A DNA stretch of 64,000 bases, taken from positions 9,278-73,277 of the forward strand of contig JASMLK010000157.1 in assembly GCA_030748735.1 (NCBI GenBank), written 5' to 3'. This DNA is from Myxococcota bacterium. GTDB taxonomy: Bacteria; Myxococcota_A; UBA9160; UBA4427. Position numbers and translations under genes: made by a program. This document shows positions 1-64,000 of this stretch, one piece after another. A model generated the notes under the pieces. The model was not told the origin of the DNA. It did not search any database and was given only the letters and a program-made list of their open reading frames with translations. How positions within the stretch are numbered: position 1 is the first letter of the stretch; each line of letters starts with the position of its first letter.

Positions 1-97
1 CCAGACCCTCGCGATGCGCTTCTCCGAGGTAGAGAAACGAGGGGTCCGGCGTCATCTCGAAAGGTCGCCGTACGAATCCGTAGTGTTCGCAGTACAT
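1..97 (-). CDS. ExeA/GspA-like AAA ATPase of EPS/PEP-CTERM loci; only the N-terminal 32 codons are present because the gene runs off the left edge
   Basis: Minus-strand ATG at 97..95 opens MYCEHYGFVRRPFEMTPDPSFLYLGEAHREGL. This matches the characteristic N-terminus of ExeA-like secretion ATPases (FG...PF..TPDP.FLY....H.E.L). It is absent from the ORF track because it is truncated. Confidence 0.55.
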   Translation of the reverse strand, partial: MYCEHYGFVRRPFEMTPDPSFLYLGEAHREGL

Positions 98-163
98 GGT
101 GGGTTGTGCGATCCGTGATTCCTTGGAGTCCGCAGGAGGAGCCGTGCGCCAACGCGCGCCGCC

Positions 164-1837
164 CTACCCCAGGTGCTCCTCGATTGGAACGTGGTGCCAG
201 GTGGTACCCGGCGCGCCCGCGCCTTCTTCGTCGTCGTCGCCGATCAGCCCGCTGATCCAGCCCGGGGCGCCATTGACGAACATGTACGTTGCGAGCCCGC
301 CCACCAGGCAAAAGACGGTCATGCCCGTGAGTGCGAGGGCGCGCACGGTATGCATCTGCCTTCGCTTTTCGAGGTCGTCTTCGAACTGAATCGCGGGGAT
401 GACCGCGAGGACGGGAATGCCGACCGACGACTGCAGGTCGCGCTCCTGGTGAAACGACGGGTCGGTGCCCTCGGCGACGATGCCCACGACGACGCCAACC
501 GCGAGCCCGAACATGAGTCCGAGAACCAGGATCAGCACGCGATTGGGAGACGAAATCTCGCGAGGCGGAATCGCCGATTCGAGGATTCGAAAACGCTCGC
601 CGAGCTGGCGGCGTTCGAGGTCGGCCTGAACCGCCGCCTCGAGGCGGAGATTCGAGAAGCTCAACAGGCTCTGCGAAAGCTGTTCGTGCTGGCGACGAAA
701 GGACTGGAGCTGTTCGGCCACCCGGGGCGTCGCGGCGATGTTGGCGCGCAACTCGTCGAGGCTGAGTTCGATCCGTGCGACTTCCTGTTCGAGGGCCTGC
801 ACGTGAAGTTCGGCGCGCTGGCGTTCGGCCGCGGCACTCTGTTCGGCGAAGGTCGTGTATTCCTCTTCTTCTTCCGTCTCCTGCCCGGCCGCGAGCGCCT
901 CCTCGGCCTCGCGGGCCCGGCGGTTGGCCGCGATCTCCCCGTTGAGCGCCACCATGTCGGGGTGACGTTCGGTGAAGCCCTTCGAGACCAGTTCCTTGCG
1001 CTGGATTTCGAGCGCCTGCACGCGGCGGGCCGGGGACAGCGCGTCGGTGACGGCGCCTTCGTCCATCGCCTGAGCCGCGCGAAGTTGATGCTCCCAGAAG
1101 GCCTGGTCACTTCGCGCGACATCGAGCTGACGCTGCGCGTAGCGCAGCTCCGACATGTCGCGTTCGAGGGTGCGCTGGTTGTTGCCGAGGTTCTCGGGCA
1201 GGCTGGCCTCGTTTTTCTCCTTGATCTCCGCGAGCGCCGCATCGACTTCCACGATGCGCTCGGAGAGTCGGGTCTCTTCGTTGGCGATGAACTCGAGACT
1301 CGTCTGTGTCGTGCGGACGCGATTGTCGATGTGTTCCTGGATGAAGTCGTTCGCGATCTTCTGCGCCACATCCGCGGCGGTCTTGGCCGACGGCGAGGAG
1401 AAGAAGATCTCGAACGTATTGATTTCGGGCGTCCGCGTCTGACGCAGCCCGCGCGTCAGTTCCGGAAGGACCGGCCGAACCGAGACCTGCTCGCGCATCT
1501 GGTCGACGATTTCCTGGCGGGTCATCGTCTTGGATTTTTCGCGATACAGCTGCAGCTCTTCGATGATGCGGGATAGACGCGTACGACTCAGGATCTCCGC
1601 CGTCATCAAGTTCAGGCGTTCGTTGAGGTCGACGCGCGCGGCCCCGGCCTCGACCAGTCGTTCGTTGACCGTCTGGGGTTCGACGAGAAGAATGGCGCTT
1701 GCCGTGTACTCGTTGGGCAATGCCATCGCAATCCAATAGACGACGAGGGCGACGGCCCCGGCGATGACGCTCGCCATGTAGCCGCGGCGCTTCAAGCCAC
1801 CCAGCAGATCGATCTGAATTCCACTTTCGTTCGTCAT
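164..1837 (-). CDS. Polysaccharide chain-length determinant (Wzz/GumC/EpsF-type PCP without a kinase domain)
   Basis: 557-aa ORF with an N-terminal TM (VIAGAVALVVYWIAMAL), a Wzz-like segment (YTASAILLVEP), a long coiled-coil periplasmic region and a C-terminal TM (VLILVLGLMFGLAVGVVVGIV). Confidence 0.85.
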   Translation of the reverse strand: MTNESGIQIDLLGGLKRRGYMASVIAGAVALVVYWIAMALPNEYTASAILLVEPQTVNERLVEAGAARVDLNERLNLMTAEILSRTRLSRIIEELQLYREKSKTMTRQEIVDQMREQVSVRPVLPELTRGLRQTRTPEINTFEIFFSSPSAKTAADVAQKIANDFIQEHIDNRVRTTQTSLEFIANEETRLSERIVEVDAALAEIKEKNEASLPENLGNNQRTLERDMSELRYAQRQLDVARSDQAFWEHQLRAAQAMDEGAVTDALSPARRVQALEIQRKELVSKGFTERHPDMVALNGEIAANRRAREAEEALAAGQETEEEEEYTTFAEQSAAAERQRAELHVQALEQEVARIELSLDELRANIAATPRVAEQLQSFRRQHEQLSQSLLSFSNLRLEAAVQADLERRQLGERFRILESAIPPREISSPNRVLILVLGLMFGLAVGVVVGIVAEGTDPSFHQERDLQSSVGIPVLAVIPAIQFEDDLEKRRQMHTVRALALTGMTVFCLVGGLATYMFVNGAPGWISGLIGDDDEEGAGAPGTTWHHVPIEEHLG

Positions 1838-1868
1838 GGAAGGGTCCTGTTCTCTCCCGGCAGGCGCA

Positions 1869-3056
1869 CTAGAAGCGAAGTGCCTGTGCGTTGTAGTCGA
1901 AGCGGATCACCGCACGAACGCGGTCGACCGTCCCGCTGGCGCCCGAGTCCTGCCGCAGGTAGTCGACCGTGAAGCCCCCGAAGACTTCGGGGGTCATGCG
2001 ATACGACAGGTTGGCCGCAGCCAACCATTGATCCACGGAATTCACGAAGCGCTGGTCTTCGAATTTGAGTACCGCTTCGCGTTGGTTCCACTCCGCGGTC
2101 GCGCCAAAGACGAGCCGGGGAGAAAGCTGCCAGTCGACGGTCCCAGTGACCCGGTCGATCAGGTAGGTGGTCGCCGAGAACGCCACGTCGGAACTCGCCC
2201 TCGTGTAGGCAAGCGAAGCCGAGCCGCGATCGTAGTCCGCGTTGACCTCTGCGCTGGCGAAATACTCCAGGTTGGTCTCATCTCCCGACCGGCCATCATT
2301 GGTTCGTGACGAGCGCAACCATGTCGGACCGCCACTCACCGAAACACCATAGGTCGGCGTGAAACGATGGCTTCCAAACAAGAAGAAGCCGTAGGAGTCG
2401 GTCCGCGTCTTGCGTCGACCGCTCCCGGGCGATCCCTCGACCGTCTGCCTGCGGACGCTGGCTCCGATCGCGATGGAATCTCGCATGCTCAAGACGTAGT
2501 TCGACTGCGCGCTCCCGGAAATCGATTCGACGTCCGCAAGGTCTTTGTCTTCGCGCTCGACGATGCGGTATCCGGCGTTCGAACTCAGCGACAAGCGCTG
2601 GGTCAAGCCGTACCGGACATCGCCAGACAACCGGTTGCGCAGCGTCTGCTTGTGCCCGCCACCGTCGAGATCGATCGTCGGGTCGTCGCTGAAATCGCGA
2701 TCGGAATCCCGCTCTGCGGCCAGCGACTCCCGCAGCCCCAACGTGAGACGATCCGTTGGGCGGTAGTCACCCCGGGCATTCAACCGATGACTGAACTCGT
2801 CGACCTGGTCACCCTGGCTATAGATCTTGAAGCTCGGTGCGTAGTTCACACCGGCTTCGTAGAGCGGGGCTCGGGTGTCGAGCTTGAACCGCGGCCCGAT
2901 CTCGAAGACGATCGCATCCTGCTTGTTGCTGGATACGTTGTCGACGTTGTCGTTGTAGCGGGTGTTGGTCCTCACACCGAATTTGAACTCATTGTCCGCG
3001 GCGAATGCCGGAAGGCAAACGGAAAGCAGCGCCATGTACAGCAGGAACTTTCGCAT
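1869..3056 (-). CDS. Outer-membrane beta-barrel protein of the EPS locus (PEP-CTERM-locus-associated barrel type)
   Basis: Signal peptide MRKFLLYMALLSVCLPAFAADN, alternating amphipathic strands rich in Y/R/D/S/G, and a C-terminal ...YNAQALRF ending in Phe as in OM barrels. Confidence 0.7.
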   Translation of the reverse strand: MRKFLLYMALLSVCLPAFAADNEFKFGVRTNTRYNDNVDNVSSNKQDAIVFEIGPRFKLDTRAPLYEAGVNYAPSFKIYSQGDQVDEFSHRLNARGDYRPTDRLTLGLRESLAAERDSDRDFSDDPTIDLDGGGHKQTLRNRLSGDVRYGLTQRLSLSSNAGYRIVEREDKDLADVESISGSAQSNYVLSMRDSIAIGASVRRQTVEGSPGSGRRKTRTDSYGFFLFGSHRFTPTYGVSVSGGPTWLRSSRTNDGRSGDETNLEYFASAEVNADYDRGSASLAYTRASSDVAFSATTYLIDRVTGTVDWQLSPRLVFGATAEWNQREAVLKFEDQRFVNSVDQWLAAANLSYRMTPEVFGGFTVDYLRQDSGASGTVDRVRAVIRFDYNAQALRF

Positions 3057-3134
3057 CCGTCTTCCCTGTTCTTTCCCAGGATCCGAGGACCAGACCTTCT
3101 GGCCCCGGGCTTACCCGTTGACTCGGGATCGCCG

Positions 3135-3755
3135 TCAGTTTTCGACGACGATGGTGTCCCCAGCCTGCAACACGATGTTGGAGTCGGGCGCCTTTCCCGC
3201 GAGATAGGCGCCGTAGTTGAACACGTACTCCACCATGCCCGTCCGCGACTTGCGCAGGATGCGGACACGGTTCTTCTTGGCCCAGACGGTGAAACCACCC
3301 ATCGTGGCGATTGCTTCCAGGACCCTCATTTCCCTGCGCAGGGGCAACGCACCGTTGGCGGCCACGCCTTCGCCCAGCAGGTAGACGGTCCGGCTGTTCA
3401 TCTCACGCACGAGGACGGTGACGTCGGGTGCAGCGATGAATTCGGAAAGCGCCTCGGTCAACACTTCCTTGAGTTCCTGGGGCGTGAGCCCTTCCGCCTG
3501 GACGTCGTCGAGCAGCGGAACCGAGATCTTTCCGTCTGGGCGCACCGGCGCCGCGACGCTGAGTTCCTGGTTCTTCCACACCGTGATCGCGAGCACGTCC
3601 GTCACGCCAATGACGTACGGCTTTCGCTCACCCGCCACCATTTCGGGCGGCGGCGGCGGCGCATTGCTCGCGCAGGCCAGGAGCCCTGCCGAAAACGCCA
3701 GCGCAACGAGCACGAGACAACGCGTGGTAGTGCGTCGGACCGAAACCATCTTCAC
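3135..3755 (-). CDS. Polysaccharide export protein (Wza/EpsE-like, Poly_export + SLBB)
   Basis: Lipoprotein-like signal (LVALAFSAGLLAC), YVIGVTDVLAITVW and PDGKISVPLLDDVQAEGLTPQELKEVL motifs. Its start codon directly abuts the stop of the upstream regulator gene. Confidence 0.85.
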   Translation of the reverse strand: MKMVSVRRTTTRCLVLVALAFSAGLLACASNAPPPPPEMVAGERKPYVIGVTDVLAITVWKNQELSVAAPVRPDGKISVPLLDDVQAEGLTPQELKEVLTEALSEFIAAPDVTVLVREMNSRTVYLLGEGVAANGALPLRREMRVLEAIATMGGFTVWAKKNRVRILRKSRTGMVEYVFNYGAYLAGKAPDSNIVLQAGDTIVVEN

Positions 3756-5183
3756 TTATCGCCCCTCACTCAGGCCGTTCTCTTTCATCTTGTAGAGAAG
3801 CGCCTTGTAACTGATCTGCAGCCGCTCGGCGGCCTCCTTGCGGTTCCAACGGGTCTGCTGGAGCACCTTGTCGATCACGCGCTTTTCAGCGATCTGGGCT
3901 GCGCGCTTCGAAATCGCCTTCAGGTCCACGCCGCCCGAAAAGTCGACACCGAGGGCATCGAGATCCAGGCCGACCTCGCCGACCTCGGGGCTCTCCTCGG
4001 CGGGCTTGCCCCGCATGGCGATTTCCTGCAGCACGGTCTGCTCGTTGCCGAGCACCACCATGCGCTTCACCATGTTTTCGAGTTCGCGGACGTTGCCCGG
4101 CCAGTGGTACTCACTCATGACCTCGAGGGTCTCGTCGGTGAGCTCGCCCATGTTCTTCTTGTATTGCTCGTTGTACTTCGTGACGAAGTGGTCGACGAGC
4201 AGCGGCAGGGCATCGATGCGGTCGCGCAGCGGCGGGAGATTCACCGTCACCACGTTGAGCCTGTAGTAGAGGTCCTCGCGGAAGCTCCCCTCTTTCACCG
4301 CGTCTTCGAGGTTGCGGTTGGTGGCGGCCAGGATGCGCGTGTCGACGCGCACGTCGTTCTCGCCGCCGAGGCGCGAAAACTCGCCGTCCTGGAGAACCTG
4401 CAGGAGCTTGGCCTGCAGACCGGGGTGCATCTCGCTGATCTCATCGAGGAAGATCGTGCCGTGGTTCGCATACTCGAACTTGCCGAGCTTGCGCCGCAGC
4501 GCGCCCGTGAAGGCGCCCTTTTCGAAACCGAAGAGCTCACTTTCGAGCAGCTCGCTGGGCAACGCCGCACAGTTGACCTTGACGAAGGGATAGGTGCGCC
4601 GGCCCGACAGGCTGTAGAGGCCGCGCGCCACGAGTTCCTTGCCCGTGCCCGATTCGCCGCGAATCAAGACCGTGATGTCCGTGTCCGCAACCTGTTCGAT
4701 CATGTTGCGCACTTCGAGCATCTTGGGGTTGTCGCCGAACAGCCCGAGGACGTCTTCCGATTCGTTGCGGACGCGGCCGCGCAGCTGCTCGACCTCTTCC
4801 TTCAGGGCGTGCTTCTCGAGCGCCTTCTGGAAGGCCAGCTCGAGTTCTTCGACTTCGAAGGGTTTGCGCAGGAAATCCGAGGCGCCGAGCTTCATCGCCT
4901 CGACGATCATGCGCGCCTGGCCGTGGCCCGAGAGCATGACGACGGGCACTTCGGGGATGCGTTGCTTCAAGACGCGAAGGGTCTCGAGTCCGTCCATCCC
5001 CGGCAGCACGGCGTCGAGGGTGATGATGTCGGGGCGGGATTGGTCGAGGGTCGCAAGCGCCTCCTCGCCGTCGCCCACGGCGGTAACGTCGTAGCCCAGC
5101 CGCATTGCCAGCGTCTCGAGGTAGTCGCGGATCCCCGGATCGTCGTCGATCACCAGAACTCTGAACCGCTCGGCCATAACCAC
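3756..5183 (-). CDS. Sigma54-dependent response regulator (NtrC family: REC + AAA+ + Fis-type HTH)
   Basis: REC (VLVIDDDPGIRDYL...LDAVLPGMDG), Walker A GESGTGKE, GAFTGA sigma54-contact motif, FREDLYYRLNV, C-terminal HTH. The likely true start is ATG 5177 (MAERF), preceded by GGAAAG 8 nt upstream. Confidence 0.9.
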   Translation of the reverse strand: MVMAERFRVLVIDDDPGIRDYLETLAMRLGYDVTAVGDGEEALATLDQSRPDIITLDAVLPGMDGLETLRVLKQRIPEVPVVMLSGHGQARMIVEAMKLGASDFLRKPFEVEELELAFQKALEKHALKEEVEQLRGRVRNESEDVLGLFGDNPKMLEVRNMIEQVADTDITVLIRGESGTGKELVARGLYSLSGRRTYPFVKVNCAALPSELLESELFGFEKGAFTGALRRKLGKFEYANHGTIFLDEISEMHPGLQAKLLQVLQDGEFSRLGGENDVRVDTRILAATNRNLEDAVKEGSFREDLYYRLNVVTVNLPPLRDRIDALPLLVDHFVTKYNEQYKKNMGELTDETLEVMSEYHWPGNVRELENMVKRMVVLGNEQTVLQEIAMRGKPAEESPEVGEVGLDLDALGVDFSGGVDLKAISKRAAQIAEKRVIDKVLQQTRWNRKEAAERLQISYKALLYKMKENGLSEGR

Positions 5184-5279
5184 TTCTTTCCTTCACTGCC
5201 GCAACACGAGTGCGTCGGGTCGGTTCCCACGCGACGCAACGATTCCGCCGTGTGGGTAGCCCGGGCCGGTTCGCGTTCC

Positions 5280-5295
5280 GCGAGGGACGTGCCAA
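5280..5295 (-). promoter_or_regulatory. Candidate sigma54 (-24/-12) promoter for the regulator-EPS export operon
   Basis: The minus strand reads TTGGCACGTCCCTCGC, i.e. TGGCAC-N5-TCGC. GG and GC have the correct 10-nt spacing, with one mismatch to TTGC. It lies about 100 nt upstream of the CDS start. Confidence 0.45.
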
Positions 5296-5368
5296 CAACA
5301 GCGGTTCGGCGAAAACCGCGTTTTGTTCCGCCTCAATCCCAAAGGTGGGTGAACTCTTTCTCGCAGTG

Positions 5369-5413
5369 TGGAATAGTTTTCCTCAATTGGGAATAGAAAT
5401 CTCTCTTGGGAAC
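5369..5413. promoter_or_regulatory. AT-richer block with phased repeats (TGGAATAG / GGGAATAG 20 bp apart, then TTGGGAAC); candidate enhancer (UAS) for a bEBP
   Basis: GGAATAG occurs at 5370-5376 and 5390-5396. The block lies 75-130 bp upstream (minus-strand sense) of the sigma54-like element, where enhancer-binding-protein sites usually sit. Confidence 0.3.
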
Positions 5414-5657
5414 TTGGCTTCCTTTCATCGACACTACGAGGGCAATGCTGTTCCCATTTCTGCACTCGATCCTCACACGCTGATGACGATCTGAGGCAAG
5501 AACGGGTGCTCTCCCCAACGCTTTGCAATGGATGGAAAACCGTAGACATATCGGTAGCGACTGCGCGAGACTTGCGTGTTTTCCACCGGCTGGGCGCAGC
5601 TTGGATGCCGCCTCCCGTCGTCCCCCGCCGGGACCTCGACGCCTCCGCCAGACGGGC

Positions 5658-6857
5658 TCAGCGCTCCGGTAGAGCGGCGCGGTGGAGCGTCAGGTCGCCA
5701 CAGACCCGCAGGGTCTCGACCCGGGCGGAGACCGCACAGGCCTGACCGCGGGCGATTTCGAACCGCTGCCCGTCTTCGCCCCCCTCGACGGTCCCCCCTC
5801 CCCGCTCGCAGAGCAGGATCTGGAAACCCGAGCGGTTCGAGCTGCGGAATTCGTCCGCGACCTCGAGCCGCGACAATTCGAACACCGCCGCCGGGGACCG
5901 GTAGACCCACTCGCCAGGGCTTCGCTCGACCGGCCGCATGGGCACCGGCGCGCGGGCATGGAAGTCGAGGACGCCGAGCAATTCGCCCACGTCGACATGC
6001 TTCGGCGTGAGCCCGCCGCGCAAGACGTTGTCGGAATTGCCCATGAGTTCGATCCCGGCCCCGCGCAGGTAGCAGTGCAGTTCTCGCGGGGGCAGATAGA
6101 AGGCTTCGCCCGGTTCGAGATGGACCCGGTTCAGCACGAGCGGCGCGATCGCGCCCGCGTCGCCGGGGAACGCCGCGGCGAGTTGCACGACCCAACCCGC
6201 TTCGGGCGCAGCGTGCTGGGCGCGGCAGCGGTCGACGAGTTCGCCGAGCCAGGTCGTGGGATCGCTCTGCCAGAGCGCTGCAAAGAAGTCGCGAAGCCCC
6301 AGCTCACCCTGCTCCTGAAGCGGCCGCGCGATCTCGTCTAGCCGGTCGATCCCCAGCGCGTCGAAGCGGGCGACGATGTCCGCGGGAGCGCGGAACCCCG
6401 CGAGGGCATCGAATGGCGTCAGGGCACACAGCAATTCCGGCTTCGGATGGGGGTCGCGGTAGTTGCGACGCGGGTCGTCTCGGCCGGGCCCCTCGCGCTC
6501 TTCGCGCTCGAACCCTGCGCGCGCCTGCTCGGTACTGGGATGCGCCTGCAACGAAAGCGGCTGTCCCGCCGCGAGTAGCTTGAACAAGAAGGGAAGCTCG
6601 CGGCCGAAGTCTTCGACGCTCGCGCGCCCGAGACGACCGGCTGGATCTTCGGCGATCCACTCGGGCAACGGCGTCCAGCCTCGCTCGAGTCGCACGAGCG
6701 ACGGCGACGCCGCATGCGCCCCCATCCACCATTCGGCCTCGGGGCGAAGCGCACCGTCCCCTTCCGCTGGCTCGAGACCCAGCCAGCGCGAGATGAAACC
6801 GGGGTCGCCCCAGGCGTAATCACGCAGCGTTCCGCGGAGTTCGACGATCTCCGACAT
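5658..6857 (-). CDS. manA: Mannose-6-phosphate isomerase, class I
   Basis: MSEIVELRGTLRDYAWG start, LSLQAHPS metal motif, YRDPHPKPELLCALTPFDALAGFR, and cupin C-terminus. The start was trimmed from the 6875 ORF to ATG 6857. Confidence 0.85.
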   Translation of the reverse strand: MSEIVELRGTLRDYAWGDPGFISRWLGLEPAEGDGALRPEAEWWMGAHAASPSLVRLERGWTPLPEWIAEDPAGRLGRASVEDFGRELPFLFKLLAAGQPLSLQAHPSTEQARAGFEREEREGPGRDDPRRNYRDPHPKPELLCALTPFDALAGFRAPADIVARFDALGIDRLDEIARPLQEQGELGLRDFFAALWQSDPTTWLGELVDRCRAQHAAPEAGWVVQLAAAFPGDAGAIAPLVLNRVHLEPGEAFYLPPRELHCYLRGAGIELMGNSDNVLRGGLTPKHVDVGELLGVLDFHARAPVPMRPVERSPGEWVYRSPAAVFELSRLEVADEFRSSNRSGFQILLCERGGGTVEGGEDGQRFEIARGQACAVSARVETLRVCGDLTLHRAALPER

Positions 6858-6897
6858 CTTCTGACGGCCTCGCAAGCCTCGCGACGGAGCTGGCTGG

Positions 6898-8349
6898 CTA
6901 CTCCGCCTCGAGTCCGCAGTCGCGAATCTTCTGGAGCAGGGTCTTGTAGCTCACGTTCAAGAGCCTGGCCGCCTGCTTGCGGTTCCAGCTCGTGCGCGCG
7001 AGGACCCGCTCGATGGTTTCGCGTTCGGCCTGCTGCGCCATCCGTTTGCCGACCTCGCGCAGGGGAACATCACCGGCGGTCTCTTCGATTTCTTCGAGCA
7101 ACTCCTGCAGGGCCGAGCGCCCGACCGGGCTTCCGGCTTCGCGCCGCTCGATCTCGGCGAGAATGGAGTCTTCACTCTCGAGCACCACGATGCGCTTGAT
7201 CATGTTCTCGAGTTCGCGGATGTTGCCCGGGAAGTCGTAGCGCTGGAAGGCGGCGAGCATGTTGGGAGACAGCGTGCGCAGGGGCCGCCGATAGCGTGCG
7301 CTGTAGCGCGCGAGGAAGGACTCACACAGGCCCTCGATTTCGTCGCGGCGCTCGCGCAGCGGCGGAATCTGTATGTTGACCACGTTGAGTCGAAAGTAGA
7401 GGTCTTCGCGGAAGTCCCCGTCCTGCACCATCTGCACCAGGGGACGGTGGGTCGCGCAGACGACGCGAACATCGACCTGGATTTCCTTGTTGCCGCCCAA
7501 CCGGGTGAATTCACGGTCCTGCAGCACCTGCAACATCTTGGCCTGGAGGCCCGGGCTCATCTCGGCGATCTCGTCGAGGAAGATGGTCCCGTGGTTCGCG
7601 ATCTCGAAGCGTCCCGGCTTGCGCGAATTGGCCCCCGTGAAGGCGCCCTTTTCGTAGCCGAACAATTCGCTTTCGAGCAGGTCTTCCGGAAGCGCTGCAC
7701 AGTTCACCTTGACGAAGTTCTGCTCACAACGGGTGGAATGCTGATGCACCGCGCGCGCGACGATTTCCTTGCCGCAGCCGCTTTCGCCCTGGATCAGGAC
7801 GGTGACGTCGGTGCCCGCGATCTGGTCGAGGACTTCACGCACCTTGCCCATCGCACCGCTCGTCCACACGACGTTCGCCGGGTCGGCCACGTCGTTGACC
7901 TCGGTGTTGACCAGCATGCCGGCTTCGTGGTCCGCGCGATCGAAGATCGCCCCGAGGGCCGCGTCGAGGGCTTCTTCTTCGAAGGGCTTGTTGAGGTAGT
8001 CGACGGCTCCGAGCTGCATGCATTCCACGATCGACGACGCGCGACCGACCACGGAAAGCATGACGACAGACAGATCGAGGTTGAAGCCGCGAATCCGTCG
8101 CAGGGTCTCGATGCCGTCGATGCCGGGCATCATGATGTCGAGCAGCACGGCGTCGGGTGCGGCCCCGCCCTCGAGCAGCGCAAGCGCGCTACGCCCGTCT
8201 TCCGCCGTGTCGACGTCGTAACCCTTCGCCTCGAGCAGATGCGCGAGGTAGGTCCGGATGCCTTCTGCGTCGTCGACCACAAGAATGCGGCGGCGCGCCG
8301 GAGGTTCGACCGGTGTTCGACTCGTGCGTTTGGTTCCGCGGCTCGCCAT
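6898..8349 (-). CDS. Sigma54-dependent response regulator (NtrC family), paralogue of 3756-5183
   Basis: REC (ILVVDDAEGIRTYL...LDIMMPGIDG), GESGCGKE, GAFTGA, FREDLYFRLNV, C-terminal HTH (WNRKQAARLLNVSYKTLLQKI). Confidence 0.9.
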   Translation of the reverse strand: MASRGTKRTSRTPVEPPARRRILVVDDAEGIRTYLAHLLEAKGYDVDTAEDGRSALALLEGGAAPDAVLLDIMMPGIDGIETLRRIRGFNLDLSVVMLSVVGRASSIVECMQLGAVDYLNKPFEEEALDAALGAIFDRADHEAGMLVNTEVNDVADPANVVWTSGAMGKVREVLDQIAGTDVTVLIQGESGCGKEIVARAVHQHSTRCEQNFVKVNCAALPEDLLESELFGYEKGAFTGANSRKPGRFEIANHGTIFLDEIAEMSPGLQAKMLQVLQDREFTRLGGNKEIQVDVRVVCATHRPLVQMVQDGDFREDLYFRLNVVNIQIPPLRERRDEIEGLCESFLARYSARYRRPLRTLSPNMLAAFQRYDFPGNIRELENMIKRIVVLESEDSILAEIERREAGSPVGRSALQELLEEIEETAGDVPLREVGKRMAQQAERETIERVLARTSWNRKQAARLLNVSYKTLLQKIRDCGLEAE

Positions 8350-8355
8350 GGTTCT

Positions 8356-9495
8356 TCAGCTCTCTCCCCGCGCCGCGCGACCGCGAGCGGGGATCCAAAA
8401 ATGAAAGCGGCTCCCGCCGCCCGGCACCGCCTCGACGCCGATGGTGCCGCGATGGGCTTCGAGGATCCGGCGACAGATCGCGAGGCCCAGCCCCACCCCC
8501 TTCGCCGATTTGCTGCGACGGCCTCTCACATAAGGTTCGAAGATCCGCACCCGATCGTCCTGGGCAATGCCGGGCCCCTGGTCGGAGACGGACACTTCGA
8601 TACCGGGGGTCCCCGAACGCTCCAATCCACTCGCGGCGATACGGATTGCGCTCTCCGGCGTGGTGTACTTGATCGCGTTTCCAATCAAATTGGTAAGTAC
8701 CTGTTCGATCCGTGCAGCGTCGAAATGCGCGTCCGCAAGACCGGAGGCGACGTCGATTTCGACGCCGATATCGTTTTCTTCGAAGGCCGGCGCGAAGAAC
8801 TCGATCACCTGGCGGATCAGGCCTTCGATCGGCAGGCGCTCCAGTCGCAGACAGATCGCCCCTCCGTGGTCGTGCGAAGCGTCGAGCAGATCGACGACGA
8901 AGTCGTTCAGCCGCTCGCAACTCGCGCGGGTCGATTCGAGGTAGCGCCGTTGGTCGTCGTTCAGTTCGCCCGCCTGCTCCGACAACAAGAGCTTGCTGTA
9001 CCCGGAGATGACGGTGAGCGGGGTGCGTAGTTCATGACTGAGGGTCGCGATCAACTCGTCACGATCCTGTTTGATTTCCTTGTTTGCACGTTCGAGGCGA
9101 TCGACGTCGTCGAGGTTGGTCTCGGCCTGGCGAGGTCCACCCGGAAGGTCGGTGAGCACACACAGCTCGTGACCGGAGGCGGCTTCGAATAGCGCATCCG
9201 GGAGCGCAAGGCGCTCCACCCGAACGAAGCGCGGCAAGGCGTCCTCTTCGCCGGGACGCCGCCAGGCAAGGATCTCACCGCCGGGGCCCTGGTCGATCGA
9301 CTGGCCCCACTTGCGAAGCGTCGATTCGAGACAGGCTCCCATGAAGGTGGGTGCCCCTTCGCCGGTCAAACGTTCCGCGGCCGCGTCGCTCGCCCACACG
9401 ATCTTCCCGTCGCGACACAGCACCATGGCAGACGAGTTGACGCACGGCTCGGCGTCTCCACGCGTGTCGCGTACCTGGGCTGCCGTGCCGGACAT
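8356..9495 (-). CDS. Soluble PAS-domain sensor histidine kinase
   Basis: H-box SHELRTPLTVISGY, N box NLIGNAIKYT, G boxes DQGPGI / GVGLGL, and no TM segments. The start was set to ATG 9495, preceded by GGAGGA. The 94-codon upstream extension in the ORF track is Arg/Pro-rich and overlaps the ligA promoter side. Confidence 0.85.
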   Translation of the reverse strand: MSGTAAQVRDTRGDAEPCVNSSAMVLCRDGKIVWASDAAAERLTGEGAPTFMGACLESTLRKWGQSIDQGPGGEILAWRRPGEEDALPRFVRVERLALPDALFEAASGHELCVLTDLPGGPRQAETNLDDVDRLERANKEIKQDRDELIATLSHELRTPLTVISGYSKLLLSEQAGELNDDQRRYLESTRASCERLNDFVVDLLDASHDHGGAICLRLERLPIEGLIRQVIEFFAPAFEENDIGVEIDVASGLADAHFDAARIEQVLTNLIGNAIKYTTPESAIRIAASGLERSGTPGIEVSVSDQGPGIAQDDRVRIFEPYVRGRRSKSAKGVGLGLAICRRILEAHRGTIGVEAVPGGGSRFHFWIPARGRAARGES

Positions 9496-9572
9496 CGATC
9501 CTCCTTCGAACGAATTGCGTCGGCACGCCGTGGTATGTTTCTGCGCTTCGGGTGCGAGAGGGGTGCCTGTGA

Positions 9573-11762
<2,190 letters not shown>

Positions 11763-11849
11763 GCCCGCTGTCCTGGGGCACTCCCTCCTCCCGACATCAG
11801 TCGAAACCGGCCCCGAACTTGCTGTTGGTCGAGTGCCCGCGGTCCCGGC

Positions 11850-12077
11850 GAGACACCCGCAATCCAATACGAACGCCATCGACCCGAGAAGACCCTCCTT
11901 CACGAAATCGTCCGCGAACAACTCGAAACCTTCCTCGCGAACGCCAGGCAACAGGGGGCACCCATTGCGACGTTCGTCGAACGAGAGCTTCGCGCCTATC
12001 TCGAGTGCGGAATCCTGGCTCACGGATTCCTGCGCCCGCACTGCGACGGTAGTGGCGACGACGAAGCGGAGATCTGA
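11850..12077 (+). pseudogene. IS91-family transposase remnant (N-terminal ~75 codons, no start codon, premature stop)
   Basis: The frame directly after ligA reads ...IQYERHRPEKTLLHEIVREQLETFLANARQQGAPIATFVERELRAYLECGILAHGFLRPHCDGSGDDEAEI*. This matches the conserved N-terminus of IS91-type transposases (Y..RRPE.T.LY..V...L.TFL...F V.REF..YL.CG.L.HGF.R..C..CG), with the Zn-binding Cys residues degraded. Confidence 0.6.
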
Positions 12078-12345
12078 AGCTTCCCAGTGTTCTCGCGCGA
12101 AGCGCACGAGGTCACACCAGCCACGCCAACCCGTGCGATCCCAAAGTCCCCCTCGAGTCCCAGACGCCGCCTTGCGCCCTCGGGCCGCATGAGAGACGCT
12201 TTTCTGTGAACCTGCGGCAACGGGCTCGCATGAAAAAGCTTGAAATCGCCCCGCGCCGGGCCCTTTCAGCCCGATCGGAGCGAGTTGACATAGCGTTACT
12301 CATCGGCGGAACGCGCGAAAAGCCAGCTTGCTCTTCCTATGCGCG
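12032..12345 (+). repeat. Direct repeat copy A (~315 bp)
   Basis: Near-identical to 13740-14055, with only a few substitutions between 12032-12310 and 13740-14018 and looser similarity over the last ~35 bp. It begins inside the transposase remnant (gcgcccgcac...) and ends 3 nt before the stop of the PEP-CTERM gene. Confidence 0.9.
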
Positions 12346-12348
12346 GGG

Positions 12349-13311
12349 CTAGACGTGACGCCTCTGGCGGATCGCAAGGCCTAGCATCCCCATCATCAGG
12401 AGAAGGCCCGTACCGGGCTCGGGGATACTCGCGACGCGAAATCCCATGCTGCTGCCCTCGACCGACGGGAAGCGGTCGTCCCGGTACGACGCTGCGAGAC
12501 TGATCGGGTTGCTGAGCCAGCTTTCGCCCCGCAGGCCACGCTCCGAGCCGCTTATGATGGCTTCGTTCCACTCCCACACGTTCCCGCCCTGGTCGAAGGT
12601 GCCGTTCGGACTCGCCGAGCCCGTGTAGCTCGCGACGTCGGTGACATCGCCCACGACCCAGTCGCAGTTCGCGGTGTTGGCCGTCGCGCCGGGCACCGCG
12701 CAGGTGGTCTGCGTGTTCGAACCCGCCGGGTAGTCGAAGTAGCTCGTTGTCACGGCGTCGTAATACGCCGCCTTGTACCACTCGTCTTCACTCGGGAGAA
12801 AGATATTCGCCCCGGGGTTGCGCGTGATCGAGTTGTTCTGGATCCCGAGATACGTGATGGTGTACGCGCCGGTCTCCGTGTCGCCGCTGCCCTGGCCATT
12901 GTTCAGCCAGTTCGAAAAGCGCAGGCTGTCGTAGAACGACACGTAGTTCACCGGCTTGTTCTCGCGCCCCGCAATCGCGCTGTACGTGTAGCTCCCCGGG
13001 CTACCGCTGCGCGTGATGCCGCCGGCGAAGCCCGAGCCCATCCTCGTGCTGTACAGCGCATTCGCGTTGTTGGACACGGCCTTCGCGTTCAGGAACTCGG
13101 CGTACTGCGCGTTCGTGACCTCGGTCCTCGAGATCCGGTAGCTCTGCGCCACGGCACCGAAACAGCCCTGGGACTGCGTGTCGCAGGCGTTGCCCGCGCC
13201 CCCCACCGTGACCCAGTCGATCGTGACCGCCGAGGCCGACTCGGCGAGTAAGAAGAGAAACAATGCGCCTACACCCAGGAGCAAGCGCGACAGTCGAACG
13301 AACTTCAGCAT
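12349..13311 (-). CDS. FGE-sulfatase (SUMF1/EgtB/PvdO) fold protein with a C-terminal PEP-CTERM sorting signal
   Basis: Signal peptide (LLLGVGALFLFLLAESASA), YRISRTEVTNAQYAEFLN, PVNYVSFYDSLRFSNWL and GNVWEWNE motifs. The C-terminus is IPEPGTGLLLMMGMLGLAIRQRRHV (PEP + TM + basic tail). Confidence 0.85.
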   Translation of the reverse strand: MLKFVRLSRLLLGVGALFLFLLAESASAVTIDWVTVGGAGNACDTQSQGCFGAVAQSYRISRTEVTNAQYAEFLNAKAVSNNANALYSTRMGSGFAGGITRSGSPGSYTYSAIAGRENKPVNYVSFYDSLRFSNWLNNGQGSGDTETGAYTITYLGIQNNSITRNPGANIFLPSEDEWYKAAYYDAVTTSYFDYPAGSNTQTTCAVPGATANTANCDWVVGDVTDVASYTGSASPNGTFDQGGNVWEWNEAIISGSERGLRGESWLSNPISLAASYRDDRFPSVEGSSMGFRVASIPEPGTGLLLMMGMLGLAIRQRRHV

Positions 13312-13739
13312 CCAATTCTTCTTCCCAAGACGCGGTCGATCAGCGCCGCCTGCGCCGTTGCGGCCCGCCGCGGCACATGGCGCAGGCCATGTTGCAGTCC
13401 GCGCAGAGTTCGACTGCGAACCTGGTGGGAAACGACAAAGGCCTGAGCGTCTTCGCTATGGCCTGAAGGTCGGTTTCGGCTTGTTGTTACTGGGGAGTTC
13501 ATAGCATCCCTCTGGTCGTTTCCAAGTGGCCGTCCAACCTATCAGTGAGCCCCGACACTGTCCTATGACGGTGATCATGGGCGGACGGCGCATCGATCCT
13601 CCGGATCGAATGCGCGAATGAACGTCATCTGGCGAATGCCTACGGGGCAAGGTGCCGCCTGCCTGCGCGCAAGTGTTTTCCACAGATTTCGACGCAAGCC
13701 TGACTTCGAATCCCCGCAGCCCGACTTCGACTTCGACCA

Positions 13740-14055
13740 GCGCCCGCACAACGACGGTAGTGGCGACGACGAAGCGGAGATTTGAAGCTTCCCAGTGTTC
13801 TCGCGCGAAGCGCACGAGGTCACACCAGCCACGCCAACCCGTGCGATCCCAAAGCCCCCCTCGAGTCCCAGACGCCGCCTTGCGCCCTCGGGCCGCATGA
13901 GAGACGCTTTTCTGTGAACCTGCGGCAACGGGCTCGCATGAAAAAGCTTGAAATCGCCCCGCGCCGGGCCCTTTCAGCCCGATCTGAGCGGGTTGACATA
14001 GCGTTACTCATCGGCGGAATCGTCGAAAACCCAGCTTTTTTGTCCTACTCGCGAT
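13740..14055 (+). repeat. Direct repeat copy B (~315 bp)
   Basis: See copy A. The two copies are offset by 1708 bp. The identical shadow ORFs in the track (MPQVHRKASLMRPEGARRRLGLEG..., MSNAMSTRSDRAERARRGAISSFFMRARCRRF...) come from this repeat. Confidence 0.9.
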
Positions 14056-14069
14056 CCCGAAGGCGCGGC

Positions 14070-14474
14070 ACACAGCGGTTGGCGTGCGACGTGGCTTTCG
14101 ATTGCGGCGATGACGGTGATCGGTGCCGTGATCATCTACACCGCGGAATTCACCGCGAGCTTGATGATCGACGATCCCGAGGTGGTTCGGCTCACGGTGG
14201 TGTTCATCTACATCCTCGGCGCAGTGCAGCCCCTGATGGCGATCGAAGCGGCGCTCGGCGGTGCCCTTCGCGGAGCCGGCGACACGCGCTTCCCGATGTT
14301 GGTCACGGCGACGGGGCTGATCGTGGTGCGCGGCAGTGTGGCGGCCCTGGGTGCGTATCTGGGCGTCTCGGTCGCGAGTGGATCTTTGCGGCCTTGATCG
14401 CCGACTACGTCGTCAAGGGCGTGATGCTGGTGCTGCGCTTTCGCTCCGGCCGCTGGAAGCGGATCAAGATCTAG
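14070..14474 (+). pseudogene. MATE-family efflux transporter, C-terminal fragment only, with an internal frameshift
   Basis: One frame gives ...LSIAAMTVIGAVIIYTAEFTASLMIDDPEVVRLTVVFIYILGAVQPLMAIEAALGGALRGAGDTRFPMLV...LGAYLGVSVA, then stops. The MATE C-terminus continues in another frame (WIFAALIADYVVKGVMLVLRFRSGRWKRIKI*). The frameshift lies near 14370-14385. The first ~300 codons of a normal MATE gene are missing at the repeat boundary. Confidence 0.6.
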
Positions 14475-15297
14475 CGGGCCGAGCTTCTTCGAGGGCCATG
14501 AAGGCTTCGACGAGAGGGCGGGGGCCCGCGATCATCGATGCTTCGCGCACGGCGTCGCGGCGGTTGTAGCGTGCGCGCCGGCCGTCGAAGTCGACGTAGG
14601 CACCTCCGGCTTCGTGAACCAGGAAGTCGCCGGCACAGACATCCCATTCGTGCTTCGGCTTGAGTGATAGGTTGAAGTCGGCGTCGCCACAGGCCACGAG
14701 CGCGAGTTTCCATGCGATCGAGCCGGTGGGGCGGAGGCTTGCGAACTGCGACTCGAGGCCTTCGAGCATGCCGTCCCGGTGTTCGCTGCGGCTCGCGACA
14801 ACGCGTGCCGCGGCGAGCGAAGCACACTGCGACACGCGCGCGGGTTCGCCGTTCCTGGTGACGCCACCACCGAGCGCGCCCGCGACCGTGACGTCGACCG
14901 CCGGGTTGTGGACCACGCCGAGGACCGGCTCCCCTTCGACCACGAGCCCGATCGAAACCGCGAATTCCGGGATCTGCCGGGTGAATTCGCGCGTGCCGTC
15001 GATCGGGTCGACGATCCAGACGCGCGCGCAGTCGAGTCTTCGCAAGTCGTCTTCCGACTCTTCGGTGAGCAAGCCGTCTTCGGGATGGGCGTCCGCGATG
15101 GCTTTGCGGATGCACGCGTCCGCGGCGAGGTCGGCTTCGGTGACCGGGTTGTTCTCCGACTTTTGCCAGGTCTTCGCACCGTCGCGATAGAAGCGCGCGA
15201 TGAGTCGGCCCGCTTCGCGTGCGACGTCGAGCGCGAAGCCGAGTTCGTCGCGGTATGTGGGCGGGGACGTCACGCGGGCCAGTATAGTTGCCGGCAT
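14464..15297 (-). CDS. Inositol monophosphatase family protein (SuhB/CysQ-like)
   Basis: NPVTEADLAADACI, LLTEESED and WIVDPIDGTREF motifs. The start was trimmed to ATG 15297; an alternative GTG is at 15273. Confidence 0.85.
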   Translation of the reverse strand: MPATILARVTSPPTYRDELGFALDVAREAGRLIARFYRDGAKTWQKSENNPVTEADLAADACIRKAIADAHPEDGLLTEESEDDLRRLDCARVWIVDPIDGTREFTRQIPEFAVSIGLVVEGEPVLGVVHNPAVDVTVAGALGGGVTRNGEPARVSQCASLAAARVVASRSEHRDGMLEGLESQFASLRPTGSIAWKLALVACGDADFNLSLKPKHEWDVCAGDFLVHEAGGAYVDFDGRRARYNRRDAVREASMIAGPRPLVEAFMALEEARPARS

Positions 15298-16018
15298 GAA
15301 GACACAGACCTGTGAGTTCGGCTTTCTGGCGGCGCCCGATTCGGGCAGCCACCCCGCTGTCGTGATGATCCATGACGTATGGGGACTCAAGGAGCACACC
15401 CGCGACATCGCGACCCGTCTTGCGGGCGAGGGCTTTCGAGTGCTGGCGCTGGATCTCTACCGCGGGATGTCGAACGTGAAGATCGAAAACCCCGGGCCGT
15501 GGATCCAGGGCTTGTCGGACCCGGACATCGTCGCCGACCTTCACGCTGCGGCGGCCTTCATGCGCGACCGTCCCGACACCGCGGGCCATGCTGTTGGCCT
15601 CACGGGCTTCTGCATGGGCGGCATGTACGCCTTGCTCGCCGCATGCGAAGGCGACGAGAGCGCCTTCGCCGCCGTGGCACCCTTCTACGGGATGCTCTCC
15701 TACGACCATGGCCTGATGCAGGCGGACGGCGGCCTCGACCCCGCAAAGAAGCCGCGTGACCCCATCGCGGCAGCGGGCGATCTCCACTGCCCCGTGCTGG
15801 CCTTCTTCGGTGCAGAGGATCCGTACATCACGCTGGACGACATCGCGGCCCTGGAAGAGAAGTTCGAAGGCGTGAGCCATCCCCACGAATGCGTGACCTA
15901 CGAAGGCGCCGGCCACGCCTTCATGAACGACACCTACCCGGACGCCTACCGCGATGACGCCGCGAAGGACGCCTGGGGGAGGTTGGTCGCCTTCCTGGGG
16001 CAGCACCTTTCGGGCTGA
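15296..16018 (+). CDS. Dienelactone hydrolase family protein
   Basis: HPAVVMIHDVWGLKEHTRDIATRLAGEGFRVLALDLY, nucleophile elbow GFCMGG, C-terminal GAGHAF. The start was trimmed to ATG 15296 (MKTQTCEFG). Confidence 0.85.
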   Translation: MKTQTCEFGFLAAPDSGSHPAVVMIHDVWGLKEHTRDIATRLAGEGFRVLALDLYRGMSNVKIENPGPWIQGLSDPDIVADLHAAAAFMRDRPDTAGHAVGLTGFCMGGMYALLAACEGDESAFAAVAPFYGMLSYDHGLMQADGGLDPAKKPRDPIAAAGDLHCPVLAFFGAEDPYITLDDIAALEEKFEGVSHPHECVTYEGAGHAFMNDTYPDAYRDDAAKDAWGRLVAFLGQHLSG

Positions 16019-16033
16019 TCGCCCGGGCGACCA

Positions 16034-16537
16034 TCACGGTGCGAAGCTCGAACGCCCCTTGATCCCCCAACGTCCGTCCTCGAACGTCATGATGTAGAGC
16101 GAGTCGAACGTCTCGATCACGCTGTCGTCTTCGCGCAGCCGTTCGAATCGCGTGACGACATGGACCTTGGTGTCGTCACCCTGCACGATGTCGCGCCGCG
16201 TCCACTCGCTGCGGTGCCAATCGGGCTCGAGGACCTCGCGCAGCTTCGCGCGCTGTTGGTCCGGCGTTGCGCGCAACAGCGGCATCGCGTCTTCTTCCGT
16301 ATCCCAGACCGCGAGCTTTCCGCCGGCAAAACGGAAGTGCGGGAAGTGATACGTCTCGACATGCCCCTCGATGTCGAGGTCGTTGAGCGCGTCCATATAG
16401 CGGTCGAGGACGCGCATGATCTCGCGGTCACGGGCTTCCGCCGTCGCCGGGCTGCCCGCCCCATTTGTCGCGCAAGCGAGAGCAGCCGAGGCGAATACGC
16501 ATGCGAGTGCAGTGGCTCGTCGTCTGTGCAGGTTCAT
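16034..16537 (-). CDS. Lipoprotein with SnoaL/NTF2-like fold, function unknown
   Basis: MNLHRRRATALACVFASAALAC lipobox, followed by a ~140-aa domain with an NTF2-like pattern (MRVLDRYMDALNDLDIEGHVETYHFP...). The fold assignment is tentative. Confidence 0.6.
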   Translation of the reverse strand: MNLHRRRATALACVFASAALACATNGAGSPATAEARDREIMRVLDRYMDALNDLDIEGHVETYHFPHFRFAGGKLAVWDTEEDAMPLLRATPDQQRAKLREVLEPDWHRSEWTRRDIVQGDDTKVHVVTRFERLREDDSVIETFDSLYIMTFEDGRWGIKGRSSFAP

Positions 16538-16593
16538 GTCGCGAGCTATAGCGCGATTGCGGTGCATCTGGGGAAGTCGATAGTCTCGTAACC

Positions 16594-17313
16594 ATGTCGA
16601 TCGACCAGGACGAAGCGAAAGACCCCGTTGCTTTCACGAAAACCGGCGAAGGCCCCGCCGTCATTCTCAGCCATGGTCTCGGCGACTCCGCCGAAACCTG
16701 GACCGAGCTGCTGCCTCATCTCGAAGGGTGCGAGTGTTGGACGTGGGACATGCTCGGCCATGGCGCGTCGCCGAAGCCGACCGACGACGGTGCCTATTCG
16801 ATGCAACGCGCGATCGACGATCTCGAAGGCATGATCGAAAGGGTGGGGCGCGACGTCGTGCTGATCGGCCACTCCCTCGGTGGCTACCTCTCGCAACATC
16901 GCGCGGTGCGCGACCTCGCGAACCTTCGCGGTCTGGTCTTGATCGCGACCGGGCCGGGCTATCGCGACCCCGAACGCCGCGAAGAATGGAATTCCTACGT
17001 CCACAAGGCGGCGGGCACCTTCGACATCCCTGCGCCCGCGATGAAGCTGGCGCTGCAACACGACGAACTCGTGATGAACAACCTCGAAGCGATCCGCGTG
17101 CCCGTGATGCAGGTGCTGGGTAGTCGCGACAAGCAGTATCACATCGCCTTCGAGCTGATGAAGAAGCGCCTGCCCTGGCTGGCATCGCTGTGGGTCGACG
17201 ACGCGGGGCACCACGTGCATCGCAGTCACGCCGACATCGTCGGCCCGGCGATCCGCCGCTTCATCGAGGGGCTGGGGGCGGACGTCGAAATGCCGCCGCG
17301 GCCGGGACGATGA
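16594..17313 (+). CDS. Alpha/beta hydrolase
   Basis: HGLGDS oxyanion region, GHSLGG nucleophile elbow, C-terminal DDAGHHVH. Confidence 0.85.
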   Translation: MSIDQDEAKDPVAFTKTGEGPAVILSHGLGDSAETWTELLPHLEGCECWTWDMLGHGASPKPTDDGAYSMQRAIDDLEGMIERVGRDVVLIGHSLGGYLSQHRAVRDLANLRGLVLIATGPGYRDPERREEWNSYVHKAAGTFDIPAPAMKLALQHDELVMNNLEAIRVPVMQVLGSRDKQYHIAFELMKKRLPWLASLWVDDAGHHVHRSHADIVGPAIRRFIEGLGADVEMPPRPGR

Positions 17314-17328
17314 CCTCCCAGCCCACGA

Positions 17329-17381
17329 CGCGCCGCCCGCGGCGGCCTTTCAGGCCGATCGGAGCGGGTCGACATAGCGTT
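17329..17381 (+). repeat. Third, partial copy (~50-bp core) of the repeat family
   Basis: cgcgccgcccgcggcggcctttcaggccgatcggagcgggtcgacatagcgtt versus copy A 12245-12297 cgccccgcgccgggccctttcagcccgatcggagcgagttgacatagcgtt. It starts 16 nt after the hydrolase stop. Confidence 0.6.
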
Positions 17382-17824
17382 CCCAGATTCAAGGGGTCGT
17401 CGCACCGTCTGGGAACGCGACGCAGGACGCTGCGCCTACCTATCGCCGGGTGGGAGCCGATACGGAGAAACGAGGCGAATCGCGTTCCACTACCGGGTCC
17501 CGTGAGCCTGCTGTCGCGCTCACAATCACTACGAAAGCGAGCTGGCATTCGGTGCCGAGCAGATGATCCAGTGGCGGCCCGGGCACGGGTATGGGTGAGT
17601 CGCTCTTTCGACTGGATGCGAATCCAGTTGATGAACCTGGCGGGTTTCGGCTCGGATTGGATGGGTTGCGGGACCGGTGCGCCCGCGGGTCGATCGAAGC
17701 CGCGAGGCCGAACTCGCTTCAAAGAGAGTTCGACCCTGCCTCGCCTCAGCCATCGCGCAGGGCGACAGGGCCATCGAATTCCAGCCCCAGCACCTTGAGG
17801 CAACTCACTGGCTGGACATCCGGT

Positions 17825-18031
17825 CTAGAAGAGCGTGTAGATGAAGGGCGCTGCGGCGGTGCCACCGAGCATGACGAGCACGCCGAGGCCGAGGATCGAC
17901 ACGATGATCGGTGCGAGCCACCACTTCTTGTTGTCCTTCAAGAAGTCGACGAATTCACCCACGAGGCCCGTGCGTTCGCCTTCGGATTGGGCTGCGAAAT
18001 CGTTCTTGTCGTTGGTCGGCTGGTCGGACAT
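17825..18031 (-). CDS. DUF5989 (SxtK-like) small membrane protein
   Basis: C-terminal signature DFLKDNKKWWLAPIIVSILGLGVLVMLGGTAAAPFIYTLF. The start ATG 18031 (MSDQPT) is preceded by GGAGAA; longer alternatives are at 18043 and 18085. Confidence 0.7.
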   Translation of the reverse strand: MSDQPTNDKNDFAAQSEGERTGLVGEFVDFLKDNKKWWLAPIIVSILGLGVLVMLGGTAAAPFIYTLF

Positions 18032-18132
18032 TGCTTTCTCCATGACCGCTTTCGCGGTCGGTCGATCATCCAATGCTGGGGCCACAGCGCACTGTCAATG
18101 GCGGGCGCTGCAGAAAGATCCGTGTCGGGTGA

Positions 18133-18579
18133 TCAGAACTGTCGGAAGTAGTGCTCGTTCGGGCGGGGCGCTCGACTGTCGAGCCAATAGGTTTCAGCCT
18201 CGGGGTCGAACTTGCGGCTTAGAGGATCGTGCCCCAGCAGCCGCATCACCAGCCCTGTCGGCGTGATGATCAGGAAGTAGAGGGTCCCCAGGATGAGGTA
18301 CGACAGCACGAAACCGATCGGGTACGAAAGGATCGCGAGCCCGACATAGACGGGCTGATTCGCCTTGGGGTAGACGAGCCCGCAGATCCCCGAGTACGCC
18401 GCGAGGCCGATGAAGACGTTCACCACGATCGGTTTGGCGGCCCCCAGGCCCATCGCGAAGATCAACCACTCGAAGTGGGCGATCGTCGCCACGAAACCGA
18501 AGCCGAATACGGCGATCAAGCCGAAGTTGCGAAGGGTCTTCGCATCCGGCTTCCAGTTCATTTCGATCATTTGCGCCAT
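18133..18579 (-). CDS. SxtJ-family membrane protein
   Basis: 148 aa with about 4 TM segments, ending in EHYFRQF. It sits between a carbamoyltransferase and a DUF5989 gene, the conserved SxtI/J/K-type arrangement. Confidence 0.7.
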   Translation of the reverse strand: MAQMIEMNWKPDAKTLRNFGLIAVFGFGFVATIAHFEWLIFAMGLGAAKPIVVNVFIGLAAYSGICGLVYPKANQPVYVGLAILSYPIGFVLSYLILGTLYFLIITPTGLVMRLLGHDPLSRKFDPEAETYWLDSRAPRPNEHYFRQF

Positions 18580-18627
18580 CAGGGGCCTCTTTCAGACGCT
18601 CGCTAGAGCGACGGACGGGGTCGTGAA

Positions 18628-20457
18628 TCAGTCGAGTGCGAACTCGGTGAGGTAGGCCTCGAGGTCGATCTCGCGTGCGTTGGGCTGGTCGTCCTTGAGC
18701 AGCACGAAGTTCTCGAGCACGAGGACGTCCATGTTCGTGTGCATGAAGCAGCGGTAGGCGTCTTCGGCGTCGCGCACGATCGGCTCGCCTCGGACGTTGA
18801 AGCTCGTATTGATCAGCACCGGCGAGCCCGTCCGCTCCTTGAACTTCTCGATGATCCCGTAGAAGCGCGGGTTGCGGTCCTTGTCGATCGTCTGCACGCG
18901 CGCCGAATTGTCGACGTGGGTGATGGCGGGCACGACGCTGCGCAGCTGCTTTAGCTTGTCGAGGCCCTTCTCCCCGTGATCTTCGGTCTGCAAGAGCTTT
19001 TCGTCTCGCACGGGCGCCACGAGCAGCATGTAGGGGCTCTCTTCGTTCGGGCGCATCGTGAAGTATTCGTCGACGTGCTCCTGCATGACCGCGGGCGCGA
19101 AGGGCCGGAAGGATTCGCGGAACTTGATCTTCACGTTCATCACTTCCTGCATCTTCGGCGAGCGCGCATCGCCGATGATCGAACGCGCACCGAGGGCACG
19201 GGGACCAAACTCCATGCGACCCCCGACATGCCCGACGACGTTTTCGTCGGCGATCAGTTCGGCGATGCGATCACAGAGCTTGTCTTCTTCGGGGAAGTGG
19301 TGATACACCGCACCGACCGAGTGCAAGTACGCCTTGATGTCCTCGTCGGATTCGCGCCCGCCGAGGAAAGAACCGAACTGGCTGTCGGTGTCACCCGTGG
19401 TGCGCTCGTTGCCGAGTAGCTGGTGCCATACGAACATCGCCGCACCGAGCGCGCCCCCGGCATCGCCCGCCGCGGGCTGGATCCACACGTTTTCGAACGG
19501 GCCTTCGCGCAGAATCTTGCCGTTCGCAACGCAGTTGAGTGCAACACCCCCAGCCAGGGTCAGGTTCTTGGAGCCGGTGATCTCGTGGGCCGTGCGCGCG
19601 GTGCGCATTACGATCTCTTCGGTCACCACCTGGATCGATGCCGCGATGTCCATCTCGCGTTGGGTGATATCGCTCTCGGCCTGACGGGCGGGGCCGTCGA
19701 AGAGCTCGGCCATTTTCGGCGACGTCATCACGTCGTCGTGGCAATAGGCGAAGTACGACATGTCCATCTTGAAGGAACCGTCGGCCTTCAAGTCGAGCAG
19801 ATTGTCGAGGATGCGGTCGCGATAGATCGGCTCGCCGTAGGGCGCGAGGCCCATCAGCTTGTACTCACCGCTGTTCACCCGAAAGCCCGTGAAGTAGGTC
19901 ATCGCCGAATAGAGCAAGCCGATGGAATGCGGAAAGCGCATCTCCTTCAGCATCTTGATTTCGTTGCCCTGGCCGTGGGCGATCGAGCCGGTGGCCCACT
20001 CGCCGACGCCGTCCATCGTGAGCACGGCCGCTTCATCGAAGGGCGAAGGGAAGAACGCGCTCGCGGCGTGGGACTGGTGATGCTCGGTAAAGACGAAGCG
20101 GCCCTTGTAGCGGCCTTCGAGCCCGGCATCGAGTTCGCGGGGCGTGTGGAGTTTTTCCTTCAACCACAGCGGGAGGCCCATCATGAACAGCTTGAAGCCG
20201 CGCGGGGCGACCGCGATGTAGGTCTCGAGGATGCGGTCGAACTTGAGCAGGGGCTTGTCGTAGAAGGCGACGAGGTTCAGGTCGTCGCGATCGATCCCCG
20301 CCTCTTCGAGGCAGTAGTCGATGGCGTGCTTGGGAAAGCGGTGGTCGTGCTTCTTGCGCGTGAACCGCTCCTCCTGGGCCGCAGCCACGATGCGCCCGTC
20401 CTGCACGAGGCAGGCCGCGCTGTCGTGGTAGTACGCTGAGATCCCCAGGATGTTCAT
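18628..20457 (-). CDS. Carbamoyltransferase (NodU/CmcH/SxtI family)
   Basis: MNILGISAYYHDSAACLVQDGRIVAAAQEERFTRKKHD N-terminus (ASKHA/Kae1-like), plus a C-terminal YrdC-like carbamoyltransferase domain (LINTSFNVRGEPIV). The start was trimmed to ATG 20457. Confidence 0.9.
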   Translation of the reverse strand: MNILGISAYYHDSAACLVQDGRIVAAAQEERFTRKKHDHRFPKHAIDYCLEEAGIDRDDLNLVAFYDKPLLKFDRILETYIAVAPRGFKLFMMGLPLWLKEKLHTPRELDAGLEGRYKGRFVFTEHHQSHAASAFFPSPFDEAAVLTMDGVGEWATGSIAHGQGNEIKMLKEMRFPHSIGLLYSAMTYFTGFRVNSGEYKLMGLAPYGEPIYRDRILDNLLDLKADGSFKMDMSYFAYCHDDVMTSPKMAELFDGPARQAESDITQREMDIAASIQVVTEEIVMRTARTAHEITGSKNLTLAGGVALNCVANGKILREGPFENVWIQPAAGDAGGALGAAMFVWHQLLGNERTTGDTDSQFGSFLGGRESDEDIKAYLHSVGAVYHHFPEEDKLCDRIAELIADENVVGHVGGRMEFGPRALGARSIIGDARSPKMQEVMNVKIKFRESFRPFAPAVMQEHVDEYFTMRPNEESPYMLLVAPVRDEKLLQTEDHGEKGLDKLKQLRSVVPAITHVDNSARVQTIDKDRNPRFYGIIEKFKERTGSPVLINTSFNVRGEPIVRDAEDAYRCFMHTNMDVLVLENFVLLKDDQPNAREIDLEAYLTEFALD

Positions 20458-20704
20458 CTGGTTCTCCGTTCCCGTGTCGCCTGGCTTGCTGCTTCTACCA
20501 ATGGGCAATAGGCGCCGGCTCGATTCGATCCAGCGACCGCGGCCGACGCATCGCCTGATTCGCGCCGGGTGAGTGACCCACGACACCCAGATGGGGTCGC
20601 GGATTGTGAGCGAGCGGCAACCCGATCACAATAGCCACATCGGTACAACGCCTCTCCAGTAAAGAGAAAAGCAGCGCAACCGGCAGAACCTGTTCACGGC
20701 GTTT

Positions 20705-20730
20705 CACTTGCGCGCAACTTGGCGCAAGTG
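20705..20730. other. Perfect 9-bp-stem hairpin (CACTTGCGC-N8-GCGCAAGTG) downstream of the heparinase-like gene; possible terminator or operator
   Basis: The inverted repeat was read directly. No U tract follows on either strand. Confidence 0.3.
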
Positions 20731-20785
20731 CACTGCGGCGCGATCCAACGGGGCGGCACCGAGTCTCCCCCTGGCCTTCGCCGGT

Positions 20786-22432
20786 TCAGTCTGTCGCGAC
20801 GCGAAACACCACACGGCCCGTCACCGGGGCGGCGGCTTTTCCCACCAAGGCGTCGCGCTCGAGCGCCTCGCCGAAACGGGGAAACCACGGACGACGCGCG
20901 ACACTCCAATCGACACCTGCGGGCAATTCGAGTTCCAGTCGTGCGCCACTGCGCAATTCGAGTTGCGCTCGAGCCGCCGACACATCGAGGCCCACCACCA
21001 CGACGTCGGACCCGAAGGGCAAGCTGATCAGCGCCTGGGCCGCCGCGCCGCTGACGCAGTCCTCGACTGCGACACTTCCGTTCTGCACGCGAAAGTGTCG
21101 TTCGTGAACGATCTCACGTCGCGACCAGGGCGAGCAGCGTGCCCGCAGCTCCCCTCCCCCCGCCTCGACGACCTCACAATGGGCGCGACCGCCGACGCGG
21201 TGTGCGCTCCAGATCTCACTCTGCTCGTGGCCATCGAACTGCAAGGTCGCGTGTGAAGTCGTCGCCCGACTCGCGTCGCGAAGAGGCCCGGGGACGTACT
21301 CCGTCACCCCCGTATCACTCACCACCCGCTCTTCGCCATACGACAATTCGAACGAAAGGGCATCACAATGGGCGTGCCCCGGCTGATAGCTCGGGGCCGG
21401 CGGGGCCGTGGTCGCGATCAGCGTAAACGCCCCGTCTTGCAACCGATAGATGCCTGCGTCTTCCAGCTGGCCTCCCGCTGGCGCTCGCGGGGTGACGCCG
21501 AGGGACGCCGCGTAGCGCGCGACCTCCGCCGGCGGATGCGCGATGTCGAAGGCCGAATCGCTGAACAGGGCGATTTCGCCGTCGGGATGAATCCACACCT
21601 CGTGCGCACCGAGCATGCGCGCCGTCGCATCCTCGAGCGCCGCCACGAGCGCACGCGGCGCCCGTCCCTCTGCGGCGCGCGCGAGGTTCAACAGGTCGAG
21701 CAGGTTTTCGAGCAGCAGCGCGTGGTACATGGGGCTGCGCTCGACATGCGAACCGTCGGGGAGAACCTGGACTTCGAGCTCGCGACGCAGACGTGATGCG
21801 AAGCCAAGCCAACGATCGGCGCCAGCGCCTTCGAACAGCAGCCCCGCGAAGACCACCCCGAGCAGATTCGAAAGCAGATGGTTCGCCTGCAGTCGCACCT
21901 CGATGCGCCGCGACAGGGTTTCCGCCTGCTGGGCGAGAGACGCTCGCATGCGTTCTTCGACCTCGGGAGACAGGGCCAGCAGTCCCGGGGTGAGCCGCAA
22001 CTTGCCCCACGACAGGATGCGCAGCGAAATCGGGTGCGGCGCCCAACCGTGGCCCCGCTCACAGTTCGTGATCCAGTTTTCGACCGCGCGGCCGCGAGCC
22101 TCGGGCGACAGCGCGGGGTCGCGCGCCCAGTCGAATTGATGGAGATGGAACGCCCAGAGCGGTCCATGCCCGTCGAACTGCCAATCGATCCCGTCCTCGA
22201 AGCGGTGCGCGCGGCGAATCAATTCGAAGGTCGCTTCGCCGTCGAAGCGGGCGTGTGGCGGAGCCGGAAGAAACGGCGCGTGCGACGTTTCGACGCTGAG
22301 AGGCGGCGCCTCGCCGCGCGGCACACCGGGGCGCCCTTCGTCGACCATCACATGTCGAAGCTGGGCCGCGAGCTGCACCGGCTTGTAGTGAAGCACGGTG
22401 CGCAACAGGCGCGGGATGTCGCGAGGCTTCAC
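20786..22432 (-). CDS. Heparinase II/III-like family protein
   Basis: 548 aa with an N-terminal alpha/alpha-toroid-like region (WAFHLHQFDWARD, LRILSWGKL) and a C-terminal beta-sandwich containing HAHCDALSFEL, typical of the Hepar_II_III family. The GTG start overlaps the rsmI stop (GTGA). Confidence 0.75.
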   Translation of the reverse strand: MKPRDIPRLLRTVLHYKPVQLAAQLRHVMVDEGRPGVPRGEAPPLSVETSHAPFLPAPPHARFDGEATFELIRRAHRFEDGIDWQFDGHGPLWAFHLHQFDWARDPALSPEARGRAVENWITNCERGHGWAPHPISLRILSWGKLRLTPGLLALSPEVEERMRASLAQQAETLSRRIEVRLQANHLLSNLLGVVFAGLLFEGAGADRWLGFASRLRRELEVQVLPDGSHVERSPMYHALLLENLLDLLNLARAAEGRAPRALVAALEDATARMLGAHEVWIHPDGEIALFSDSAFDIAHPPAEVARYAASLGVTPRAPAGGQLEDAGIYRLQDGAFTLIATTAPPAPSYQPGHAHCDALSFELSYGEERVVSDTGVTEYVPGPLRDASRATTSHATLQFDGHEQSEIWSAHRVGGRAHCEVVEAGGGELRARCSPWSRREIVHERHFRVQNGSVAVEDCVSGAAAQALISLPFGSDVVVVGLDVSAARAQLELRSGARLELELPAGVDWSVARRPWFPRFGEALERDALVGKAAAPVTGRVVFRVATD

Positions 22433-23298
22433 GTCGACACCTCGTCCTTGAGCGCCTGCACCCGGGCGTAGACCCGCTTGCGCGGCAACGCCGTGCGACC
22501 CGAGAGTGCAGCCACGATCTCGCGGGGCCGCTTGCCTTCGGTGAGGGCCTCCCGAATCGCGCTGTCGAGGGCCTCGTCATCGAGGATCCCGGCGTCCCCT
22601 CGCTGCTCGGCTTCCCGTTCGGCGGCTTCACCGAGCGCGCCTTCGAGCACGATCGTGCATTCCCCCTTCACGCCGTCGGCGAAGTGCGCCGCAAGCTCGG
22701 CACAGCTTCCGCGCACCACTTCCTCGTGCCGCTTGGTGAGTTCGCGCGCGACGCAGCCGCGTCGCGCTGGAAAGCATGCGGCCAATTCGAGTAGCCGGCC
22801 GTGCAGTCGCGCGGGTGATTCGAACATGACGATCGTTTCGGGTCGCGCGCGGTATGACTCGAGCATCACCTCGCGAGCACCGGCGGTGCGCGGGAGAAAG
22901 CCCAGGAAGGTAAACGGCGCCGCGGGAAAGCCGGCGACGATCAACGCCGAGAGCACCGCCGAGGCGCCAGGCACGGGCTCGACCACATGGCCCGCCTCGA
23001 TCGCGGCCGCGACCACGCGCGCGCCGGGGTCCGAGATCAGGGGCACGCCCGCGTCGGAGACCAGGGCCACCGTTTCGTCGCGCCCGAGCGCTTCGAGCAC
23101 GGCGTCGACGCGCGACGCCTCGTTGTGCTCGTGCAGCGAAACCGCCCGCCGCGCGATGTCGAAGCGGTCGAGCAGGATCTGCGTGCGACGCGTGTCCTCG
23201 GCGTATAGGACACGGGCTTCGCGCAGCACACGAAGCGCACGAGGGGTCACGTCTTCGAGGTTGCCGATCGGTGTCGCGACGACGTGCAGGGTTCCCAT
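22429..23298 (-). CDS. rsmI: 16S rRNA (cytidine1402-2'-O)-methyltransferase
   Basis: MGTLHVVATPIGNLEDVTPRALRVLREARVLYAEDTRRT and the tetrapyrrole-methylase fold motifs. Confidence 0.9.
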   Translation of the reverse strand: MGTLHVVATPIGNLEDVTPRALRVLREARVLYAEDTRRTQILLDRFDIARRAVSLHEHNEASRVDAVLEALGRDETVALVSDAGVPLISDPGARVVAAAIEAGHVVEPVPGASAVLSALIVAGFPAAPFTFLGFLPRTAGAREVMLESYRARPETIVMFESPARLHGRLLELAACFPARRGCVARELTKRHEEVVRGSCAELAAHFADGVKGECTIVLEGALGEAAEREAEQRGDAGILDDEALDSAIREALTEGKRPREIVAALSGRTALPRKRVYARVQALKDEVST

Positions 23299-23337
23299 CG
23301 GCTACGCTGCCCTTCCCCGGTCCCGGGGAACTTCCGA

Positions 23338-23823
23338 ATGAACGACGACCCGAAGCGCGGCCTTCGGACACCCGGCGCTGCTGGCGCTCCTCGAACTCGC
23401 AAAGCTCGCGAGACACCCACAAGACGCGAACCGGCGAAGAACGCCCCGGACCCGCGTCGCCAACTCGGCGTCGAAGGCGAACGCCGTGCGGCCGCCTATC
23501 TCGCGCGACGAGGTTATCGCATCGAAGAGCGCAACGTTCGCTGCGGCGGTGTCGAGGTGGACCTGATCGTGCGGCGCGGTCGCCTCGTCGTCTTCGTCGA
23601 GGTCAAGACGCGGCGCAGCACACGCTTCGGAAGCGGCGCCGAGGCGATCGACGCGCGTAAGCGGGCGCGCATGCGACGGGCCGCGAGTGCGTGGCTGGCG
23701 GAACACCGCAGCCGTGCGGCGCGCGTGCGCTTCGACGTCGTGACATGTCACGTAGAAGGAAGCCACGGTTCGACGCGCTGGCGCATCGAACACTGGCCAG
23801 CCGCATTCGACGCCAGCGACTAG
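23338..23823 (+). CDS. YraN-family (UPF0102) endonuclease-like protein
   Basis: GVEGERRAAAYLARRGYRIEERNVRCGGVEVDLIVRRGRLVVFVEVKTR. The start was trimmed to ATG 23338. Confidence 0.8.
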   Translation: MNDDPKRGLRTPGAAGAPRTRKARETPTRREPAKNAPDPRRQLGVEGERRAAAYLARRGYRIEERNVRCGGVEVDLIVRRGRLVVFVEVKTRRSTRFGSGAEAIDARKRARMRRAASAWLAEHRSRAARVRFDVVTCHVEGSHGSTRWRIEHWPAAFDASD

Positions 23824-23881
23824 CGGCCCGTTGAAGAACCCTTCGGTCGCCATGCTCGGTCAGGGATCTTCAACGGGCCGC
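23823..23881. terminator. Long hairpin between convergent yraN-like and rplS genes (candidate bidirectional terminator)
   Basis: Perfect 15-bp arms GCGGCCCGTTGAAGA (23823-23837) and TCTTCAACGGGCCGC (23867-23881), with 4 further pairs (CCCT/AGGG) inside. Confidence 0.45.
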
Positions 23882-23888
23882 TGCTGGC

Positions 23889-24404
23889 TCAGGCGTCGCC
23901 GCCGTCCGTCTGCTCTGTCTTCGCGGCTTCGGCGGTTCTGGCGGCGGCGCGTGCGGCCTTGGCCTTCTTGCCGCGCTTCTTCTTGGCCTTCGTGCCGCCG
24001 GCACCAGACTCGCCCGTGGCGCGACGCTCTTCTTCTTCGGGCGAGATGAGGTGGGACACGTCGCGCACCTTCGAGTGCAGGCGCGCCTTCTTGCCCGTGA
24101 GGTCGCGCATGTAGTAGAGGCGCGAGCGGCGCACGAAGCCGCGGCTCAGGATCTCGAGTTTGGTGATCAGCGGCGACTGCACCGGGAAGATGCGCTCGAC
24201 ACCAACGCCGTTGCTCACCTTGCGCACCGTGAAGGTCTCGCCGTGGCTTGCACCGCGGCGGCGCAGGCACAGGCCTTCGAAGACCTGGATGCGCTCTTTG
24301 TCGCCCTCGCGGACCTTGACATGCACGCGCACCTGATCGCCGACGCGGAAAGGCGGCAGGTCGCGGCGGAGCGTGTCTTTTTCGATGAAGTCGAGGCGGT
24401 TCAT
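23889..24404 (-). CDS. rplS: 50S ribosomal protein L19 with a ~55-aa Lys/Ala/Glu-rich C-terminal extension
   Basis: [33 protein letters not shown]...[24 protein letters not shown] core, followed by the tail ...[49 protein letters not shown]. Confidence 0.95.
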
Positions 24405-24520
24405 TTCGGGTTCCTCACGTCGCCGGGAGATGCGAGCAGGTCGCTCGATCGGGTCGACGTTGGCTACGCGTCTTGGCGTGACGGGTCACGCTGCGGCGCG
24501 GATGGTTCTGTGGGTTCAGT

Positions 24521-25282
24521 TCATTCGGAGTCTTCGGAGGGTTCTGCCGGACCGTTTCGCTCCGGGGGCGGGTCCGTTCGTTCCAGCTTTCGTTCCAGCA
24601 GATCGGGCCGTCGCAAGCGCGTCCATTCGAGCGCGCGTTCACGACGCCAACGTGCGATTTCCGCGTGATGTCCCGAGCGAAGGATTTCCGGAACTTCGAG
24701 GTCGCGAAAAATCGGCGGCCGAGTGTACTGCGGACCTTCGAGAATTTCCTGCGTAAATGACTCTTTTGCAACGGATTCTGCGTTTCCGAGCAGGCCGGGC
24801 AGCAGCCTCACCATGCCCTCGACGAGCACCATGGCGGGGATCTCCCCCCCACAGAGCACGTAGTCGCCGAGCGAGATTTCCTCGTCGATCGCCAGGTCGA
24901 TGGCACGCTGATCGACCCCCTCGTAGCGCCCGCAGACGATGACCCAGCGCTGATGCCGCGCGGCTTCCTCGAGCCAGCCCTGGTCGAGGCACCGGCCCTG
25001 GGGCGAGAGAAGCACCACGCGAGCCTCGCGTTCGGGCCCCTTCGGCCCGGCGAGGGCCTCGATCCCGGCGATCAGCGGCTCGGGCTTCATCAACATGCCG
25101 GGTCCGCCGCCGTAGGGTGCGTCGTCGACCGTGCGGTGGCGGTCGTCGGTCCATTCTCGCAGGTCGTGGGCCGCGATTCTCGCGAGCCCTCGCTCGCGCG
25201 CCATCCCCACGAACGACTCGTCGAGAAAGGCGTCGAACAGGCCCGGGAAGATCGTCAGCAGATCGATTTCGAGATCAGCCAT
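24521..25282 (-). CDS. trmD: tRNA (guanine37-N1)-methyltransferase
   Basis: DLLTIFPGLFD, PYGGGPGMLMKPEP, IVCGRYEGVDQR, SLGDYVLCGGE. Confidence 0.95.
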   Translation of the reverse strand: MADLEIDLLTIFPGLFDAFLDESFVGMARERGLARIAAHDLREWTDDRHRTVDDAPYGGGPGMLMKPEPLIAGIEALAGPKGPEREARVVLLSPQGRCLDQGWLEEAARHQRWVIVCGRYEGVDQRAIDLAIDEEISLGDYVLCGGEIPAMVLVEGMVRLLPGLLGNAESVAKESFTQEILEGPQYTRPPIFRDLEVPEILRSGHHAEIARWRRERALEWTRLRRPDLLERKLERTDPPPERNGPAEPSEDSE

Positions 25283-25901
25283 CCGCGTTTGCCAGGCCGT
25301 CCGGGTCGCTGGTGTCCGCTGCGTCGCCGAGGTCGAGCAACCCCGGCAGATCCGCCACCACGATGCGCCGCCCTTCGCGGTCGATTTCGCGGGTCAGCTC
25401 GCGCGCCGTCGGGACCAGGTTCTGGCGGCCTTCGGTGTCGCGCACGACCAGGACATCGTGAGCGCCGGTTTCCCAGATCTCGGCCACGCTCCCCACCGAA
25501 ACCCCCGTCTCGGTCACGACGTCGCAGCCCACGAGTTCGTGCCAGTAGAATTCGTTGGCGGCGAGCGGCGCGAGAGCTTCGGCTCGCGCGAGCACCAGCG
25601 TGCCGCGAAGCGCCTGCGCTGCGTCTCGATCGCTGATCCCGACGAGCCCGAGACGCACTTCGTTCGGGCGGCCGGGCCCGGCGCTGCGCACCGCGACCGA
25701 CTTCGCGCGCGCGTCCTCACGTCCTTCACCCAACCAGATCGTCTCTGCGTCCAGCAGGTTTTCGGGGTCGTCCCCGAAGCAGCGCACGCGGACTTCTCCG
25801 CGAAGTCCGTGCGCACCAACGATGCAGCCGAGTTCGACGAAGTCAGCGCGCTCGGCTGAACCCGGCGAATCCGGAACCTTGCGCCCTCTAGCCGACGACA
25901 T
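25275..25901 (-). CDS. rimM: 16S rRNA processing protein RimM
   Basis: LGCIVGAHGLRGEVRV PRC-barrel N-terminal pattern and FYWHELVGCDV. It overlaps trmD by 8 nt. The start was trimmed to ATG 25901. Confidence 0.85.
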   Translation of the reverse strand: MSSARGRKVPDSPGSAERADFVELGCIVGAHGLRGEVRVRCFGDDPENLLDAETIWLGEGREDARAKSVAVRSAGPGRPNEVRLGLVGISDRDAAQALRGTLVLARAEALAPLAANEFYWHELVGCDVVTETGVSVGSVAEIWETGAHDVLVVRDTEGRQNLVPTARELTREIDREGRRIVVADLPGLLDLGDAADTSDPDGLANADG

Positions 25902-25947
25902 GGCGGCCCCTGCCCTGCTTTCTCGCTTGCTGGCCGGTGCGGCTGCT

Positions 25948-26187
25948 TCAGTCGACGATTTCGAGCCGACAGTCGGCGCCGACGCTCGAGGCCTGCAGGA
26001 TGGCGCGCATCGACTTGGCGATGCGGCCCTGGCGACCGATGACGCGGCCGCGGTCGGAATCGTTGGTTTCGAGTTCGAGCAGTGCGCCGTCGTCACACGC
26101 GGTGACCTTGACGTCGCCCGGCTCGCTCACGATGCCCTTGGCGATGAACTCCACGAGCTCGCCGGCGGCGTTCTCTTCGCCGGCCAC
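25948..26187 (-). CDS. KH-domain RNA-binding protein (UPF0109/YlqC-like)
   Basis: LVEFIAKGIVSEPGDVKV...DRGRVIGRQGRIAKSMRAIL (GxxG KH motif). The GTG start at 26187 is 2 nt after the rpsP stop. Confidence 0.8.
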   Translation of the reverse strand: MAGEENAAGELVEFIAKGIVSEPGDVKVTACDDGALLELETNDSDRGRVIGRQGRIAKSMRAILQASSVGADCRLEIVD

Positions 26188-26189
26188 GC

Positions 26190-26441
26190 CTACGCGCCTC
26201 CGGCGGCGCGGCGGGCGCGCGCAACGAGGGACTTCACCGTCGGGCTCATCTGGGCGCCCTTGGCGAGCCACCCGTCCACGGCGGCCGTTTCGATCTTGAG
26301 TTCGCCTTGCGACGTCTTCGGATCGTAGGTGCCGAGGAATTCGAGCGGTCGACCACTGCGCTTTTCGCGTTCGTCGATCGCGATGATTCGATAGAAGGGG
26401 CGCTTCTTGGCGCCCATGCGTACGAGGCGGAGCTTCACCAT
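26190..26441 (-). CDS. rpsP: 30S ribosomal protein S16
   Basis: MVKLRLVRMGAKKRPFYRIIAIDEREKRSGRPLEFLGTYDP. Confidence 0.95.
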   Translation of the reverse strand: MVKLRLVRMGAKKRPFYRIIAIDEREKRSGRPLEFLGTYDPKTSQGELKIETAAVDGWLAKGAQMSPTVKSLVARARRAAGGA

Positions 26442-26649
26442 TTCCGCGGTTCCTTACATGGCCGGTCTGGCTCGAGACTCGGCTTGGCTTGTTCGCGCGG
26501 CAACGTGCCGCCTATGCGAAAGATGCGATGGGTTGCGGGGGACGATCTTGCGGGGTGGAGTCGAGAATGGAATCGGGCAGGAGCACTCGGGTCACTCGCG
26601 GACTCGAGAGGCCCAGCCATCGGCGCGAACCCCGGCTAAGCGGTCGCGC

Positions 26650-26678
26650 ACTCTAGGAAAATTGCCCTTGTGGGTCAA
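26650..26678 (-). promoter_or_regulatory. Candidate sigma70 promoter of the rpsP operon
   Basis: The minus strand reads TTGACC-N17-TAGAGT (-35 at 26678-26673, -10 at 26655-26650), about 210 nt upstream of rpsP. Confidence 0.4.
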
Positions 26679-26700
26679 GCACCTGCGGTGCGGGCGCGTC

Positions 26701-26928
26701 TCATCCCCGCCCTGCCCCCCGATCGAGACCGAGGCGCTGACGTTCCTTCTTCTCCGAACACGGCGCGCAGGCGTACATCACCTGATGGGGCTTTCGCAGC
26801 CGGTCGTATTCGCCGTCGAGGGCGATCCGCCGCACGCTCTGGGCCTCGTCGCCGCAGATGTCGCAGCGCAACGCTTCGTCACCTTCGGCCTGGGCTTCAA
26901 CTTCGGGGGTCGCAGGGGGCTTGCTCAC
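26701..26928 (-). CDS. Small zinc-ribbon-like protein, function unknown
   Basis: 75 aa, GTG start, high GC3, two CxxC pairs (CDICG ... CAPCS). Confidence 0.5.
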   Translation of the reverse strand: MSKPPATPEVEAQAEGDEALRCDICGDEAQSVRRIALDGEYDRLRKPHQVMYACAPCSEKKERQRLGLDRGAGRG

Positions 26929-26935
26929 GCGTTCG

Positions 26936-27376
26936 TCACTCCTCGCTTTCGTTTCGCACGGGATCTCCCGGGCGATGCGGGTCCAGACTGGTTCTCACGG
27001 CCGAATCTTCGCCGGCTTCGGGCGGCTCCTGGTTCGGGGCGTCGGTCCCGAGCGGGGCGCGCGCATAGCCGACACGCAGCCGAAGATCGGTGGGTGCGGC
27101 ATCGCCCAGCCCGCGACGCAGCGCCGCGAGGATCTCGGGCGAGCGCAGCTGCAACTGCTGGCACCAGACACTCGAGTCGACGTCGGCAAACAACACCCCG
27201 CCCTTCATCCCGACTGGTCGACAGTGGGCGGCGATCTCCTCGCCAACCAGCGCTTCCCACTGCGCATCGATCGCCGCGCCCGGTGCGGCGCGCTCGAGGG
27301 CGGGGGACGACATCAGATCGCCGAGAGCATCGGCGACCGTGCGCGGTCCCCCGGATGGTGCCGAGTCGCGACTCAC
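26936..27376 (-). CDS. DUF721 (DciA-like) protein
   Basis: IDAQWEALVGEEIAAHCRPVGMKGGVLFADVDSSVWCQQLQLRSPEILAAL matches the DUF721 pattern (W..ivG..ia.h..p......L.v.v.ss.w...L). Confidence 0.75.
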   Translation of the reverse strand: MSRDSAPSGGPRTVADALGDLMSSPALERAAPGAAIDAQWEALVGEEIAAHCRPVGMKGGVLFADVDSSVWCQQLQLRSPEILAALRRGLGDAAPTDLRLRVGYARAPLGTDAPNQEPPEAGEDSAVRTSLDPHRPGDPVRNESEE

Positions 27377-28653
27377 GGACGATGGTCCCGGAACACCATG
27401 CCGGTCGGAACCTTCGGGTAGAAGAACGTCGACTTCTGCGGCATCACCTCGCCCTCGGCCGTCGTGTCGAAGACGTCATCGGGTGAAAGCGCGTTGATGT
27501 AGAGCGCGACGCAACCATCACCGACCCGCACTTCGTCGGCCGCACGCGCGGCACTCTTCGGAAAGCTCACCGCGCCGTTGCGAATGGCTTCGGTGTCGAG
27601 GCCGAAGACGCTGGCCAGGACTTCGTTCTCGAGCACGCGCACCACGAGGTCGTCGTCGGGCTTCGCTTCGCGCGAAAAGACGCGCAGGGTTCCCTGCGCA
27701 TCGTCGGCCGCGAAGGCGGGGGTTCCCGCGAGCGGTTCGAGATGGGTTTCGAGCAGCGTCGCGATCGAATCCGTTTCGCTGAACGCGACGCTCTTGTACT
27801 GCCAACCCGGCAGCGCGGCGGCCCACGCTTCGTCGGTGGGCGGTGCGGCGCAAGCTTCCTTCCTCACGACCCGATGGATCGGAAGCAGCAGGCTCCCCGG
27901 CGCGTAGGCGTTGGCGAAGTAGGCCAATGTCGCTTCGTAGGGTGCGTTGGGGTTGGGGGAAGTCGCGTTCGCCCGCGACTCGTCGCGATAGGCGAGCGCA
28001 GTTTCGTAGCGGTGGTGTCCGTCGGCGATCACCGTGGGCGAGTCGCCCATGAACGACTGCACGGTTTCGACATCGTCGGGGTCGGTCAGGCGCGCGAGTG
28101 CGTATTCGACGCCGGCATCGTCGCCCGCCTCGGCGATCAACGACGTTTCCAGGGCGCGAGCGAGAATCGCCGCCAGCTTCTGTTCGCGATCTTCGTAGAG
28201 CAGGAAGACCGAAGAGAGATTCGCGCGGGAGGCGCGCAGCACCTTCAAGCGATCGGCCTTCGGGCCTGCGAGGGTGCGCTCGTGCGGGCGCACGACGCGC
28301 GTCGAATAGTCCTCGAGACCGAGTTCGGCGAAGAAGCCGATGCGCTCGAGCACGCCACCCCCGGGCGCTTCGAAGCGTTGCCGCATGACGTAGTAGCCGG
28401 GCTCGTCGTCGCGCAGCAGCACACCCTCGCTGCGCCACTGGGCGAGGGTTTCACCCATTTCGCTGTAGTCGGCGTCGGCTTCGTCGCTGGCTTTGCGGGT
28501 CAGCTCGAAGCGGATCGCATTGTGGTCGTCGCGCGTGTAGTAGGTCTCGCGCTCGTCGGCCGCGATCACGTCGTACGGCGGAACGATCACGTTCGAAAGG
28601 GCAACACGCGACGTGTCGTAGCGAACGGCGCGAAACGGACGGGCAATCGTCAT
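27373..28653 (-). CDS. DUF1015 domain protein
   Basis: MTIARPFRAVRYDTSRVALSNVIVPPYDVIAADE N-terminal signature. The start was trimmed to ATG 28653. Confidence 0.85.
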   Translation of the reverse strand: MTIARPFRAVRYDTSRVALSNVIVPPYDVIAADERETYYTRDDHNAIRFELTRKASDEADADYSEMGETLAQWRSEGVLLRDDEPGYYVMRQRFEAPGGGVLERIGFFAELGLEDYSTRVVRPHERTLAGPKADRLKVLRASRANLSSVFLLYEDREQKLAAILARALETSLIAEAGDDAGVEYALARLTDPDDVETVQSFMGDSPTVIADGHHRYETALAYRDESRANATSPNPNAPYEATLAYFANAYAPGSLLLPIHRVVRKEACAAPPTDEAWAAALPGWQYKSVAFSETDSIATLLETHLEPLAGTPAFAADDAQGTLRVFSREAKPDDDLVVRVLENEVLASVFGLDTEAIRNGAVSFPKSAARAADEVRVGDGCVALYINALSPDDVFDTTAEGEVMPQKSTFFYPKVPTGMVFRDHRP

Positions 28654-28971
28654 CCGGCTTTCATCTCCCTCGTCGCGTCTCGCTGTTCGACTGCGGCTGC
28701 ACGCGGCACGCGCCGGCGGGAGCACGCACACGGCCCGCGACAGGTCGGCGGGCGTCGAAACGGAATCGAGTTCGCACTGGGCGAGCGCCAGGGAGGTCCG
28801 GCGCGTGGGTTGGGTTTCTGGGTCTTCCGGGTCTGGGGGCGACATGCCTGGGGGAGGCCATGGTGCGGAATGGTCGCGCTGGGTGGAAGCGGGAGACCGG
28901 CGCGTCGCCGCGGCTTCCTTACGCGGGGGTTTACCAAAGCCGGCCGTTCGGCGTCACCGCTAGCAGCGAAG

Positions 28972-29649
28972 TCATTCGAGATCGGGGAGCACCGGTTGGA
29001 GTGCCGTCTGCCTGATCGCGCCCCAACGCAGCACGCGCGGGGGGCGAACGCTCAGGTCGACCACGGTGCTCGGTGCTTCGGCCAGCGCGTCGTCTGGGCC
29101 CGGGTCGAGGCAATACACGCGTGGCTCCGCGCTGGAACCGGCGAGACCGAGCGCCTCAGCGCGTGTCTGCACCGGCGGCTCGCCCGTCCGGTTGAAACTC
29201 GTCGCCGTGATCGGCCCCAACCCCCGTTCGAATGCCGCTTCGACGAGTGCACGACAGCATGGATGGTCGCTGCAACGAAAGCCGACTGCGCCCCGGGCGC
29301 CGCCGATCCCCTCGGCGAACGCAGAAGGCCCGGAGCCGGCCAGCACGACCGTGAGCGGCCCGGGCCAGAAGGCGTCGAGCACCCGGCGGGCGTCGGCCGC
29401 CAGCGCGAAACCGAGTTGCTCGAGCCGGCTCGGACCGTCGACCAGGACAGAGATCGGCTGATCGGACGCCCTTCCCTTGAACTCCTGCAGCCGACCGACG
29501 GCGCGCGTCGAGGTCGCGCATGCGCCGAGCCCCCAGACCGTCTCGGTGGGAAAGGCCAGGAGTTCATCGCGGGCGAGCAGATCGACCCCATCTTCGAGGC
29601 TTGCGAGCCGAGCCGAGGCCTCGCTGTTGCCGCGTGTGGCGTCGCCCAA
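28972..29649 (-). CDS. tsaC: L-threonylcarbamoyladenylate synthase (TsaC/YrdC type)
   Basis: LLAFPTETVWGLGA, GRASDQPISVLV and WPGPLTVVL motifs. There is no ATG; TTG 29649, immediately after the purD stop, is the most plausible start, so the start is uncertain. Confidence 0.8.
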   Translation of the reverse strand: MGDATRGNSEASARLASLEDGVDLLARDELLAFPTETVWGLGACATSTRAVGRLQEFKGRASDQPISVLVDGPSRLEQLGFALAADARRVLDAFWPGPLTVVLAGSGPSAFAEGIGGARGAVGFRCSDHPCCRALVEAAFERGLGPITATSFNRTGEPPVQTRAEALGLAGSSAEPRVYCLDPGPDDALAEAPSTVVDLSVRPPRVLRWGAIRQTALQPVLPDLE

Positions 29650-29651
29650 CG

Positions 29652-30956
29652 TCAGCGGTCGAGTGCGCGCGCAGCGATGTCGCGGCGGTGTTGTGCGCCT
29701 TCGAACGAGATCTCGGCGATGGCCTTGTAAGCAACGTCGCGCGCTTCCTGCACGTTGGCGCCACGCGCCGTCACCCCGAGCACACGGCCGCCGCTGGTTT
29801 CGAAACCACCACCTTGCGCCCGTCGCGTGCCCGCGTGGAAGACCACCACCGCGTCGTCGCTCCGCTCGAGCGCGCCGTCCGCCGCGAGGCCATGGATCGC
29901 CAGCCCCTTCGGGTAGTCCCGCGGATAGCCGTCCGACGCCATCACCACGCATACCGCCGCACCGCGCCAGGAAAGCCCACCGCCCGATGCTTCCTGAGCC
30001 GCCAGCGTCCCGTTGGCCGCGGCCAGCAAGAGAGGGAAGAGATCGCCTTCGGCCTGGACCATCAACGCCTGGGTCTCGGGGTCACCGAAGCGCACGTTGA
30101 ATTCGACCACATAGGGATCGCCCTGCGCATCGATCATCAAGCCGACGAAGAGCACGCCGACATAGGGCATCCCCTCTGCGGCCATGCCCCGAATGGCCGG
30201 CTCGACGACGCGCTCGACGGTGCGTCGTTCGACTTCGGCGTCGATGACGGGCGCCGGCGAATAGGCCCCCATGCCTCCGGTGTTTTCGCCGCGATCACCG
30301 TCGAGGGCGCGCTTGTGGTCCTGCGCCGCGGCGAGGGTCACGATGTGCTCGCCGTCCGTGATGGCGTAGTAGGAGGCTTCCTCGCCTTCGAGCCAGTCTT
30401 CGACCACCACACTCGCGCCCGCGTCGCCGAAGCGGCGGTCCAGCATCATCTCGCGAAGGGCGCTCTCGGCCTGGGCAGGCGTTTCGCACATGGCGACGCC
30501 CTTGCCGGCCGCGAGGCCGTCCGCCTTCACCACGCAGCGTCCGCCGCGCTCGTGCACCCAGGCCACGGCCTCGTCGAGCACGTCGAAGCGACGATGGGCC
30601 GCGGTGGGAATGCCGTGTCGTTCCATGAAGGCCTTGGCGAAGGCCTTGCTGCCCTCGAGTTGGGCAGCGGCCGCCGAGGGCCCGAACACGGCGAAGCCCT
30701 CGTCGCGCAGGCGATCGGAGATGCCCGCCGCAAGCGGATCCTCGGGACCGACCACGACGAGCCCGACCGCCTCGTCCCGGCAAAGCGATGCGATCGCGTC
30801 CTGGTCCCCCACGGAGACGTCGGGGAAGCAACGGGCCGAGCCCTCCATTCCTGCACTCCCCGGTGCGGCGAGGACCTCGGTGACTTCGCTGCTCTGCGCG
30901 ATCTTCCAGACGAGTGCGTGTTCGCGTCCACCGGAACCGACGACGAGTACCTTCAC
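29652..30956 (-). CDS. purD: Phosphoribosylamine-glycine ligase
   Basis: MKVLVVGSGGREHALVWK, ATP-grasp motifs, VVEFNVRFGDPETQ. Confidence 0.95.
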   Translation of the reverse strand: MKVLVVGSGGREHALVWKIAQSSEVTEVLAAPGSAGMEGSARCFPDVSVGDQDAIASLCRDEAVGLVVVGPEDPLAAGISDRLRDEGFAVFGPSAAAAQLEGSKAFAKAFMERHGIPTAAHRRFDVLDEAVAWVHERGGRCVVKADGLAAGKGVAMCETPAQAESALREMMLDRRFGDAGASVVVEDWLEGEEASYYAITDGEHIVTLAAAQDHKRALDGDRGENTGGMGAYSPAPVIDAEVERRTVERVVEPAIRGMAAEGMPYVGVLFVGLMIDAQGDPYVVEFNVRFGDPETQALMVQAEGDLFPLLLAAANGTLAAQEASGGGLSWRGAAVCVVMASDGYPRDYPKGLAIHGLAADGALERSDDAVVVFHAGTRRAQGGGFETSGGRVLGVTARGANVQEARDVAYKAIAEISFEGAQHRRDIAARALDR

Positions 30957-31059
30957 GAGGCTTCCCTTTCTTGTTCTTGAATCGGCGCGAAAAACGACCG
31001 AGAACGGGCGAGACTCGCTGTGTGGGCCCCGTTGTACCGGTGCGCCCGAGCGAAGTCAA

Positions 31060-32214
31060 TCAGCCGCCGACCACCTGCCGCGCGATCCGCGCGCCCACGC
31101 GAACCAGGGGTTCGTAGGGGATCGTGTCCGACCACGACGCGACCTCTTCGACCGCGATGCCGTCGGCATCGCGACCGGCGTTTCCGAACATCACGGCGAC
31201 GTCACCCGGGCGAACCGGATCGTCGGCGGTTTCGGGCCCGAGGTCGACGCCGACGTAGTCCATCGAAACCCGCCCGACGACGGGACGCCGCCGGCCCGCG
31301 AGCCAGACCTGGGCCCGCCCGGCACTCGCGCACGCAACGCCATCGGCGTAGCCGATCGCCAGGGTCGCGATACGGCTGGGCTCCCTGGTGCTCCAGGTCG
31401 CCCCATAGCCCACGGGCGTATCGGCGGGGACCTGCTGCACCCGCACGACGCGCGCTTCGACCTGCATCACCGCGCGCAGAGGCGCGTCGAAGTGCGCGGC
31501 GGGGCGTACGCCGTAGAGCATGATGCCCGGCCGCACGGCCGTCGCTTCGGGAAACGCGTCCGCGAGCGTCTTGCCTGCCAATAGCCCCGCGGAATTCGCC
31601 GCGTGAATGCAGCGCGGCGCGACCCCGCGTTCGCCCGCTCTGGCCAGCACGTCGCGAAATTCGCGCAGCTGCTCGAGGGAAGGACCGAGGTCGGTTTCGT
31701 CGGCACGGCTGAAGTGGGTGAAGACGCCGTCGAGATCCAGTTCGCGGGCGTCGCCGATGTGGGCCAGCAGTTCCACGGCTTCGTCGCGCGCGACGCCCAT
31801 TCGCGCCATCGCGGTGTCGACTTCGACCTGCACCGCGAGCGGTGCGCCGAGCTTCTTTGCAGCCTCGCTGGCCAGTTCGAGGCCGCGCGCGTCGTGGAGT
31901 ACGGGGGTGAGTCCGCGCGCGGCGACTTCGCGGGCGTCCTCCCTGGTGTGCAGTCCCGAGAGCACGAGAATCTGAGGGGCCACGATGCCGGCTTCGCGCA
32001 ACGACACGGCTTCGTCGATGCTCAACACGGCCAGCCGCTTCACGTGGGCGTCGGCCAGGGCCCGTGCGACCGTCGCCGCGCCGTGGCCATAGGCGTCTGC
32101 CTTGACGACAGCGATGACTTCGCGCCCGTCCGCCACGCGCGTCGCCGTGGCCAGGTTTTCCCGCAGCGCGGCGAGGTCGATCCGCGCCACGCCGGTACTG
32201 CTGTCGCTGGTCAT
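31060..32214 (-). CDS. alr: Alanine racemase
   Basis: PLP-lysine motif AVVKADAYGHGA and YGVRP. The start was trimmed to ATG 32214. Confidence 0.9.
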   Translation of the reverse strand: MTSDSSTGVARIDLAALRENLATATRVADGREVIAVVKADAYGHGAATVARALADAHVKRLAVLSIDEAVSLREAGIVAPQILVLSGLHTREDAREVAARGLTPVLHDARGLELASEAAKKLGAPLAVQVEVDTAMARMGVARDEAVELLAHIGDARELDLDGVFTHFSRADETDLGPSLEQLREFRDVLARAGERGVAPRCIHAANSAGLLAGKTLADAFPEATAVRPGIMLYGVRPAAHFDAPLRAVMQVEARVVRVQQVPADTPVGYGATWSTREPSRIATLAIGYADGVACASAGRAQVWLAGRRRPVVGRVSMDYVGVDLGPETADDPVRPGDVAVMFGNAGRDADGIAVEEVASWSDTIPYEPLVRVGARIARQVVGG

Positions 32215-32399
32215 GAACGGCCGCCTCGCCCCTTCATCCGATTGGGGATGCTTGCCCCGGCTGGACGCGATGCCGTCTTCGCACCAGTGCGACGCGCCGA
32301 CACAATGCCCCTCCACAGGCCGGCACAGTATGACGGAACGCGCAGCGAAATTCGCGCGCCACCCTGCTTCGCAGCTCCGCCAGCCGCTACGCTCGGCGC

Positions 32400-32612
32400 G
32401 TGTCACAGAACCCACGCATCCATTTGAACGGCGAACCGCGAGACCTCGCTGCGCCCTGCACCCTCGAAGGGTTGTTGGCTCAACTCGAGTTCGGCGAGCG
32501 CCGCGTCGCTGTGGCGATCAATCGCGACATCGTGCCGCGAAACCGTTACGGCGCCATCGAACTGAGCGACGGCGACCGCGTGGAGATCCTCGAAGCCGTT
32601 GGAGGAGGTTGA
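32400..32612 (+). CDS. thiS: Sulfur-carrier protein ThiS
   Basis: 70 aa ending ...DGDRVEILEAVGGG (C-terminal GG), directly upstream of thiG. Confidence 0.85.
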   Translation: MSQNPRIHLNGEPRDLAAPCTLEGLLAQLEFGERRVAVAINRDIVPRNRYGAIELSDGDRVEILEAVGGG

Positions 32613-32615
32613 AAG

Positions 32616-33392
32616 ATGTCCGGCAGTTACAAGCTCGGTGAGCACACCTTTTCGTCCCGACTGATCGTCGGCACGGGCAAGTACGAATCGTTCGAACAAA
32701 ACCTCGCCTGCGTCGAAGCCAGCGGTGCGGAGATGGTGACCGTGGCCCTGCGGCGCGTGAACTTCGACGCCGAGAAGGGCCCCCGCCTGCTCGACGTGAT
32801 CAAGCCCGATCGCTTCCAGATCCTGCCGAACACGGCCGGCTGCTACACGGTGGAAGACGCAGTCACGACCGCACAACTCGGCCGCGAACTGCTCGGCACC
32901 GATCTGGTGAAGCTCGAAGTGATCGGCGACGAGCGCACGCTCTTCCCCGACATCCCCGGCACCCTCGAAGCGGCGAAGATCCTGCTGGACGACGGCTTCA
33001 CCGTGCTGCCCTACATCACGGACGACCCGGTTTCGTGCCAGCGACTCGAAGCCATGGGCTGCCCCGCGGTAATGCCCCTCGCAGCACCCATCGGTTCCGG
33101 GCTCGGCATTCGCAATCCAGCCAACCTGCGCATCATCCTCGAAACGGTCGAAGTGCCCGTGATCGTCGACGCCGGGGTCGGCACCGCGAGCGATGCGTCC
33201 CTCGCGATGGAACTCGGTGCCACCGCGATCTTGATGAACACGGCCATCGCCCACGCGAAGGACCCGGTCGCGATGGCGCAAGCCATGAAGCTCGGGACCC
33301 AGGCGGGGCGCCTCGCCTATGAAGCGGGGCGCATGCCGCGACGGCTCTACGCCACGGCGTCGAGCCCGCTGGATCAGATCGCCACTTTTTGA
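32616..33392 (+). CDS. thiG: Thiazole synthase
   Basis: [38 protein letters not shown]. Confidence 0.95.
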
Positions 33393-34030
33393 CGGCGCGC
33401 GAACTCGCCTCACGGCCCCTGCTCTGCCTCGTCCTCGACCGCAGCGTTTGCACGCTGCCCGTTGACGAGGCCGTTCGCGCTGCGGCTGGAAGCGGCGTCG
33501 ATTGGATCCAGGTGCGCGAGCGCGAGCTCGATGCGAAGCCCCTGCTCGAGCTGGTCACGCAGCTGCGGGAGATCGCGCGGGAAGAACATCCCGCGTGCAG
33601 GCTGATCGTGAATCGGCGGATCGATGTCGCGCTCGCGAGCGGTGCCGACGGGGCCCACCTCGGCTTCGATGCCCTGCCCGTCGAAGAGGCGCGAGCCCTG
33701 TTGGGAAACGACGCGCTGATCGGCATTTCGACGCATCACCCCGACGAAGTCGCCCTGTCGGCACGAGCCGGTGCCGACTACGTCCACCTCGCGCCGATTC
33801 ACGCGCCGAAGTCGAAGGCCGCAACGCGGGCTCCGTTGGGGGTCGAGGCGCTGAACAAAGCGTGCTCCCATGGCGTGGCCGTGATCGCGCAGGGGGGTGT
33901 CGAAGCAGAAGGAGCCGGCGAACTGGTGCAAGCGGGGGCCGCGGGCATCGCGGTCACCGGCGCGATCCTCATGTCGAAGGATCCGGGCAAAGCGACGGCG
34001 GCGCTGCGTACCGCACTCGACGCAGGGTAG
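33389..34030 (+). CDS. thiE: Thiamine-phosphate synthase
   Basis: [36 protein letters not shown]. It overlaps thiG by 4 nt. Confidence 0.9.
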
Positions 34031-34076
34031 GACGCGAGGCACGCAATTCGGGGAGCAGCGCCGGCTCGCGCCCTCT

Positions 34077-35297
34077 TCATTCCACCGCTTCGATGCCAGC
34101 CCCCGCCGCGGCCTTCACGCCGAACACCTCGGTGTCCTTCCCGAACCGATCGCGGTAGCGCGCGCCCAACACATCACACACGGCGTCCACCGCTTCGGGC
34201 TTCACCAGGTGGAGCGCGCAACCGCCGAACCCCGCCCCCAGCAACCGCGATCCGTAGACGCCGTCCTGTGCGTCAGCAATTTCGCAGAGCATGTCGAGCT
34301 GGGGAATCGACACTTCGTAGTCATCGCGCAGACTCGCATGCGATGCCCTGATCTCCGCGCCGACTGCGGCCAGACCGATCGGGGGCTCCGCTTCGAGCAG
34401 TCGACAGACCCGGTCGACCCGCGCGTTCTCGCCGACCACGTGACGCACGCGGCGAAAGTCGACTTCGTCGAGTTGCCCGGCGAAACGAACCAACCCATCG
34501 GGCGACAGCGCGCGCAATGAACGTGGCGCAGCGTCAGGCTCCGATGCGACGATCCCTTCGAGCCCGCGAGCGCACTGCGCAACGCGGTCGCGATAGCCCT
34601 GCCCCGCGGCCGGCCCCGCCAACTCGCGCGAGACACCGGAATGCGAGATCACGAAGGACAGCTCCGCCACCGGCAGCGGAACGGATCGCGTGCTCTCGTC
34701 TTCGCAGTCGATGCGAAGCGCATGGCCCGCTCCGCACAAGGCGATCGCGAACGGATCCAGGATCCCGCAGCCCGTCCCGACGAAGTGGCTTTCGGCGCGA
34801 TGCGCTCGGCGCGCACAGCGCAGGGCGGAGAAGTCTGCCCCGAGCAGACGATCGATCGCGATGGCGACCGCAACACACAGGGCCGCCGAACTCGAAAGGC
34901 CCGATCCAACCGGGATGTCACTCGCGATCACGAGGTCCATCCCGCCCGGGTGTTCGCCCTGCTCGAGGCTCGCCGCGATGGCGCCAGAGAGGTAGGCCCC
35001 GAACCCGGTCGTTGCCGCGTCGCCCACCGCGAACTCCACCTCTTCGCCTTCGGCAGCGAGATCGCAGGCAAAGGCGTACACGCGATCGTCGCCGCGCGGA
35101 GCGACGGCCAGATGCAGCGCGCGGTCGATCGCAAACGGGAGAACCAGACCGCCCGTGTAGTCGGTGTGCTCGCCGATCAGGTTCACGCGTCCCGGCGCAC
35201 GCACGACGAATTCGGGTTCGCGAACAAAGCGGGTGCGAAACGCGTCCAATACGAGCGCGTGCGTGTCGCGGGTCGGCGGGAATTCGGGGCGGGCCAT
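34077..35297 (-). CDS. galK: Galactokinase
   Basis: GRVNLIGEHTDYTGGLVLPFAID signature and GHMP motif PVGSGLSSSAAL. Confidence 0.9.
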   Translation of the reverse strand: MARPEFPPTRDTHALVLDAFRTRFVREPEFVVRAPGRVNLIGEHTDYTGGLVLPFAIDRALHLAVAPRGDDRVYAFACDLAAEGEEVEFAVGDAATTGFGAYLSGAIAASLEQGEHPGGMDLVIASDIPVGSGLSSSAALCVAVAIAIDRLLGADFSALRCARRAHRAESHFVGTGCGILDPFAIALCGAGHALRIDCEDESTRSVPLPVAELSFVISHSGVSRELAGPAAGQGYRDRVAQCARGLEGIVASEPDAAPRSLRALSPDGLVRFAGQLDEVDFRRVRHVVGENARVDRVCRLLEAEPPIGLAAVGAEIRASHASLRDDYEVSIPQLDMLCEIADAQDGVYGSRLLGAGFGGCALHLVKPEAVDAVCDVLGARYRDRFGKDTEVFGVKAAAGAGIEAVE

Positions 35298-35382
35298 CGG
35301 GGGCGAACGCTACCGTGGGCGCGCGCGTTCGCGATCCACGATCCCCACGGCGGCAGGCGCATTCCAGGCGAAAGGCCACACC

Positions 35383-36852
35383 ATGCAGTCGAGGCGGTAC
35401 GAGAAGCGGCGCGGTTTGCGGGCGAGAACGGCGTGGCGGGCGCGGCGCGGCGCGCGGGCCGCAGCCGTTGGGATCGGGCTCGCCGTCGCTGGCGTTTTCG
35501 CCTTCTCGCCCCCGCAACCTGCCCGGGCCGCCGACCCCTTCCTGCGACGAACTGCAGCCGTCGAGGTCGTCGAACGCGTCGGCCCCGCAGTCGTGAACAT
35601 CACGACGGTCGTCGAAGACCGTTCTTTTCCCGAACGTCGCACGGGGCGCGACCCATTCTTTCGCGACTTCGAACACCCGCGACGTTCGGGGCGAGACGTC
35701 CAGATGCTCGGGTCGGGGGTGATCATCGACGAAGAGCGTCACGTACTCACCAACGCCCACGTGATCGCCGATTCGGCGCGCATCTTCGTGAGCCTCGCCG
35801 ACGGGAAGGAATACCCGGCACTTCTGGTCGGGGCCGCGCCCAACAACGACCTCGCCGTCCTCCAGATCGAAACCGACGCCCCCCTGCCCTGGGTGGCGCC
35901 GGGACGCTCCGACGACCTGATGGTCGGCGAGCCCGTGATCGCGATCGGCAACCCCTTTGGCCTGTTCTCCAACACGGTGACCACCGGCGTGCTTTCGGCG
36001 ATCGACCGGTCGCTGAGCGTCGAGGGCGACTACTACTACGGCTTCCTGCAGACCGACGCTTCGATCAACCCCGGCAACTCGGGTGGACCGCTGCTCAACG
36101 CCGAAGGCAGCTTGATCGGGATCAACACTGCGATCTATCGCGGTGGGCAGGGCATCGGACTCGCGATTCCGATCGACACCGCAAAGCGGGTCGTCGCCGA
36201 ACTGCTCGAGCACGGCGAGATCCCACCGCCCTGGATCGGCGTCGAATTCAAGAACCTCGACCCCGAGCTGCGCGACGTGATGCGACTACCCGACCGCGTG
36301 TCGGGCGCATTGGTCACACACGTCGAACCGGATAGCCCCGCCGAGCGCGGCGGCCTGAAACGCGGCGACCTGGTGATCGCGGTCGACGGACATCGCGTAG
36401 AACGCGACCGCTCCTTCTTCGAAGCACTCAAGACCACCCTCGTGGGCCAGGCGATCGAACTCGAGATCTGGCGGAACGGCGACACGCAGAAGCTGCGCGT
36501 GGTCGGGATCGACCTGCCCGATCACATCGTCCGAGACCTCGCGGCGCAGTTCCTCGGCATGAAGCTCCAGCGCGCGACCGGCCCCGGCTACGGGATCCGC
36601 GAACTCCGCGACGACTATCCCGCGCACGAGTTCGGCATCGCCGCCGGAGACACGATCCTCGCGATCAACGGTCGCGTCCTCCGCAACAAGGACGACCTGC
36701 GCCGCGCCATGGTCGACCTGCGTCGCGACTACGCCGCCACCCAGGCCCGCAACCGCGTGCTGCTCGACGTGCGCCGCGGCAACGCGCGCCGGCATTTTTC
36801 GTTGCCGAGCTACGAGGCCTACACCGCATTGCGCCGACTGCGACCGCGATAG
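35383..36852 (+). CDS. HtrA/DegP-family periplasmic serine protease with two PDZ domains
   Basis: His (LTNAHVI), Asp (NDLAVLQ), Ser (GNSGGPLL), and PDZ segments (GGLKRGDLVIAVDG; GIAAGDTILAING). The start was trimmed to ATG 35383. Confidence 0.9.
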   Translation: MQSRRYEKRRGLRARTAWRARRGARAAAVGIGLAVAGVFAFSPPQPARAADPFLRRTAAVEVVERVGPAVVNITTVVEDRSFPERRTGRDPFFRDFEHPRRSGRDVQMLGSGVIIDEERHVLTNAHVIADSARIFVSLADGKEYPALLVGAAPNNDLAVLQIETDAPLPWVAPGRSDDLMVGEPVIAIGNPFGLFSNTVTTGVLSAIDRSLSVEGDYYYGFLQTDASINPGNSGGPLLNAEGSLIGINTAIYRGGQGIGLAIPIDTAKRVVAELLEHGEIPPPWIGVEFKNLDPELRDVMRLPDRVSGALVTHVEPDSPAERGGLKRGDLVIAVDGHRVERDRSFFEALKTTLVGQAIELEIWRNGDTQKLRVVGIDLPDHIVRDLAAQFLGMKLQRATGPGYGIRELRDDYPAHEFGIAAGDTILAINGRVLRNKDDLRRAMVDLRRDYAATQARNRVLLDVRRGNARRHFSLPSYEAYTALRRLRPR

Positions 36853-36854
36853 CC

Positions 36855-36873
36855 GCCGGTTCGAAAGACCGGC
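36855..36873 (+). terminator. Short hairpin right after the HtrA stop (GCCGGT-N7-ACCGGC)
   Basis: Read directly; there is no U tract, so this is weak. Confidence 0.25.
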
Positions 36874-36917
36874 AGGGACGAGGGCTGCGAGATCTCGTAC
36901 CACCGGATCCAGCGGGA

Positions 36918-36936
36918 CCTTGCACGGTCCTTGCAC
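36918..36936 (+). promoter_or_regulatory. Tandem direct repeat CCTTGCAC-N3-CCTTGCAC (11-bp phase) 43 bp upstream of the exosortase gene
   Basis: Perfect 8-mers at 36918-36925 and 36929-36936. The geometry matches OmpR/PhoB-type tandem half-sites. The same bases also read TTGCAC-N5-TTGCA, one G short of a sigma54 -24/-12 element. Confidence 0.4.
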
Positions 36937-36978
36937 AGTTCCGTCACGGGTCCGCCCCGGCTGGTTCATTCGCAGCGC

Positions 36979-38511
36979 ATGTCTCCAACCGAATGTGGGG
37001 GCATGTCGTGCACAGGCCCGGCCCTCCGCTTCGATCGAGCCCTCATCCCCGTCGCCCTGGCCCTGCCGGGGCTCGTCGCATTGGCCTGGGATCCCGCGGT
37101 CTGGCTCTTCGGCACGTGGCGCGCTCCGGCCTACGAGAGCAACGGAGCGGTGGTCGCGCTCACCGTGGTCGCGCTGCTCGCGCTGTCCCTTGCGAGTGGG
37201 CGTGCGCATCGCGATGCGCGGTCTGCGCGCCTTGCGTTTGGGCTGCTCGGCCTGGCCGCGGCGATTCGGCTCGCGGGTCGGGTACTGGCTGTGAATACGA
37301 TCGGAGCGTTCGCGCTGGTGGTCGATGTCGCGGCGGTCGCATCGCTATTGCGCGTGTCGGCGAGGCCCTTCGCTCTTCACCCCGGGCTCGTTGCGGCTTT
37401 GTTCGCGATGGCCTTGCCGATCGAGCACTACGCCCAGCGCTTGCTCGGCCATCCACTGCAGCTCGCAGCCGCAACGACCTCCCACGCACTGCTTGCTCCC
37501 TTCTCTGCGGGGCTCGAGCGCGAGGGGGTTCTGCTGCTTCATCCCGATGTCGTCCTCGCGATCGATCTGCCCTGTAGCGGCGCGCGTGGACTTTCCCTCT
37601 ACACGTGCGTCGCCCTGGCCCTGTGGACCTGCCACCAGCTGAAAGTGGCGCAGGTCGCCAGGCTCGTGGCGGCGATCGCAGGCGGCGCGCTCTTCGCCAA
37701 CACGGCCCGCATCGTCGCACTCTTCGTCGGCGCCGCGAACGGCATTCCCGTCGCCGCCGAGCCTTGGCACAGCACGCTTGGTGTCTTCGCGCTCGGCGCC
37801 GGCGCCCTGCCGATCCTGAGTGTGTTTCGAAACGCGAAGCGACGGACGCCAGCCATCCGATGGTCTTTCGCCAGGCCCCCATCGTCATCGCCGCTCTTGC
37901 GATGGCCGGTCGCCGTCGGCACGAGTGCCATCGGGTTGGCGATCGCGATGGCGCCCCAGCATCCGGTGGATGTGGCACCCATCGAACGCGACGCGCGGCT
38001 GCCCGCGACCCTCGGTCCCTTCAGCGGCGTCGACGTTCCACTCGCCCCGAACGAACGCGCCTTCTTCGAACAATGGGGGGGTGGTGCGGACAAGCGGCGC
38101 TACCGCGCTGGGGATGGCACGGAGCACACGGCGCTGCTTGTCCGCACCCGTTCACCCCTCCGCCACCTGCACGGGCCCGATCAGTGTTTGATCGGTTCGG
38201 GGCACCGCGTGACCCGCATCGGCGTGGTGCCAGGCGCCGTCCCCACGGTCGTCTACAAGAGCATCGCACCCGATGGCCGTGCGTGGCGGGTGCAGGCCTC
38301 GTTCGCGAGCGACCTGGGTGAGCCGGCGAGCAGCGTGTCTGAAGTCGTCTGGCGATGGCTCGCCGAGCCCGAGGTCCCCTGGAACCTGATCGAACGCATC
38401 ACACCGTGGGATGCGTGCGCGGACGCATCGGGGGCTTGCCGGCGATTCGACCGCGCCCTGTTCACCAGCCTCGACCTTCCCGTCGAGCCGCATGAAAGGA
38501 GTTCGTCATGA
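36979..38511 (+). CDS. Exosortase-family transpeptidase fused to a C-terminal EpsI-like domain
   Basis: Polytopic N-terminal half with the exosortase Cys/Arg/His motifs (AIDLPCSGARGLSL; LFANTARIVALF; EPWHSTLGVFALG). The C-terminal ~220 aa carries an EpsI-like HGPDQCLIGSGH motif. The start is ATG 36979 or 37003. Confidence 0.8.
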   Translation: MSPTECGGMSCTGPALRFDRALIPVALALPGLVALAWDPAVWLFGTWRAPAYESNGAVVALTVVALLALSLASGRAHRDARSARLAFGLLGLAAAIRLAGRVLAVNTIGAFALVVDVAAVASLLRVSARPFALHPGLVAALFAMALPIEHYAQRLLGHPLQLAAATTSHALLAPFSAGLEREGVLLLHPDVVLAIDLPCSGARGLSLYTCVALALWTCHQLKVAQVARLVAAIAGGALFANTARIVALFVGAANGIPVAAEPWHSTLGVFALGAGALPILSVFRNAKRRTPAIRWSFARPPSSSPLLRWPVAVGTSAIGLAIAMAPQHPVDVAPIERDARLPATLGPFSGVDVPLAPNERAFFEQWGGGADKRRYRAGDGTEHTALLVRTRSPLRHLHGPDQCLIGSGHRVTRIGVVPGAVPTVVYKSIAPDGRAWRVQASFASDLGEPASSVSEVVWRWLAEPEVPWNLIERITPWDACADASGACRRFDRALFTSLDLPVEPHERSSS

Positions 38512-40661
38512 AACGTCACTTCGAGGAGCCACGTCGCGCGATCGCCTACGTGGTTTCGTCCGTCCTTCTGTTCGCATTCGTGGTCACCACTGCGCGTGCC
38601 GACGAAACCGTCATGCCAGAGCTCGTGGCGACGATCGACGGTCGCGAAGTTCCGCTCCCGAGCCTGAAGAGCGACTTCGACGCGAACCTCCAGGGCGATC
38701 TCGCAACCGTGCGTGTCACCCAGACCTTCGAGAACCCCTACGACGCCCCCCTGCACGCGAGATACATCTTCCCGCTGCCGACCGACGCAGCCGTGTTCGC
38801 GATGCGGATGTCGAGCGGCGACCAGATGATCGAGGCGGAGATCCACGAGAAGAAACAAGCGCGCGCCGTCTTCGAAAACGCGAAGGAGCGCGGCAACCAG
38901 GCGGCGCTCCTCGACCAGCATCGTCCCAATGTCTTCACCCAGGAAGTCGCGAACCTGATGCCGGGGCTTCCGATCCGGGTGGAACTCGAATACGCCCACG
39001 TGGTCGAGAAGCAGGACGGCGCCTATCGCTTCCACATCCCCACGGTGGTGGGCCCGCGCTTCGTGCCGCGCGAGCTGGACGCGTCCCAGCCGGGTGCGCC
39101 CACCCTGCGCGAAGGAGAACCCGCGCCCCTCGTGATCGGCGCGTGGAATCTGCCGGCGAGTCCTCCCGTGGCCGCGCCCGACGAAGTGGACCGGGAACGC
39201 GTATCGATTCGCGTGGCACTCGCGGCGGGGATGCCGATCCAGTGGATCCAGAGTCCGACCCATCGCGTGCAGGTCGACCGACTGGGAGAGGCGAAGCGAA
39301 AGATCGAACTCGCTGCCGGTCGCACCGTCGACAACAAGGACTTCGAACTCCACTACCAACTGGCGGGTCATGAAGTCGCGGCGGGGCTCACGACCTTCGT
39401 CGATGGAATGGACGGCTTCCTGTCGCTCCTCATCGAACCGCCAGCCAGCGCACGCGATGCCGAGATCACGGCCCGTGAGATGGTCTTCGTGCTCGATTGT
39501 TCGGGAAGCATGGCGGGCATTCCGATGGCGGCGTCGAAGCGCTTCATGACCCGCACCCTGCAGAACATGCGCCCGAGCGATTCGTTTCGAATCATCCGCT
39601 TCTCGGATGCCGCGACCGAGTGGAGCGAGCGCCCGCTGAGAGCGACCCCCGCGAACATTCGCGCGGGCCTGCGTTACGTCCACGGCCTGAGTGGGATGGG
39701 GGGCACCCATATGGCAAGTGGCATTCGGGCAGCGCTTTCGCCTCGCGTCGAGCCGGGCGCGTTGCGCATCGTGGTCTTCCTGACCGACGGCTACATCGGG
39801 AACGACGTCGAGATCGTGCGCCTGCTCGACACGAAGCGCGGCGAGGCGCGGCTATTTTCCTTTGGCGTCGGAAACAGTGTCAATCGCTACCTGATCGAAG
39901 AGATGGCGAGGGTCGGCCGCGGCGCAGCGCGCATCGTTCGGCCGACTGAGGATGCCGAGGTGGCGGCCGACGAACTCGTCGAACGGCTCGCGGCCCCGGT
40001 GTTGACCGACATCGAAATCGATTGGAACGATGCCGCGGTGGCAGACGTCTATCCCCAGGAGATCCCGGATCTCTTTCTGGGGCAGACGGTGCGCGTGCTC
40101 GGACGCTTCGAGGGGAGTGGTCGCTATCGCGTCACCGTGCGCGGCAGGATCGCTGGCGATCCCGTGACGATGCCCCTCGATGTCGAGCTTCCGGGTCGTG
40201 GTGTTCGAGGCGAAGGCCCGGATGCACGAGCACTCCCCATCATCTGGGCGCGCAGCCAGATCGAAGACCGCATGATCGAGTACATCAAACCGAGCCTGCC
40301 TTCCCACGAGCGCGATGCGGTCCAGTCGGAAGTCACCGACCTGGGCCTCGCCCACCGACTGATGACGCAGTGGACGTCCTTCGTCGCGGTCGCGAAGCCG
40401 GTGGTGAACCCCGGTGGAGAGGGCCGGCATGCCGACGTCGCGGTCGCCCAGGTCGAGGGCGTTCCCGACACGGCGTATCCCCAGAGTGCGTTGCGCCACG
40501 GCGGCAACGGATTGATGCCGCCCGGCCAGAGCCCCCAGCTCCTGGTCAAGGCGGGCGGCTTCAACGGCCACGCGGCGCCGGAGCCTTCGACGTGGATCGC
40601 GCTGCTCGTCGTCACAGCCCTTGCGGGCATCTCGTTACGCCGCCCCCCAACGGCGCGCTAG
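38508..40661 (+). CDS. VIT + von Willebrand A domain protein with a PEP-CTERM sorting signal (candidate dedicated exosortase substrate)
   Basis: Signal/TM AYVVSSVLLFAFVVTTARA. VIT region (VRVTQTFENPYDAPLHARYIFPLPTDAAVFAMRM...). vWA MIDAS (VFVLDCSGSM). C-terminus AAPEPSTWIALLVVTALAGISLRRPPTAR. ATGA overlap with the exosortase gene. Confidence 0.85.
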   Translation: MKRHFEEPRRAIAYVVSSVLLFAFVVTTARADETVMPELVATIDGREVPLPSLKSDFDANLQGDLATVRVTQTFENPYDAPLHARYIFPLPTDAAVFAMRMSSGDQMIEAEIHEKKQARAVFENAKERGNQAALLDQHRPNVFTQEVANLMPGLPIRVELEYAHVVEKQDGAYRFHIPTVVGPRFVPRELDASQPGAPTLREGEPAPLVIGAWNLPASPPVAAPDEVDRERVSIRVALAAGMPIQWIQSPTHRVQVDRLGEAKRKIELAAGRTVDNKDFELHYQLAGHEVAAGLTTFVDGMDGFLSLLIEPPASARDAEITAREMVFVLDCSGSMAGIPMAASKRFMTRTLQNMRPSDSFRIIRFSDAATEWSERPLRATPANIRAGLRYVHGLSGMGGTHMASGIRAALSPRVEPGALRIVVFLTDGYIGNDVEIVRLLDTKRGEARLFSFGVGNSVNRYLIEEMARVGRGAARIVRPTEDAEVAADELVERLAAPVLTDIEIDWNDAAVADVYPQEIPDLFLGQTVRVLGRFEGSGRYRVTVRGRIAGDPVTMPLDVELPGRGVRGEGPDARALPIIWARSQIEDRMIEYIKPSLPSHERDAVQSEVTDLGLAHRLMTQWTSFVAVAKPVVNPGGEGRHADVAVAQVEGVPDTAYPQSALRHGGNGLMPPGQSPQLLVKAGGFNGHAAPEPSTWIALLVVTALAGISLRRPPTAR

Positions 40662-40677
40662 ACGACAGGAGGAACAC

Positions 40678-41385
40678 GTGGCCAGGATCCTGGTGGTCGA
40701 CGACGACGCACACATTCGCGATGTCGTGCGCTTCGCCCTCGAAAAGGCCGGGCACGCCATCAGCGAAGCCGCGGATGGCCGTGCCGCGCTCGATCAATGG
40801 GCGGCTTCGGGTACGGACCTGATCGTGCTCGACATCTTGATGCCCGAAACCGACGGCCTCGACGTGTGCCGGCAGGTTCGCCAACGCGATGACGTCCCGA
40901 TCCTGTTTCTTTCGAGTCGTGACGAAGAACTGGATCGCGTCCTCGGATTGGAACTGGGTGCCGATGACTACCTCACCAAGCCCTTCAGCCCGCGCGAGCT
41001 GGTCGCGCGGGTGAAGGGGATCTTGCGCCGCACCCGGGCGCCCGAGCGCGAGTGCTACGCGCGTCAGGCCATCGACCGGGGCGCCTTGCGGGTCGATGTC
41101 GATCGGCACACGTGCACCTGGCTTGGTGAACCGGTCGTGCTCACGGTGACGGAATTCGATCTGCTTCACGCCATGCTCGGCATGGCGGGCAAGGTGTACA
41201 CGCGAAGTGAGATCGTCGAGCGCGCGTATGGGCAGGGCCACCACATCACCGATCGCACCGTCGACAGTCACATCCGACGCATTCGCAAGAAGTTCAAGGC
41301 GCATGGCCCCGACCCGATCGAGACGGTCTACGGGTTGGGATACCGCCTGATCGTCGACCCGGCAGCAGGAGAGTCGTGCGCGTGA
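40678..41385 (+). CDS. OmpR/PhoB-family response regulator
   Basis: ILVVDDDAHIRD...LDILMPETDGL REC domain plus a winged-helix output domain (TVTEFDLLHAML...YGLGYRL). The GTG start is 6 nt after GGAGGA. Confidence 0.9.
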   Translation: MARILVVDDDAHIRDVVRFALEKAGHAISEAADGRAALDQWAASGTDLIVLDILMPETDGLDVCRQVRQRDDVPILFLSSRDEELDRVLGLELGADDYLTKPFSPRELVARVKGILRRTRAPERECYARQAIDRGALRVDVDRHTCTWLGEPVVLTVTEFDLLHAMLGMAGKVYTRSEIVERAYGQGHHITDRTVDSHIRRIRKKFKAHGPDPIETVYGLGYRLIVDPAAGESCA

Positions 41386-42962
41386 CGGCGGCCCCCGGGC
41401 TGGCATCGCGATCGTGGCCGCGCGTAGGTATCCGGGGGGTCGTACTGACGATCAGCGCGTTCGCGCTCGTCGTGCCGCTGGCGTCGATCGTGTTGCTGCG
41501 CATCTTCGACGACCAACTCATCCAGCGAACCGAAGCGCAGCTGATCGGGCAGGCCGTGTTGATCGCAGAAGCCTGGCGCGAGGCGTGGCGCGTCGAAACC
41601 GCGAGCGACATCGGAGCGGATCGCGAATGGGTTCCGCCACAGCGCCAGGGCGACCTCTACTTTCCGATCGAACCGATGCTGCAACTCGGCCAGGGCGTGC
41701 TTCCTCCAACCGACGAGCCCGAACGCTTCGCCCTGGTTCGCGAAGGACCCGCGTGGCGCGCGGGGCGCGCTGTCGAACCGATCTTGAGGCGGGCCGTACG
41801 CATGAATCTCTCGAGCGTGCGGGTGCTCGACACCAACGGTTGTGTGGTGGCATCGAGTGCAGGGCAGCACGGCGCGTGCATCGACGATCTCGCCGAAGTC
41901 GGACGTGCCCTTCGCGGTGACTACGCGGCCGTATTGCGTCACCGGGTCGCGGGAGGGCAGACGCCTCGGTACGACAGCATCAGCCGGCGCGGACGGGTCC
42001 GGGCGTACATCGCCCTGCCCGTCTTCAGCGGCGGGGAGGTGATCGGGGTCGTTCGTCTGGTGCGGACCGTCATCGACCCCGGCAAGGCTCTCTGGTTCGA
42101 TCGCTTTCGTCTGCTCAGCGTACTGCTGGGCTGCGCACTCTTGACCGCGGCGCTCTCACTCTTCCTTTCGCGCACGCTCACGCAGCCATTGCGCGACATC
42201 ACGCGCCGCGCGCTCGGCATTGCGCGCGGAGAAGGACGCCGACCGATGACCCTTTCGGGGCTCGCGCCGAAGGAGTTCGACGACATGAGCCGTGCCCTCG
42301 ATCAGATGATCGGCCAACTCTCCGATCGGGCCGAGTACATCTCCGAGTTCGCGGCGAACCTGAGCCACGAACTCAAGACCCCGATCACGGGGATACGCGG
42401 TGCAAGCGAACTCCTCTCTCAGCAGTGGGAATCGATGACGGATGAGGAACGGGGGCGCTTCCTCGTGAACATCGAAGCCGGTGCGGCCAGGATGGAGCGC
42501 CTGGTCAATCGCCTACTCGAACTCGCTCGCATTCAAAGCGCGCCAGAAACCGCTGAAGACGTCGACCTCGCCTCGTTCCTCGAGTCGCTCGTACGCGGCT
42601 ACGGCGCGCGGCTCGTTCTCGAAATCGAGGATTCGCCTTCGAGCATCCGCATCAACCCCGATCACCTCGAATCCGCACTGCGCAACCTGATCGAAAATGC
42701 CCTGCGCCACGGCGCCGGCCAACCAGTCGACCTCGACGTCGAGACGCGCGGCGAGCGGGTGGTCTTCCGTGTCCGGGATCGCGGTCCGGGCATCAGCAAC
42801 GGAAACCGCGACCGCATCTTCCAGCGCTTCTTCACCACCGAACGAGATGCCGGGGGAACCGGGCTCGGGCTCGCGATCGCGAGAGCCGTGGCCGAAACAC
42901 GCGGCGGTCGGCTCGACTTCACGAGCGACACCGGCGGAACCTGCTTCGAACTCGTGCTCTAG
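41376..42962 (+). CDS. Membrane sensor histidine kinase (2 TM, ~200-aa periplasmic domain, HAMP, HisKA, HATPase)
   Basis: TM1 GVVLTISAFALVVPLASIVLL, TM2 LLSVLLGCALLTAALSLFL, H-box SHELKTPITGIRG, NLIENALRHG, DRGPGI, GTGLGLAI. It overlaps the regulator gene by 10 nt. Confidence 0.9.
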   Translation: MRVTAAPGLASRSWPRVGIRGVVLTISAFALVVPLASIVLLRIFDDQLIQRTEAQLIGQAVLIAEAWREAWRVETASDIGADREWVPPQRQGDLYFPIEPMLQLGQGVLPPTDEPERFALVREGPAWRAGRAVEPILRRAVRMNLSSVRVLDTNGCVVASSAGQHGACIDDLAEVGRALRGDYAAVLRHRVAGGQTPRYDSISRRGRVRAYIALPVFSGGEVIGVVRLVRTVIDPGKALWFDRFRLLSVLLGCALLTAALSLFLSRTLTQPLRDITRRALGIARGEGRRPMTLSGLAPKEFDDMSRALDQMIGQLSDRAEYISEFAANLSHELKTPITGIRGASELLSQQWESMTDEERGRFLVNIEAGAARMERLVNRLLELARIQSAPETAEDVDLASFLESLVRGYGARLVLEIEDSPSSIRINPDHLESALRNLIENALRHGAGQPVDLDVETRGERVVFRVRDRGPGISNGNRDRIFQRFFTTERDAGGTGLGLAIARAVAETRGGRLDFTSDTGGTCFELVL

Positions 42963-43002
42963 CTTCTGGTCATGCGCAATTGCATTCAGGACAATCTCGT
43001 CG

Positions 43003-44343
43003 ATGGGTGACCAGGGCCCGACTTCATCACCACTGCGGCGCTTCATCAAACTCGGCAGTCTCGCGAGTCGGGTAGGAACGTCCGTGGCCGCTTCACGGGC
43101 ACTGGACTTCGTGCGGTCCGATCCCGCGGACCAGATTCGCAGCACGGAAAACCTCGTCAAGAACGCCATGCGCATCGTCGAGACCCTGGGTGAGTTGAAG
43201 GGGGCCGCGATGAAGGTGGGGCAGATGCTGAGCCTTCACGAAGGCATGCTGCCCGCCGAAGTGGCCAGCGTCCTGCGCGAACTGCAGCGCGAAGCGCCGC
43301 GGGTACCCGCCGAGGTCATGCGCTTCGAAGTCGAGGGCTCGTTGGGGGCCAAGATCGACGATCTCTTCCCGAGCTTCGACGAAGAGGCTTTCGCGGCGGC
43401 GTCGATCGGACAGGTCCACCTGGCGCGACTCGAAGACGGACGCCGCGTCGCGGTGAAGGTCCAGTACCCCGCCATCGACCAGATCATCAAGGCCGATCTC
43501 GGCAATCTGCGCAGATTGTTTCGCGCGATCTTCAGCATGATCACCGAGCTGGACTTCGAACCGATCTGGTTGGAGCTACACGACCGACTGCTGGAAGAAC
43601 TCGACTACCGCAACGAAGCCGACAACATGCGCCGCATGGCGGAGCTGCACCGGGACGTTCCCGAAGTCGTCATACCGGGCGTCATCGACGAACTCAGCAG
43701 TGATCGGGTGCTCACCATGGAGTACCAGGAGGGCATCAGCCCCGACGAGGCCTGCTCGAAACACTACGCACAGGAACAGAAAGACCTCTGGGGGGTAAGG
43801 CTCTTCGAATTCGAAATGCGCGGCTTCTTCGAGCACCGTTTCCTCCATGCCGACCCGAACATGGCGAACTTCGCGTTCCTCGAAGACGGCCGCGTCGTCG
43901 TCTACGACTTCGGCTGCATGAAGTCCGTCCCAGACACCCTCGTCGAAGGACTCGCAACACTCTTCCTCGCGGTGCACGAGGGCCGACAGCGGGAGGTCCC
44001 CCAGGTATTGCTCGAAATGGGCGTGTACAAGGAAGGCGAAGTGCGAACGCCCCTCCCGCTCGACTTGACCACGCCCTACGTCGAGATCTTCGGAGAGATC
44101 TTTCGCGACCGGCCGACCTATCGCTTCGGCGAAGACGCGGAGTTCTACGACAGACTCGTCGCCCTCGGGATGGCGAACTGGCAGAAAGCCACCGACATCT
44201 CGTTCCCCCAGGACATCATCTTCGTCAACCGGTCGCTCGGCGGACACTTCGGAAACCTGGCGCGATTGCATGCTGCGGGACCCTGGGGAGAGATCGTCGA
44301 GCGCTACGCGAACGAAGTGCTCGATCGCCAACCGGCGACGTAG
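43003..44343 (+). CDS. ABC1/UbiB (AarF) atypical kinase family protein
   Basis: KGAAMKVGQMLS, AAASIGQVHLARLEDGRRVAVKVQYPAI, HADPNMANF. The start was trimmed to ATG 43003. Confidence 0.85.
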   Translation: MGDQGPTSSPLRRFIKLGSLASRVGTSVAASRALDFVRSDPADQIRSTENLVKNAMRIVETLGELKGAAMKVGQMLSLHEGMLPAEVASVLRELQREAPRVPAEVMRFEVEGSLGAKIDDLFPSFDEEAFAAASIGQVHLARLEDGRRVAVKVQYPAIDQIIKADLGNLRRLFRAIFSMITELDFEPIWLELHDRLLEELDYRNEADNMRRMAELHRDVPEVVIPGVIDELSSDRVLTMEYQEGISPDEACSKHYAQEQKDLWGVRLFEFEMRGFFEHRFLHADPNMANFAFLEDGRVVVYDFGCMKSVPDTLVEGLATLFLAVHEGRQREVPQVLLEMGVYKEGEVRTPLPLDLTTPYVEIFGEIFRDRPTYRFGEDAEFYDRLVALGMANWQKATDISFPQDIIFVNRSLGGHFGNLARLHAAGPWGEIVERYANEVLDRQPAT

Positions 44344-44800
44344 GCTGAACGGCGACGGCGACGGTCTGCGAAACGCAGCCGAACCATCGAGACCAACGAT
44401 TCCGCCGCGCTCGCCTCGCCGCTGGCCCATTGGGTCACGCGGCCCGATACGCCGGGGCAGTCGACCGCTGCGGCTACGATTGCCCGAAATCCTCTGCGTT
44501 GCGAAGGTCGTCGAGTTCGCTGCGAACCTGTTGCAGGAACGGCACCGCGAGGCCTCCCGAAGCCACGAGACCGAGGCTGCCGCTGTTGTCCCCGTACCGG
44601 CCCGGCATGGTGTCGTCTCGAGGACGGGCATCGTGGGCGCCCGGCCGTTCGAAGATGCAGCCGCACGCCGTGCCTGACGCATTGGACGCATTGAGCGACA
44701 TGGGGATGGTGGCGAAGCACGCCAGTCCGCGAGCGCTCACTCGCTGGGAAAATGGGAGCAGTGGTACAAGAAGTCACACCCCGACTCGCCCGAATGAATT

Positions 44801-44814
44801 TGACGCTAGCGTCA
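44801..44814. promoter_or_regulatory. Perfect 14-bp palindrome TGACGCTAGCGTCA, candidate operator overlapping a TTGACG -35-like hexamer, 69 bp upstream of the acyl-CoA dehydrogenase gene
   Basis: Read directly; it sits in a locally AT-richer stretch (gaatgaatttgacgctagcgtcatcttttgattgcat). Confidence 0.45.
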
Positions 44815-44882
44815 TCTTTTGATTGCATCCGGTTTACACACCAATCCAGGGACTGCCACACACACCCTTGCAGGAGGTTCGG

Positions 44883-46079
44883 ATGCCCCTCGAAGACATC
44901 GACGTCGGTCTTTCCAACGAGGAGGGGGCCGTTCGTGACCTCGTCCACAAGTTCGCGGCAGAGGTCGTGCGCCCGGCCGGGGAGGAACTCGATCGCCTGG
45001 CGGATCCGTCCGATGTGATCGCGGCCGACTCCATCCTCTGGGGCGTATTCGAGAAGTACCGGGAACTGGGCCTCGAGGACGATGTGAGCGAAGACGACCC
45101 CATCGCCGCCGCGCGCATTCGGTACCTGGTGAACGAAGAACTCGGCTGGGGGGACTCGGGACTCGCCGTCAGTCTCGGCGTTGCGGGCTTCCCGAGCCTG
45201 TTCGCGAATCTCTCGGGGAACCCCGAACTCGTCGAGCGCTTCGCATCACCCGGCAACACCGAAATCGGTTGCTGGGCTGTTACGGAACCGGACCACGGCA
45301 GCGACACGCTCGGCGTGAACATGCCGCACTTCGACGACGCATCGATTCGCCCCAACTGCACGGCAACACTCGAGGGCGACGAATACGTCATTCGCGGCAA
45401 GAAAGCGGCCTGGGTATCGAACGGTTCGATTGCAACCGTGGCCACGTTGTTCTGCACCATCGATCCGAGCCAGGGCTTCAAAGGCGGCGGTGTGGCGCTG
45501 GTACCGCTCGATCTTCCCGGCGTCTCGCGAGGCAAGCCGCTCGACAAGATCGGTCAACGCGCGCTCAACCAGGGGGAGATCTTCTTCGACGACGTCCGTA
45601 TCCCGGCCCAATACATGGTCGTGGGCACCGACGCCTACAGTGGGATCGTCGAAATGGTGCTCGCGACCGCGAACGCGGCGATGGGAACCATCTTCGTCGG
45701 GGTGGCCCGCGCCGCACTCGAACACGCCCTCGCCTATTCGAGGGAACGCGTTCAGGGCGGCGTTCCGATCTTCGAGCACCAGAACGTCAAGACGAAGATC
45801 TTCCGCATGTTCAGTCGGATGGAGGCGGCACGCGCGCTTGCTCGACGTGTCTTCCTCTACAACTCGACCCAGCCACCGCTGATCGAGTACTCGATCGCTT
45901 CGAAGACCTTCTGCACGCAGACAGCGTTCGATGTCGCAAGCGATGCCGTCCAGGTCTACGGCGGGAACGGCTTGAGCCGCGAGTACCCGGTCGAGAAGCT
46001 ACTGCGAGATGCACGCGCCTCGATGATCGAAGACGGCTGCAATGACGTTCTCGGCCTCGTGGCTGCAGGCAAGCTCTGA
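44883..46079 (+). CDS. Acyl-CoA dehydrogenase family protein
   Basis: Three-domain ACAD pattern (GCWAVTEPDHGSD; ...YGGNGLSREYPVEKLLRDA). AGGAGG lies 7 nt upstream of ATG 44883. Confidence 0.9.
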   Translation: MPLEDIDVGLSNEEGAVRDLVHKFAAEVVRPAGEELDRLADPSDVIAADSILWGVFEKYRELGLEDDVSEDDPIAAARIRYLVNEELGWGDSGLAVSLGVAGFPSLFANLSGNPELVERFASPGNTEIGCWAVTEPDHGSDTLGVNMPHFDDASIRPNCTATLEGDEYVIRGKKAAWVSNGSIATVATLFCTIDPSQGFKGGGVALVPLDLPGVSRGKPLDKIGQRALNQGEIFFDDVRIPAQYMVVGTDAYSGIVEMVLATANAAMGTIFVGVARAALEHALAYSRERVQGGVPIFEHQNVKTKIFRMFSRMEAARALARRVFLYNSTQPPLIEYSIASKTFCTQTAFDVASDAVQVYGGNGLSREYPVEKLLRDARASMIEDGCNDVLGLVAAGKL

Positions 46080-46117
46080 ACAATCATTCCGCGAAAGACA
46101 CAAAGGAGTAGCGAGTC

Positions 46118-46906
46118 ATGGAACTCAGGCAGGTCATTGGCAACAGGCGATCCATCCGCTTCCTGCTGCCCTACAAGCCGGTCGAACCGGAAAAGATCCA
46201 GCGCATGTTGGAGGCAGCCCGCATCGCCTCGCATTGGGGCAATGTGCAGAGCCTGCGAGCCGTGGTGGTGTTCAAGGACAGTGCGTCGCAAGAAACGCGC
46301 GACGCTCTGCTCGCACCGGTCGCCGGCTTCCAGATTCGCCTCGCGCCGGTCGTGATCGTCTGGTACCTCGAGACCGCGGCCGTCGACGAGCAATCGGACA
46401 GACTTCGCCAGCTGCTGAAAGCCGGCGCGCTGGGTTTCGGCGAAGGCAAGGCAGAGGCCCTCGAGCAGCAGATCATTCCGCTCTTCGATTCGATCCGCGA
46501 ACAGTTGAAGGAGCCGGGGCTCAACGAAATCGACTGTGGCCAGGGCATCGCCCAGGCCACGCTCATGGCCTTCGAACAGGGACTCGGCACCTGTTGCCTG
46601 GGCACACCACACAGTGAGCAAATTCGGGAGAATCTCGGCCTACCCGAATCCTGCCGGGTGATCCTGCTGCAAACGGTTGGATACCCCGCCGAGAGCCCCG
46701 AAGCCGGTGGCCAGAGGCCTCGCCAGGACTTCGAAAAGCTCTTCCACATGAACCGCTACGGCGAAGCGTTCCCGCGCTCGCAGGAAGTGGTCGACGAGCT
46801 CGAGAACGACAACATGCTCCAGCCCCAGGCACCGACCGAATGGCGGGAAGCAGAACTCGACTACTTGAAGAACGCCCTCGGCGTGAAGGGTCACGGCCTG
46901 ATCTGA
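46118..46906 (+). CDS. Nitroreductase-family protein
   Basis: RRSIRFLLPYKPVEPEKIQRMLEAARIASHWGNVQSLRAVVV. Confidence 0.75.
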   Translation: MELRQVIGNRRSIRFLLPYKPVEPEKIQRMLEAARIASHWGNVQSLRAVVVFKDSASQETRDALLAPVAGFQIRLAPVVIVWYLETAAVDEQSDRLRQLLKAGALGFGEGKAEALEQQIIPLFDSIREQLKEPGLNEIDCGQGIAQATLMAFEQGLGTCCLGTPHSEQIRENLGLPESCRVILLQTVGYPAESPEAGGQRPRQDFEKLFHMNRYGEAFPRSQEVVDELENDNMLQPQAPTEWREAELDYLKNALGVKGHGLI

Positions 46907-46979
46907 GCCAGATCGTCGCGGCACGAGCCCAGGCCGGAGGCCACCGGGAAAGCGGCAAGAAATCCAACGAGGAAGACCC

Positions 46980-48212
46980 ATGAAACTGAACGCGGTCGTG
47001 GCGGGCGTCGGAATGACACCCTTTGGAAAGCACATGGATACGGGCCTGAAGGCCCTTGGCGCGGAGGCCGTCAAGCTCGCCGTCGCAGATTCGGGCCTCA
47101 GCCTGAACGACCTGCAGGCGGCCTACGTCGGCAACGCTGCGGCCGGGCTCGTGACCGGGCAGGAATGCATTCGCGGTCAGGTGATCCTGCGTTCGATCGG
47201 CCTCGGGAAGCTTCCCGTGGTGAACGTAGAGAACGCCTGCGCGAGTGCGTCGACGGCGTTCCACCAGGCAGCCGCCATGGTGAGCGCCGGGCTCTACGAC
47301 GTAGTGCTCGCGCTCGGCGTCGAGAAGCTCTACCACGCCGACAAGAAGAAGTCGTTCGCGGCCTTCAGCGGTGCGGTCGACGTCGAGGCGATGCAGGAGA
47401 TCATGAAGCGCCTGCAAGACAGCGCAAAGCAGAGCGGCGCAAAGAGCGGCTCCTCCGGTGCGGGTGAAAAGCGGTCGATGTTCATGGACATCTACGCCGC
47501 GGCCGCCCGTGCACACATGAAGCAGCACGGAACCACCGTCGAGCAGTTCGCGGGGGTTTCGGCAAAGAACTCGTTCCACGGCAGCTTGAACGACCGGGCC
47601 CAGTTTCGCGAAGCCCTCTCGGTCGAGGACGTGCTCGCGGCACCGATGATCGCCGAGCCGCTCACCCGGCCGATGTGTTCGCCGATCGGCGATGGCGCGG
47701 CGGCCGTCGTGCTCGTCAGCGAAGCCAAAGCGCGCGAGTTGGGGATCACGCGCCCGGTCAAGGTCGCTTCGAGCGTGCTGCGTTCCGGCTGGGACCACGA
47801 CTACGGTGAAGACGGCGCAGGAGAAGTCTGCTCGCGAGAAGCCTACGAAGAAGCCGGGCTCGGCCCGGAAGACCTGAGCGTCGTCGAATTGCACGATGCC
47901 TCCGCGCCCGCAGAGATCATGGCCTACGAGTACCTCGGGCTGTGCCCGACAGGCGGGGGCGGCAAGCTCGTCGAGGAAGGTGTCACACGCCTGGGCGGAC
48001 GCCTGCCCGTCAACACTTCGGGTGGCTTGCTGCGCAAGGGACATCCCGTTGGCGCCACGGGGATCGCACAGCTCGTCGAGCTGACGGAACAGCTGCAAGG
48101 TCGATCCGGTGACCGTCAGGTCGAGGGTGCACGCATCGGGTTGGCGCAGAATGGTGGCGGCAACATCGGTCCGGACGTTGCAGCCATGGTAGTGACCATC
48201 CTGACGACCTGA
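46980..48212 (+). CDS. Thiolase-family protein (SCP-x / lipid-transfer-protein type)
   Basis: VAGVGMTPFGK, VNVENACASASTAF (active-site Cys), C-terminal NTSGGLLRKGHPVGATG. Confidence 0.9.
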   Translation: MKLNAVVAGVGMTPFGKHMDTGLKALGAEAVKLAVADSGLSLNDLQAAYVGNAAAGLVTGQECIRGQVILRSIGLGKLPVVNVENACASASTAFHQAAAMVSAGLYDVVLALGVEKLYHADKKKSFAAFSGAVDVEAMQEIMKRLQDSAKQSGAKSGSSGAGEKRSMFMDIYAAAARAHMKQHGTTVEQFAGVSAKNSFHGSLNDRAQFREALSVEDVLAAPMIAEPLTRPMCSPIGDGAAAVVLVSEAKARELGITRPVKVASSVLRSGWDHDYGEDGAGEVCSREAYEEAGLGPEDLSVVELHDASAPAEIMAYEYLGLCPTGGGGKLVEEGVTRLGGRLPVNTSGGLLRKGHPVGATGIAQLVELTEQLQGRSGDRQVEGARIGLAQNGGGNIGPDVAAMVVTILTT

Positions 48213-48238
48213 TCGGTCGAACAGCGGGGAGCGCAGCG

Positions 48239-49858
48239 ATGCGGGAACGAAACGAGATGATCCTGGCGGATCTGGTCCAGATCCGGGCCGAGCAGAAGCC
48301 GGACCACGATGTCCTTACGTTCGAACACCTGAGTCTCGACGGCGGCGCGACACCAGACGAAGTGCGCACGTACGCAGAACTCGCGACCAACGGCAACCGA
48401 TTGGCGGCGGCCCTGATCGAACGCGGCATGCAGCGCGGCGATCGCTTCGCGCTGATGATGCGCAACCACCCGGAGTTCGTGGAGGCGATGATCGCGGCTT
48501 CCATTACGGGTTGTGTCACAGTGCCGATCGACCCACGGACGAAGGGTGACAAGCTGGCGTTCATGCTTCGCAACGCGGGTTGTCGCGGAGCCGTTTGTGG
48601 CGACTACGCGCTCGCCGAGATCCTGTCTGCGCAAAAGGACAACGACGATCTCGGCTGGATCCTGGCACTCGAATGTGGTGAAGACGAGCGCTCGATCCCT
48701 CTTTCCAGCACGAGCGGCGTGGATTCCCTGGCAGAGGCGCTCGCCAAGCCGGCCAGCACCGTGGACGTCCGCCTCGAAGACCTCAACGATCCGCTGCAGA
48801 TCATCTACACATCTGGCACCACCGGCGATCCCAAGGGTGTCGTATTTCCGAACGTGCGCTTCGGCGGCTTCGCCAGTGTGGGATTGATCGCGGGATATCA
48901 ACCAGAAGACCGGCCCTATACGGGTCTCTCGCTGACGCACGGAAACGCCCAGGCGGTGACACTTGCACCCTCGCTTGCCATGAGTCTTCGCGCTGTATTC
49001 AGCAGGAAGTTCACCAAGTCGAAACTCTGGGACGTCTGCCGCGAACACGGCTGCACCACGTTCTCACTGCTCGGTGGGATGGCGACGGCCATCTACTCGG
49101 AGCCCAAGAAGCCGAACGATGGCGACAATCCCGTACGCCGGGTGATGAGCGCGGGCATGCCGGCAGCCATCTGGGAATCGTTCGCGGAGCGTTTCCAGGT
49201 GGAGATCCTCGAGTGGTACGGCGCGGTAGAGGGCGGTCTCGCCTTCAATCCCGTCGGGCAGGGCCCGATGGGCTCCTTCGGAAAGCCGCCACCCGGACTC
49301 GACATGAGAGTCCTCGACGACAACGACGTCGAATGCGCGCCGCATGTCCAGGGCGAGATCTGCTCGCGACCGATGGACGGAAGCGGCGCCGATGTCGAGT
49401 ACCACGAGAACCCCGACGCTTCGGCAAAGAAGACGCGGGGCGGGTGGCTGCGCAGCGGCGACATCGGCCACACAGACGAAGACGGCTGGCTCTACTTCGA
49501 CTACCGCAAGGGCGGAGGGATCCGTCACAACGGCGACTTCGTCAACATCAGTTTCGTCGAGAAGGCCATTGCCGAGGCCCCGTCGGTCACCGACGTGTTC
49601 ATCTACGGCGTCGAAGCGGCGTCAGGAGCACCTGGCGAAAAGGATGTCGTCGCAGCCATCGTGCCGACCGACTCCGCCAGCTTCTCCCCCGATGTCGTAT
49701 TCGAAGCGTGTCGAGCCGCCCTCGAATCGAACTTCGTCCCCTCCTACCTTCAGGTGGTGGACGAGATCCCCAAGACGGCCTCCGAAAAACCCCAGGAACG
49801 TTTTCTGCTCGCCGACTTCTCGACCGACGCAGCGAACGTCTTCACCGAGAACCGCTGA
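48239..49858 (+). CDS. AMP-dependent acyl-CoA synthetase/ligase
   Basis: AMP-binding motif IIYTSGTTGDPKGV, WLRSGDIGHTDEDGWLYFDYR, and C-terminal PKTASEKPQ in place of the usual catalytic-Lys region. Confidence 0.9.
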   Translation: MRERNEMILADLVQIRAEQKPDHDVLTFEHLSLDGGATPDEVRTYAELATNGNRLAAALIERGMQRGDRFALMMRNHPEFVEAMIAASITGCVTVPIDPRTKGDKLAFMLRNAGCRGAVCGDYALAEILSAQKDNDDLGWILALECGEDERSIPLSSTSGVDSLAEALAKPASTVDVRLEDLNDPLQIIYTSGTTGDPKGVVFPNVRFGGFASVGLIAGYQPEDRPYTGLSLTHGNAQAVTLAPSLAMSLRAVFSRKFTKSKLWDVCREHGCTTFSLLGGMATAIYSEPKKPNDGDNPVRRVMSAGMPAAIWESFAERFQVEILEWYGAVEGGLAFNPVGQGPMGSFGKPPPGLDMRVLDDNDVECAPHVQGEICSRPMDGSGADVEYHENPDASAKKTRGGWLRSGDIGHTDEDGWLYFDYRKGGGIRHNGDFVNISFVEKAIAEAPSVTDVFIYGVEAASGAPGEKDVVAAIVPTDSASFSPDVVFEACRAALESNFVPSYLQVVDEIPKTASEKPQERFLLADFSTDAANVFTENR

Positions 49859-49872
49859 GAGGCACTGCCTGG

Positions 49873-50517
49873 ATGCCGCGAGCGCAGCCTCGGCCCATCG
49901 AAGCCGCGGAAATAGAAGGCGAGGTCGGCAAGCGCGAACAGAACGCAACGCGCAATCGTGCGGCCATCCTACAGGCGGCCCGCGAGGCTTTCTGCGAGCT
50001 GGGCTTCGGTGCGACGACGGTGCGCGACATCGTCCGTCGCACAGACCTCGCCACCGGCACGTTCTACAACTACTACCCCAGCAAGGAAGCCGTCCTCCAC
50101 GAACTCATCGAGGACTTCCAGGTCGAGCTTCGCCGGCGCGTCCATGAGGCCCGCGAGGCGGCCCAGACGCTGGAAGACCTGCTGCGCAACGCGTTCCGCG
50201 CATGCTTCGAGATCTTCGTCGAAGACGAGGTGTTTTCGGCGCTCCTGACGCGCAACGCAGGCGAGATCGAAGAGCTGACCTCCAGTGCAGCGCTCGATCC
50301 CGCAGCCGCGGATCTCGCAAGCGACCTACGCGCCAAAGCGCGCGAAGGGATCGTCCCAGAGCTCGACTTCGATCTCGTGGCGACCGCGGCCACCGCCATG
50401 GCCTCCATGCTCGCGATGCGTCACGTACGTACCGCGGCCGACGTGGAAACCGCCACCGAATTTGCAACCCAACTCTTCCTCGGCGGCATTGAACACATGA
50501 GCAAGGTGAAGGAATGA
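49873..50517 (+). CDS. TetR/AcrR-family transcriptional regulator
   Basis: RNRAAILQAAREAFCELGFGATTVRDIVRRTDLATGTFYNYYPSKEAV HTH. The start was trimmed to ATG 49873. Confidence 0.85.
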   Translation: MPRAQPRPIEAAEIEGEVGKREQNATRNRAAILQAAREAFCELGFGATTVRDIVRRTDLATGTFYNYYPSKEAVLHELIEDFQVELRRRVHEAREAAQTLEDLLRNAFRACFEIFVEDEVFSALLTRNAGEIEELTSSAALDPAAADLASDLRAKAREGIVPELDFDLVATAATAMASMLAMRHVRTAADVETATEFATQLFLGGIEHMSKVKE

Positions 50518-50969
50518 AACTCGAACCCTTGATGACCTATCGCGCAGATCTGCGCCCCCCCGTCGCCGTAGGCAAGGGGCCGTTCGGCGAGCGCCGCATC
50601 TTCGACGTCGTTGGCGGAACCGCACAAGGGCCGCGGATCAGCGGCAAGCTCCTGCCGAGCGGCGCCGACTGGTTGCTGGTCGACGAGGCGGGCACCGGCC
50701 GGCTGGACGTGCGAGGCACGCTGCAGACGGACGACGGAGCCCACATCTACATCTACTACCACGGCGTACTCGAGATCAACGAGAAGGTGAACGAAGCACT
50801 TTCGAAGGGCGAGACCACCGAATTCGGCGACACCTACTTCATGACGCAGCCCCGCTTCGAAACCGGCGACCCACGCTACGACTGGTTGAACCGCATCGTC
50901 GCCGTCGCCGAGGGACGCGTTCTACCCAACGCGGTCGAGTACCGCGTATTCGAGATCACGAACGACTGA
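50514..50969 (+). CDS. DUF3237 (UPF0311) family protein
   Basis: GKGPFGERRIFDVVGGTAQGPRISGKLLPSGADWLLVDEAGTGRLDVRGTLQTDDGAHIYIYYHG pattern. It overlaps the TetR gene by 4 nt. Confidence 0.75.
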   Translation: MKLEPLMTYRADLRPPVAVGKGPFGERRIFDVVGGTAQGPRISGKLLPSGADWLLVDEAGTGRLDVRGTLQTDDGAHIYIYYHGVLEINEKVNEALSKGETTEFGDTYFMTQPRFETGDPRYDWLNRIVAVAEGRVLPNAVEYRVFEITND

Positions 50970-50999
50970 TACTCCGGATCCACTCTCAGGGGAAACAGC

Positions 51000-52037
51000 A
51001 TGACGCAAGGCACGAACGAACCTCGACACTGGTCGGTGCTGCAATCTCTCCCGGCCCCGATCCTGGTCGCCATGGCCCAGGGGGCCGAAGCCTCCGGTGT
51101 ACACGGCTGCTTCGCGGCCCAGGTCTATGGCCCTCCATTCGTCCCGCTGGCGGCGGCCGCCGCAGTCACCCAGCGCATACAGCTGGCCAGCGGCATTGCG
51201 ATTGCGTCGACGCGCAGCCCCTTCGAAACCGCCATGGCGGCGATCGATCTCGACCGCATCTCGGGTGGGCGCTTCACCCTGGGCCTCGGCGCCAGCGTGC
51301 TCGCGTGGTCGCAGGGCATCTACGGTGCACCCGGCCACAAGCCACTGGCCCATCTGCGCGAGACCGTGGCCGCCGTGCGCCACATCATCGCCGGCGCTCA
51401 CAAGGGCCTCGAACCCTTCGAAGGGGAGTACTACAGCGCCGACTACAAGGACCTCACCCTCACGGAGCCGCCGGTTCGAGAGAAGATCCCCATCTGGGTC
51501 GCCGCACTGCGCGCGCCGATGGTACGTCTGGCAGCAGAAATCGCAGACGGCGTGATGGGCCACCCCATGTGGTCGATCGAGTGGGCACTCGAGCAGATGG
51601 CGCCCGCACTCTCGGAAGCACTCGAAAAGGCCGGGCGCAAGCGCAGCGAAGTCGATCTCAACCTCTGGTGCTGGGCGGCGCCGGGCGAGGACGAAGCCCA
51701 GGCGATCGAAGACGCTCGTCCCTCCATCGCCTTCTACGCCCGTGTGGCCCAGTACGAACCCTTCTTCGAAGCCCACGGCTTTGGCGATGTCGCACGCAAG
51801 CTTCAGCAGACCATCCAGGGCGGCGACTACTCGAGCGCAGCCCACCTCGTGCCCGACGACATGGTGCGCGCCTTCGTGTCCGTGGGTGAGCCCGAAAAGA
51901 TTCGCGAGCGCATCGGGCGGCTGAATTCGATCGCCGACTCGCTATGCGTGGTGGCCCCCGTCTACAGCCTCGAACCCGAAAAGGTGCTCCGCTATTCGAT
52001 GGCCATCTCTGAGATCTTCCATGGCGGGGGGCAGTAG
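51000..52037 (+). CDS. LLM-class (luciferase-like) flavin/F420-dependent oxidoreductase
   Basis: TIM-barrel LLM pattern (RIQLASGIAIASTRSPFETAMAAIDLDRISGGRFTLGLGAS). Confidence 0.85.
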   Translation: MTQGTNEPRHWSVLQSLPAPILVAMAQGAEASGVHGCFAAQVYGPPFVPLAAAAAVTQRIQLASGIAIASTRSPFETAMAAIDLDRISGGRFTLGLGASVLAWSQGIYGAPGHKPLAHLRETVAAVRHIIAGAHKGLEPFEGEYYSADYKDLTLTEPPVREKIPIWVAALRAPMVRLAAEIADGVMGHPMWSIEWALEQMAPALSEALEKAGRKRSEVDLNLWCWAAPGEDEAQAIEDARPSIAFYARVAQYEPFFEAHGFGDVARKLQQTIQGGDYSSAAHLVPDDMVRAFVSVGEPEKIRERIGRLNSIADSLCVVAPVYSLEPEKVLRYSMAISEIFHGGGQ

Positions 52038-52054
52038 GGAGCCCGCCCCCGTCG

Positions 52055-52834
52055 CTACCAGCTTGGTTTGCACGGGGAAACCGTGCCTTCGGTCATCAGC
52101 GTCTGTCGCATCGCCTCGATCTCGTCGGGGCCGAAGAAGTGCTTGTGGTGGTCGGGGTAGACGATTCCCTCGCGGCGTTCGAAGTGCGTCAGCGGACACC
52201 ACGACGATTCGATCTGCTCGAGTGCCATCGCCGAACGCAGTGCGGAGCTCTTCGCCGATCGCACGAAGTGGCGGGTGATCGGGCCGAACTGCGACGCGTA
52301 ACCGTTGGTTTCGAGCATGGCGCCCGCCTCTTTCGCGGACACCCGACGCATCCCGAGCGGCCGCGACACCAGCAGGTTGTAGATGATCTGATGGGACAAC
52401 TCGGAGATCAACCCCCACGGAATCATCAACACGAACGCCAGCACGAGCAGGATCTGCCGGCCGGTGCCGATGTCCCCGTCGACTTCGTCGAACTGGTCGA
52501 GTTCCTTGTTCAGCAGTACGCACACCCCGTTGGCGTAGCCGCAGAACATGCAGTTGAACTTGTCGAAGGCAGGGATCCCCTCGATCCGATGCCTGTCGAT
52601 GATGATGTAGTCCTTCCATTGGAGTCGCCGGGTCCCGAACAGAGGCCTCACGACCCACTGATACAGAAACAGGGACGAAGTCAGGTGCGACACGATGATG
52701 AAGGGAATCGATAGATACATCGAGAACCCACCGACGATCGTTCGCGCCCAACCGATCCTTCGAACGTGACTACCGAAGATCGGGAGCATCAGAGAGACGT
52801 CGGTCTTTGCGCCGACGACTTGTTGATTCGACAT
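52055..52834 (-). CDS. Hypothetical 2-TM, Cys-containing membrane protein, last gene of the molybdoenzyme operon
   Basis: 259 aa starting at ATG 52834 (MSNQQVVG), 38 nt after the gamma-subunit stop. TM segments IVGGFSMYLSIPFIIVSHLTSSLFLY and ILLVLAFVLMIPWGLISELS, CMFCGYANGVC cluster. I recognise no family. Confidence 0.6.
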   Translation of the reverse strand: MSNQQVVGAKTDVSLMLPIFGSHVRRIGWARTIVGGFSMYLSIPFIIVSHLTSSLFLYQWVVRPLFGTRRLQWKDYIIIDRHRIEGIPAFDKFNCMFCGYANGVCVLLNKELDQFDEVDGDIGTGRQILLVLAFVLMIPWGLISELSHQIIYNLLVSRPLGMRRVSAKEAGAMLETNGYASQFGPITRHFVRSAKSSALRSAMALEQIESSWCPLTHFERREGIVYPDHHKHFFGPDEIEAMRQTLMTEGTVSPCKPSW

Positions 52835-52872
52835 GGCTGGGTCCTCTTCTGTGAGTGGTCTCGAAGGGGGCT

Positions 52873-53535
52873 TCAAGCCTCCAGTTCGACTGCGAGGAAA
52901 GCGCCCGAGATCGCTTTCTGACCCGCGCGCTCGGCGTTGCTTCCCTCCCAGATCGCGAAGGCAATCCGGGCGAGTCCGCCCGGTGCAAAGCGAGCGAATT
53001 CGCCGCCTTCGAGCTCGAGTGGGCGCTGGAATACGACGTGCCACTGCCCGTCGCGGTGGAGCGCGTTCGACGCGAGCTGACTGGAACTGGCTGGCCGCCG
53101 CTGGCTGGTCGCATAGCCCCTGGCGATCACGTCGAAGGGCTCTTCCCGGTCCGCCTTCCAGAGCCACGCGTTCACCGGCTTGCGCTCGTCACCCATGGTG
53201 AGCGGGTTTGCGTCGTCGAGAAGCGGGAACATCACGGCCGCGCCATCGGCGAACCGGTCGAGGTCAGCGATCTGGTCGTCCTTGTCCGAGTCGCGCCACG
53301 AAAGCCGCACGCTGAGGGTTTCTCCGTTGTGAGCCAACCTCGCCTCCGCACGGCGCACCTTGCCATGGTTCTGACTGAGTGCCATCTGGCCCGACACGTT
53401 CGCTGCCATGGTTACGGGGGCCGGAACGAGGTCGATCCCGATCGCGCTCGAACCGGACCAGGCCGCTCCATCGACTTCGAGCAGTTTCTCGTTGCTCGCC
53501 GCGACGCGCTTCGCCTTTGCCTGCGCCTTCGCCAT
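52873..53535 (-). CDS. EB_dh-type (ethylbenzene-dehydrogenase-gamma-like) haem b subunit of a type II DMSO-reductase-family enzyme
   Basis: 220 aa. The pattern RLSWRDSDKDD...DGAAVMFP...NAWLWKAD...IAFAIWEGSNAERAGQKAIS is typical of DMSOR type II gamma subunits. No N-terminal hydrophobic signal is visible. Confidence 0.7.
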   Translation of the reverse strand: MAKAQAKAKRVAASNEKLLEVDGAAWSGSSAIGIDLVPAPVTMAANVSGQMALSQNHGKVRRAEARLAHNGETLSVRLSWRDSDKDDQIADLDRFADGAAVMFPLLDDANPLTMGDERKPVNAWLWKADREEPFDVIARGYATSQRRPASSSQLASNALHRDGQWHVVFQRPLELEGGEFARFAPGGLARIAFAIWEGSNAERAGQKAISGAFLAVELEA

Positions 53536-53565
53536 TTCGTTCTCCCTGTCCCCGCCCGAACGCGG

Positions 53566-54606
53566 TCAAATCGGTTCGGCGGTGAACTCCGCAAAGCGAT
53601 CGAGCCAGCGGCGGCTGATCAGCAGATCCATCAATTCCGAAGGCTCGCCGCGCTTGCGGCGGTTGCGCTCTGCGATGATGGTGTCGAGCGCGCCGCGTAC
53701 CGCCGGACCGAAGTAGCCCTCGAGCACTTCGATCGGAAGACGCCCGGCCCCGGTCAGCCTGCCCTCTGTGTCATAGGCCAGCGGTGACATCGGAGGCACG
53801 TAGTAGACGTTGGGTTCAGTGCCGAATTCCGGATGCAGCGGCAACGCGACCTTCCACTGCTTCACCAGTTTGTGCACCTGGCTCTCCGGGTCGTCGAGGT
53901 AGCCGTACGCCCGCGTCCGGCCCACACACTGGCGGTTGCACGCCGGCGCAACCCCCTTTTCAACGCGAGGAAAACAGTCGATGCACTTCTCGCTCTTCTG
54001 GCTTTTCGGGTTGAAGTAGATCATCGAGTAGGGGCATGCCTCGACGCAGTGGCGATGCCCCTCGCAACGATCCTGCTCGATCACGACGATTCCGTCATCG
54101 CGCTTCACGATCGCGTTGCGCGAGCAGGCGTCGATGCAGGGGGCGTTGCTGCAGTGGTTGCACTTGCGAGGCATGTAGAAGAAGTACGGGTTGGGCCAAT
54201 CACCCTTGCCCTGATCTTCGTCCCAGTTGTAACCCCAGGTCGGGACCTCACCTCTGGCTGAGCGCGGTTCGAGCTTCTTGCCCTGCGCGTTGCCAGCCCC
54301 GAGCACCTCGCCGTGGTTGAACTGGAAGTTGTCGCCGCAGTCGACCAGGTTGGTGAGCCGGCCAGGCTGTGGCCGACCTTCCCCGTCGAAGCCCCCACCC
54401 TTCTGCTCCCAATCCTTCGGGTAGCCCTTGCCCGGGCAAGTCGACACGTTGGCCCAGCGCATGTGTTCCGTGCCTTCGCGTTGGGTCCACAGGTTCTTGC
54501 ACGCCACGGTGCAGGTCTGGCAGCCCATGCACTTGCTGAGATCGATCACGGTCGCCAGTTGCCGTTTCGAACTCTTGAGTTCCTGCTTGCTCGGGACGGC
54601 GCTCAT
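53566..54606 (-). CDS. Fe-S (NarH-like) beta subunit of a type II DMSO-reductase-family enzyme
   Basis: Four ferredoxin-type clusters (CMGCQTCTVAC; CNHCSNAPCIDAC; CEGHRHCVEAC; CIDC...ACNRQC). The start was trimmed to ATG 54606, which overlaps the alpha stop (ATGA). Confidence 0.9.
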   Translation of the reverse strand: MSAVPSKQELKSSKRQLATVIDLSKCMGCQTCTVACKNLWTQREGTEHMRWANVSTCPGKGYPKDWEQKGGGFDGEGRPQPGRLTNLVDCGDNFQFNHGEVLGAGNAQGKKLEPRSARGEVPTWGYNWDEDQGKGDWPNPYFFYMPRKCNHCSNAPCIDACSRNAIVKRDDGIVVIEQDRCEGHRHCVEACPYSMIYFNPKSQKSEKCIDCFPRVEKGVAPACNRQCVGRTRAYGYLDDPESQVHKLVKQWKVALPLHPEFGTEPNVYYVPPMSPLAYDTEGRLTGAGRLPIEVLEGYFGPAVRGALDTIIAERNRRKRGEPSELMDLLISRRWLDRFAEFTAEPI

Positions 54607-57566
54607 ACGGGCCTCCGGTCCTGCGCCGCATGCTGTCCTGCCGCAGTCCCACCGACTTTCGCGATGTCCACCCGCAGCCCTCGATCCGTCGAAGGCGAAG
54701 GACCGCCCGAGGTCATCTGGTAATCGAGCTGACCGTAGTTGCCGGCCAGTTGGATCGCCTTCGGCAACCCCACCAGCAGGGCGTCGTGGGACTTCCAGTT
54801 CTTGTACTGATAGGGCTCCCACATGTAGATCACGACCTGGTCGTGCCCCACCGCGGCCGATGTCGACACCATCATCTCCGCCTCGTCGAGGTCGTTGAAC
54901 ATGCGAACCATGTCGCCGTCCTCGATGCCCCGCTCGGCGGCCACGCGATCGTTTACGAAGAGCACGGGTTGGCCGCGATGCAGACGCAAAAAGTGGGGGT
55001 TGGAGGCCTGCAGGCAGTGAATGCTCGCGCGAATGTGTCCGCTGATCAGTCGGAAGGGATGAATGCCACCGATCGGTGGGGTCTCCTTGTGGGTCGGAAG
55101 CGCCTCTCCAGCCTCCATGAACCACTCGTGATCGATGTAGAACTGCGCCCGACGCGCGTAGGTGGGATAAATGAGCTTGTCGTCTACATGCCAGCGCAAC
55201 GAATAGAAGGGAGCGTTGGGATCCACCTCGTTGGCCGCCGCGTGCCCCGCGTAGCCCGGCCCGATCGAGGCTACGCGCACCTGCCCCTCCTGCTTCAGTC
55301 GCTCGTAGTCGAAGCCCTTCGGGAAGACGCCCGTGTGCTCGGCCACCGCCGCAAATTCGCGCACCACGTCTTCGTGGTTGCTCAAGTGGCCGTTCATGGT
55401 GAAGCGTTCGTGGAGATCGGCGTACTGCTGGCGATCACCCGCGTTGTCCTCGAAGGACTTCATCCCCCGGGCACCTGCTCGCTCTTCGATCTTCTTGAGC
55501 AATGCCGCAAAGATCTCCCATTCCGGCGTGGCCTCTCCCTGCGGCTCCACCGCCTGTTCGATCAGGCAGGTGTAGGGGTTCATGCCGAAGGTCAACGTCA
55601 TGTCGGTCTTCTCGTAGTACCAGGCCGCGGGCAGCACGATGTCGCAGTACATGGCGGAAGAGGAGAGCCGGGGATCGATGGCGACGAGCATCTTCAGCTT
55701 TGGGAAGAGCTTCTCGACGTAGGTCTGGTGAGCGCTTCGCTCACGTCGCAGCGGGTTGTGCGCCATCAACATCAGCACCTGGGGTGGCTCGTCCGGCCCC
55801 GGCCCGGTGAGCGCTTCGTCCCAGTAGCCCCGCTCGACGGAGTCCTTCAGGTACTGGCCGAAGCTGCGATCGAGGGACGGGTCCTGCCACTCGCTGCGGT
55901 CCCACAGCTCGTCATAGCCCGCATGGTTGTACATGTAGAAGGCGGGGAAGACCGATCCCATTTCCCGGGTGGCCTTCTGCTGGAAGGCGATACTCACCAT
56001 CTCGTCGCTGAGCGACGGATCCTTCATCTTCATCCACAGTGACTTCGCCATCACCGGCGCGATCAGTCCCCACAGCCCCCAGCGCTCGAGCGGTGAATTC
56101 ATGGCGCTCACCGCCTGAAAACCGGTCTCGGGAATCAGGAAGCAATTGAAGCCCGTGCCGGGCTTGCCCCAGTTCCCCGTTAGCCCCATGGCGAGCAACA
56201 AGCTTCGCTCCATCAGGTCGCCGTGGTACTGCTTGGCTGAAGTGAAGCCGATGAAGCTGCAAGTGCGTTTCGTCGCCACCTTGCGGGCGAAGTCGCGAAT
56301 CACGTCCGGATGGATGCCGCAGACTTCGCTCGCCTGCTCGGGACGATGCTCGCGGTCGAGCTTGCTGCGAAGCAGCTCGAAGCCGGGCGTGACCTCGACC
56401 TCGCTGCCGTCGGCGAGTTCGACGACGTGGCTTCCGGCGAGCGCCTGCACGCCGTCGAATTCGAGTGTGCCGCGCGGAGCTTCTACGACGCGATCAGAGC
56501 CTTCGTCGAAGAAGTAGAGCTGGTCTTCCCGGCCGCGCCCGAGGTCCGGCGCGCGCAGATAGCGCCCGGTGTCCTTGCGCACCAGGATCGCGAGGTCGGT
56601 CTGTTCCCGCACGAAGTCTGGCTGGTGGAGCCCTTCCTCGACGATCACCTGACAAACGGACAACCAGAAGGCGGCATCGGTCCCCGTGCGCAGGGGAAGA
56701 TGGAAGTCGGCCGCCAGGGCGGTGGGGTTGTAGTCAGGCGCCAGAAGCGCGATCTCGCTGCCGTTGTAGCGAGCCTCGGTGATGAAGTGATAGATCGCCG
56801 GCCACGTATAGGAGGGGTTGGCATTGGTGAGGATGACGAGTTCTGCGTCGAAGAAGTTGTCGGCCGTGTAGCCCATGTGCATCTTGCCGAAGGTCTGACG
56901 CAGGCCCTTCATGTCGTCGCCGATCGCGACGTTCATGTCCGGCATGATCGCGCCCAGAAGACGCGTCACCCGCATGGCACCGTCGAGTGCGACGGTGCCG
57001 GCGTGGATGTGCGGTGCGTCGAAGACGAAGCTCTTGGGCCCCTGACTCTCGTGGGCATCGAGGATGGCATCGGCCACATCACCGAGTGCCTCGTCCCAAC
57101 TGACGCGCTTCCACTTCCCTCCGCCTCGCTCACCGACCCGTTTCAGCGGGAAGCGCACGCGCTCGGGACTGGCCAACACCTGGTGGAAGCCGCAGCCCTT
57201 CTGGCAACCCTGAGGATTGAAGTCTGGATAGGCCGGGTTCGATGCTGCGGATCGTGCGGCCTGCTCTTCGCGCCACACCATCCCGTCACGTGAGTAGACG
57301 CGAAAGGAACAACCGCCGGGTGCGCACTGATTCGTGTGGGAACCCCAATGCACGGCGTCCCACTTCCACTCGTCGCGATAGATGTCTTCCCATGCGCCGT
57401 AGCTCACGGCTGCATCGGTCGAACCGGGCTGCGCGAGCCCCGGCTTCGGCACCAGAGCCCTCAGCTGCAACAAGCCGAGCGAGAGGCCGAGTGCGCCGCT
57501 CGCCTTCAGGAAGTCGCGTCGACCAAGGGTCGCGCGTGGCGCGCACGTACGATCAGACGTCGTCAC
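54603..57566 (-). CDS. Molybdopterin catalytic alpha subunit, type II DMSO-reductase family (NarG/EbdA/SerA-like), Tat-exported
   Basis: Twin-arginine signal TLGRRDFLKASGALGLSLG, FS0 motif HTNQCAPGGCSF...x34...C, and a ~980-aa MopB + dimethyl sulfoxide reductase-type C-terminal barrel. The start was set to GTG 57566, 6 nt after GGGAGGA. Confidence 0.9.
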   Translation of the reverse strand: MTTSDRTCAPRATLGRRDFLKASGALGLSLGLLQLRALVPKPGLAQPGSTDAAVSYGAWEDIYRDEWKWDAVHWGSHTNQCAPGGCSFRVYSRDGMVWREEQAARSAASNPAYPDFNPQGCQKGCGFHQVLASPERVRFPLKRVGERGGGKWKRVSWDEALGDVADAILDAHESQGPKSFVFDAPHIHAGTVALDGAMRVTRLLGAIMPDMNVAIGDDMKGLRQTFGKMHMGYTADNFFDAELVILTNANPSYTWPAIYHFITEARYNGSEIALLAPDYNPTALAADFHLPLRTGTDAAFWLSVCQVIVEEGLHQPDFVREQTDLAILVRKDTGRYLRAPDLGRGREDQLYFFDEGSDRVVEAPRGTLEFDGVQALAGSHVVELADGSEVEVTPGFELLRSKLDREHRPEQASEVCGIHPDVIRDFARKVATKRTCSFIGFTSAKQYHGDLMERSLLLAMGLTGNWGKPGTGFNCFLIPETGFQAVSAMNSPLERWGLWGLIAPVMAKSLWMKMKDPSLSDEMVSIAFQQKATREMGSVFPAFYMYNHAGYDELWDRSEWQDPSLDRSFGQYLKDSVERGYWDEALTGPGPDEPPQVLMLMAHNPLRRERSAHQTYVEKLFPKLKMLVAIDPRLSSSAMYCDIVLPAAWYYEKTDMTLTFGMNPYTCLIEQAVEPQGEATPEWEIFAALLKKIEERAGARGMKSFEDNAGDRQQYADLHERFTMNGHLSNHEDVVREFAAVAEHTGVFPKGFDYERLKQEGQVRVASIGPGYAGHAAANEVDPNAPFYSLRWHVDDKLIYPTYARRAQFYIDHEWFMEAGEALPTHKETPPIGGIHPFRLISGHIRASIHCLQASNPHFLRLHRGQPVLFVNDRVAAERGIEDGDMVRMFNDLDEAEMMVSTSAAVGHDQVVIYMWEPYQYKNWKSHDALLVGLPKAIQLAGNYGQLDYQMTSGGPSPSTDRGLRVDIAKVGGTAAGQHAAQDRRPV

Positions 57567-57684
57567 CGCGTTCCTCCCACTTCGAGGCCACAGCCGCGGA
57601 GCACGCGCCAAGTGGACAGTGACTACATTGTTTATCATGCTATGTAGATAGCGTCAACACTGCGGGTCCTTTCAGGAGATCCAC

Positions 57685-58272
57685 TTGCCCTATCACCACG
57701 GAAACCTGCGCCAGGAATTGCTCGACGCCGCAGCCGAGGCCGTCGAAGAGGAGGGCCTCGCGGCGCTCAGCCTGCGCGCCTTGGCGCGCAAGGTCGGGGT
57801 CTCACACGGAGCACCCGCCCGCCACTTCCCCGACAAGGCGGCCCTGCTCACCGCGATGGCCACAGAGGCGCTAGCGCGATTTCGAACGGTGATGCTCGAA
57901 GCGGGCGAAAAGGGAGATTCTGCCCTCGAGCGCTACCGGGCCATGGGCCGACACTACGTGCATTTCGCGATCGAGCACCCCGCGTACTTCCACATCCTGG
58001 GTCGCCCCGAGTTCTACAGCGCGGGCGACGAGGAGTTCGCCCGCGGCTACCAGGAATTCTTCGACGCGATGAGGCAGGTAGCGGCCGACGCCCAGCGCGA
58101 AGGCAAGGTGGAGGGACTCGACCCCGAAGCGTTCCTGATTTCCACCTGGGCGATGGCACACGGCCTTGCCAACCTGTGGCTCGACGGCACGCTGGAAGAC
58201 CGCATCGGGCCCGTCGACATCGAGGCCATTGCCGCCAACGCGTTCGATGTCGTGTTCGCGAACACCGAATGA
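57685..58272 (+). CDS. TetR/AcrR-family transcriptional regulator, divergent from the molybdoenzyme operon
   Basis: MPYHHGNLRQELLDAAAEAVEEEGLAALSLRALARKVGVSHGAPARHFPDKAALL HTH. The TTG start is preceded by AGGAG. Confidence 0.85.
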   Translation: MPYHHGNLRQELLDAAAEAVEEEGLAALSLRALARKVGVSHGAPARHFPDKAALLTAMATEALARFRTVMLEAGEKGDSALERYRAMGRHYVHFAIEHPAYFHILGRPEFYSAGDEEFARGYQEFFDAMRQVAADAQREGKVEGLDPEAFLISTWAMAHGLANLWLDGTLEDRIGPVDIEAIAANAFDVVFANTE

Positions 58273-58330
58273 GGTCGAACCGAGCCCGGTCCTCACTCGA
58301 GATGATGATCGACGGCTCGCGTCAATGAGG

Positions 58331-58355
58331 TCGGGGCGCACGCCAGCCGCCCCGA
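58331..58355 (+). terminator. GC hairpin after the TetR gene (TCGGGGCG-N9-CGCCCCGA)
   Basis: Read directly; no U tract. Confidence 0.25.
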
Positions 58356-58490
58356 TCGTCACCTCGACTATCGCCGTATGAGCGCTCAACGGACTGCTAG
58401 CCTGTGCCTGGCGGCGCGGCCTTCGGGGCAAACGGTCCAGCAAGGATCAACGATCGGCCGGGGTAGCTGCCCCATCGCGAGGGGGGGAAG

Positions 58491-59981
58491 ATGAATCGCA
58501 AAACTCACCGGGCGAAGAAAATCGCGCCGGCTGATGCGCCCCTCGCAGCGATCATCCTGGCGATCACCCTGGCAACGACAGCAGGTGCGGCAACACGCGG
58601 CGACGACGAGGCGAACCAGACCGCGCCCCCCTTCTGGACCAAACTCGAAACGCCGCGTTTCATCGAACCGGTCGGTGTCCCGAACACCTTCGCGGACCTG
58701 GCGGAGCAGGTTTCCCCGGCCGTGGTAAACATCCAGGTTTCGGTCGGCGATACAGAATCCACCGGCATTCCGAGACGTTGGCGCGAATACCACGACTTTC
58801 CTTTCGAATTCACCCCGCACGGGCCCGCCCGGGGTGAGGGGTCGGGCTTCGTGATTTCGCCGAGTGGTTACGTGGTCACGAACGCCCACGTAATCGAGGG
58901 CGCGGAGAAGATCACGGTGAGCTTCCTCGACGGGCGCAAGCTGACCGCGACCGTCGTCGGCACAGATCCCAAGACCGACATTGCGCTCATCAAGGTCGAG
59001 TCGGAGACGCCGCTCCAGGCCATTCCCCTCGGCGATTCCGATTCGGTGCGGCCCGGCGAATGGGTCGTCGCGATCGGCAACGCGATGAGCCTCGCCCATT
59101 CGGTGACCGCGGGCATCGTGAGCGCAAAGCATCGCTATCTCGCACGCGGCAACTACGACGACTTCATCCAGACCGACGCGGCGATCAACCCTGGCAATTC
59201 GGGTGGGCCGCTGATCAACCTCGCGGGTGAAGTGATCGGGATCAACACGGCGATCAACCCCGCGGCCAACACCATCGGCTTTGCGGTGCCGATCAAGATC
59301 GCAAAGCAGATCCTTCCCCAGCTCAAGGCCGACGGACGCGTGACACGGAGTTGGCTCGGCGTTGAAATCCACGAACTCACGTCAGAAGAAAAGCAACGGT
59401 CGGGCGCGGATCGCGGCGCTCTGGTGTTTCGCGTGCTGCCCGAGACGCCCGCCATGCGGGCGGGCCTCGAAGCCGGGGACGTGATCGTGGCCTTCGACGG
59501 CAGCACGGTCGAAAGCCATCGGCAGTTGCCTGTGATCGTCGCCAACACGTCGAGCAACCGCGAAGTCGAAGTCGAGGTGCTGCGCAAAGGAGAACGCCGT
59601 GCGATCGGCGTCACCCTCGCGCAGATGGAAGAAGCCGAACCTCGCGGCCGCACCCACGAGCGCTTCGTGCCCCCGCCCCCGCTGACGGCGCCGTCGTCGA
59701 GCGAGCGATTCGGTCTCGACGTGCAAGAACTCGACGCTCCACTCGCCGAACAGTTGGGGCTCGAGAACGCTGACGGCGTGATCGTCACCCACGTCGAAGT
59801 CGACAGCCCCGCAGGCCATGCCGGGCTGCGCCGCGGAGACGTGGTTCTCGAAGTCGAGGGCGAGCGCGTGGATTCGACAGCAGCACTCGACCAGGCCCTC
59901 GCCGATGCCGGCGATCGCGCCGTGCTGCTCGTGCGCCGCGACGGGGCCACGCTCTTCATCCCGCTGCGACAAGCGCCCTGA
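58491..59981 (+). CDS. HtrA/DegP/DegQ-family serine protease with two PDZ domains (second paralogue)
   Basis: TNAHVIEGA, TDIALIKV, GNSGGPLINL catalytic triad contexts; PDZ segments GLEAGDVIVAFDG and GLRRGDVVLEVEG. Confidence 0.9.
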   Translation: MNRKTHRAKKIAPADAPLAAIILAITLATTAGAATRGDDEANQTAPPFWTKLETPRFIEPVGVPNTFADLAEQVSPAVVNIQVSVGDTESTGIPRRWREYHDFPFEFTPHGPARGEGSGFVISPSGYVVTNAHVIEGAEKITVSFLDGRKLTATVVGTDPKTDIALIKVESETPLQAIPLGDSDSVRPGEWVVAIGNAMSLAHSVTAGIVSAKHRYLARGNYDDFIQTDAAINPGNSGGPLINLAGEVIGINTAINPAANTIGFAVPIKIAKQILPQLKADGRVTRSWLGVEIHELTSEEKQRSGADRGALVFRVLPETPAMRAGLEAGDVIVAFDGSTVESHRQLPVIVANTSSNREVEVEVLRKGERRAIGVTLAQMEEAEPRGRTHERFVPPPPLTAPSSSERFGLDVQELDAPLAEQLGLENADGVIVTHVEVDSPAGHAGLRRGDVVLEVEGERVDSTAALDQALADAGDRAVLLVRRDGATLFIPLRQAP

Positions 59982-60095
59982 CCCGGCGCCGTGAGACGCA
60001 ACACAGCGGGCGCCCACGGGTGCGCAACCACCTGCCCTGCTTGATTTGCGCCAGGCGCGCTTGACGCTCCCGGCGTCGTGTCCACCGTTGCGGCC

Positions 60096-62699
60096 ATGCA
60101 GATGGACAAACTCACGATCAAGTCGCAAGAAGCCCTCTCCGCCGCGCAGCAGCGGGCCGCTTCCCTTGGCCACAGCCAGATCGACAGCATTCACGTGCTC
60201 GCCGAACTCGCCCAGCAGACCGACGGCAGCACGCGGCCGATCCTGCAGAAACTCGGCATCGCGCTGCCGAGCCTCGAAGCGAAGATCGAAGAGCATCTGT
60301 CGTCGCTCCCGAGCGTGAAGGGCCAGACCCAGACTCCAGGTCTGGCACCGGGCTGCGGCGAAGTCCTCGAAGGGGCCTTCGTCGAGGCCGAGAATTTCAA
60401 GGACGAATACGTTTCGACGGAACACGTCCTGCTTTCGATGGCGAAGATCGATCGCGACCCCGCCGGCGCGATCCTTCGCGATCTCGGAGCCAATCACACA
60501 GCGCTTCTGCAAGCGCTCGAAAGCGTACGAGGGAGTGCTCGCGTGACCGACCCCGATCCCGAAAGCAAGTACCAGGCGCTCGAGAAGTTCGGGCGCGATC
60601 TCACCGAAGTCGCCAACAAGGGCAAGCTCGACCCCGTGGTCGGCCGCGACGAAGAGATTCGCCGCGTGGTCCAGGTGCTGTCGCGACGCCGCAAGAACAA
60701 CCCGGTACTGATCGGTGAGCCGGGCGTCGGCAAGACGGCGATCGCCGAGGGCCTCGCCCAGCGCATCGCCGAAGGCGACGTCCCCGAAACCTTGAAAGAC
60801 AAGCGCGTGATCTCCCTCGACGTCGGCGCGCTGATCGCCGGCGCGAAGTATCGCGGTGAATTCGAAGACCGCCTGAAGGCGGTGCTGAGAGAGATCGCCG
60901 ATTCGGACGGCGCGATCGTGCTCTTCATCGACGAACTCCACACGATCGTCGGTGCGGGCGCCGCCGAAGGCGCAAGCGATGCCGCCAACCTGCTGAAGCC
61001 CGCGCTTGCGCGTGGCGAGTTGCACTGCATCGGCGCCACCACGCTCGACGAATATCGCAAGCACGTCGAAAAGGACGCCGCCCTCGAACGCCGCTTCCAG
61101 CCGGTGATGGTCGGCGAACCCAACGTCGAAGACACGATCTCGATCCTGCGCGGCTTGAAGGAGCGCTACGAGGATCACCACGGCGTGCGCATTCACGATG
61201 CCGCGCTCGTGGCCGCCGCCACACTCAGCCATCGCTACATCTCCGATCGTTTCCTTCCCGACAAAGCGATCGACCTGATGGACGAGGCGGCGAGCCGCGT
61301 GCGCGTGCAGATCGACTCGAAGCCCGAAGAACTCGACAGCCTCGAGCGCAAGCAGGTGCAGCTTTCGATCGAGCGTGAAGCGCTCAAGAAGGAAAGCGAC
61401 GACGCCAGCGTTGCGCGCCTCGAAACCGTCGAGCAGGAAATCGCCGAACTGCGCGAGCAGAGCGACGCCATGCAGGCGCGCTGGCAGAACGAGATGGACA
61501 TCATCACGGCGGTGCGCGAGTTGATCTCACACCGCGGCGAGCTGAACGTCCAGCTCGAGCGCGCTCAGCGCGAAGGCAATTTCGAACGCGCCGGCGAAAT
61601 CCAATACGGCGAACTCGTGAAGCTCGAGCAAGAGCTCACCACCAAACAGGAAGAACTCGCCGCGCTCCACAGCCACGGCTCACTGTTGAGCGAAGAAGTC
61701 ACCAGCGACGAAGTCGCCGAAATCGTCTCGCGCTGGACCGGCATCCCGGTCTCGAAGATGATGGAGAGCGAACAGGGCAAGCTGCTGCAAATGGAAGACA
61801 AGCTGCACCAGCGGGTGATCGGCCAGGACGACGCCCTTTCGGCCGTGTCGAACGCGGTGCGCCGCGCACGCGCGGGCTTGCAGGACCCGAACCGCCCCGT
61901 CGGCTCGTTCATCTTCCTCGGGCCCACGGGCGTCGGCAAGACCGAAACCGCCCGCGCCCTGGCCGAGTTCTTGTTCGACGACGAGCAGGCCATGGTGCGC
62001 ATCGACATGAGTGAGTTCATGGAGAAGCACTCGGTGTCGCGCTTGATCGGGGCGCCTCCCGGCTACGTGGGATACGACGAGGGCGGCTATCTCACCGAAG
62101 CCGTGCGCCGGCACCCCTACGGCGTGGTGCTCTTCGACGAGATCGAAAAAGCGCACCCCGACGTCTTCAACGTACTGCTGCAGATCCTCGACGACGGTCG
62201 CTTGACCGACGGCCAGGGTCGCACGGTCGACTTTCGCAACGTGGTCTTGATCATGACCTCGAACATCGGCAGCGAGCACATCGTGGGCCTCGGTCCCGAC
62301 GAGCAGGACGAGATGGAAAATCGGGTGAACGCCGCGCTGCGCGGTCACTTCAAGCCCGAATTCCTGAACCGCGTCGACGACGTGATCATCTACCGCCAGC
62401 TCGAGCGGGGGCAGATCGGTGCGATCGCGCAGATCCAGCTCGACCGGGTTCGCGCGCTGCTCGTCGATCGCAGGCTCGAACTCGACCTCACCGAGGCGGC
62501 ACAGGAACTGATTGCCGACCGCGGGTTCGACCCGACCTACGGTGCACGCCCGCTCAAGCGCGTGATCCAGCGCCTGGTCCAGGACCCGCTCGCGCGACGC
62601 ATCCTCGAAGGCGACTTCCCGGAAGGATCGAAGATCCTGGTGGATGTGAAGCCCGAAGGGATCGCCGGGGGAGACGTCTTCGAGTTCCGGAAGGTCTGA
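60096..62699 (+). CDS. clpB: ATP-dependent chaperone/disaggregase ClpB
   Basis: Clp_N repeats, two AAA modules ([10 protein letters not shown]; [11 protein letters not shown]), a long middle coiled coil, and [12 protein letters not shown]. The start was trimmed to ATG 60096 (MQMDKLT). Confidence 0.95.
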
Positions 62700-62735
62700 G
62701 CGATCGGATCGGCGGGGAAGCGTTGGTGGAGCGCG

Positions 62736-63998
62736 CTACAAGTCGGCGTGCTGATACAACGTCCCGTCGCGGAAGCCCAGCTTGCGATACCAGCCGCGTG
62801 TTCCCACGGCGGAGATAACCGATAGCGTCCGGTAGCCGCGTTCCTTCGCGAGTCGCCGCGCTTCCTCGATCAGTCGTGTGCCGAACCCCTGATGCTGCGC
62901 GTGCCCGCGGCCTCGCGCGCCGAGGTCGAGGGCACCGCCGTAGACGTGCACTTCGCGGATCAGCGCCGACGCCGTGATCTCGTCGCAGAAACCTTCGTCC
63001 TTGGGGAAGCAGAGCCGCAGGAACCCGACGATCTGGTCTCCGGGCGTGGTGAATTCGATGAAAGCGTCTTCGCTGTTGCCGCTCGCGTAGGTCGTCGCAC
63101 GCAACTCGACCGCGTCGCTCACGAAGTCGTCGCGGCGGATTTCGCGTACGCGGATCTCCTCGCACCGCCCTCCCCGCTCTGCGAGCGCACGCTCGGCGAG
63201 TTCACGGAAGTTCGTGAGCTTGTTCCCGACGACGATGTCGTCAGACGAGATGTCGCGAATCACCCGGGTGAGTCGGCAGTAACGGGGTGCCCTCTCGAGC
63301 GCGTGGGTGAGCACACCGAGCAGCTCGTCGTGCTCGTACGGCCGCCACTCCCCCGCTTCGTAGTGACGCATCAACTCCGCCGTCTCGATCAGGCTGCATG
63401 GGTAGACCTTGAGTTCGTCGGGGCGGAAGTCGGGGTCGTCGAAGAGGCGGTCGAAGTCTTCGCAGTCGCGCTCGGGAGTCGAAGCCAGGAGGTTCGGCAT
63501 CCAGTGTGCATGGATCTTGAAGCCCGCGCGGCGTAGGCGTGCCATCGCGACGCGCGTGTCGCGGACGTCATGGCCGCGATCGATGGCGTCGAGCACCGTG
63601 TCCGAAACGCTCTGGATCCCCAGCTGCACCTTCGTACAACCCAGCCGTCGGATGCGAAGTACTTCGGCTTCGCTGACATGGTCGGGACGCGTTTCGACCG
63701 AAAACCCGACGTTGCGACAGACGGCGTCTTCGTTTCGCTTCTGGCTCGCCTCGAGTTCCTCCCATGTCGCGCGCTCACCTTGCTCCGCATTGGCCGCAGC
63801 GCTCCCTTCAGCACCCGCTCCCTGCTCGCGAAGCTGCTGCTGAACCACCTGGTTGTAGAGCGGGCCGGTACGGATGCCTTCCGGCGCCGAGGCTTCGAAT
63901 GCGTCGTAGTCGACCTGCGCGGGCACGGCGTCTTCGCGCCCGTCGATCTCCGCGCCGAAGTCGTTCATGGCGTCGAAACAACGCTTCACGAACCAGAC
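62736..63998 (-). CDS. Elp3-like radical-SAM + GNAT protein (bacterial elongator protein 3 homologue); the N-terminus lies beyond the right edge
   Basis: ETRPDHVSEAEVLRIRRLGCTKVQLGIQS, HWMPNL, ELKVYPCSL, and a C-terminal GNAT (IREVHVYGGA...HQGFGTRLIEEA). The frame stays open to the window edge (..VWFVKRCFD..). Confidence 0.85.
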   Translation of the reverse strand, partial: VWFVKRCFDAMNDFGAEIDGREDAVPAQVDYDAFEASAPEGIRTGPLYNQVVQQQLREQGAGAEGSAAANAEQGERATWEELEASQKRNEDAVCRNVGFSVETRPDHVSEAEVLRIRRLGCTKVQLGIQSVSDTVLDAIDRGHDVRDTRVAMARLRRAGFKIHAHWMPNLLASTPERDCEDFDRLFDDPDFRPDELKVYPCSLIETAELMRHYEAGEWRPYEHDELLGVLTHALERAPRYCRLTRVIRDISSDDIVVGNKLTNFRELAERALAERGGRCEEIRVREIRRDDFVSDAVELRATTYASGNSEDAFIEFTTPGDQIVGFLRLCFPKDEGFCDEITASALIREVHVYGGALDLGARGRGHAQHQGFGTRLIEEARRLAKERGYRTLSVISAVGTRGWYRKLGFRDGTLYQHADL

Positions 63999-64000
63999 CT

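Follow-up and report, generated by a model that had tools for sequence, protein, structure and literature searches.

Cyanobacterial saxitoxin clusters carry an sxtI-sxtJ-sxtK gene set, followed by the GDSL/SGNH gene sxtL, and the sxtJ-K-L grouping also occurs in the suomilide cluster. The literature calls the sxtJ and sxtK products "unknown" or "hypothetical" and supposes that they work together with SxtI (PMC2679770, PMC2684587, PMC12300590), in agreement with the first-pass annotation of this DNA. TobZ, NovN, and GdmN, relatives of SxtI, act alone on soluble substrates. A second group of systems, DltB/DltX/DltD and PatA/PatB, combines an MBOAT protein with an SGNH protein, and the motif FXYXXF serves as an acyl shuttle in DltX and PatA, with PatA of Neisseria gonorrhoeae ending in FIYANF (PMC12148441).

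We describe a locus in a 64,000-nt stretch of DNA (the window) from a marine, metagenome-assembled member of the Myxococcota, which is also matched in seawater and brine DNA metagenomes. The locus contains the same three families as the saxitoxin clusters, in the same order: a carbamoyltransferase (CT), an SxtJ-family protein, and an SxtK-like DUF5989 protein. It differs from those clusters in having no adjacent SGNH gene and in its housekeeping context. Other sxt genes are absent as well, so no toxin pathway is indicated. Saxitoxin-like biosynthesis was considered for this locus and rejected, as there are no further pathway genes nearby. Our preferred reading, to which we give a probability of about 0.45 as a whole statement, is that the three proteins would form a heterotrimeric, membrane-bound O-carbamoyltransferase, a copy of the sxtI-sxtJ-sxtK-type cassette lacking the SGNH gene, which would relay carbamoyl groups by way of a tyrosine to an acceptor in the envelope. 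The saxitoxin clusters, whose accepted substrate is small and soluble, count against it.

Gene layout and conservation of the cassette

All four genes lie on the minus strand, with the coordinates given in the first-pass annotation:

20786-22432, minus strand: heparinase II/III-like (PL12-type) gene (open reading frame; Pfam Hepar_II_III_C, E 1e-37, and Hepar_II_III_N, E 1.4e-14)
20458..20785, minus strand: leader of 328 nt from the heparinase-like gene to the CT gene, holding a conserved block of ~120 nt
18628..20457, minus strand: CT, a 609-aa O-carbamoyltransferase of the TobZ/NodU/CmcH family, triad-type (SxtI-like) subfamily (Carbam_trans_N plus Carbam_trans_C)
18133..18579, minus strand: SxtJ-family membrane protein, 148 aa (Pfam PF19588)
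17825..18031, minus strand: DUF5989 (SxtK-like) single-pass microprotein, 68 aa (Pfam PF19451; open reading frame 17825-18085)

The CT reading frame is open to 20586 (open reading frame 18628-20586), and its most likely start is the ATG at 20457 (MNILGIS...), the position used in 66/66 CT orthologues, which leaves the 328 nt between the heparinase-like gene and CT. The ~120-nt block in this leader is kept within the genus, as seen when six leaders, drawn from the genus and one of its sister genera, are aligned, and it is probably a promoter or regulatory region of the cassette's own. Rfam gave zero matches in 17000-23500 at E values up to 1, a promoter scan matched no sigma-70 consensus, and terminator-like sites were at or below shuffle expectation in a terminator scan. 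The SxtJ ATG is preceded by an AGAGG ribosome-binding site, and GGAG lies 5 nt upstream of ATG 18031 (MSDQ...), the most likely DUF5989 start, which gives a 68-aa protein and a 101-nt gap. Measured from open reading frame to open reading frame, the co-directional triad has the gaps of 48 and 47 nt first reported for it.

Related loci were found using a six-sequence SxtJ alignment, and conservation was counted over 80 loci from species-representative genomes, with those having sufficient flanking DNA taken as testable. CT directly precedes SxtJ in 65 of the 70 loci whose upstream DNA suffices for the count, and DUF5989 follows SxtJ in 70/77. The order CT, SxtJ, DUF5989 on one strand is shared by this locus and 17 of 20 loci from relatives, and SxtJ is present in 20 of the 24 searched genomes of the family. 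CT orthologues from Myxococcota, Planctomycetota, Acidobacteriota, and Verrucomicrobiota are 55 to 77% identical. The triad is a fixed cassette with linkage far beyond chance, and the association of its genes expected by the first-pass annotation holds across genomes. We note a candidate for a second cassette in the genome: where contig C136 ends, an SGNH gene is followed by a CT gene whose product is 60% identical to the first, but the C-terminal half of this CT, and SxtJ or DUF5989 partners for it, are absent from the assembly.

The carbamoyltransferase and its predicted membrane partners

CT has a Kae1-like Carbam_trans_N domain (Pfam E 1.2e-105) followed by a YrdC-like Carbam_trans_C domain (E 1.4e-69), and its nearest solved structures are NovN (9s2t, E 2e-88), GdmN, and TobZ, all full-length matches with E values of 1e-73 to 2e-88. 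It shares with these enzymes the two-domain architecture and the His-His-x-x-His and Asp motifs: among 67 sequences H126, H127, H130, and D149 never vary and the conservation of D332 is at least 90%, and we take these five residues to be the metal-binding His/Asp of the Kae1-like domain, as in TobZ. The NCBIfam NodU model scores 146 bits, far under its 1000-bit equivalog cut-off, so CT is not NodU itself. Triad-type CTs have a partly hydrophobic segment at 68-107, an insertion of ~20 residues, and a C-terminal extension that triad-less paralogues do not have. Within the segment, K68, P69, K72, F73, R75, E78, T79, Y80, P85, G87, F91, P96, W98, K102, L103, and R107 are invariant in triad-type CTs and have diverged in CT3 and L114 CT-a, paralogues that lack a triad, and the modelled interface segment (residues 61-124) thus appears to be specific to the subfamily.

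SxtJ matches PF19588 at 41.4 bits (cut-off, 24.4), and its AlphaFold2 model (pLDDT 87) has helices at 13-36, 46-69, and 71-114. Two transmembrane helices are predicted; the long hydrophobic helix 71-114 comes next, and the cytoplasmic tail is basic and ends in the invariant Y144-F145-x-Q147-F; the predicted N-in/C-in topology fits the charge distribution. The alignment of homologues shows no conserved polar or catalytic residue in the helices, and a Foldseek search of the model against the PDB returned nothing at E ≤ 0.001 (best match, E 2.8). A CT-SxtJ fusion (P0145) was set aside as evidence of binding, since CT is split there into two overlapping calls and the fusion probably reflects a sequencing artefact; a search for SxtJ within longer proteins gave none, which is weak evidence either way.

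DUF5989 matches PF19451 at 72.2 to 73.1 bits (cut-off, 27), with residues 1-37 predicted to be cytoplasmic, a transmembrane helix at 38-60, and a C-terminus that reads FIYTLF-COOH. The hexapeptide FIY(T/P/A)LF is present, and truly terminal, in 63 of 67 DUF5989 sequences from four phyla, with F63, Y65, and F68 invariant in all 67, and FIYTLF fits the published FXYXXF. The K+R value is 5.75 before the helix and 0 after it, and with the N-terminus modelled on the cytoplasmic CT this would put the tail on the far side of the membrane, for a predicted N-in/C-out topology. A Pfam search at E up to 10 for DltX homology returned DUF5989 and a chance SH3 match alone, so the likeness to DltX lies in a six-residue motif and predicted topology.

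A three-chain model of CT, SxtJ, and DUF5989 gives an ipSAE of 0.83 (0.84, 0.83, and 0.81 in separate runs), with three controls at 0.00. The mark used for this score is passed by 58/80 solved complexes and 2/110 mismatched pairs, counts that hold only roughly for the present model, which was built with three chains and from our own alignments. At least 93% of contacts are common to the runs, and partner pLDDT is at least 85. CT sits on the cytoplasmic parts of both small proteins, with the SxtJ tail and helix 93-112 placed on it; the tightest contacts are those of SxtJ Y144/F145 with CT 121-124 and of SxtJ Y131-S135 with CT 170-173 and 228-230. DUF5989 meets CT in the model through residues 12-53, one face of the transmembrane helix (positions 39, 42, 46, 49-50, and 53) among them, and residues 61-68 are outside the interface. 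The CT docking segment 61-124 ends directly before the HHxxH metal motif. The model supports, but does not show, CT docking on both small proteins. Such a complex had been suggested for modelling by the first-pass annotation, which cast SxtJ and DUF5989 as membrane-coupling subunits of CT, and the predicted assembly (ipSAE 0.83 against 0.00) and subfamily-specific interface lend support to that role.

In KEOPS, the C-terminal tail of a partner protein contacts the Kae1-like active-site region of Kae1/TsaD. The SxtJ tail, modelled on CT strand 121-124 beside HHxxH, is loosely comparable; KEOPS differs in its partners, its tRNA substrate, its cellular location, and the absence of a membrane component. 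TobZ, NovN, and GdmN differ from the triad-type CT in another respect, as it is modelled bound to two membrane proteins.

A proposed carbamoyl relay and its alternatives

By analogy with the chemistry of its family, CT would make carbamoyl-adenylate from carbamoyl phosphate and ATP. In the model, its Kae1-like segment 61-124 would dock on the basic tail and interfacial helix of SxtJ, and the same segment on the cytoplasmic N-terminal part of DUF5989 and the inner half of its transmembrane helix; we regard a membrane-docked holoenzyme of this kind as probable. Like the corresponding motif of DltX and PatA, the DUF5989 FIYTLF would then lie on the outer side of the inner membrane. Its tyrosine may take up the carbamoyl group as an aryl carbamate and hand it on to the serine of an SGNH transferase anchored in the membrane, which would place it on an envelope acceptor outside the cytoplasm, probably a glycan. 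The tyrosine relay is the tentative part of this scheme, to which we give somewhat less than even odds. The C-terminal tyrosine of SxtJ is modelled beside the CT active-site motif, and the fully specified version, an MBOAT-independent transmembrane transfer in which CT loads the DUF5989 tyrosine, possibly via SxtJ Y144, and an SGNH protein passes the group to an envelope polymer, is unlikely, if a real possibility.

The sole recurrent neighbour of the triad is a membrane-anchored SGNH protein with intact GDS, G, GND, and DxxH blocks, whose gene lies immediately next to the triad, ahead of CT or behind DUF5989, in 35/91 loci, and SGNH is the top Pfam family in a census of 134 nearest-neighbour open reading frames from 37 non-redundant loci. 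No SGNH gene is beside the triad in this window or in ~19 loci of the order and its close kin. The genome has 14 matches to the SGNH model elsewhere, which are candidate partners in trans, and the partner in this organism would be one encoded away from the cassette. The cassette thus resembles the Dlt and Pat systems in its FXYXXF-terminal membrane microprotein with an invariant tyrosine, in the predicted position of the motif away from the cytoplasmic donor, and in the frequent membrane-anchored SGNH partner. It differs from them in that the donor is a soluble ATP-dependent carbamoyltransferase and not an MBOAT protein, that the cargo would be carbamoyl rather than acyl, and that no SGNH gene is adjacent in the window. 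MBOAT genes are absent from the cassette and from among its recurrent neighbours.

The lack of a conduit is a difficulty for the relay: SxtJ and DUF5989 together give about three membrane-spanning helices, with no MBOAT or other obvious passage evident from the cytoplasmic active site to the periplasmic tyrosine, and this counts against it, as do the missing SGNH gene beside the triad and the lack of sequence homology to DltX. The absence of an evident passage favours an arrangement of tethering alone, essentially that of the first-pass annotation, in which SxtJ and DUF5989 tether and orient CT at the cytoplasmic face, CT directly carbamoylates a membrane-embedded polyprenyl-phosphate-linked sugar or lipid before flipping, and FIYTLF is a packing or partner-binding motif. 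CT is modelled against the membrane-proximal parts of both proteins, which suggests that a hydrophobic segment of it may dip into the bilayer next to the active-site motif; triads of sister genera adjoin genes for a UbiA-HAD fusion, FAD_binding_4/ALO, SDR, and GDP-mannose-dehydratase-like proteins, resembling lipid-linked sugar synthesis, and phosphomannomutase-type genes lie beside the triads of Acidobacteriota. A plausible CT acceptor is a glycan or a lipid-linked sugar. Tethering leaves unexplained, however, why a far-side hexapeptide that matches FXYXXF is invariant across four phyla, and why the one neighbour to recur is a membrane-anchored SGNH enzyme that retains its full catalytic triad, and we consider it a serious but rather doubtful account. 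Carbamoylation of a soluble secondary metabolite, with the membrane proteins coupling the last step to export, is suggested by the saxitoxin-derived family names and by the presence of sxtJ, sxtK, and sxtL together in the suomilide cluster, but it is improbable here: the genes near the triad are rsmI, rplS, trmD, rimM, and hydrolases and not other biosynthetic genes, the cassette is inherited with the family (20/24 genomes), and the 55 to 77% CT identity across phyla points to a common conserved acceptor rather than to lineage-specific products.

It is more improbable still that the heparinase-like protein works with the triad as one unit on a single polysaccharide, cutting or remodelling it and adding carbamoyl groups. 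The gene and the triad adjoin one another on the same strand in only three genera (g1, g2, and g4), and in the planctomycete locus L114 a distant heparinase-like gene lies 2 kb upstream of the triad, but the gene seen here is single-copy in 41/41 genomes of the order, among them the 15 that have no SxtJ match. It is always preceded by orf183-rsmI and in most genera is distant from the triad (the two are at 1.67 and 5.98 Mb in genome G011), and here the 328-nt leader, which has a conserved block to itself, stands between it and CT. The top 25 Pfam families of the neighbour census include no heparinase family, and the protein has no N-terminal signal peptide apparent on reading its sequence; its match to the solved heparinase III 4mmh is distant (E 6e-7), and scores against the NCBIfam HepC models are far under their cut-offs. 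The link between this gene and the triad drawn in the first-pass annotation is therefore not supported, and the heparinase II/III-like gene is an incidental, unrelated neighbour outside the module. The accompanying argument from a window rich in exopolysaccharide functions fares no better, as the exopolysaccharide and exosortase genes are at least 4.5 kb from the triad (most at least 14 kb) and housekeeping genes intervene.

Implications for the SxtJ and SxtK families

This locus is a typical copy of the cassette without an SGNH gene, and the value of the window itself is modest. The broader interest lies in SxtJ and SxtK, which have been called "unknown" since the saxitoxin cluster was first described, and in the very large size of the SxtJ family, with 6055 cluster representatives (50% identity) of PF19588 at E ≤ 0.001. 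The heterotrimer interface, the invariant terminal tyrosine, and the SGNH partner are testable handles on the mechanism. If the relay is true, SxtJ and SxtK would gain a first function, and the tyrosine-shuttle principle would extend from acyl to carbamoyl groups with a new class of loading enzyme. At least four phyla would then carbamoylate envelope components outside the cytoplasm by an undescribed route, and the relay would also be relevant to the organisation of the final step in saxitoxin synthesis.

Organization and spread of the cassette

The ORF listing and Pfam scans place four co-directional genes on the minus strand, with gaps of 48 and 47 nt between the ORFs of the last three, as the first-pass annotation had described:

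20786-22432, minus strand, heparinase II/III-like gene
18628-20586, minus strand, ORF of a two-domain TobZ/NodU-type O-carbamoyltransferase (CT)
18133-18579, minus strand, SxtJ-family gene
17825-18085, minus strand, ORF of a DUF5989 (SxtK-like) gene

From the DNA and ∼95 orthologous loci, we set the DUF5989 start at the ATG at 18031 (MSDQ..., 68 aa, with GGAG upstream) and the CT start at the ATG at 20457 (MNILGIS, 609 aa), the latter leaving 328 nt between CT and the heparinase-like gene. The triad genes have GC3 values of 0.79 to 0.86 in a genome of 65% GC, which indicates that all are coding. Named homologues and run records point to a marine, metagenome-derived Myxococcota genome. The ∼510 nt 3′ of DUF5989 (17314-17824) lack a convincing ORF, and beyond them lies a convergent alpha/beta-hydrolase gene (16594-17313).

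The three genes form a cassette of fixed composition that is widespread among bacteria, and the linkage proposed in the first-pass annotation holds. SxtJ is present in 20 of 24 same-family genomes and 26 of 41 relatives overall, and the order CT, SxtJ, DUF5989 is kept in 17 of 20 loci fetched from relatives. A degenerate SxtJ peptide pattern searched in 185,579 species representatives gave 500 confirmed loci; among the best 80, 65 of the 70 with sufficient upstream DNA have a same-strand CT directly upstream of SxtJ (median gap, 25 nt), and DUF5989 is downstream in 70/77. Hosts include Myxococcota, Planctomycetota, Acidobacteriota, Verrucomicrobiota, and others, in all of which identity to this CT is 55 to 77%; mean CT column identity is 73% (67 sequences). 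An exhaustive search returned 6055 SxtJ cluster representatives at E ≤0.001. We note that three Planctomycetaceae loci (L080, L092, and L094) have SxtJ homologues with neither CT nor DUF5989 inside 10 kb, two of them (L092 and L094) with a class-V aminotransferase gene ∼3 kb downstream, and that one 184-aa protein (P0166) joins DUF7843 to the SxtJ C-terminal half.

All-against-all clustering of the ORFs of 95 loci, with Pfam scans, identified a sole recurrent partner, a GDSL/SGNH protein. It occurs either in a ∼400-aa form that carries a membrane anchor at its N-terminus or in a ∼740-aa form fused to TPR repeats, and the blocks holding its Ser, Gly, Asn, and His (GDS, G, GND, and DxxH) are conserved. 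An HMM built from it matches an ORF immediately next to the triad in 35/91 loci; sxtL occupies this place in the saxitoxin clusters and likewise in the suomilide cluster. Within the order to which the window belongs and its close kin, an SGNH gene adjoins the triad in none of the loci; the SGNH model has 14 matches elsewhere in the window's genome. In nine loci of sister genera and close kin (L036, L037, L039, L040, L044-L046, L052, and L053) the triad's neighbors are a HAD-UbiA fusion, a FAD_binding_4/ALO oxidase, an SDR, and a GDP-mannose-dehydratase-like epimerase, a set reminiscent of decaprenyl-phospho-arabinose-type lipid-sugar synthesis.

The heparinase-like gene and EPS functions

The first-pass annotation had pointed to the heparinase-like gene beside the triad and to a window rich in EPS functions; the link to the former fails, and the argument from the latter is not supported. 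The gene is single-copy in all 41 genomes of the order, including 15 without an SxtJ match, and orf183-rsmI precedes it in 12/12 family loci with flanks read (including the L139-L150 set). Here its ORF overlaps the rsmI stop codon (20786-23298), a conserved pairing of an rRNA methyltransferase with a polysaccharide-lyase-fold gene. It is distant from the triad in most genera (5.98 versus 1.67 Mb in the relative G011, 1.18 versus 2.55 Mb in G031), the triad lying behind it only in genera g1, g2, and g4, and no heparinase family is in the top 25 among 134 nearest-neighbor ORFs of 37 non-redundant triad loci. The adjacency is thus demonstrated to be a lineage-specific juxtaposition, and we rejected a functional partnership, which is unlikely for a gene that is coupled to rsmI, mostly distant, and absent from the top neighbor families. 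The protein is related only distantly to heparinase III, and its N-terminus, read by eye, has no apparent signal peptide. The 328-nt CT leader (20458-20785) has its own ∼120-nt block, conserved within the genus and holding a possible hairpin (CGACCCC...GGGG); the leader gave no Rfam hit, nor any match to the sigma-70 consensus.

The EPS and exosortase genes are set apart from the triad by housekeeping genes:

164-3755, Wzz/Wza-like genes (Wzz/GNVR, outer-membrane barrel, Wza-like exporter)
3756-9777, PrsK/R-like regulators (two sigma-54 response regulators and a histidine kinase)
12349-13311, PEP-CTERM protein, FGE-sulfatase-like
36931-38511, EpsH exosortase

Parts of the PEP-CTERM/exosortase system, including a VIT-vWA protein, are scattered over 164-13311 and 36931-40661.

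A predicted three-chain complex

The first-pass annotation had also suggested a membrane-associated machine, and modeling of CT, SxtJ, and DUF5989 together (67-row alignments, CT as the scored partner) predicts docking of CT on both small proteins, with an ipSAE of 0.83 (runs of 0.84, 0.83, and 0.81) versus 0.00 for all three controls. In the calibration of the method, the mark was attained for 58 of 80 solved complexes versus 2 of 110 mismatched pairs, figures that hold only roughly here. The runs share at least 93% of contacts, with partner pLDDT of at least 85. The prediction thus favors binding, short of showing it, and a membrane-docked heterotrimeric O-carbamoyltransferase is the best-supported core of our reading (probability about 0.8).

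The modeled interface comprises CT residues 61-124, 158-177, 222-239, and 343-348, the SxtJ helix 93-112 and C-terminal tail 118-148, and DUF5989 residues 12-34 plus one transmembrane-helix face (39-53). The closest contacts place SxtJ Y144/F145 on CT strand 121-124, leading into the invariant H126-H127-x-x-H130. CT residues 68-107 are invariant in triad-type enzymes; CT3 and L114 CT-a, two paralogues outside any triad, diverge there and also lack both the C-terminal extension and an insertion of ∼20 residues. Modeled by itself, SxtJ has a confident fold (pLDDT 87; helices 13-36, 46-69, and 71-114), resembles no solved fold that we found, and has a K+R distribution consistent with an N-in/C-in topology and a basic cytoplasmic tail.

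The window's genome has two further CT copies:

contig C136 (L134), 1489-2490, SGNH gene; 2494-3363, second CT, cut by the contig end
contig C27 (L152), 6799-8535, third CT paralogue, with neither SxtJ nor DUF5989

The second CT begins 4 nt past the membrane SGNH gene, is 60% identical to the triad CT, and differs in the docking segment (68-107) at many otherwise invariant positions; the assembly lacks its C-terminal half as well as any accompanying SxtJ or DUF5989, and five relatives yielded no orthologue. The third lies among ROK, SDR, hexapeptide-transferase, and GT2 genes, an ordinary sugar-modification cluster.

The DUF5989 tail and the acceptor

The association of the sxt genes is already known since the saxitoxin papers and encoded in Pfam, and we found no paper assigning SxtJ or SxtK a function or joining 'acyl shuttle' with 'carbamoyl'. 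Our main results are a three-chain model set against controls, with its interface, a CT docking segment specific to the subfamily, the quantified neighborhood statistics, and recognition of the heparinase juxtaposition as lineage-specific.

The last six residues of DUF5989 are FIYTLF in 51 and FIYPLF in 10 of 67 non-identical sequences, with near variants in the rest; F63, Y65, and F68 are invariant, and nearly all of the proteins stop at that Phe. In DltX and in bacterial MBOATs, a C-terminal FXYXXF is defined as the motif for acyl shuttling, its Tyr passing an acyl group to an SGNH partner, and the N. gonorrhoeae PatA C-terminus is FIYANF (PMC12148441). Since all DUF5989 charges precede the transmembrane helix and its N-terminus is modeled on the cytoplasmic CT, the tail should face the periplasm, as in DltX. 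DltX and DUF5989 have no detectable homology, however, and the cassette lacks the MBOAT that loads the tyrosine in Dlt/Pat systems. The SxtJ C-terminus (18133-18150) is likewise an invariant Y-F-x-Q-F, similar to the shuttle hexapeptide but with the tyrosine one position earlier; it lies on the cytoplasmic side and is modeled beside the CT HHxxH.

The invariant far-side tail and the recurrent SGNH neighbor lead us to propose, tentatively and at rather less than even odds, that the carbamoyl group would be relayed via a tyrosine carbamate to an extracytoplasmic acceptor, the most economical account. Aryl carbamates are known to carbamoylate serine hydrolases, which makes such chemistry reasonable. 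The relay does not account for passage across the membrane; no conduit is evident, and the SxtJ helices hold no conserved polar residue. In the main rival, which we hold to be about a one-in-three prospect, CT would carbamoylate a lipid-linked acceptor directly at the inner face; the tail and SGNH neighbor are the features on which the relay is proposed instead. Tailoring of a small molecule is unlikely: CT identity across phyla is well above what is usual among tailoring enzymes, and this conservation argues for an acceptor that would be common and itself conserved.

Follow-up and report, generated by a model that had tools for sequence, protein, structure and literature searches.

An exosortase T gene cassette and its predicted VIT-vWA substrate in a Myxococcota bacterium

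The genome of a Myxococcota bacterium (GCA_030748735.1) encodes a protein with the domain order of the inter-alpha-trypsin inhibitor heavy chains (ITIH), followed by a C-terminal sorting signal and preceded by an exosortase gene, which raises the question of where the protein is placed after processing. ITIH chains are ester-linked to chondroitin sulfate or hyaluronan, and an earlier note on this DNA proposed that the exosortase attaches the protein to exopolysaccharide (EPS) as a matrix cross-linker. Here, we analysed the window, i.e., the whole stretch of 64,000 nucleotides (JASMLK010000157.1:9278-73277), together with related loci from other genomes. The acceptor of exosortases, which the note gave as unknown, has been an open matter since 2006 and was still called unknown in the accessible text of a 2025 paper (PMC12188702).

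The VIT-vWA protein and its tail

The genes and features discussed below are as follows:

36931..38511, plus strand: exosortase T (XrtT), longest open reading frame, starting at TTG 36931
38508..40661, plus strand: VIT-vWA protein with a PEP-CTERM tail, 717 residues, the single predicted substrate of XrtT (target)
38508..38600, plus strand: predicted N-terminal export signal of the target, residues 1-31
38673..38993, plus strand: VIT domain, residues 56-162 (PF08487, E 1.9e-30, 105.7 bits)
39477..39932, plus strand: vWA domain, residues 324-475 (VWA_3, PF13768, E 3.8e-14; PF00092, E 8.5e-12)
40572..40643, plus strand: PEP-CTERM sorting signal, residues 689-712 (PF07589, TIGR02595, column counts)
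40678..41385, plus strand: OmpR-family response regulator, CreB-like, likely start GTG 40678 (Response_reg and Trans_reg_C)
41376..42962, plus strand: sensor histidine kinase, resembling CreC along its entire length (HAMP, HisKA, HATPase_c)

The open reading frame of the target spans exactly the interval reported by the earlier note, with a GGAG-type ribosome-binding site 7 nt before the ATG and a GC3 of 0.81, typical for genes of the window. The MIDAS motif of the vWA domain, D330-C-S332-G-S334, can be read straight from the sequence and the site is intact: D330, S332, S334, T400, and D427 are invariant in all 60 aligned homologs. The note's reading of a VIT domain followed by a vWA domain with the MIDAS motif DCSGS is thus confirmed by the reading frame, the domain matches, and the motif. 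The export signal contains a helix at residues 8-27 in the structure model, and its cleavage is likely to occur after A-R-A31, as judged by the -3/-1 rule. The genome encodes only one VIT domain. Residues 476-717 match no Pfam family besides PEP-CTERM, even at E-values up to 10. Many homologs of the target were named 'Ca-activated chloride channel family protein' by JGI, which is an automatic label.

A Foldseek search with the target model returned ITIH1 as the top match (6fpy, E 3.2e-41), and a VIA-align comparison with human ITIH1 covered 511 residues (Z 26.2, rmsd 5.8 A; model residues 47-629 versus ITIH1 residues 45-613). In the model, the resemblance of the target to ITIH extends beyond domain order to the entire folded body, and the heavy-chain architecture recognised in the earlier note holds at the levels of the VIT domain, the MIDAS-bearing vWA domain, and the fold. 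Structural matches to the vWA domain alone included SpaC, PitA, the LapA vWA domain, BatB, and Bacteroides aerotolerance-related vWA proteins.

The tail is located at the extreme C-terminus and consists of P691-E692-P693, a hydrophobic helix (693-710 in the model), and R711-R712; a linker of about 45 residues precedes P-E-P. TIGR02595 scores the tail at 18.0 bits (cut-off 16), while PF07589 scores 18.7 bits for the whole protein, just below its cut-off of 20.7, and 23 bits in a whole-genome scan. The extended signature, F685-x-G687-x-x-x-P-E-P-x-x-W696 followed by the helix and R-R, has P-E-P in 60 of the 60 aligned homologs, G in 57, F in 53, and W in 39. The cleavable sorting signal postulated in the note is therefore a PEP-CTERM tail, given the TIGR02595 score and the invariant P-E-P. 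Its flavour differs from that of the other PEP-CTERM tails of the same genome, which read V/I-P-E-P-x-T-A-L-L. Eight exosortase-family genes are present in this genome, one of them directly upstream of the target gene, as expected for a PEP-CTERM protein. In the classification of tails of related proteins by regular expressions, four P-E-P tails with extensions were missed (P0123, P0143, P0146, and L022, checked by eye) and one protein (P0018) was falsely marked as LPXTG-like.

Exosortase T and the four-gene unit

The gene upstream of the target is a full member of the catalogued subtype XrtT: residues 47-516 align with positions 7-472 of the 472-position model NF033770 at 416.5 bits (cut-off 250), which substantiates the neighbouring exosortase of the note. 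The second-best model, XrtO, scored 69.2 bits, and the Pfam family Exosortase_EpsH 71.6 bits. ATG 36979 or ATG 37003 are likelier start codons than TTG 36931. The protein, modelled with a pLDDT of 83.0, comprises a polytopic membrane domain and a C-terminal alpha/beta domain of about 170 residues. D212-L-P-C215-S-G, N257, R260, and H280 (numbering of the open reading frame) are invariant in all 18 aligned XrtT sequences, so that the catalytic Cys, Arg, and His residues known from the exosortase/archaeosortase centre are present as C215, R260, and H280. The motif R-H-L-H-x-P-x-x-C-x-x-G-x-G, likewise invariant in 18/18 XrtT sequences, is one we take to be reminiscent of EpsI proteins. A likeness of the C-terminal domain to EpsI was considered and rejected: the domain had no Pfam match at E-values up to 10, and within NCBIfam it matches only XrtT itself and XrtO (20 bits). 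A fold search with the XrtT model gave no PDB match at E-values up to 0.001; weak PsbP-, MTC28-, and Apa-like matches to the C-terminal domain were listed at E 0.25-0.43. A literature search found no paper on an XrtT system, the matches to 'exosortase t' being incidental and those to 'XrtT' coming from unrelated fields.

The stop codon of xrtT overlaps the start codon of the target gene (ATGA at 38508-38511), and the two genes are translationally coupled through this overlap. Downstream, AGGAGG at 40667-40672 precedes GTG 40678 of the regulator gene, the longest reading frame of which begins at 40621, and the regulator and kinase genes share 10 nt. Together, xrtT, the target gene, and the genes of the CreB-like regulator and CreC-like kinase make up a four-gene unit, which recurs in Myxococcota, Alpha- and Gammaproteobacteria, Bradymonadales, and other lineages, with the same gene order and one-to-one pairing across phyla. 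All 16 PEP-tailed relatives whose upstream DNA extends over at least 1400 nt have XrtT encoded directly upstream, and among 35 relatives in which no PEP tail was recognised only one does, namely L022, whose tail is P-E-P with an extension. The pairing of XrtT with the target, proposed in the note for this locus, is thereby shown by synteny. Among 301 sampled Gammaproteobacteria, XrtT was found in three, each with an adjoining TIGR03788-like gene scoring below the cut-off.

Most exosortases have dozens of unrelated substrates. XrtT is the sole exosortase-family match in four of the five other cassette genomes checked; the target is the only PEP-CTERM match in two of these four, and no PEP-CTERM match reaches the threshold in the other two. 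The sole exosortase in these genomes, the single VIT domain, and the distinct tail flavour suggest a one-to-one system. The model library searched contains no dedicated model for the XrtT target, which is recognised by TIGR03788 below its cut-off and by the generic PEP-CTERM domain only.

The best match of the regulator is CreB (NF008296, 220 bits versus a cut-off of 273) and that of the kinase is CreC (NF008312, 194.1 bits versus 356; residues 28-524 aligned to positions 10-468 of 477); since both scores lie below the cut-offs, the pair is CreBC-like rather than CreBC. Scores against the Pds regulators were 183 bits for TIGR03787 (PdsR, cut-off 335.7) and 99.9 bits for TIGR03785 (PdsS, cut-off 612.2). 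Where at least 2500 nt of downstream DNA is available, both regulatory genes are present in 15 of 21 PEP-tailed loci, and the pair is missing from the other six. All-against-all clustering of open reading frames from 25 related loci recovered only the four cassette genes and their shadow frames, and no fifth conserved gene, such as one for a PdsO-like OmpA protein or an outer-membrane exporter, was found in these loci. An HtrA/DegP gene located upstream (35164-36852) was considered as a cassette member and rejected, since no HtrA homolog was found in 60 related loci. A scan of positions 34900-43600 yielded one promoter-like and three terminator-like sites (shuffle means, 0.6 and 4.9, respectively), i.e., no excess over shuffled sequences, and none of the sites lies at a cassette gene boundary. 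The datasets listed as containing this stretch comprised four DNA sets, all of them seawater metagenomes and two possibly the source of the DNA itself, and no RNA set.

Destination of the processed protein

We favour, at a probability of roughly one half, the explanation that the target is a regulated, cell-bound envelope protein and the dedicated substrate of the four-gene exosortase unit. That its tail is cut by the neighbouring XrtT is almost certain. The target would be exported through its N-terminal signal and held in the inner membrane by the C-terminal helix, the R-R cluster facing the cytoplasm. By analogy with the family, XrtT would then cut at or near the invariant P-E-P by means of its Cys-Arg-His centre and pass the new C-terminus to an acceptor. 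The conserved linkage points to the adjacent two-component system as the switch that would turn the cassette on. After processing, the protein most likely remains with the envelope, tethered to lipid or peptidoglycan in the periplasm or cell wall, where its metal-dependent MIDAS may hold a ligand and help the envelope to resist stress, the role found for its nearest characterised relative, the sortase-linked protein SO2195 of Shewanella. According to the accessible parts of the reports on this relative, PghKR, a sensor of peptidoglycan damage encoded next to it, induces SO2195, which allows spheroplasts to remain intact when exposed to beta-lactam and D-cycloserine (PMC13712847; bioRxiv 10.1101/2023.05.05.539549; PMC11580497). 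The CreBC and BlrAB systems are linked to beta-lactam resistance in the accessible literature.

In close relatives (37-45% core identity), the tail is replaced by OmpA, SLH, TonB_C, or a MotA/ExbB fusion. The TonB_C-type forms are nested within the PEP clade (SH-aLRT 100), with weak TonB_C matches of 17.9-26 bits against a cut-off of 24.6, which one of the five nested sequences exceeds (P0238, 26.0 bits). Such tail swaps speak for evolutionary interchangeability only and not for the final location of the target. Counting against placement in the envelope are the six of 21 loci without the regulator pair, the missing PdsO-like gene, the CreB and CreC scores below and the PdsR and PdsS scores far below the respective cut-offs, and the weakness of the TonB_C matches, as well as the linkage of PEP-CTERM proteins of other systems to the cell surface and EPS (accessible text of PMC12188702).

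The other genes that the earlier note listed in this window all exist:

3135-3755, minus strand: polysaccharide export
5658-6875, minus strand: manA
18628-20586, minus strand: carbamoyltransferase
20786-22432, minus strand: heparinase II/III-like
34077-35297, minus strand: galK

The proposal built on them, that XrtT transfers the new C-terminus onto EPS through an ITIH-like ester or an amide to an amino sugar and that the target is a matrix cross-linker, appears very unlikely. It draws on the whole-body likeness to ITIH1 and the cut site just past the folded body, as in ITIH, on the XrtA-like EPS locus of the same contig, and on published work, in so far as its accessible text goes: polysaccharide linkage has been considered for another exosortase, the acceptor being unknown (PMC12188702), and the type IX system may offer a precedent in bacteria for linking cargo to a glycan through its C-terminus (PMC7468200). 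However, except for galK, the genes listed lie 16-35 kb from the target gene; the EPS genes are separated from the cassette by housekeeping genes (rplS, trmD, purD, alr, thiG, and thiE) and resemble the margin of an XrtA-type locus. In none of the 25 loci does the cassette include a gene for EPS or for outer-membrane export, and hosts having XrtT as their sole exosortase also argue against this link. The target lacks both the propeptide and the cleavage motif of ITIH, and the anchors of relatives are directed to peptidoglycan or membrane. The broader idea that the acyl-enzyme of XrtT is resolved onto peptidoglycan or a polysaccharide, as a polymer of the envelope that bears glycans, is a tentative one, and we consider it distinctly improbable; on this view, the homologous bacterial VIT-vWA proteins and animal ITIH chains would share, besides the fold, a cleavage just past the body and the covalent tethering of the new C-terminus to a sugar polymer. 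If true, this inducible cassette of one enzyme and one substrate would be the first among exosortase systems for which the acceptor is defined. A single, well-folded substrate amenable to modelling, a switch of its own, and hosts having only XrtT make the acceptor question experimentally approachable.

It is unlikely, too, that XrtT merely releases the target from the inner membrane, yielding a surface-exposed or secreted MIDAS adhesin for cells, surfaces, or particles, with the two-component system timing adhesion instead of answering envelope damage. The vWA MIDAS domains from adhesins and pilus tips of bacteria among the structural matches (SpaC, PitA, and LapA) are in line with such a role, the linker before P-E-P would suit a stalk, and PEP-CTERM proteins of other bacteria contribute to floc formation and to adhesion (cited in the accessible text of PMC12188702); yet the cassette offers no outer-membrane route, the OmpA, TonB_C, and ExbB anchors of relatives face the periplasm, and the one relative that has been tested affects the integrity of the envelope rather than adhesion, as described in the available text of PMC13712847. 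A role outside the envelope and matrix, in metal or ion handling or BatA/BatB-type aerotolerance, with the tail as a trimmed membrane anchor, is highly improbable: BatB and the Bacteroides proteins match the vWA domain alone (about 170-200 residues, compared to 511 for ITIH1), no Bat-type partner genes are conserved beside the cassette, and the JGI chloride channel name, which would also favour it, is assigned automatically.

Comparison with ITIH heavy chains and the Pds system

The target is homologous by sequence to ITIH chains and to vault PARP4, a further VIT-vWA relative beside ITIH1-4 (PARP4, E 3.2e-31; ITIH4, 1.2e-25; ITIH1, 4.8e-16). An intact MIDAS and processing expected just C-terminal of the folded body are common to the target and ITIH. 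The ITIH cleavage motif is DPHFII. In contrast to ITIH, cleavage of the target is assigned to a separate membrane enzyme, and neither the ITI_HC_C propeptide domain (Pfam) nor a DPHF-type motif is present: the string DPHF occurs in none of the 60 homologs and D-P is absent from the last 80 residues, which tells against the ITIH-style route implied by the earlier note. Among the matches listed in a literature search combining ITI with sortase or exosortase terms, no paper contained the ITI term. Through the whole-body likeness to ITIH1, a family of bacterial envelope proteins and a family of animal matrix proteins are linked in evolution.

Among the closest known sorting systems is Pds, the proteobacterial dedicated sortase system, comprising a class GN sortase, its target TIGR03788 (Shewanella SO2195), PdsO, and PdsR/PdsS (PghR/PghK). 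TIGR03788, the Gram-negative sortase target, is the best NCBIfam match of our target (467.5 bits over residues 53-648), below the cut-off of 551.65. Both systems have a homologous VIT-vWA body, one enzyme for one target, a cleavable C-terminal motif followed by a helix and a basic cluster, and an adjacent OmpR-type two-component system. However, the sorting enzyme here is an exosortase, unrelated to sortase, and no Sortase match (PF04203) was found in this genome (94.84% complete); the tail carries P-E-P instead of LPxTA/LPQGA-type motifs, true TIGR03788 members ending in LPRTAT, LPQTAS, and LPQGAT-type sequences; a PdsO gene does not accompany the cassette in the 25 clustered loci; and the regulator pair is CreBC-like, scoring below the PdsR and PdsS cut-offs. 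For the kinase, no match resembling the CBM9 sensor domain of PghK (393 residues) was found, and therefore its signal may differ. The XrtT-linked and sortase-linked target families form separate clades, with support of 99-100 each, and the occurrence of VIT/vWA proteins with LPXTG, PEP-CTERM, or GlyGly-CTERM tails by lineage was published in 2011 (PMC3237569, accessible part). Since the sortase-linked relative is tied to the survival of cell-wall antibiotics in the available text of PMC13712847, the exosortase version may, by analogy, be a parallel envelope-stress device of marine and soil bacteria.

Organisation of the cassette and features of its target

The VIT-vWA gene lies between an exosortase gene and a two-component pair, in the following arrangement:

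35164-36852, +, DegP/HtrA-type periplasmic protease, directly upstream of xrtT
36931-38511, exosortase T (XrtT; NCBIfam NF033770, full model covered at 416.5 bits, cut-off 250)
38508-40661, +, VIT-vWA target, a single open frame of 717 codons

The xrtT stop codon and the start codon of the VIT-vWA gene overlap as ATGA, with a GGAG site immediately before that start. An OmpR-type response regulator gene begins with GTG at 40678, 17 nt past the VIT-vWA stop codon and preceded by an AGGAGG site, and the histidine kinase gene downstream overlaps it by 10 nt. The best family for the regulator is CreB (220 bits, cut-off 273) and that for the kinase is CreC (194.1 bits, cut-off 356), the latter alignment spanning nearly the whole model. 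Since both best matches fall below their cut-offs and the regulator models of the dedicated sortase system score far lower on this pair (183 and 99.9 bits), we name it CreBC-like, and no more. The HtrA gene is not conserved upstream of xrtT among the related loci.

The combination of VIT, vWA with a MIDAS site, and a PEP-CTERM tail, described in the earlier note, was confirmed by the reading frame, by Pfam and NCBIfam matches and by invariant residues. Pfam places VIT at residues 56-162 (E 1.9e-30), vWA at 324-475 (VWA_3, E 3.8e-14) and PEP-CTERM at 689-712, the last with 18.7 bits, slightly below the cut-off of 20.7; the NCBIfam PEP-CTERM domain exceeds its cut-off (18.0 versus 16), and the tail scores 23 bits when the whole genome is scanned. 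The MIDAS string D330-C-S-G-S334 is read in the translation, and D330, S332, S334, T400 and D427 are invariant in the alignment of 60 homologs, as are P691-E692-P693. The tail contains A-A-P-E-P-S-T-W, compared with V/I-P-E-P-x-T-A-L-L-x-G-x-G-L in the other PEP-CTERM tails of the genome, and F-x-G-x-x-x-P-E-P-x-x-W is the tail signature across the whole target family. The GC3 of the gene (0.81) is in line with other genes of the window, which has 65% G+C.

Recurrence and distribution of the cassette

A scan of relatives, taking one genome per species, yielded 60 related loci, which were sorted by C-terminal pattern into those with a P-E-P tail (24), an OmpA-type end (20) or other tails (15), and one with its tail lost at a contig end. 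Upstream DNA of 1400 nt or more is available for 16 of the 24 P-E-P loci, and in all 16 an XrtT homolog is encoded directly upstream of the target. Among the 35 loci with OmpA-type or other ends it occurs once, in L022, whose tail reads by eye as P-E-P plus an extension. Of the 21 P-E-P loci whose downstream sequence reaches at least 2500 nt, 15 carry both the regulator and the kinase gene. According to all-against-all ORF clustering of 25 such loci, the conserved set consists of the four cassette genes only, plus shadow frames. Going by record titles, the hosts of the cassette belong to Myxococcota, Alcanivorax, Bradymonadales, Hyphomicrobiaceae and further Alphaproteobacteria, with one Pseudobdellovibrionaceae MAG.

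The distribution of XrtT is patchy. Of 301 genomes sampled from the window's own phylum, 14 encode an XrtT above the cut-off; in the family it was found in one of 18 genomes, and in the sole other genome of the genus it was not found. Among 301 sampled Gammaproteobacteria, three carry XrtT and 36 carry a true sortase target. Four genomes of that sample have a TIGR03788 match of 447-516 bits, 36-104 bits under the cut-off of 551.65; three of them are exactly the three XrtT genomes, and the TIGR03788-like gene adjoins XrtT in each.

The window's genome (5.08 Mb, 94.84% complete) encodes 8 exosortase-family genes, 17 PEP-CTERM matches above the cut-off and one VIT domain. In four of the five other cassette-bearing genomes XrtT is the sole exosortase-family gene; the target is the only PEP-CTERM match in two of these four, and the other two have no match at the threshold. 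The XrtT cassette is thus a one-enzyme, one-target system. Two Bradymonadales loci (L048:3547-9228 and L054:183-4476) contain a tandem pair of VIT-vWA genes; in L048 the pair is positioned after XrtT, so the enzyme there may serve two near-identical targets.

Fold, phylogeny and C-terminal anchors

The AlphaFold2 model of the target, built on the 60-sequence alignment, has a mean pLDDT of 84.7 and a pTM of 0.81. From N- to C-terminus it shows a signal helix at residues 8-27, the folded body at about 46-645, a low-confidence linker at 666-690 and a terminal helix at 693-710. Its best PDB match in Foldseek is human ITIH1 (6fpy, E 3.2e-41), and VIA-align superimposes model residues 47-629 on ITIH1 45-613 (Z 26.2, rmsd 5.8 A, 511 residues aligned). 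The remaining top structural matches cover the vWA domain alone; the exceptions, three vWA proteins from archaea and actinobacteria (4fx5, 8s05 and 5a8j), align over 312-331 residues in the C-terminal half of the body only. Sequence searches also retrieved PARP4 (E 3.2e-31), ITIH4 (1.2e-25) and ITIH1 (4.8e-16). The ITIH-like architecture is therefore stronger than the earlier note had claimed, extending by fold over the whole body; however, the target lacks both the propeptide and the cleavage motif of ITIH. The XrtT model (pLDDT 83.0) combines a polytopic helical domain with an alpha/beta domain spanning roughly residues 348-497, and no significant PDB match was found for it.

Within NCBIfam the target best fits TIGR03788, the 'marine proteobacterial sortase target', which aligns with residues 53-648 at 467.5 bits and so misses its cut-off of 551.65. 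No sortase was found in the window's genome, at its 94.84% completeness. A core tree was built from residues 46-645 of the target and the corresponding regions, excluding loci truncated at contig ends and proteins of less than 600 residues. On the FastTree phylogeny of 215 rows, 25 sortase-linked proteins form a single clade (support 100), and a separate clade of 56 rows (support 99) comprises 47 pattern-recognised P-E-P forms, four extended P-E-P forms and five proteins with TonB_C-like ends. For 73 rows, hand-chosen to represent each clade, a shorter run of IQ-TREE gave SH-aLRT values of 100 for the sortase-linked and P-E-P clades, with the TonB_C-like forms again nested within the P-E-P forms.

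Pfam scans of 14 selected relatives revealed C-terminal OmpA (84.8 bits), SLH (48.4 bits) and TonB_C domains and a MotA/ExbB fusion (100.4 bits); of these, the TonB_C matches score weakly, at 17.9-26 bits for a cut-off of 24.6. All these anchors are directed to the periplasm, peptidoglycan or inner membrane, which is the main comparative argument that the VIT-vWA body may work at the envelope, although such swaps speak to the interchangeability of anchors and not to localisation. The close relative P0214 is fused to a MotA/TolQ/ExbB channel domain and another, P0147, to an SLH domain; in P0261 the body is followed by TonB_C and then, by reading of the tail only, a Cys-containing C-terminal signal resembling MYXO-CTERM.

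The 20 OmpA-type-ended loci lie among L034-L060 (Thiotrichaceae, Beggiatoa-like and Thiomargarita MAGs); these ends were recognised by pattern, the Pfam OmpA domain being confirmed on one other relative, P0266. XrtT is absent from all 20, and the regulator pair is nearby in L035 only. Because the OmpA-like PdsO is encoded separately in the sortase system, the OmpA-ended proteins look like a fusion of both partners.

Polysaccharide genes, the acceptor and comparison with sortase systems

Several other genes of the window bear on the proposed role of the target or encode enzymes of interest:

164-9777, -, edge of an XrtA-type exopolysaccharide (EPS) locus, from best profile matches that are all below cut-offs
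12349-13311, -, formylglycine-generating-enzyme (FGE-sulfatase) domain protein of 320 aa, ending in a canonical PEP-CTERM tail (25.6 bits)
18133-22432, -, a row of genes for an SxtJ-like small protein, a NodU/CmcH-type carbamoyltransferase and a heparinase II/III-like protein
52873-57638, -, ethylbenzene dehydrogenase-like enzyme of the type II DMSO-reductase family
58491-59981, +, second DegP/HtrA-type periplasmic protease

The FGE-sulfatase protein is probably a substrate of one of the seven exosortase-family enzymes that the genome encodes besides XrtT; none of these is encoded on the window's contig. The alpha subunit of the DMSO-reductase-family enzyme has a Tat signal and scores 1223 bits with the EbdA model (cut-off 2000) and 947 with TIGR03479 (cut-off 985), and the gamma subunit, of the haem b type, scores 171.4 bits with TIGR03477 (cut-off 169.85).

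The EPS locus encodes proteins resembling TIGR03007 (chain-length determinant, 205.6 bits), TIGR03016 (outer-membrane protein) and TIGR03027 (export protein, 146.8 bits), all below cut-offs, as well as manA, a histidine kinase and two sigma-54 response regulators. Among the models matching these two regulators, that of the PEP-CTERM-box regulator, TIGR02915, ranks third, behind AtoC and NtrC. The row at 18133-22432 may be a polysaccharide-modifying set; its carbamoyltransferase and heparinase II/III-like genes (18.6-22.4 kb) are separated from the cassette by rplS, trmD, purD, alr, thiG and thiE, and galK, near the cassette, is on the opposite strand and on the far side of the HtrA gene. The earlier note, which pointed to such genes, had proposed that the target could be a matrix cross-linker attached to EPS by the neighbouring exosortase after PEP-CTERM cleavage. 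XrtA-type genes are indeed present in the first 10 kb, but a functional tie to the cassette was not supported: because the conserved neighbourhood contains no EPS gene and some genomes have XrtT alone, the co-location looks like chance. For the Nostoc substrate of the exosortase CrtB, a 2025 paper says that it is 'possibly' joined to polysaccharide 'or some other molecule' (PMC12188702). An ester link of the target to EPS gained no positive support in this analysis, and we consider it very improbable.

The products of archaeosortase A and rhombosortase carry lipid-type C-terminal modifications, so a lipid would be no less plausible an acceptor for XrtT than peptidoglycan or a glycan. The target would be exported through its N-terminal signal and retained by its C-terminal helix; XrtT, in which C215, R260 and H280 are invariant in the alignment, may cleave it at or near P-E-P and then pass it to the acceptor, with the adjacent two-component system presumably controlling the cassette. 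The main rival, that the mature target is a released or surface adhesin, appears unlikely to us when set beside the envelope-directed ends of the relatives.

The XrtT family is already catalogued, and the exchange of tails among VIT/vWA proteins, with LPXTG, PEP-CTERM or GlyGly-CTERM by lineage, was published in 2011 (PMC3237569). In a limited literature search that covered few subscription journals, no paper on XrtT was found, nor were the conserved CreBC-like pair beside it, the separate clade of its targets, the range of envelope anchors among close relatives or the whole-body ITIH1 match found in print.

The closest system tested by experiment is that of Shewanella oneidensis, where the operon pdsO-SO2195-SO2196 is reported to encode an OmpA-like protein, a TIGR03788 target and a sortase, and to be induced by the adjoining two-component system PghKR, which responds to peptidoglycan-targeting drugs and to PBP1a loss; SO2195 is required for tolerance of beta-lactams and D-cycloserine and prevents spheroplast lysis (PMC13712847; bioRxiv 10.1101/2023.05.05.539549). 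In Shewanella algae, a kinase mutation reportedly raises expression 126 fold for the sortase, 388 fold for the target and 799 fold for pdsO (PMC11580497). Responses to beta-lactams have also been tied to the CreBC and BlrAB systems. By comparison with these systems, we put at about even odds that the mature XrtT target remains envelope-bound and, like SO2195, helps the envelope to stay stable under stress.
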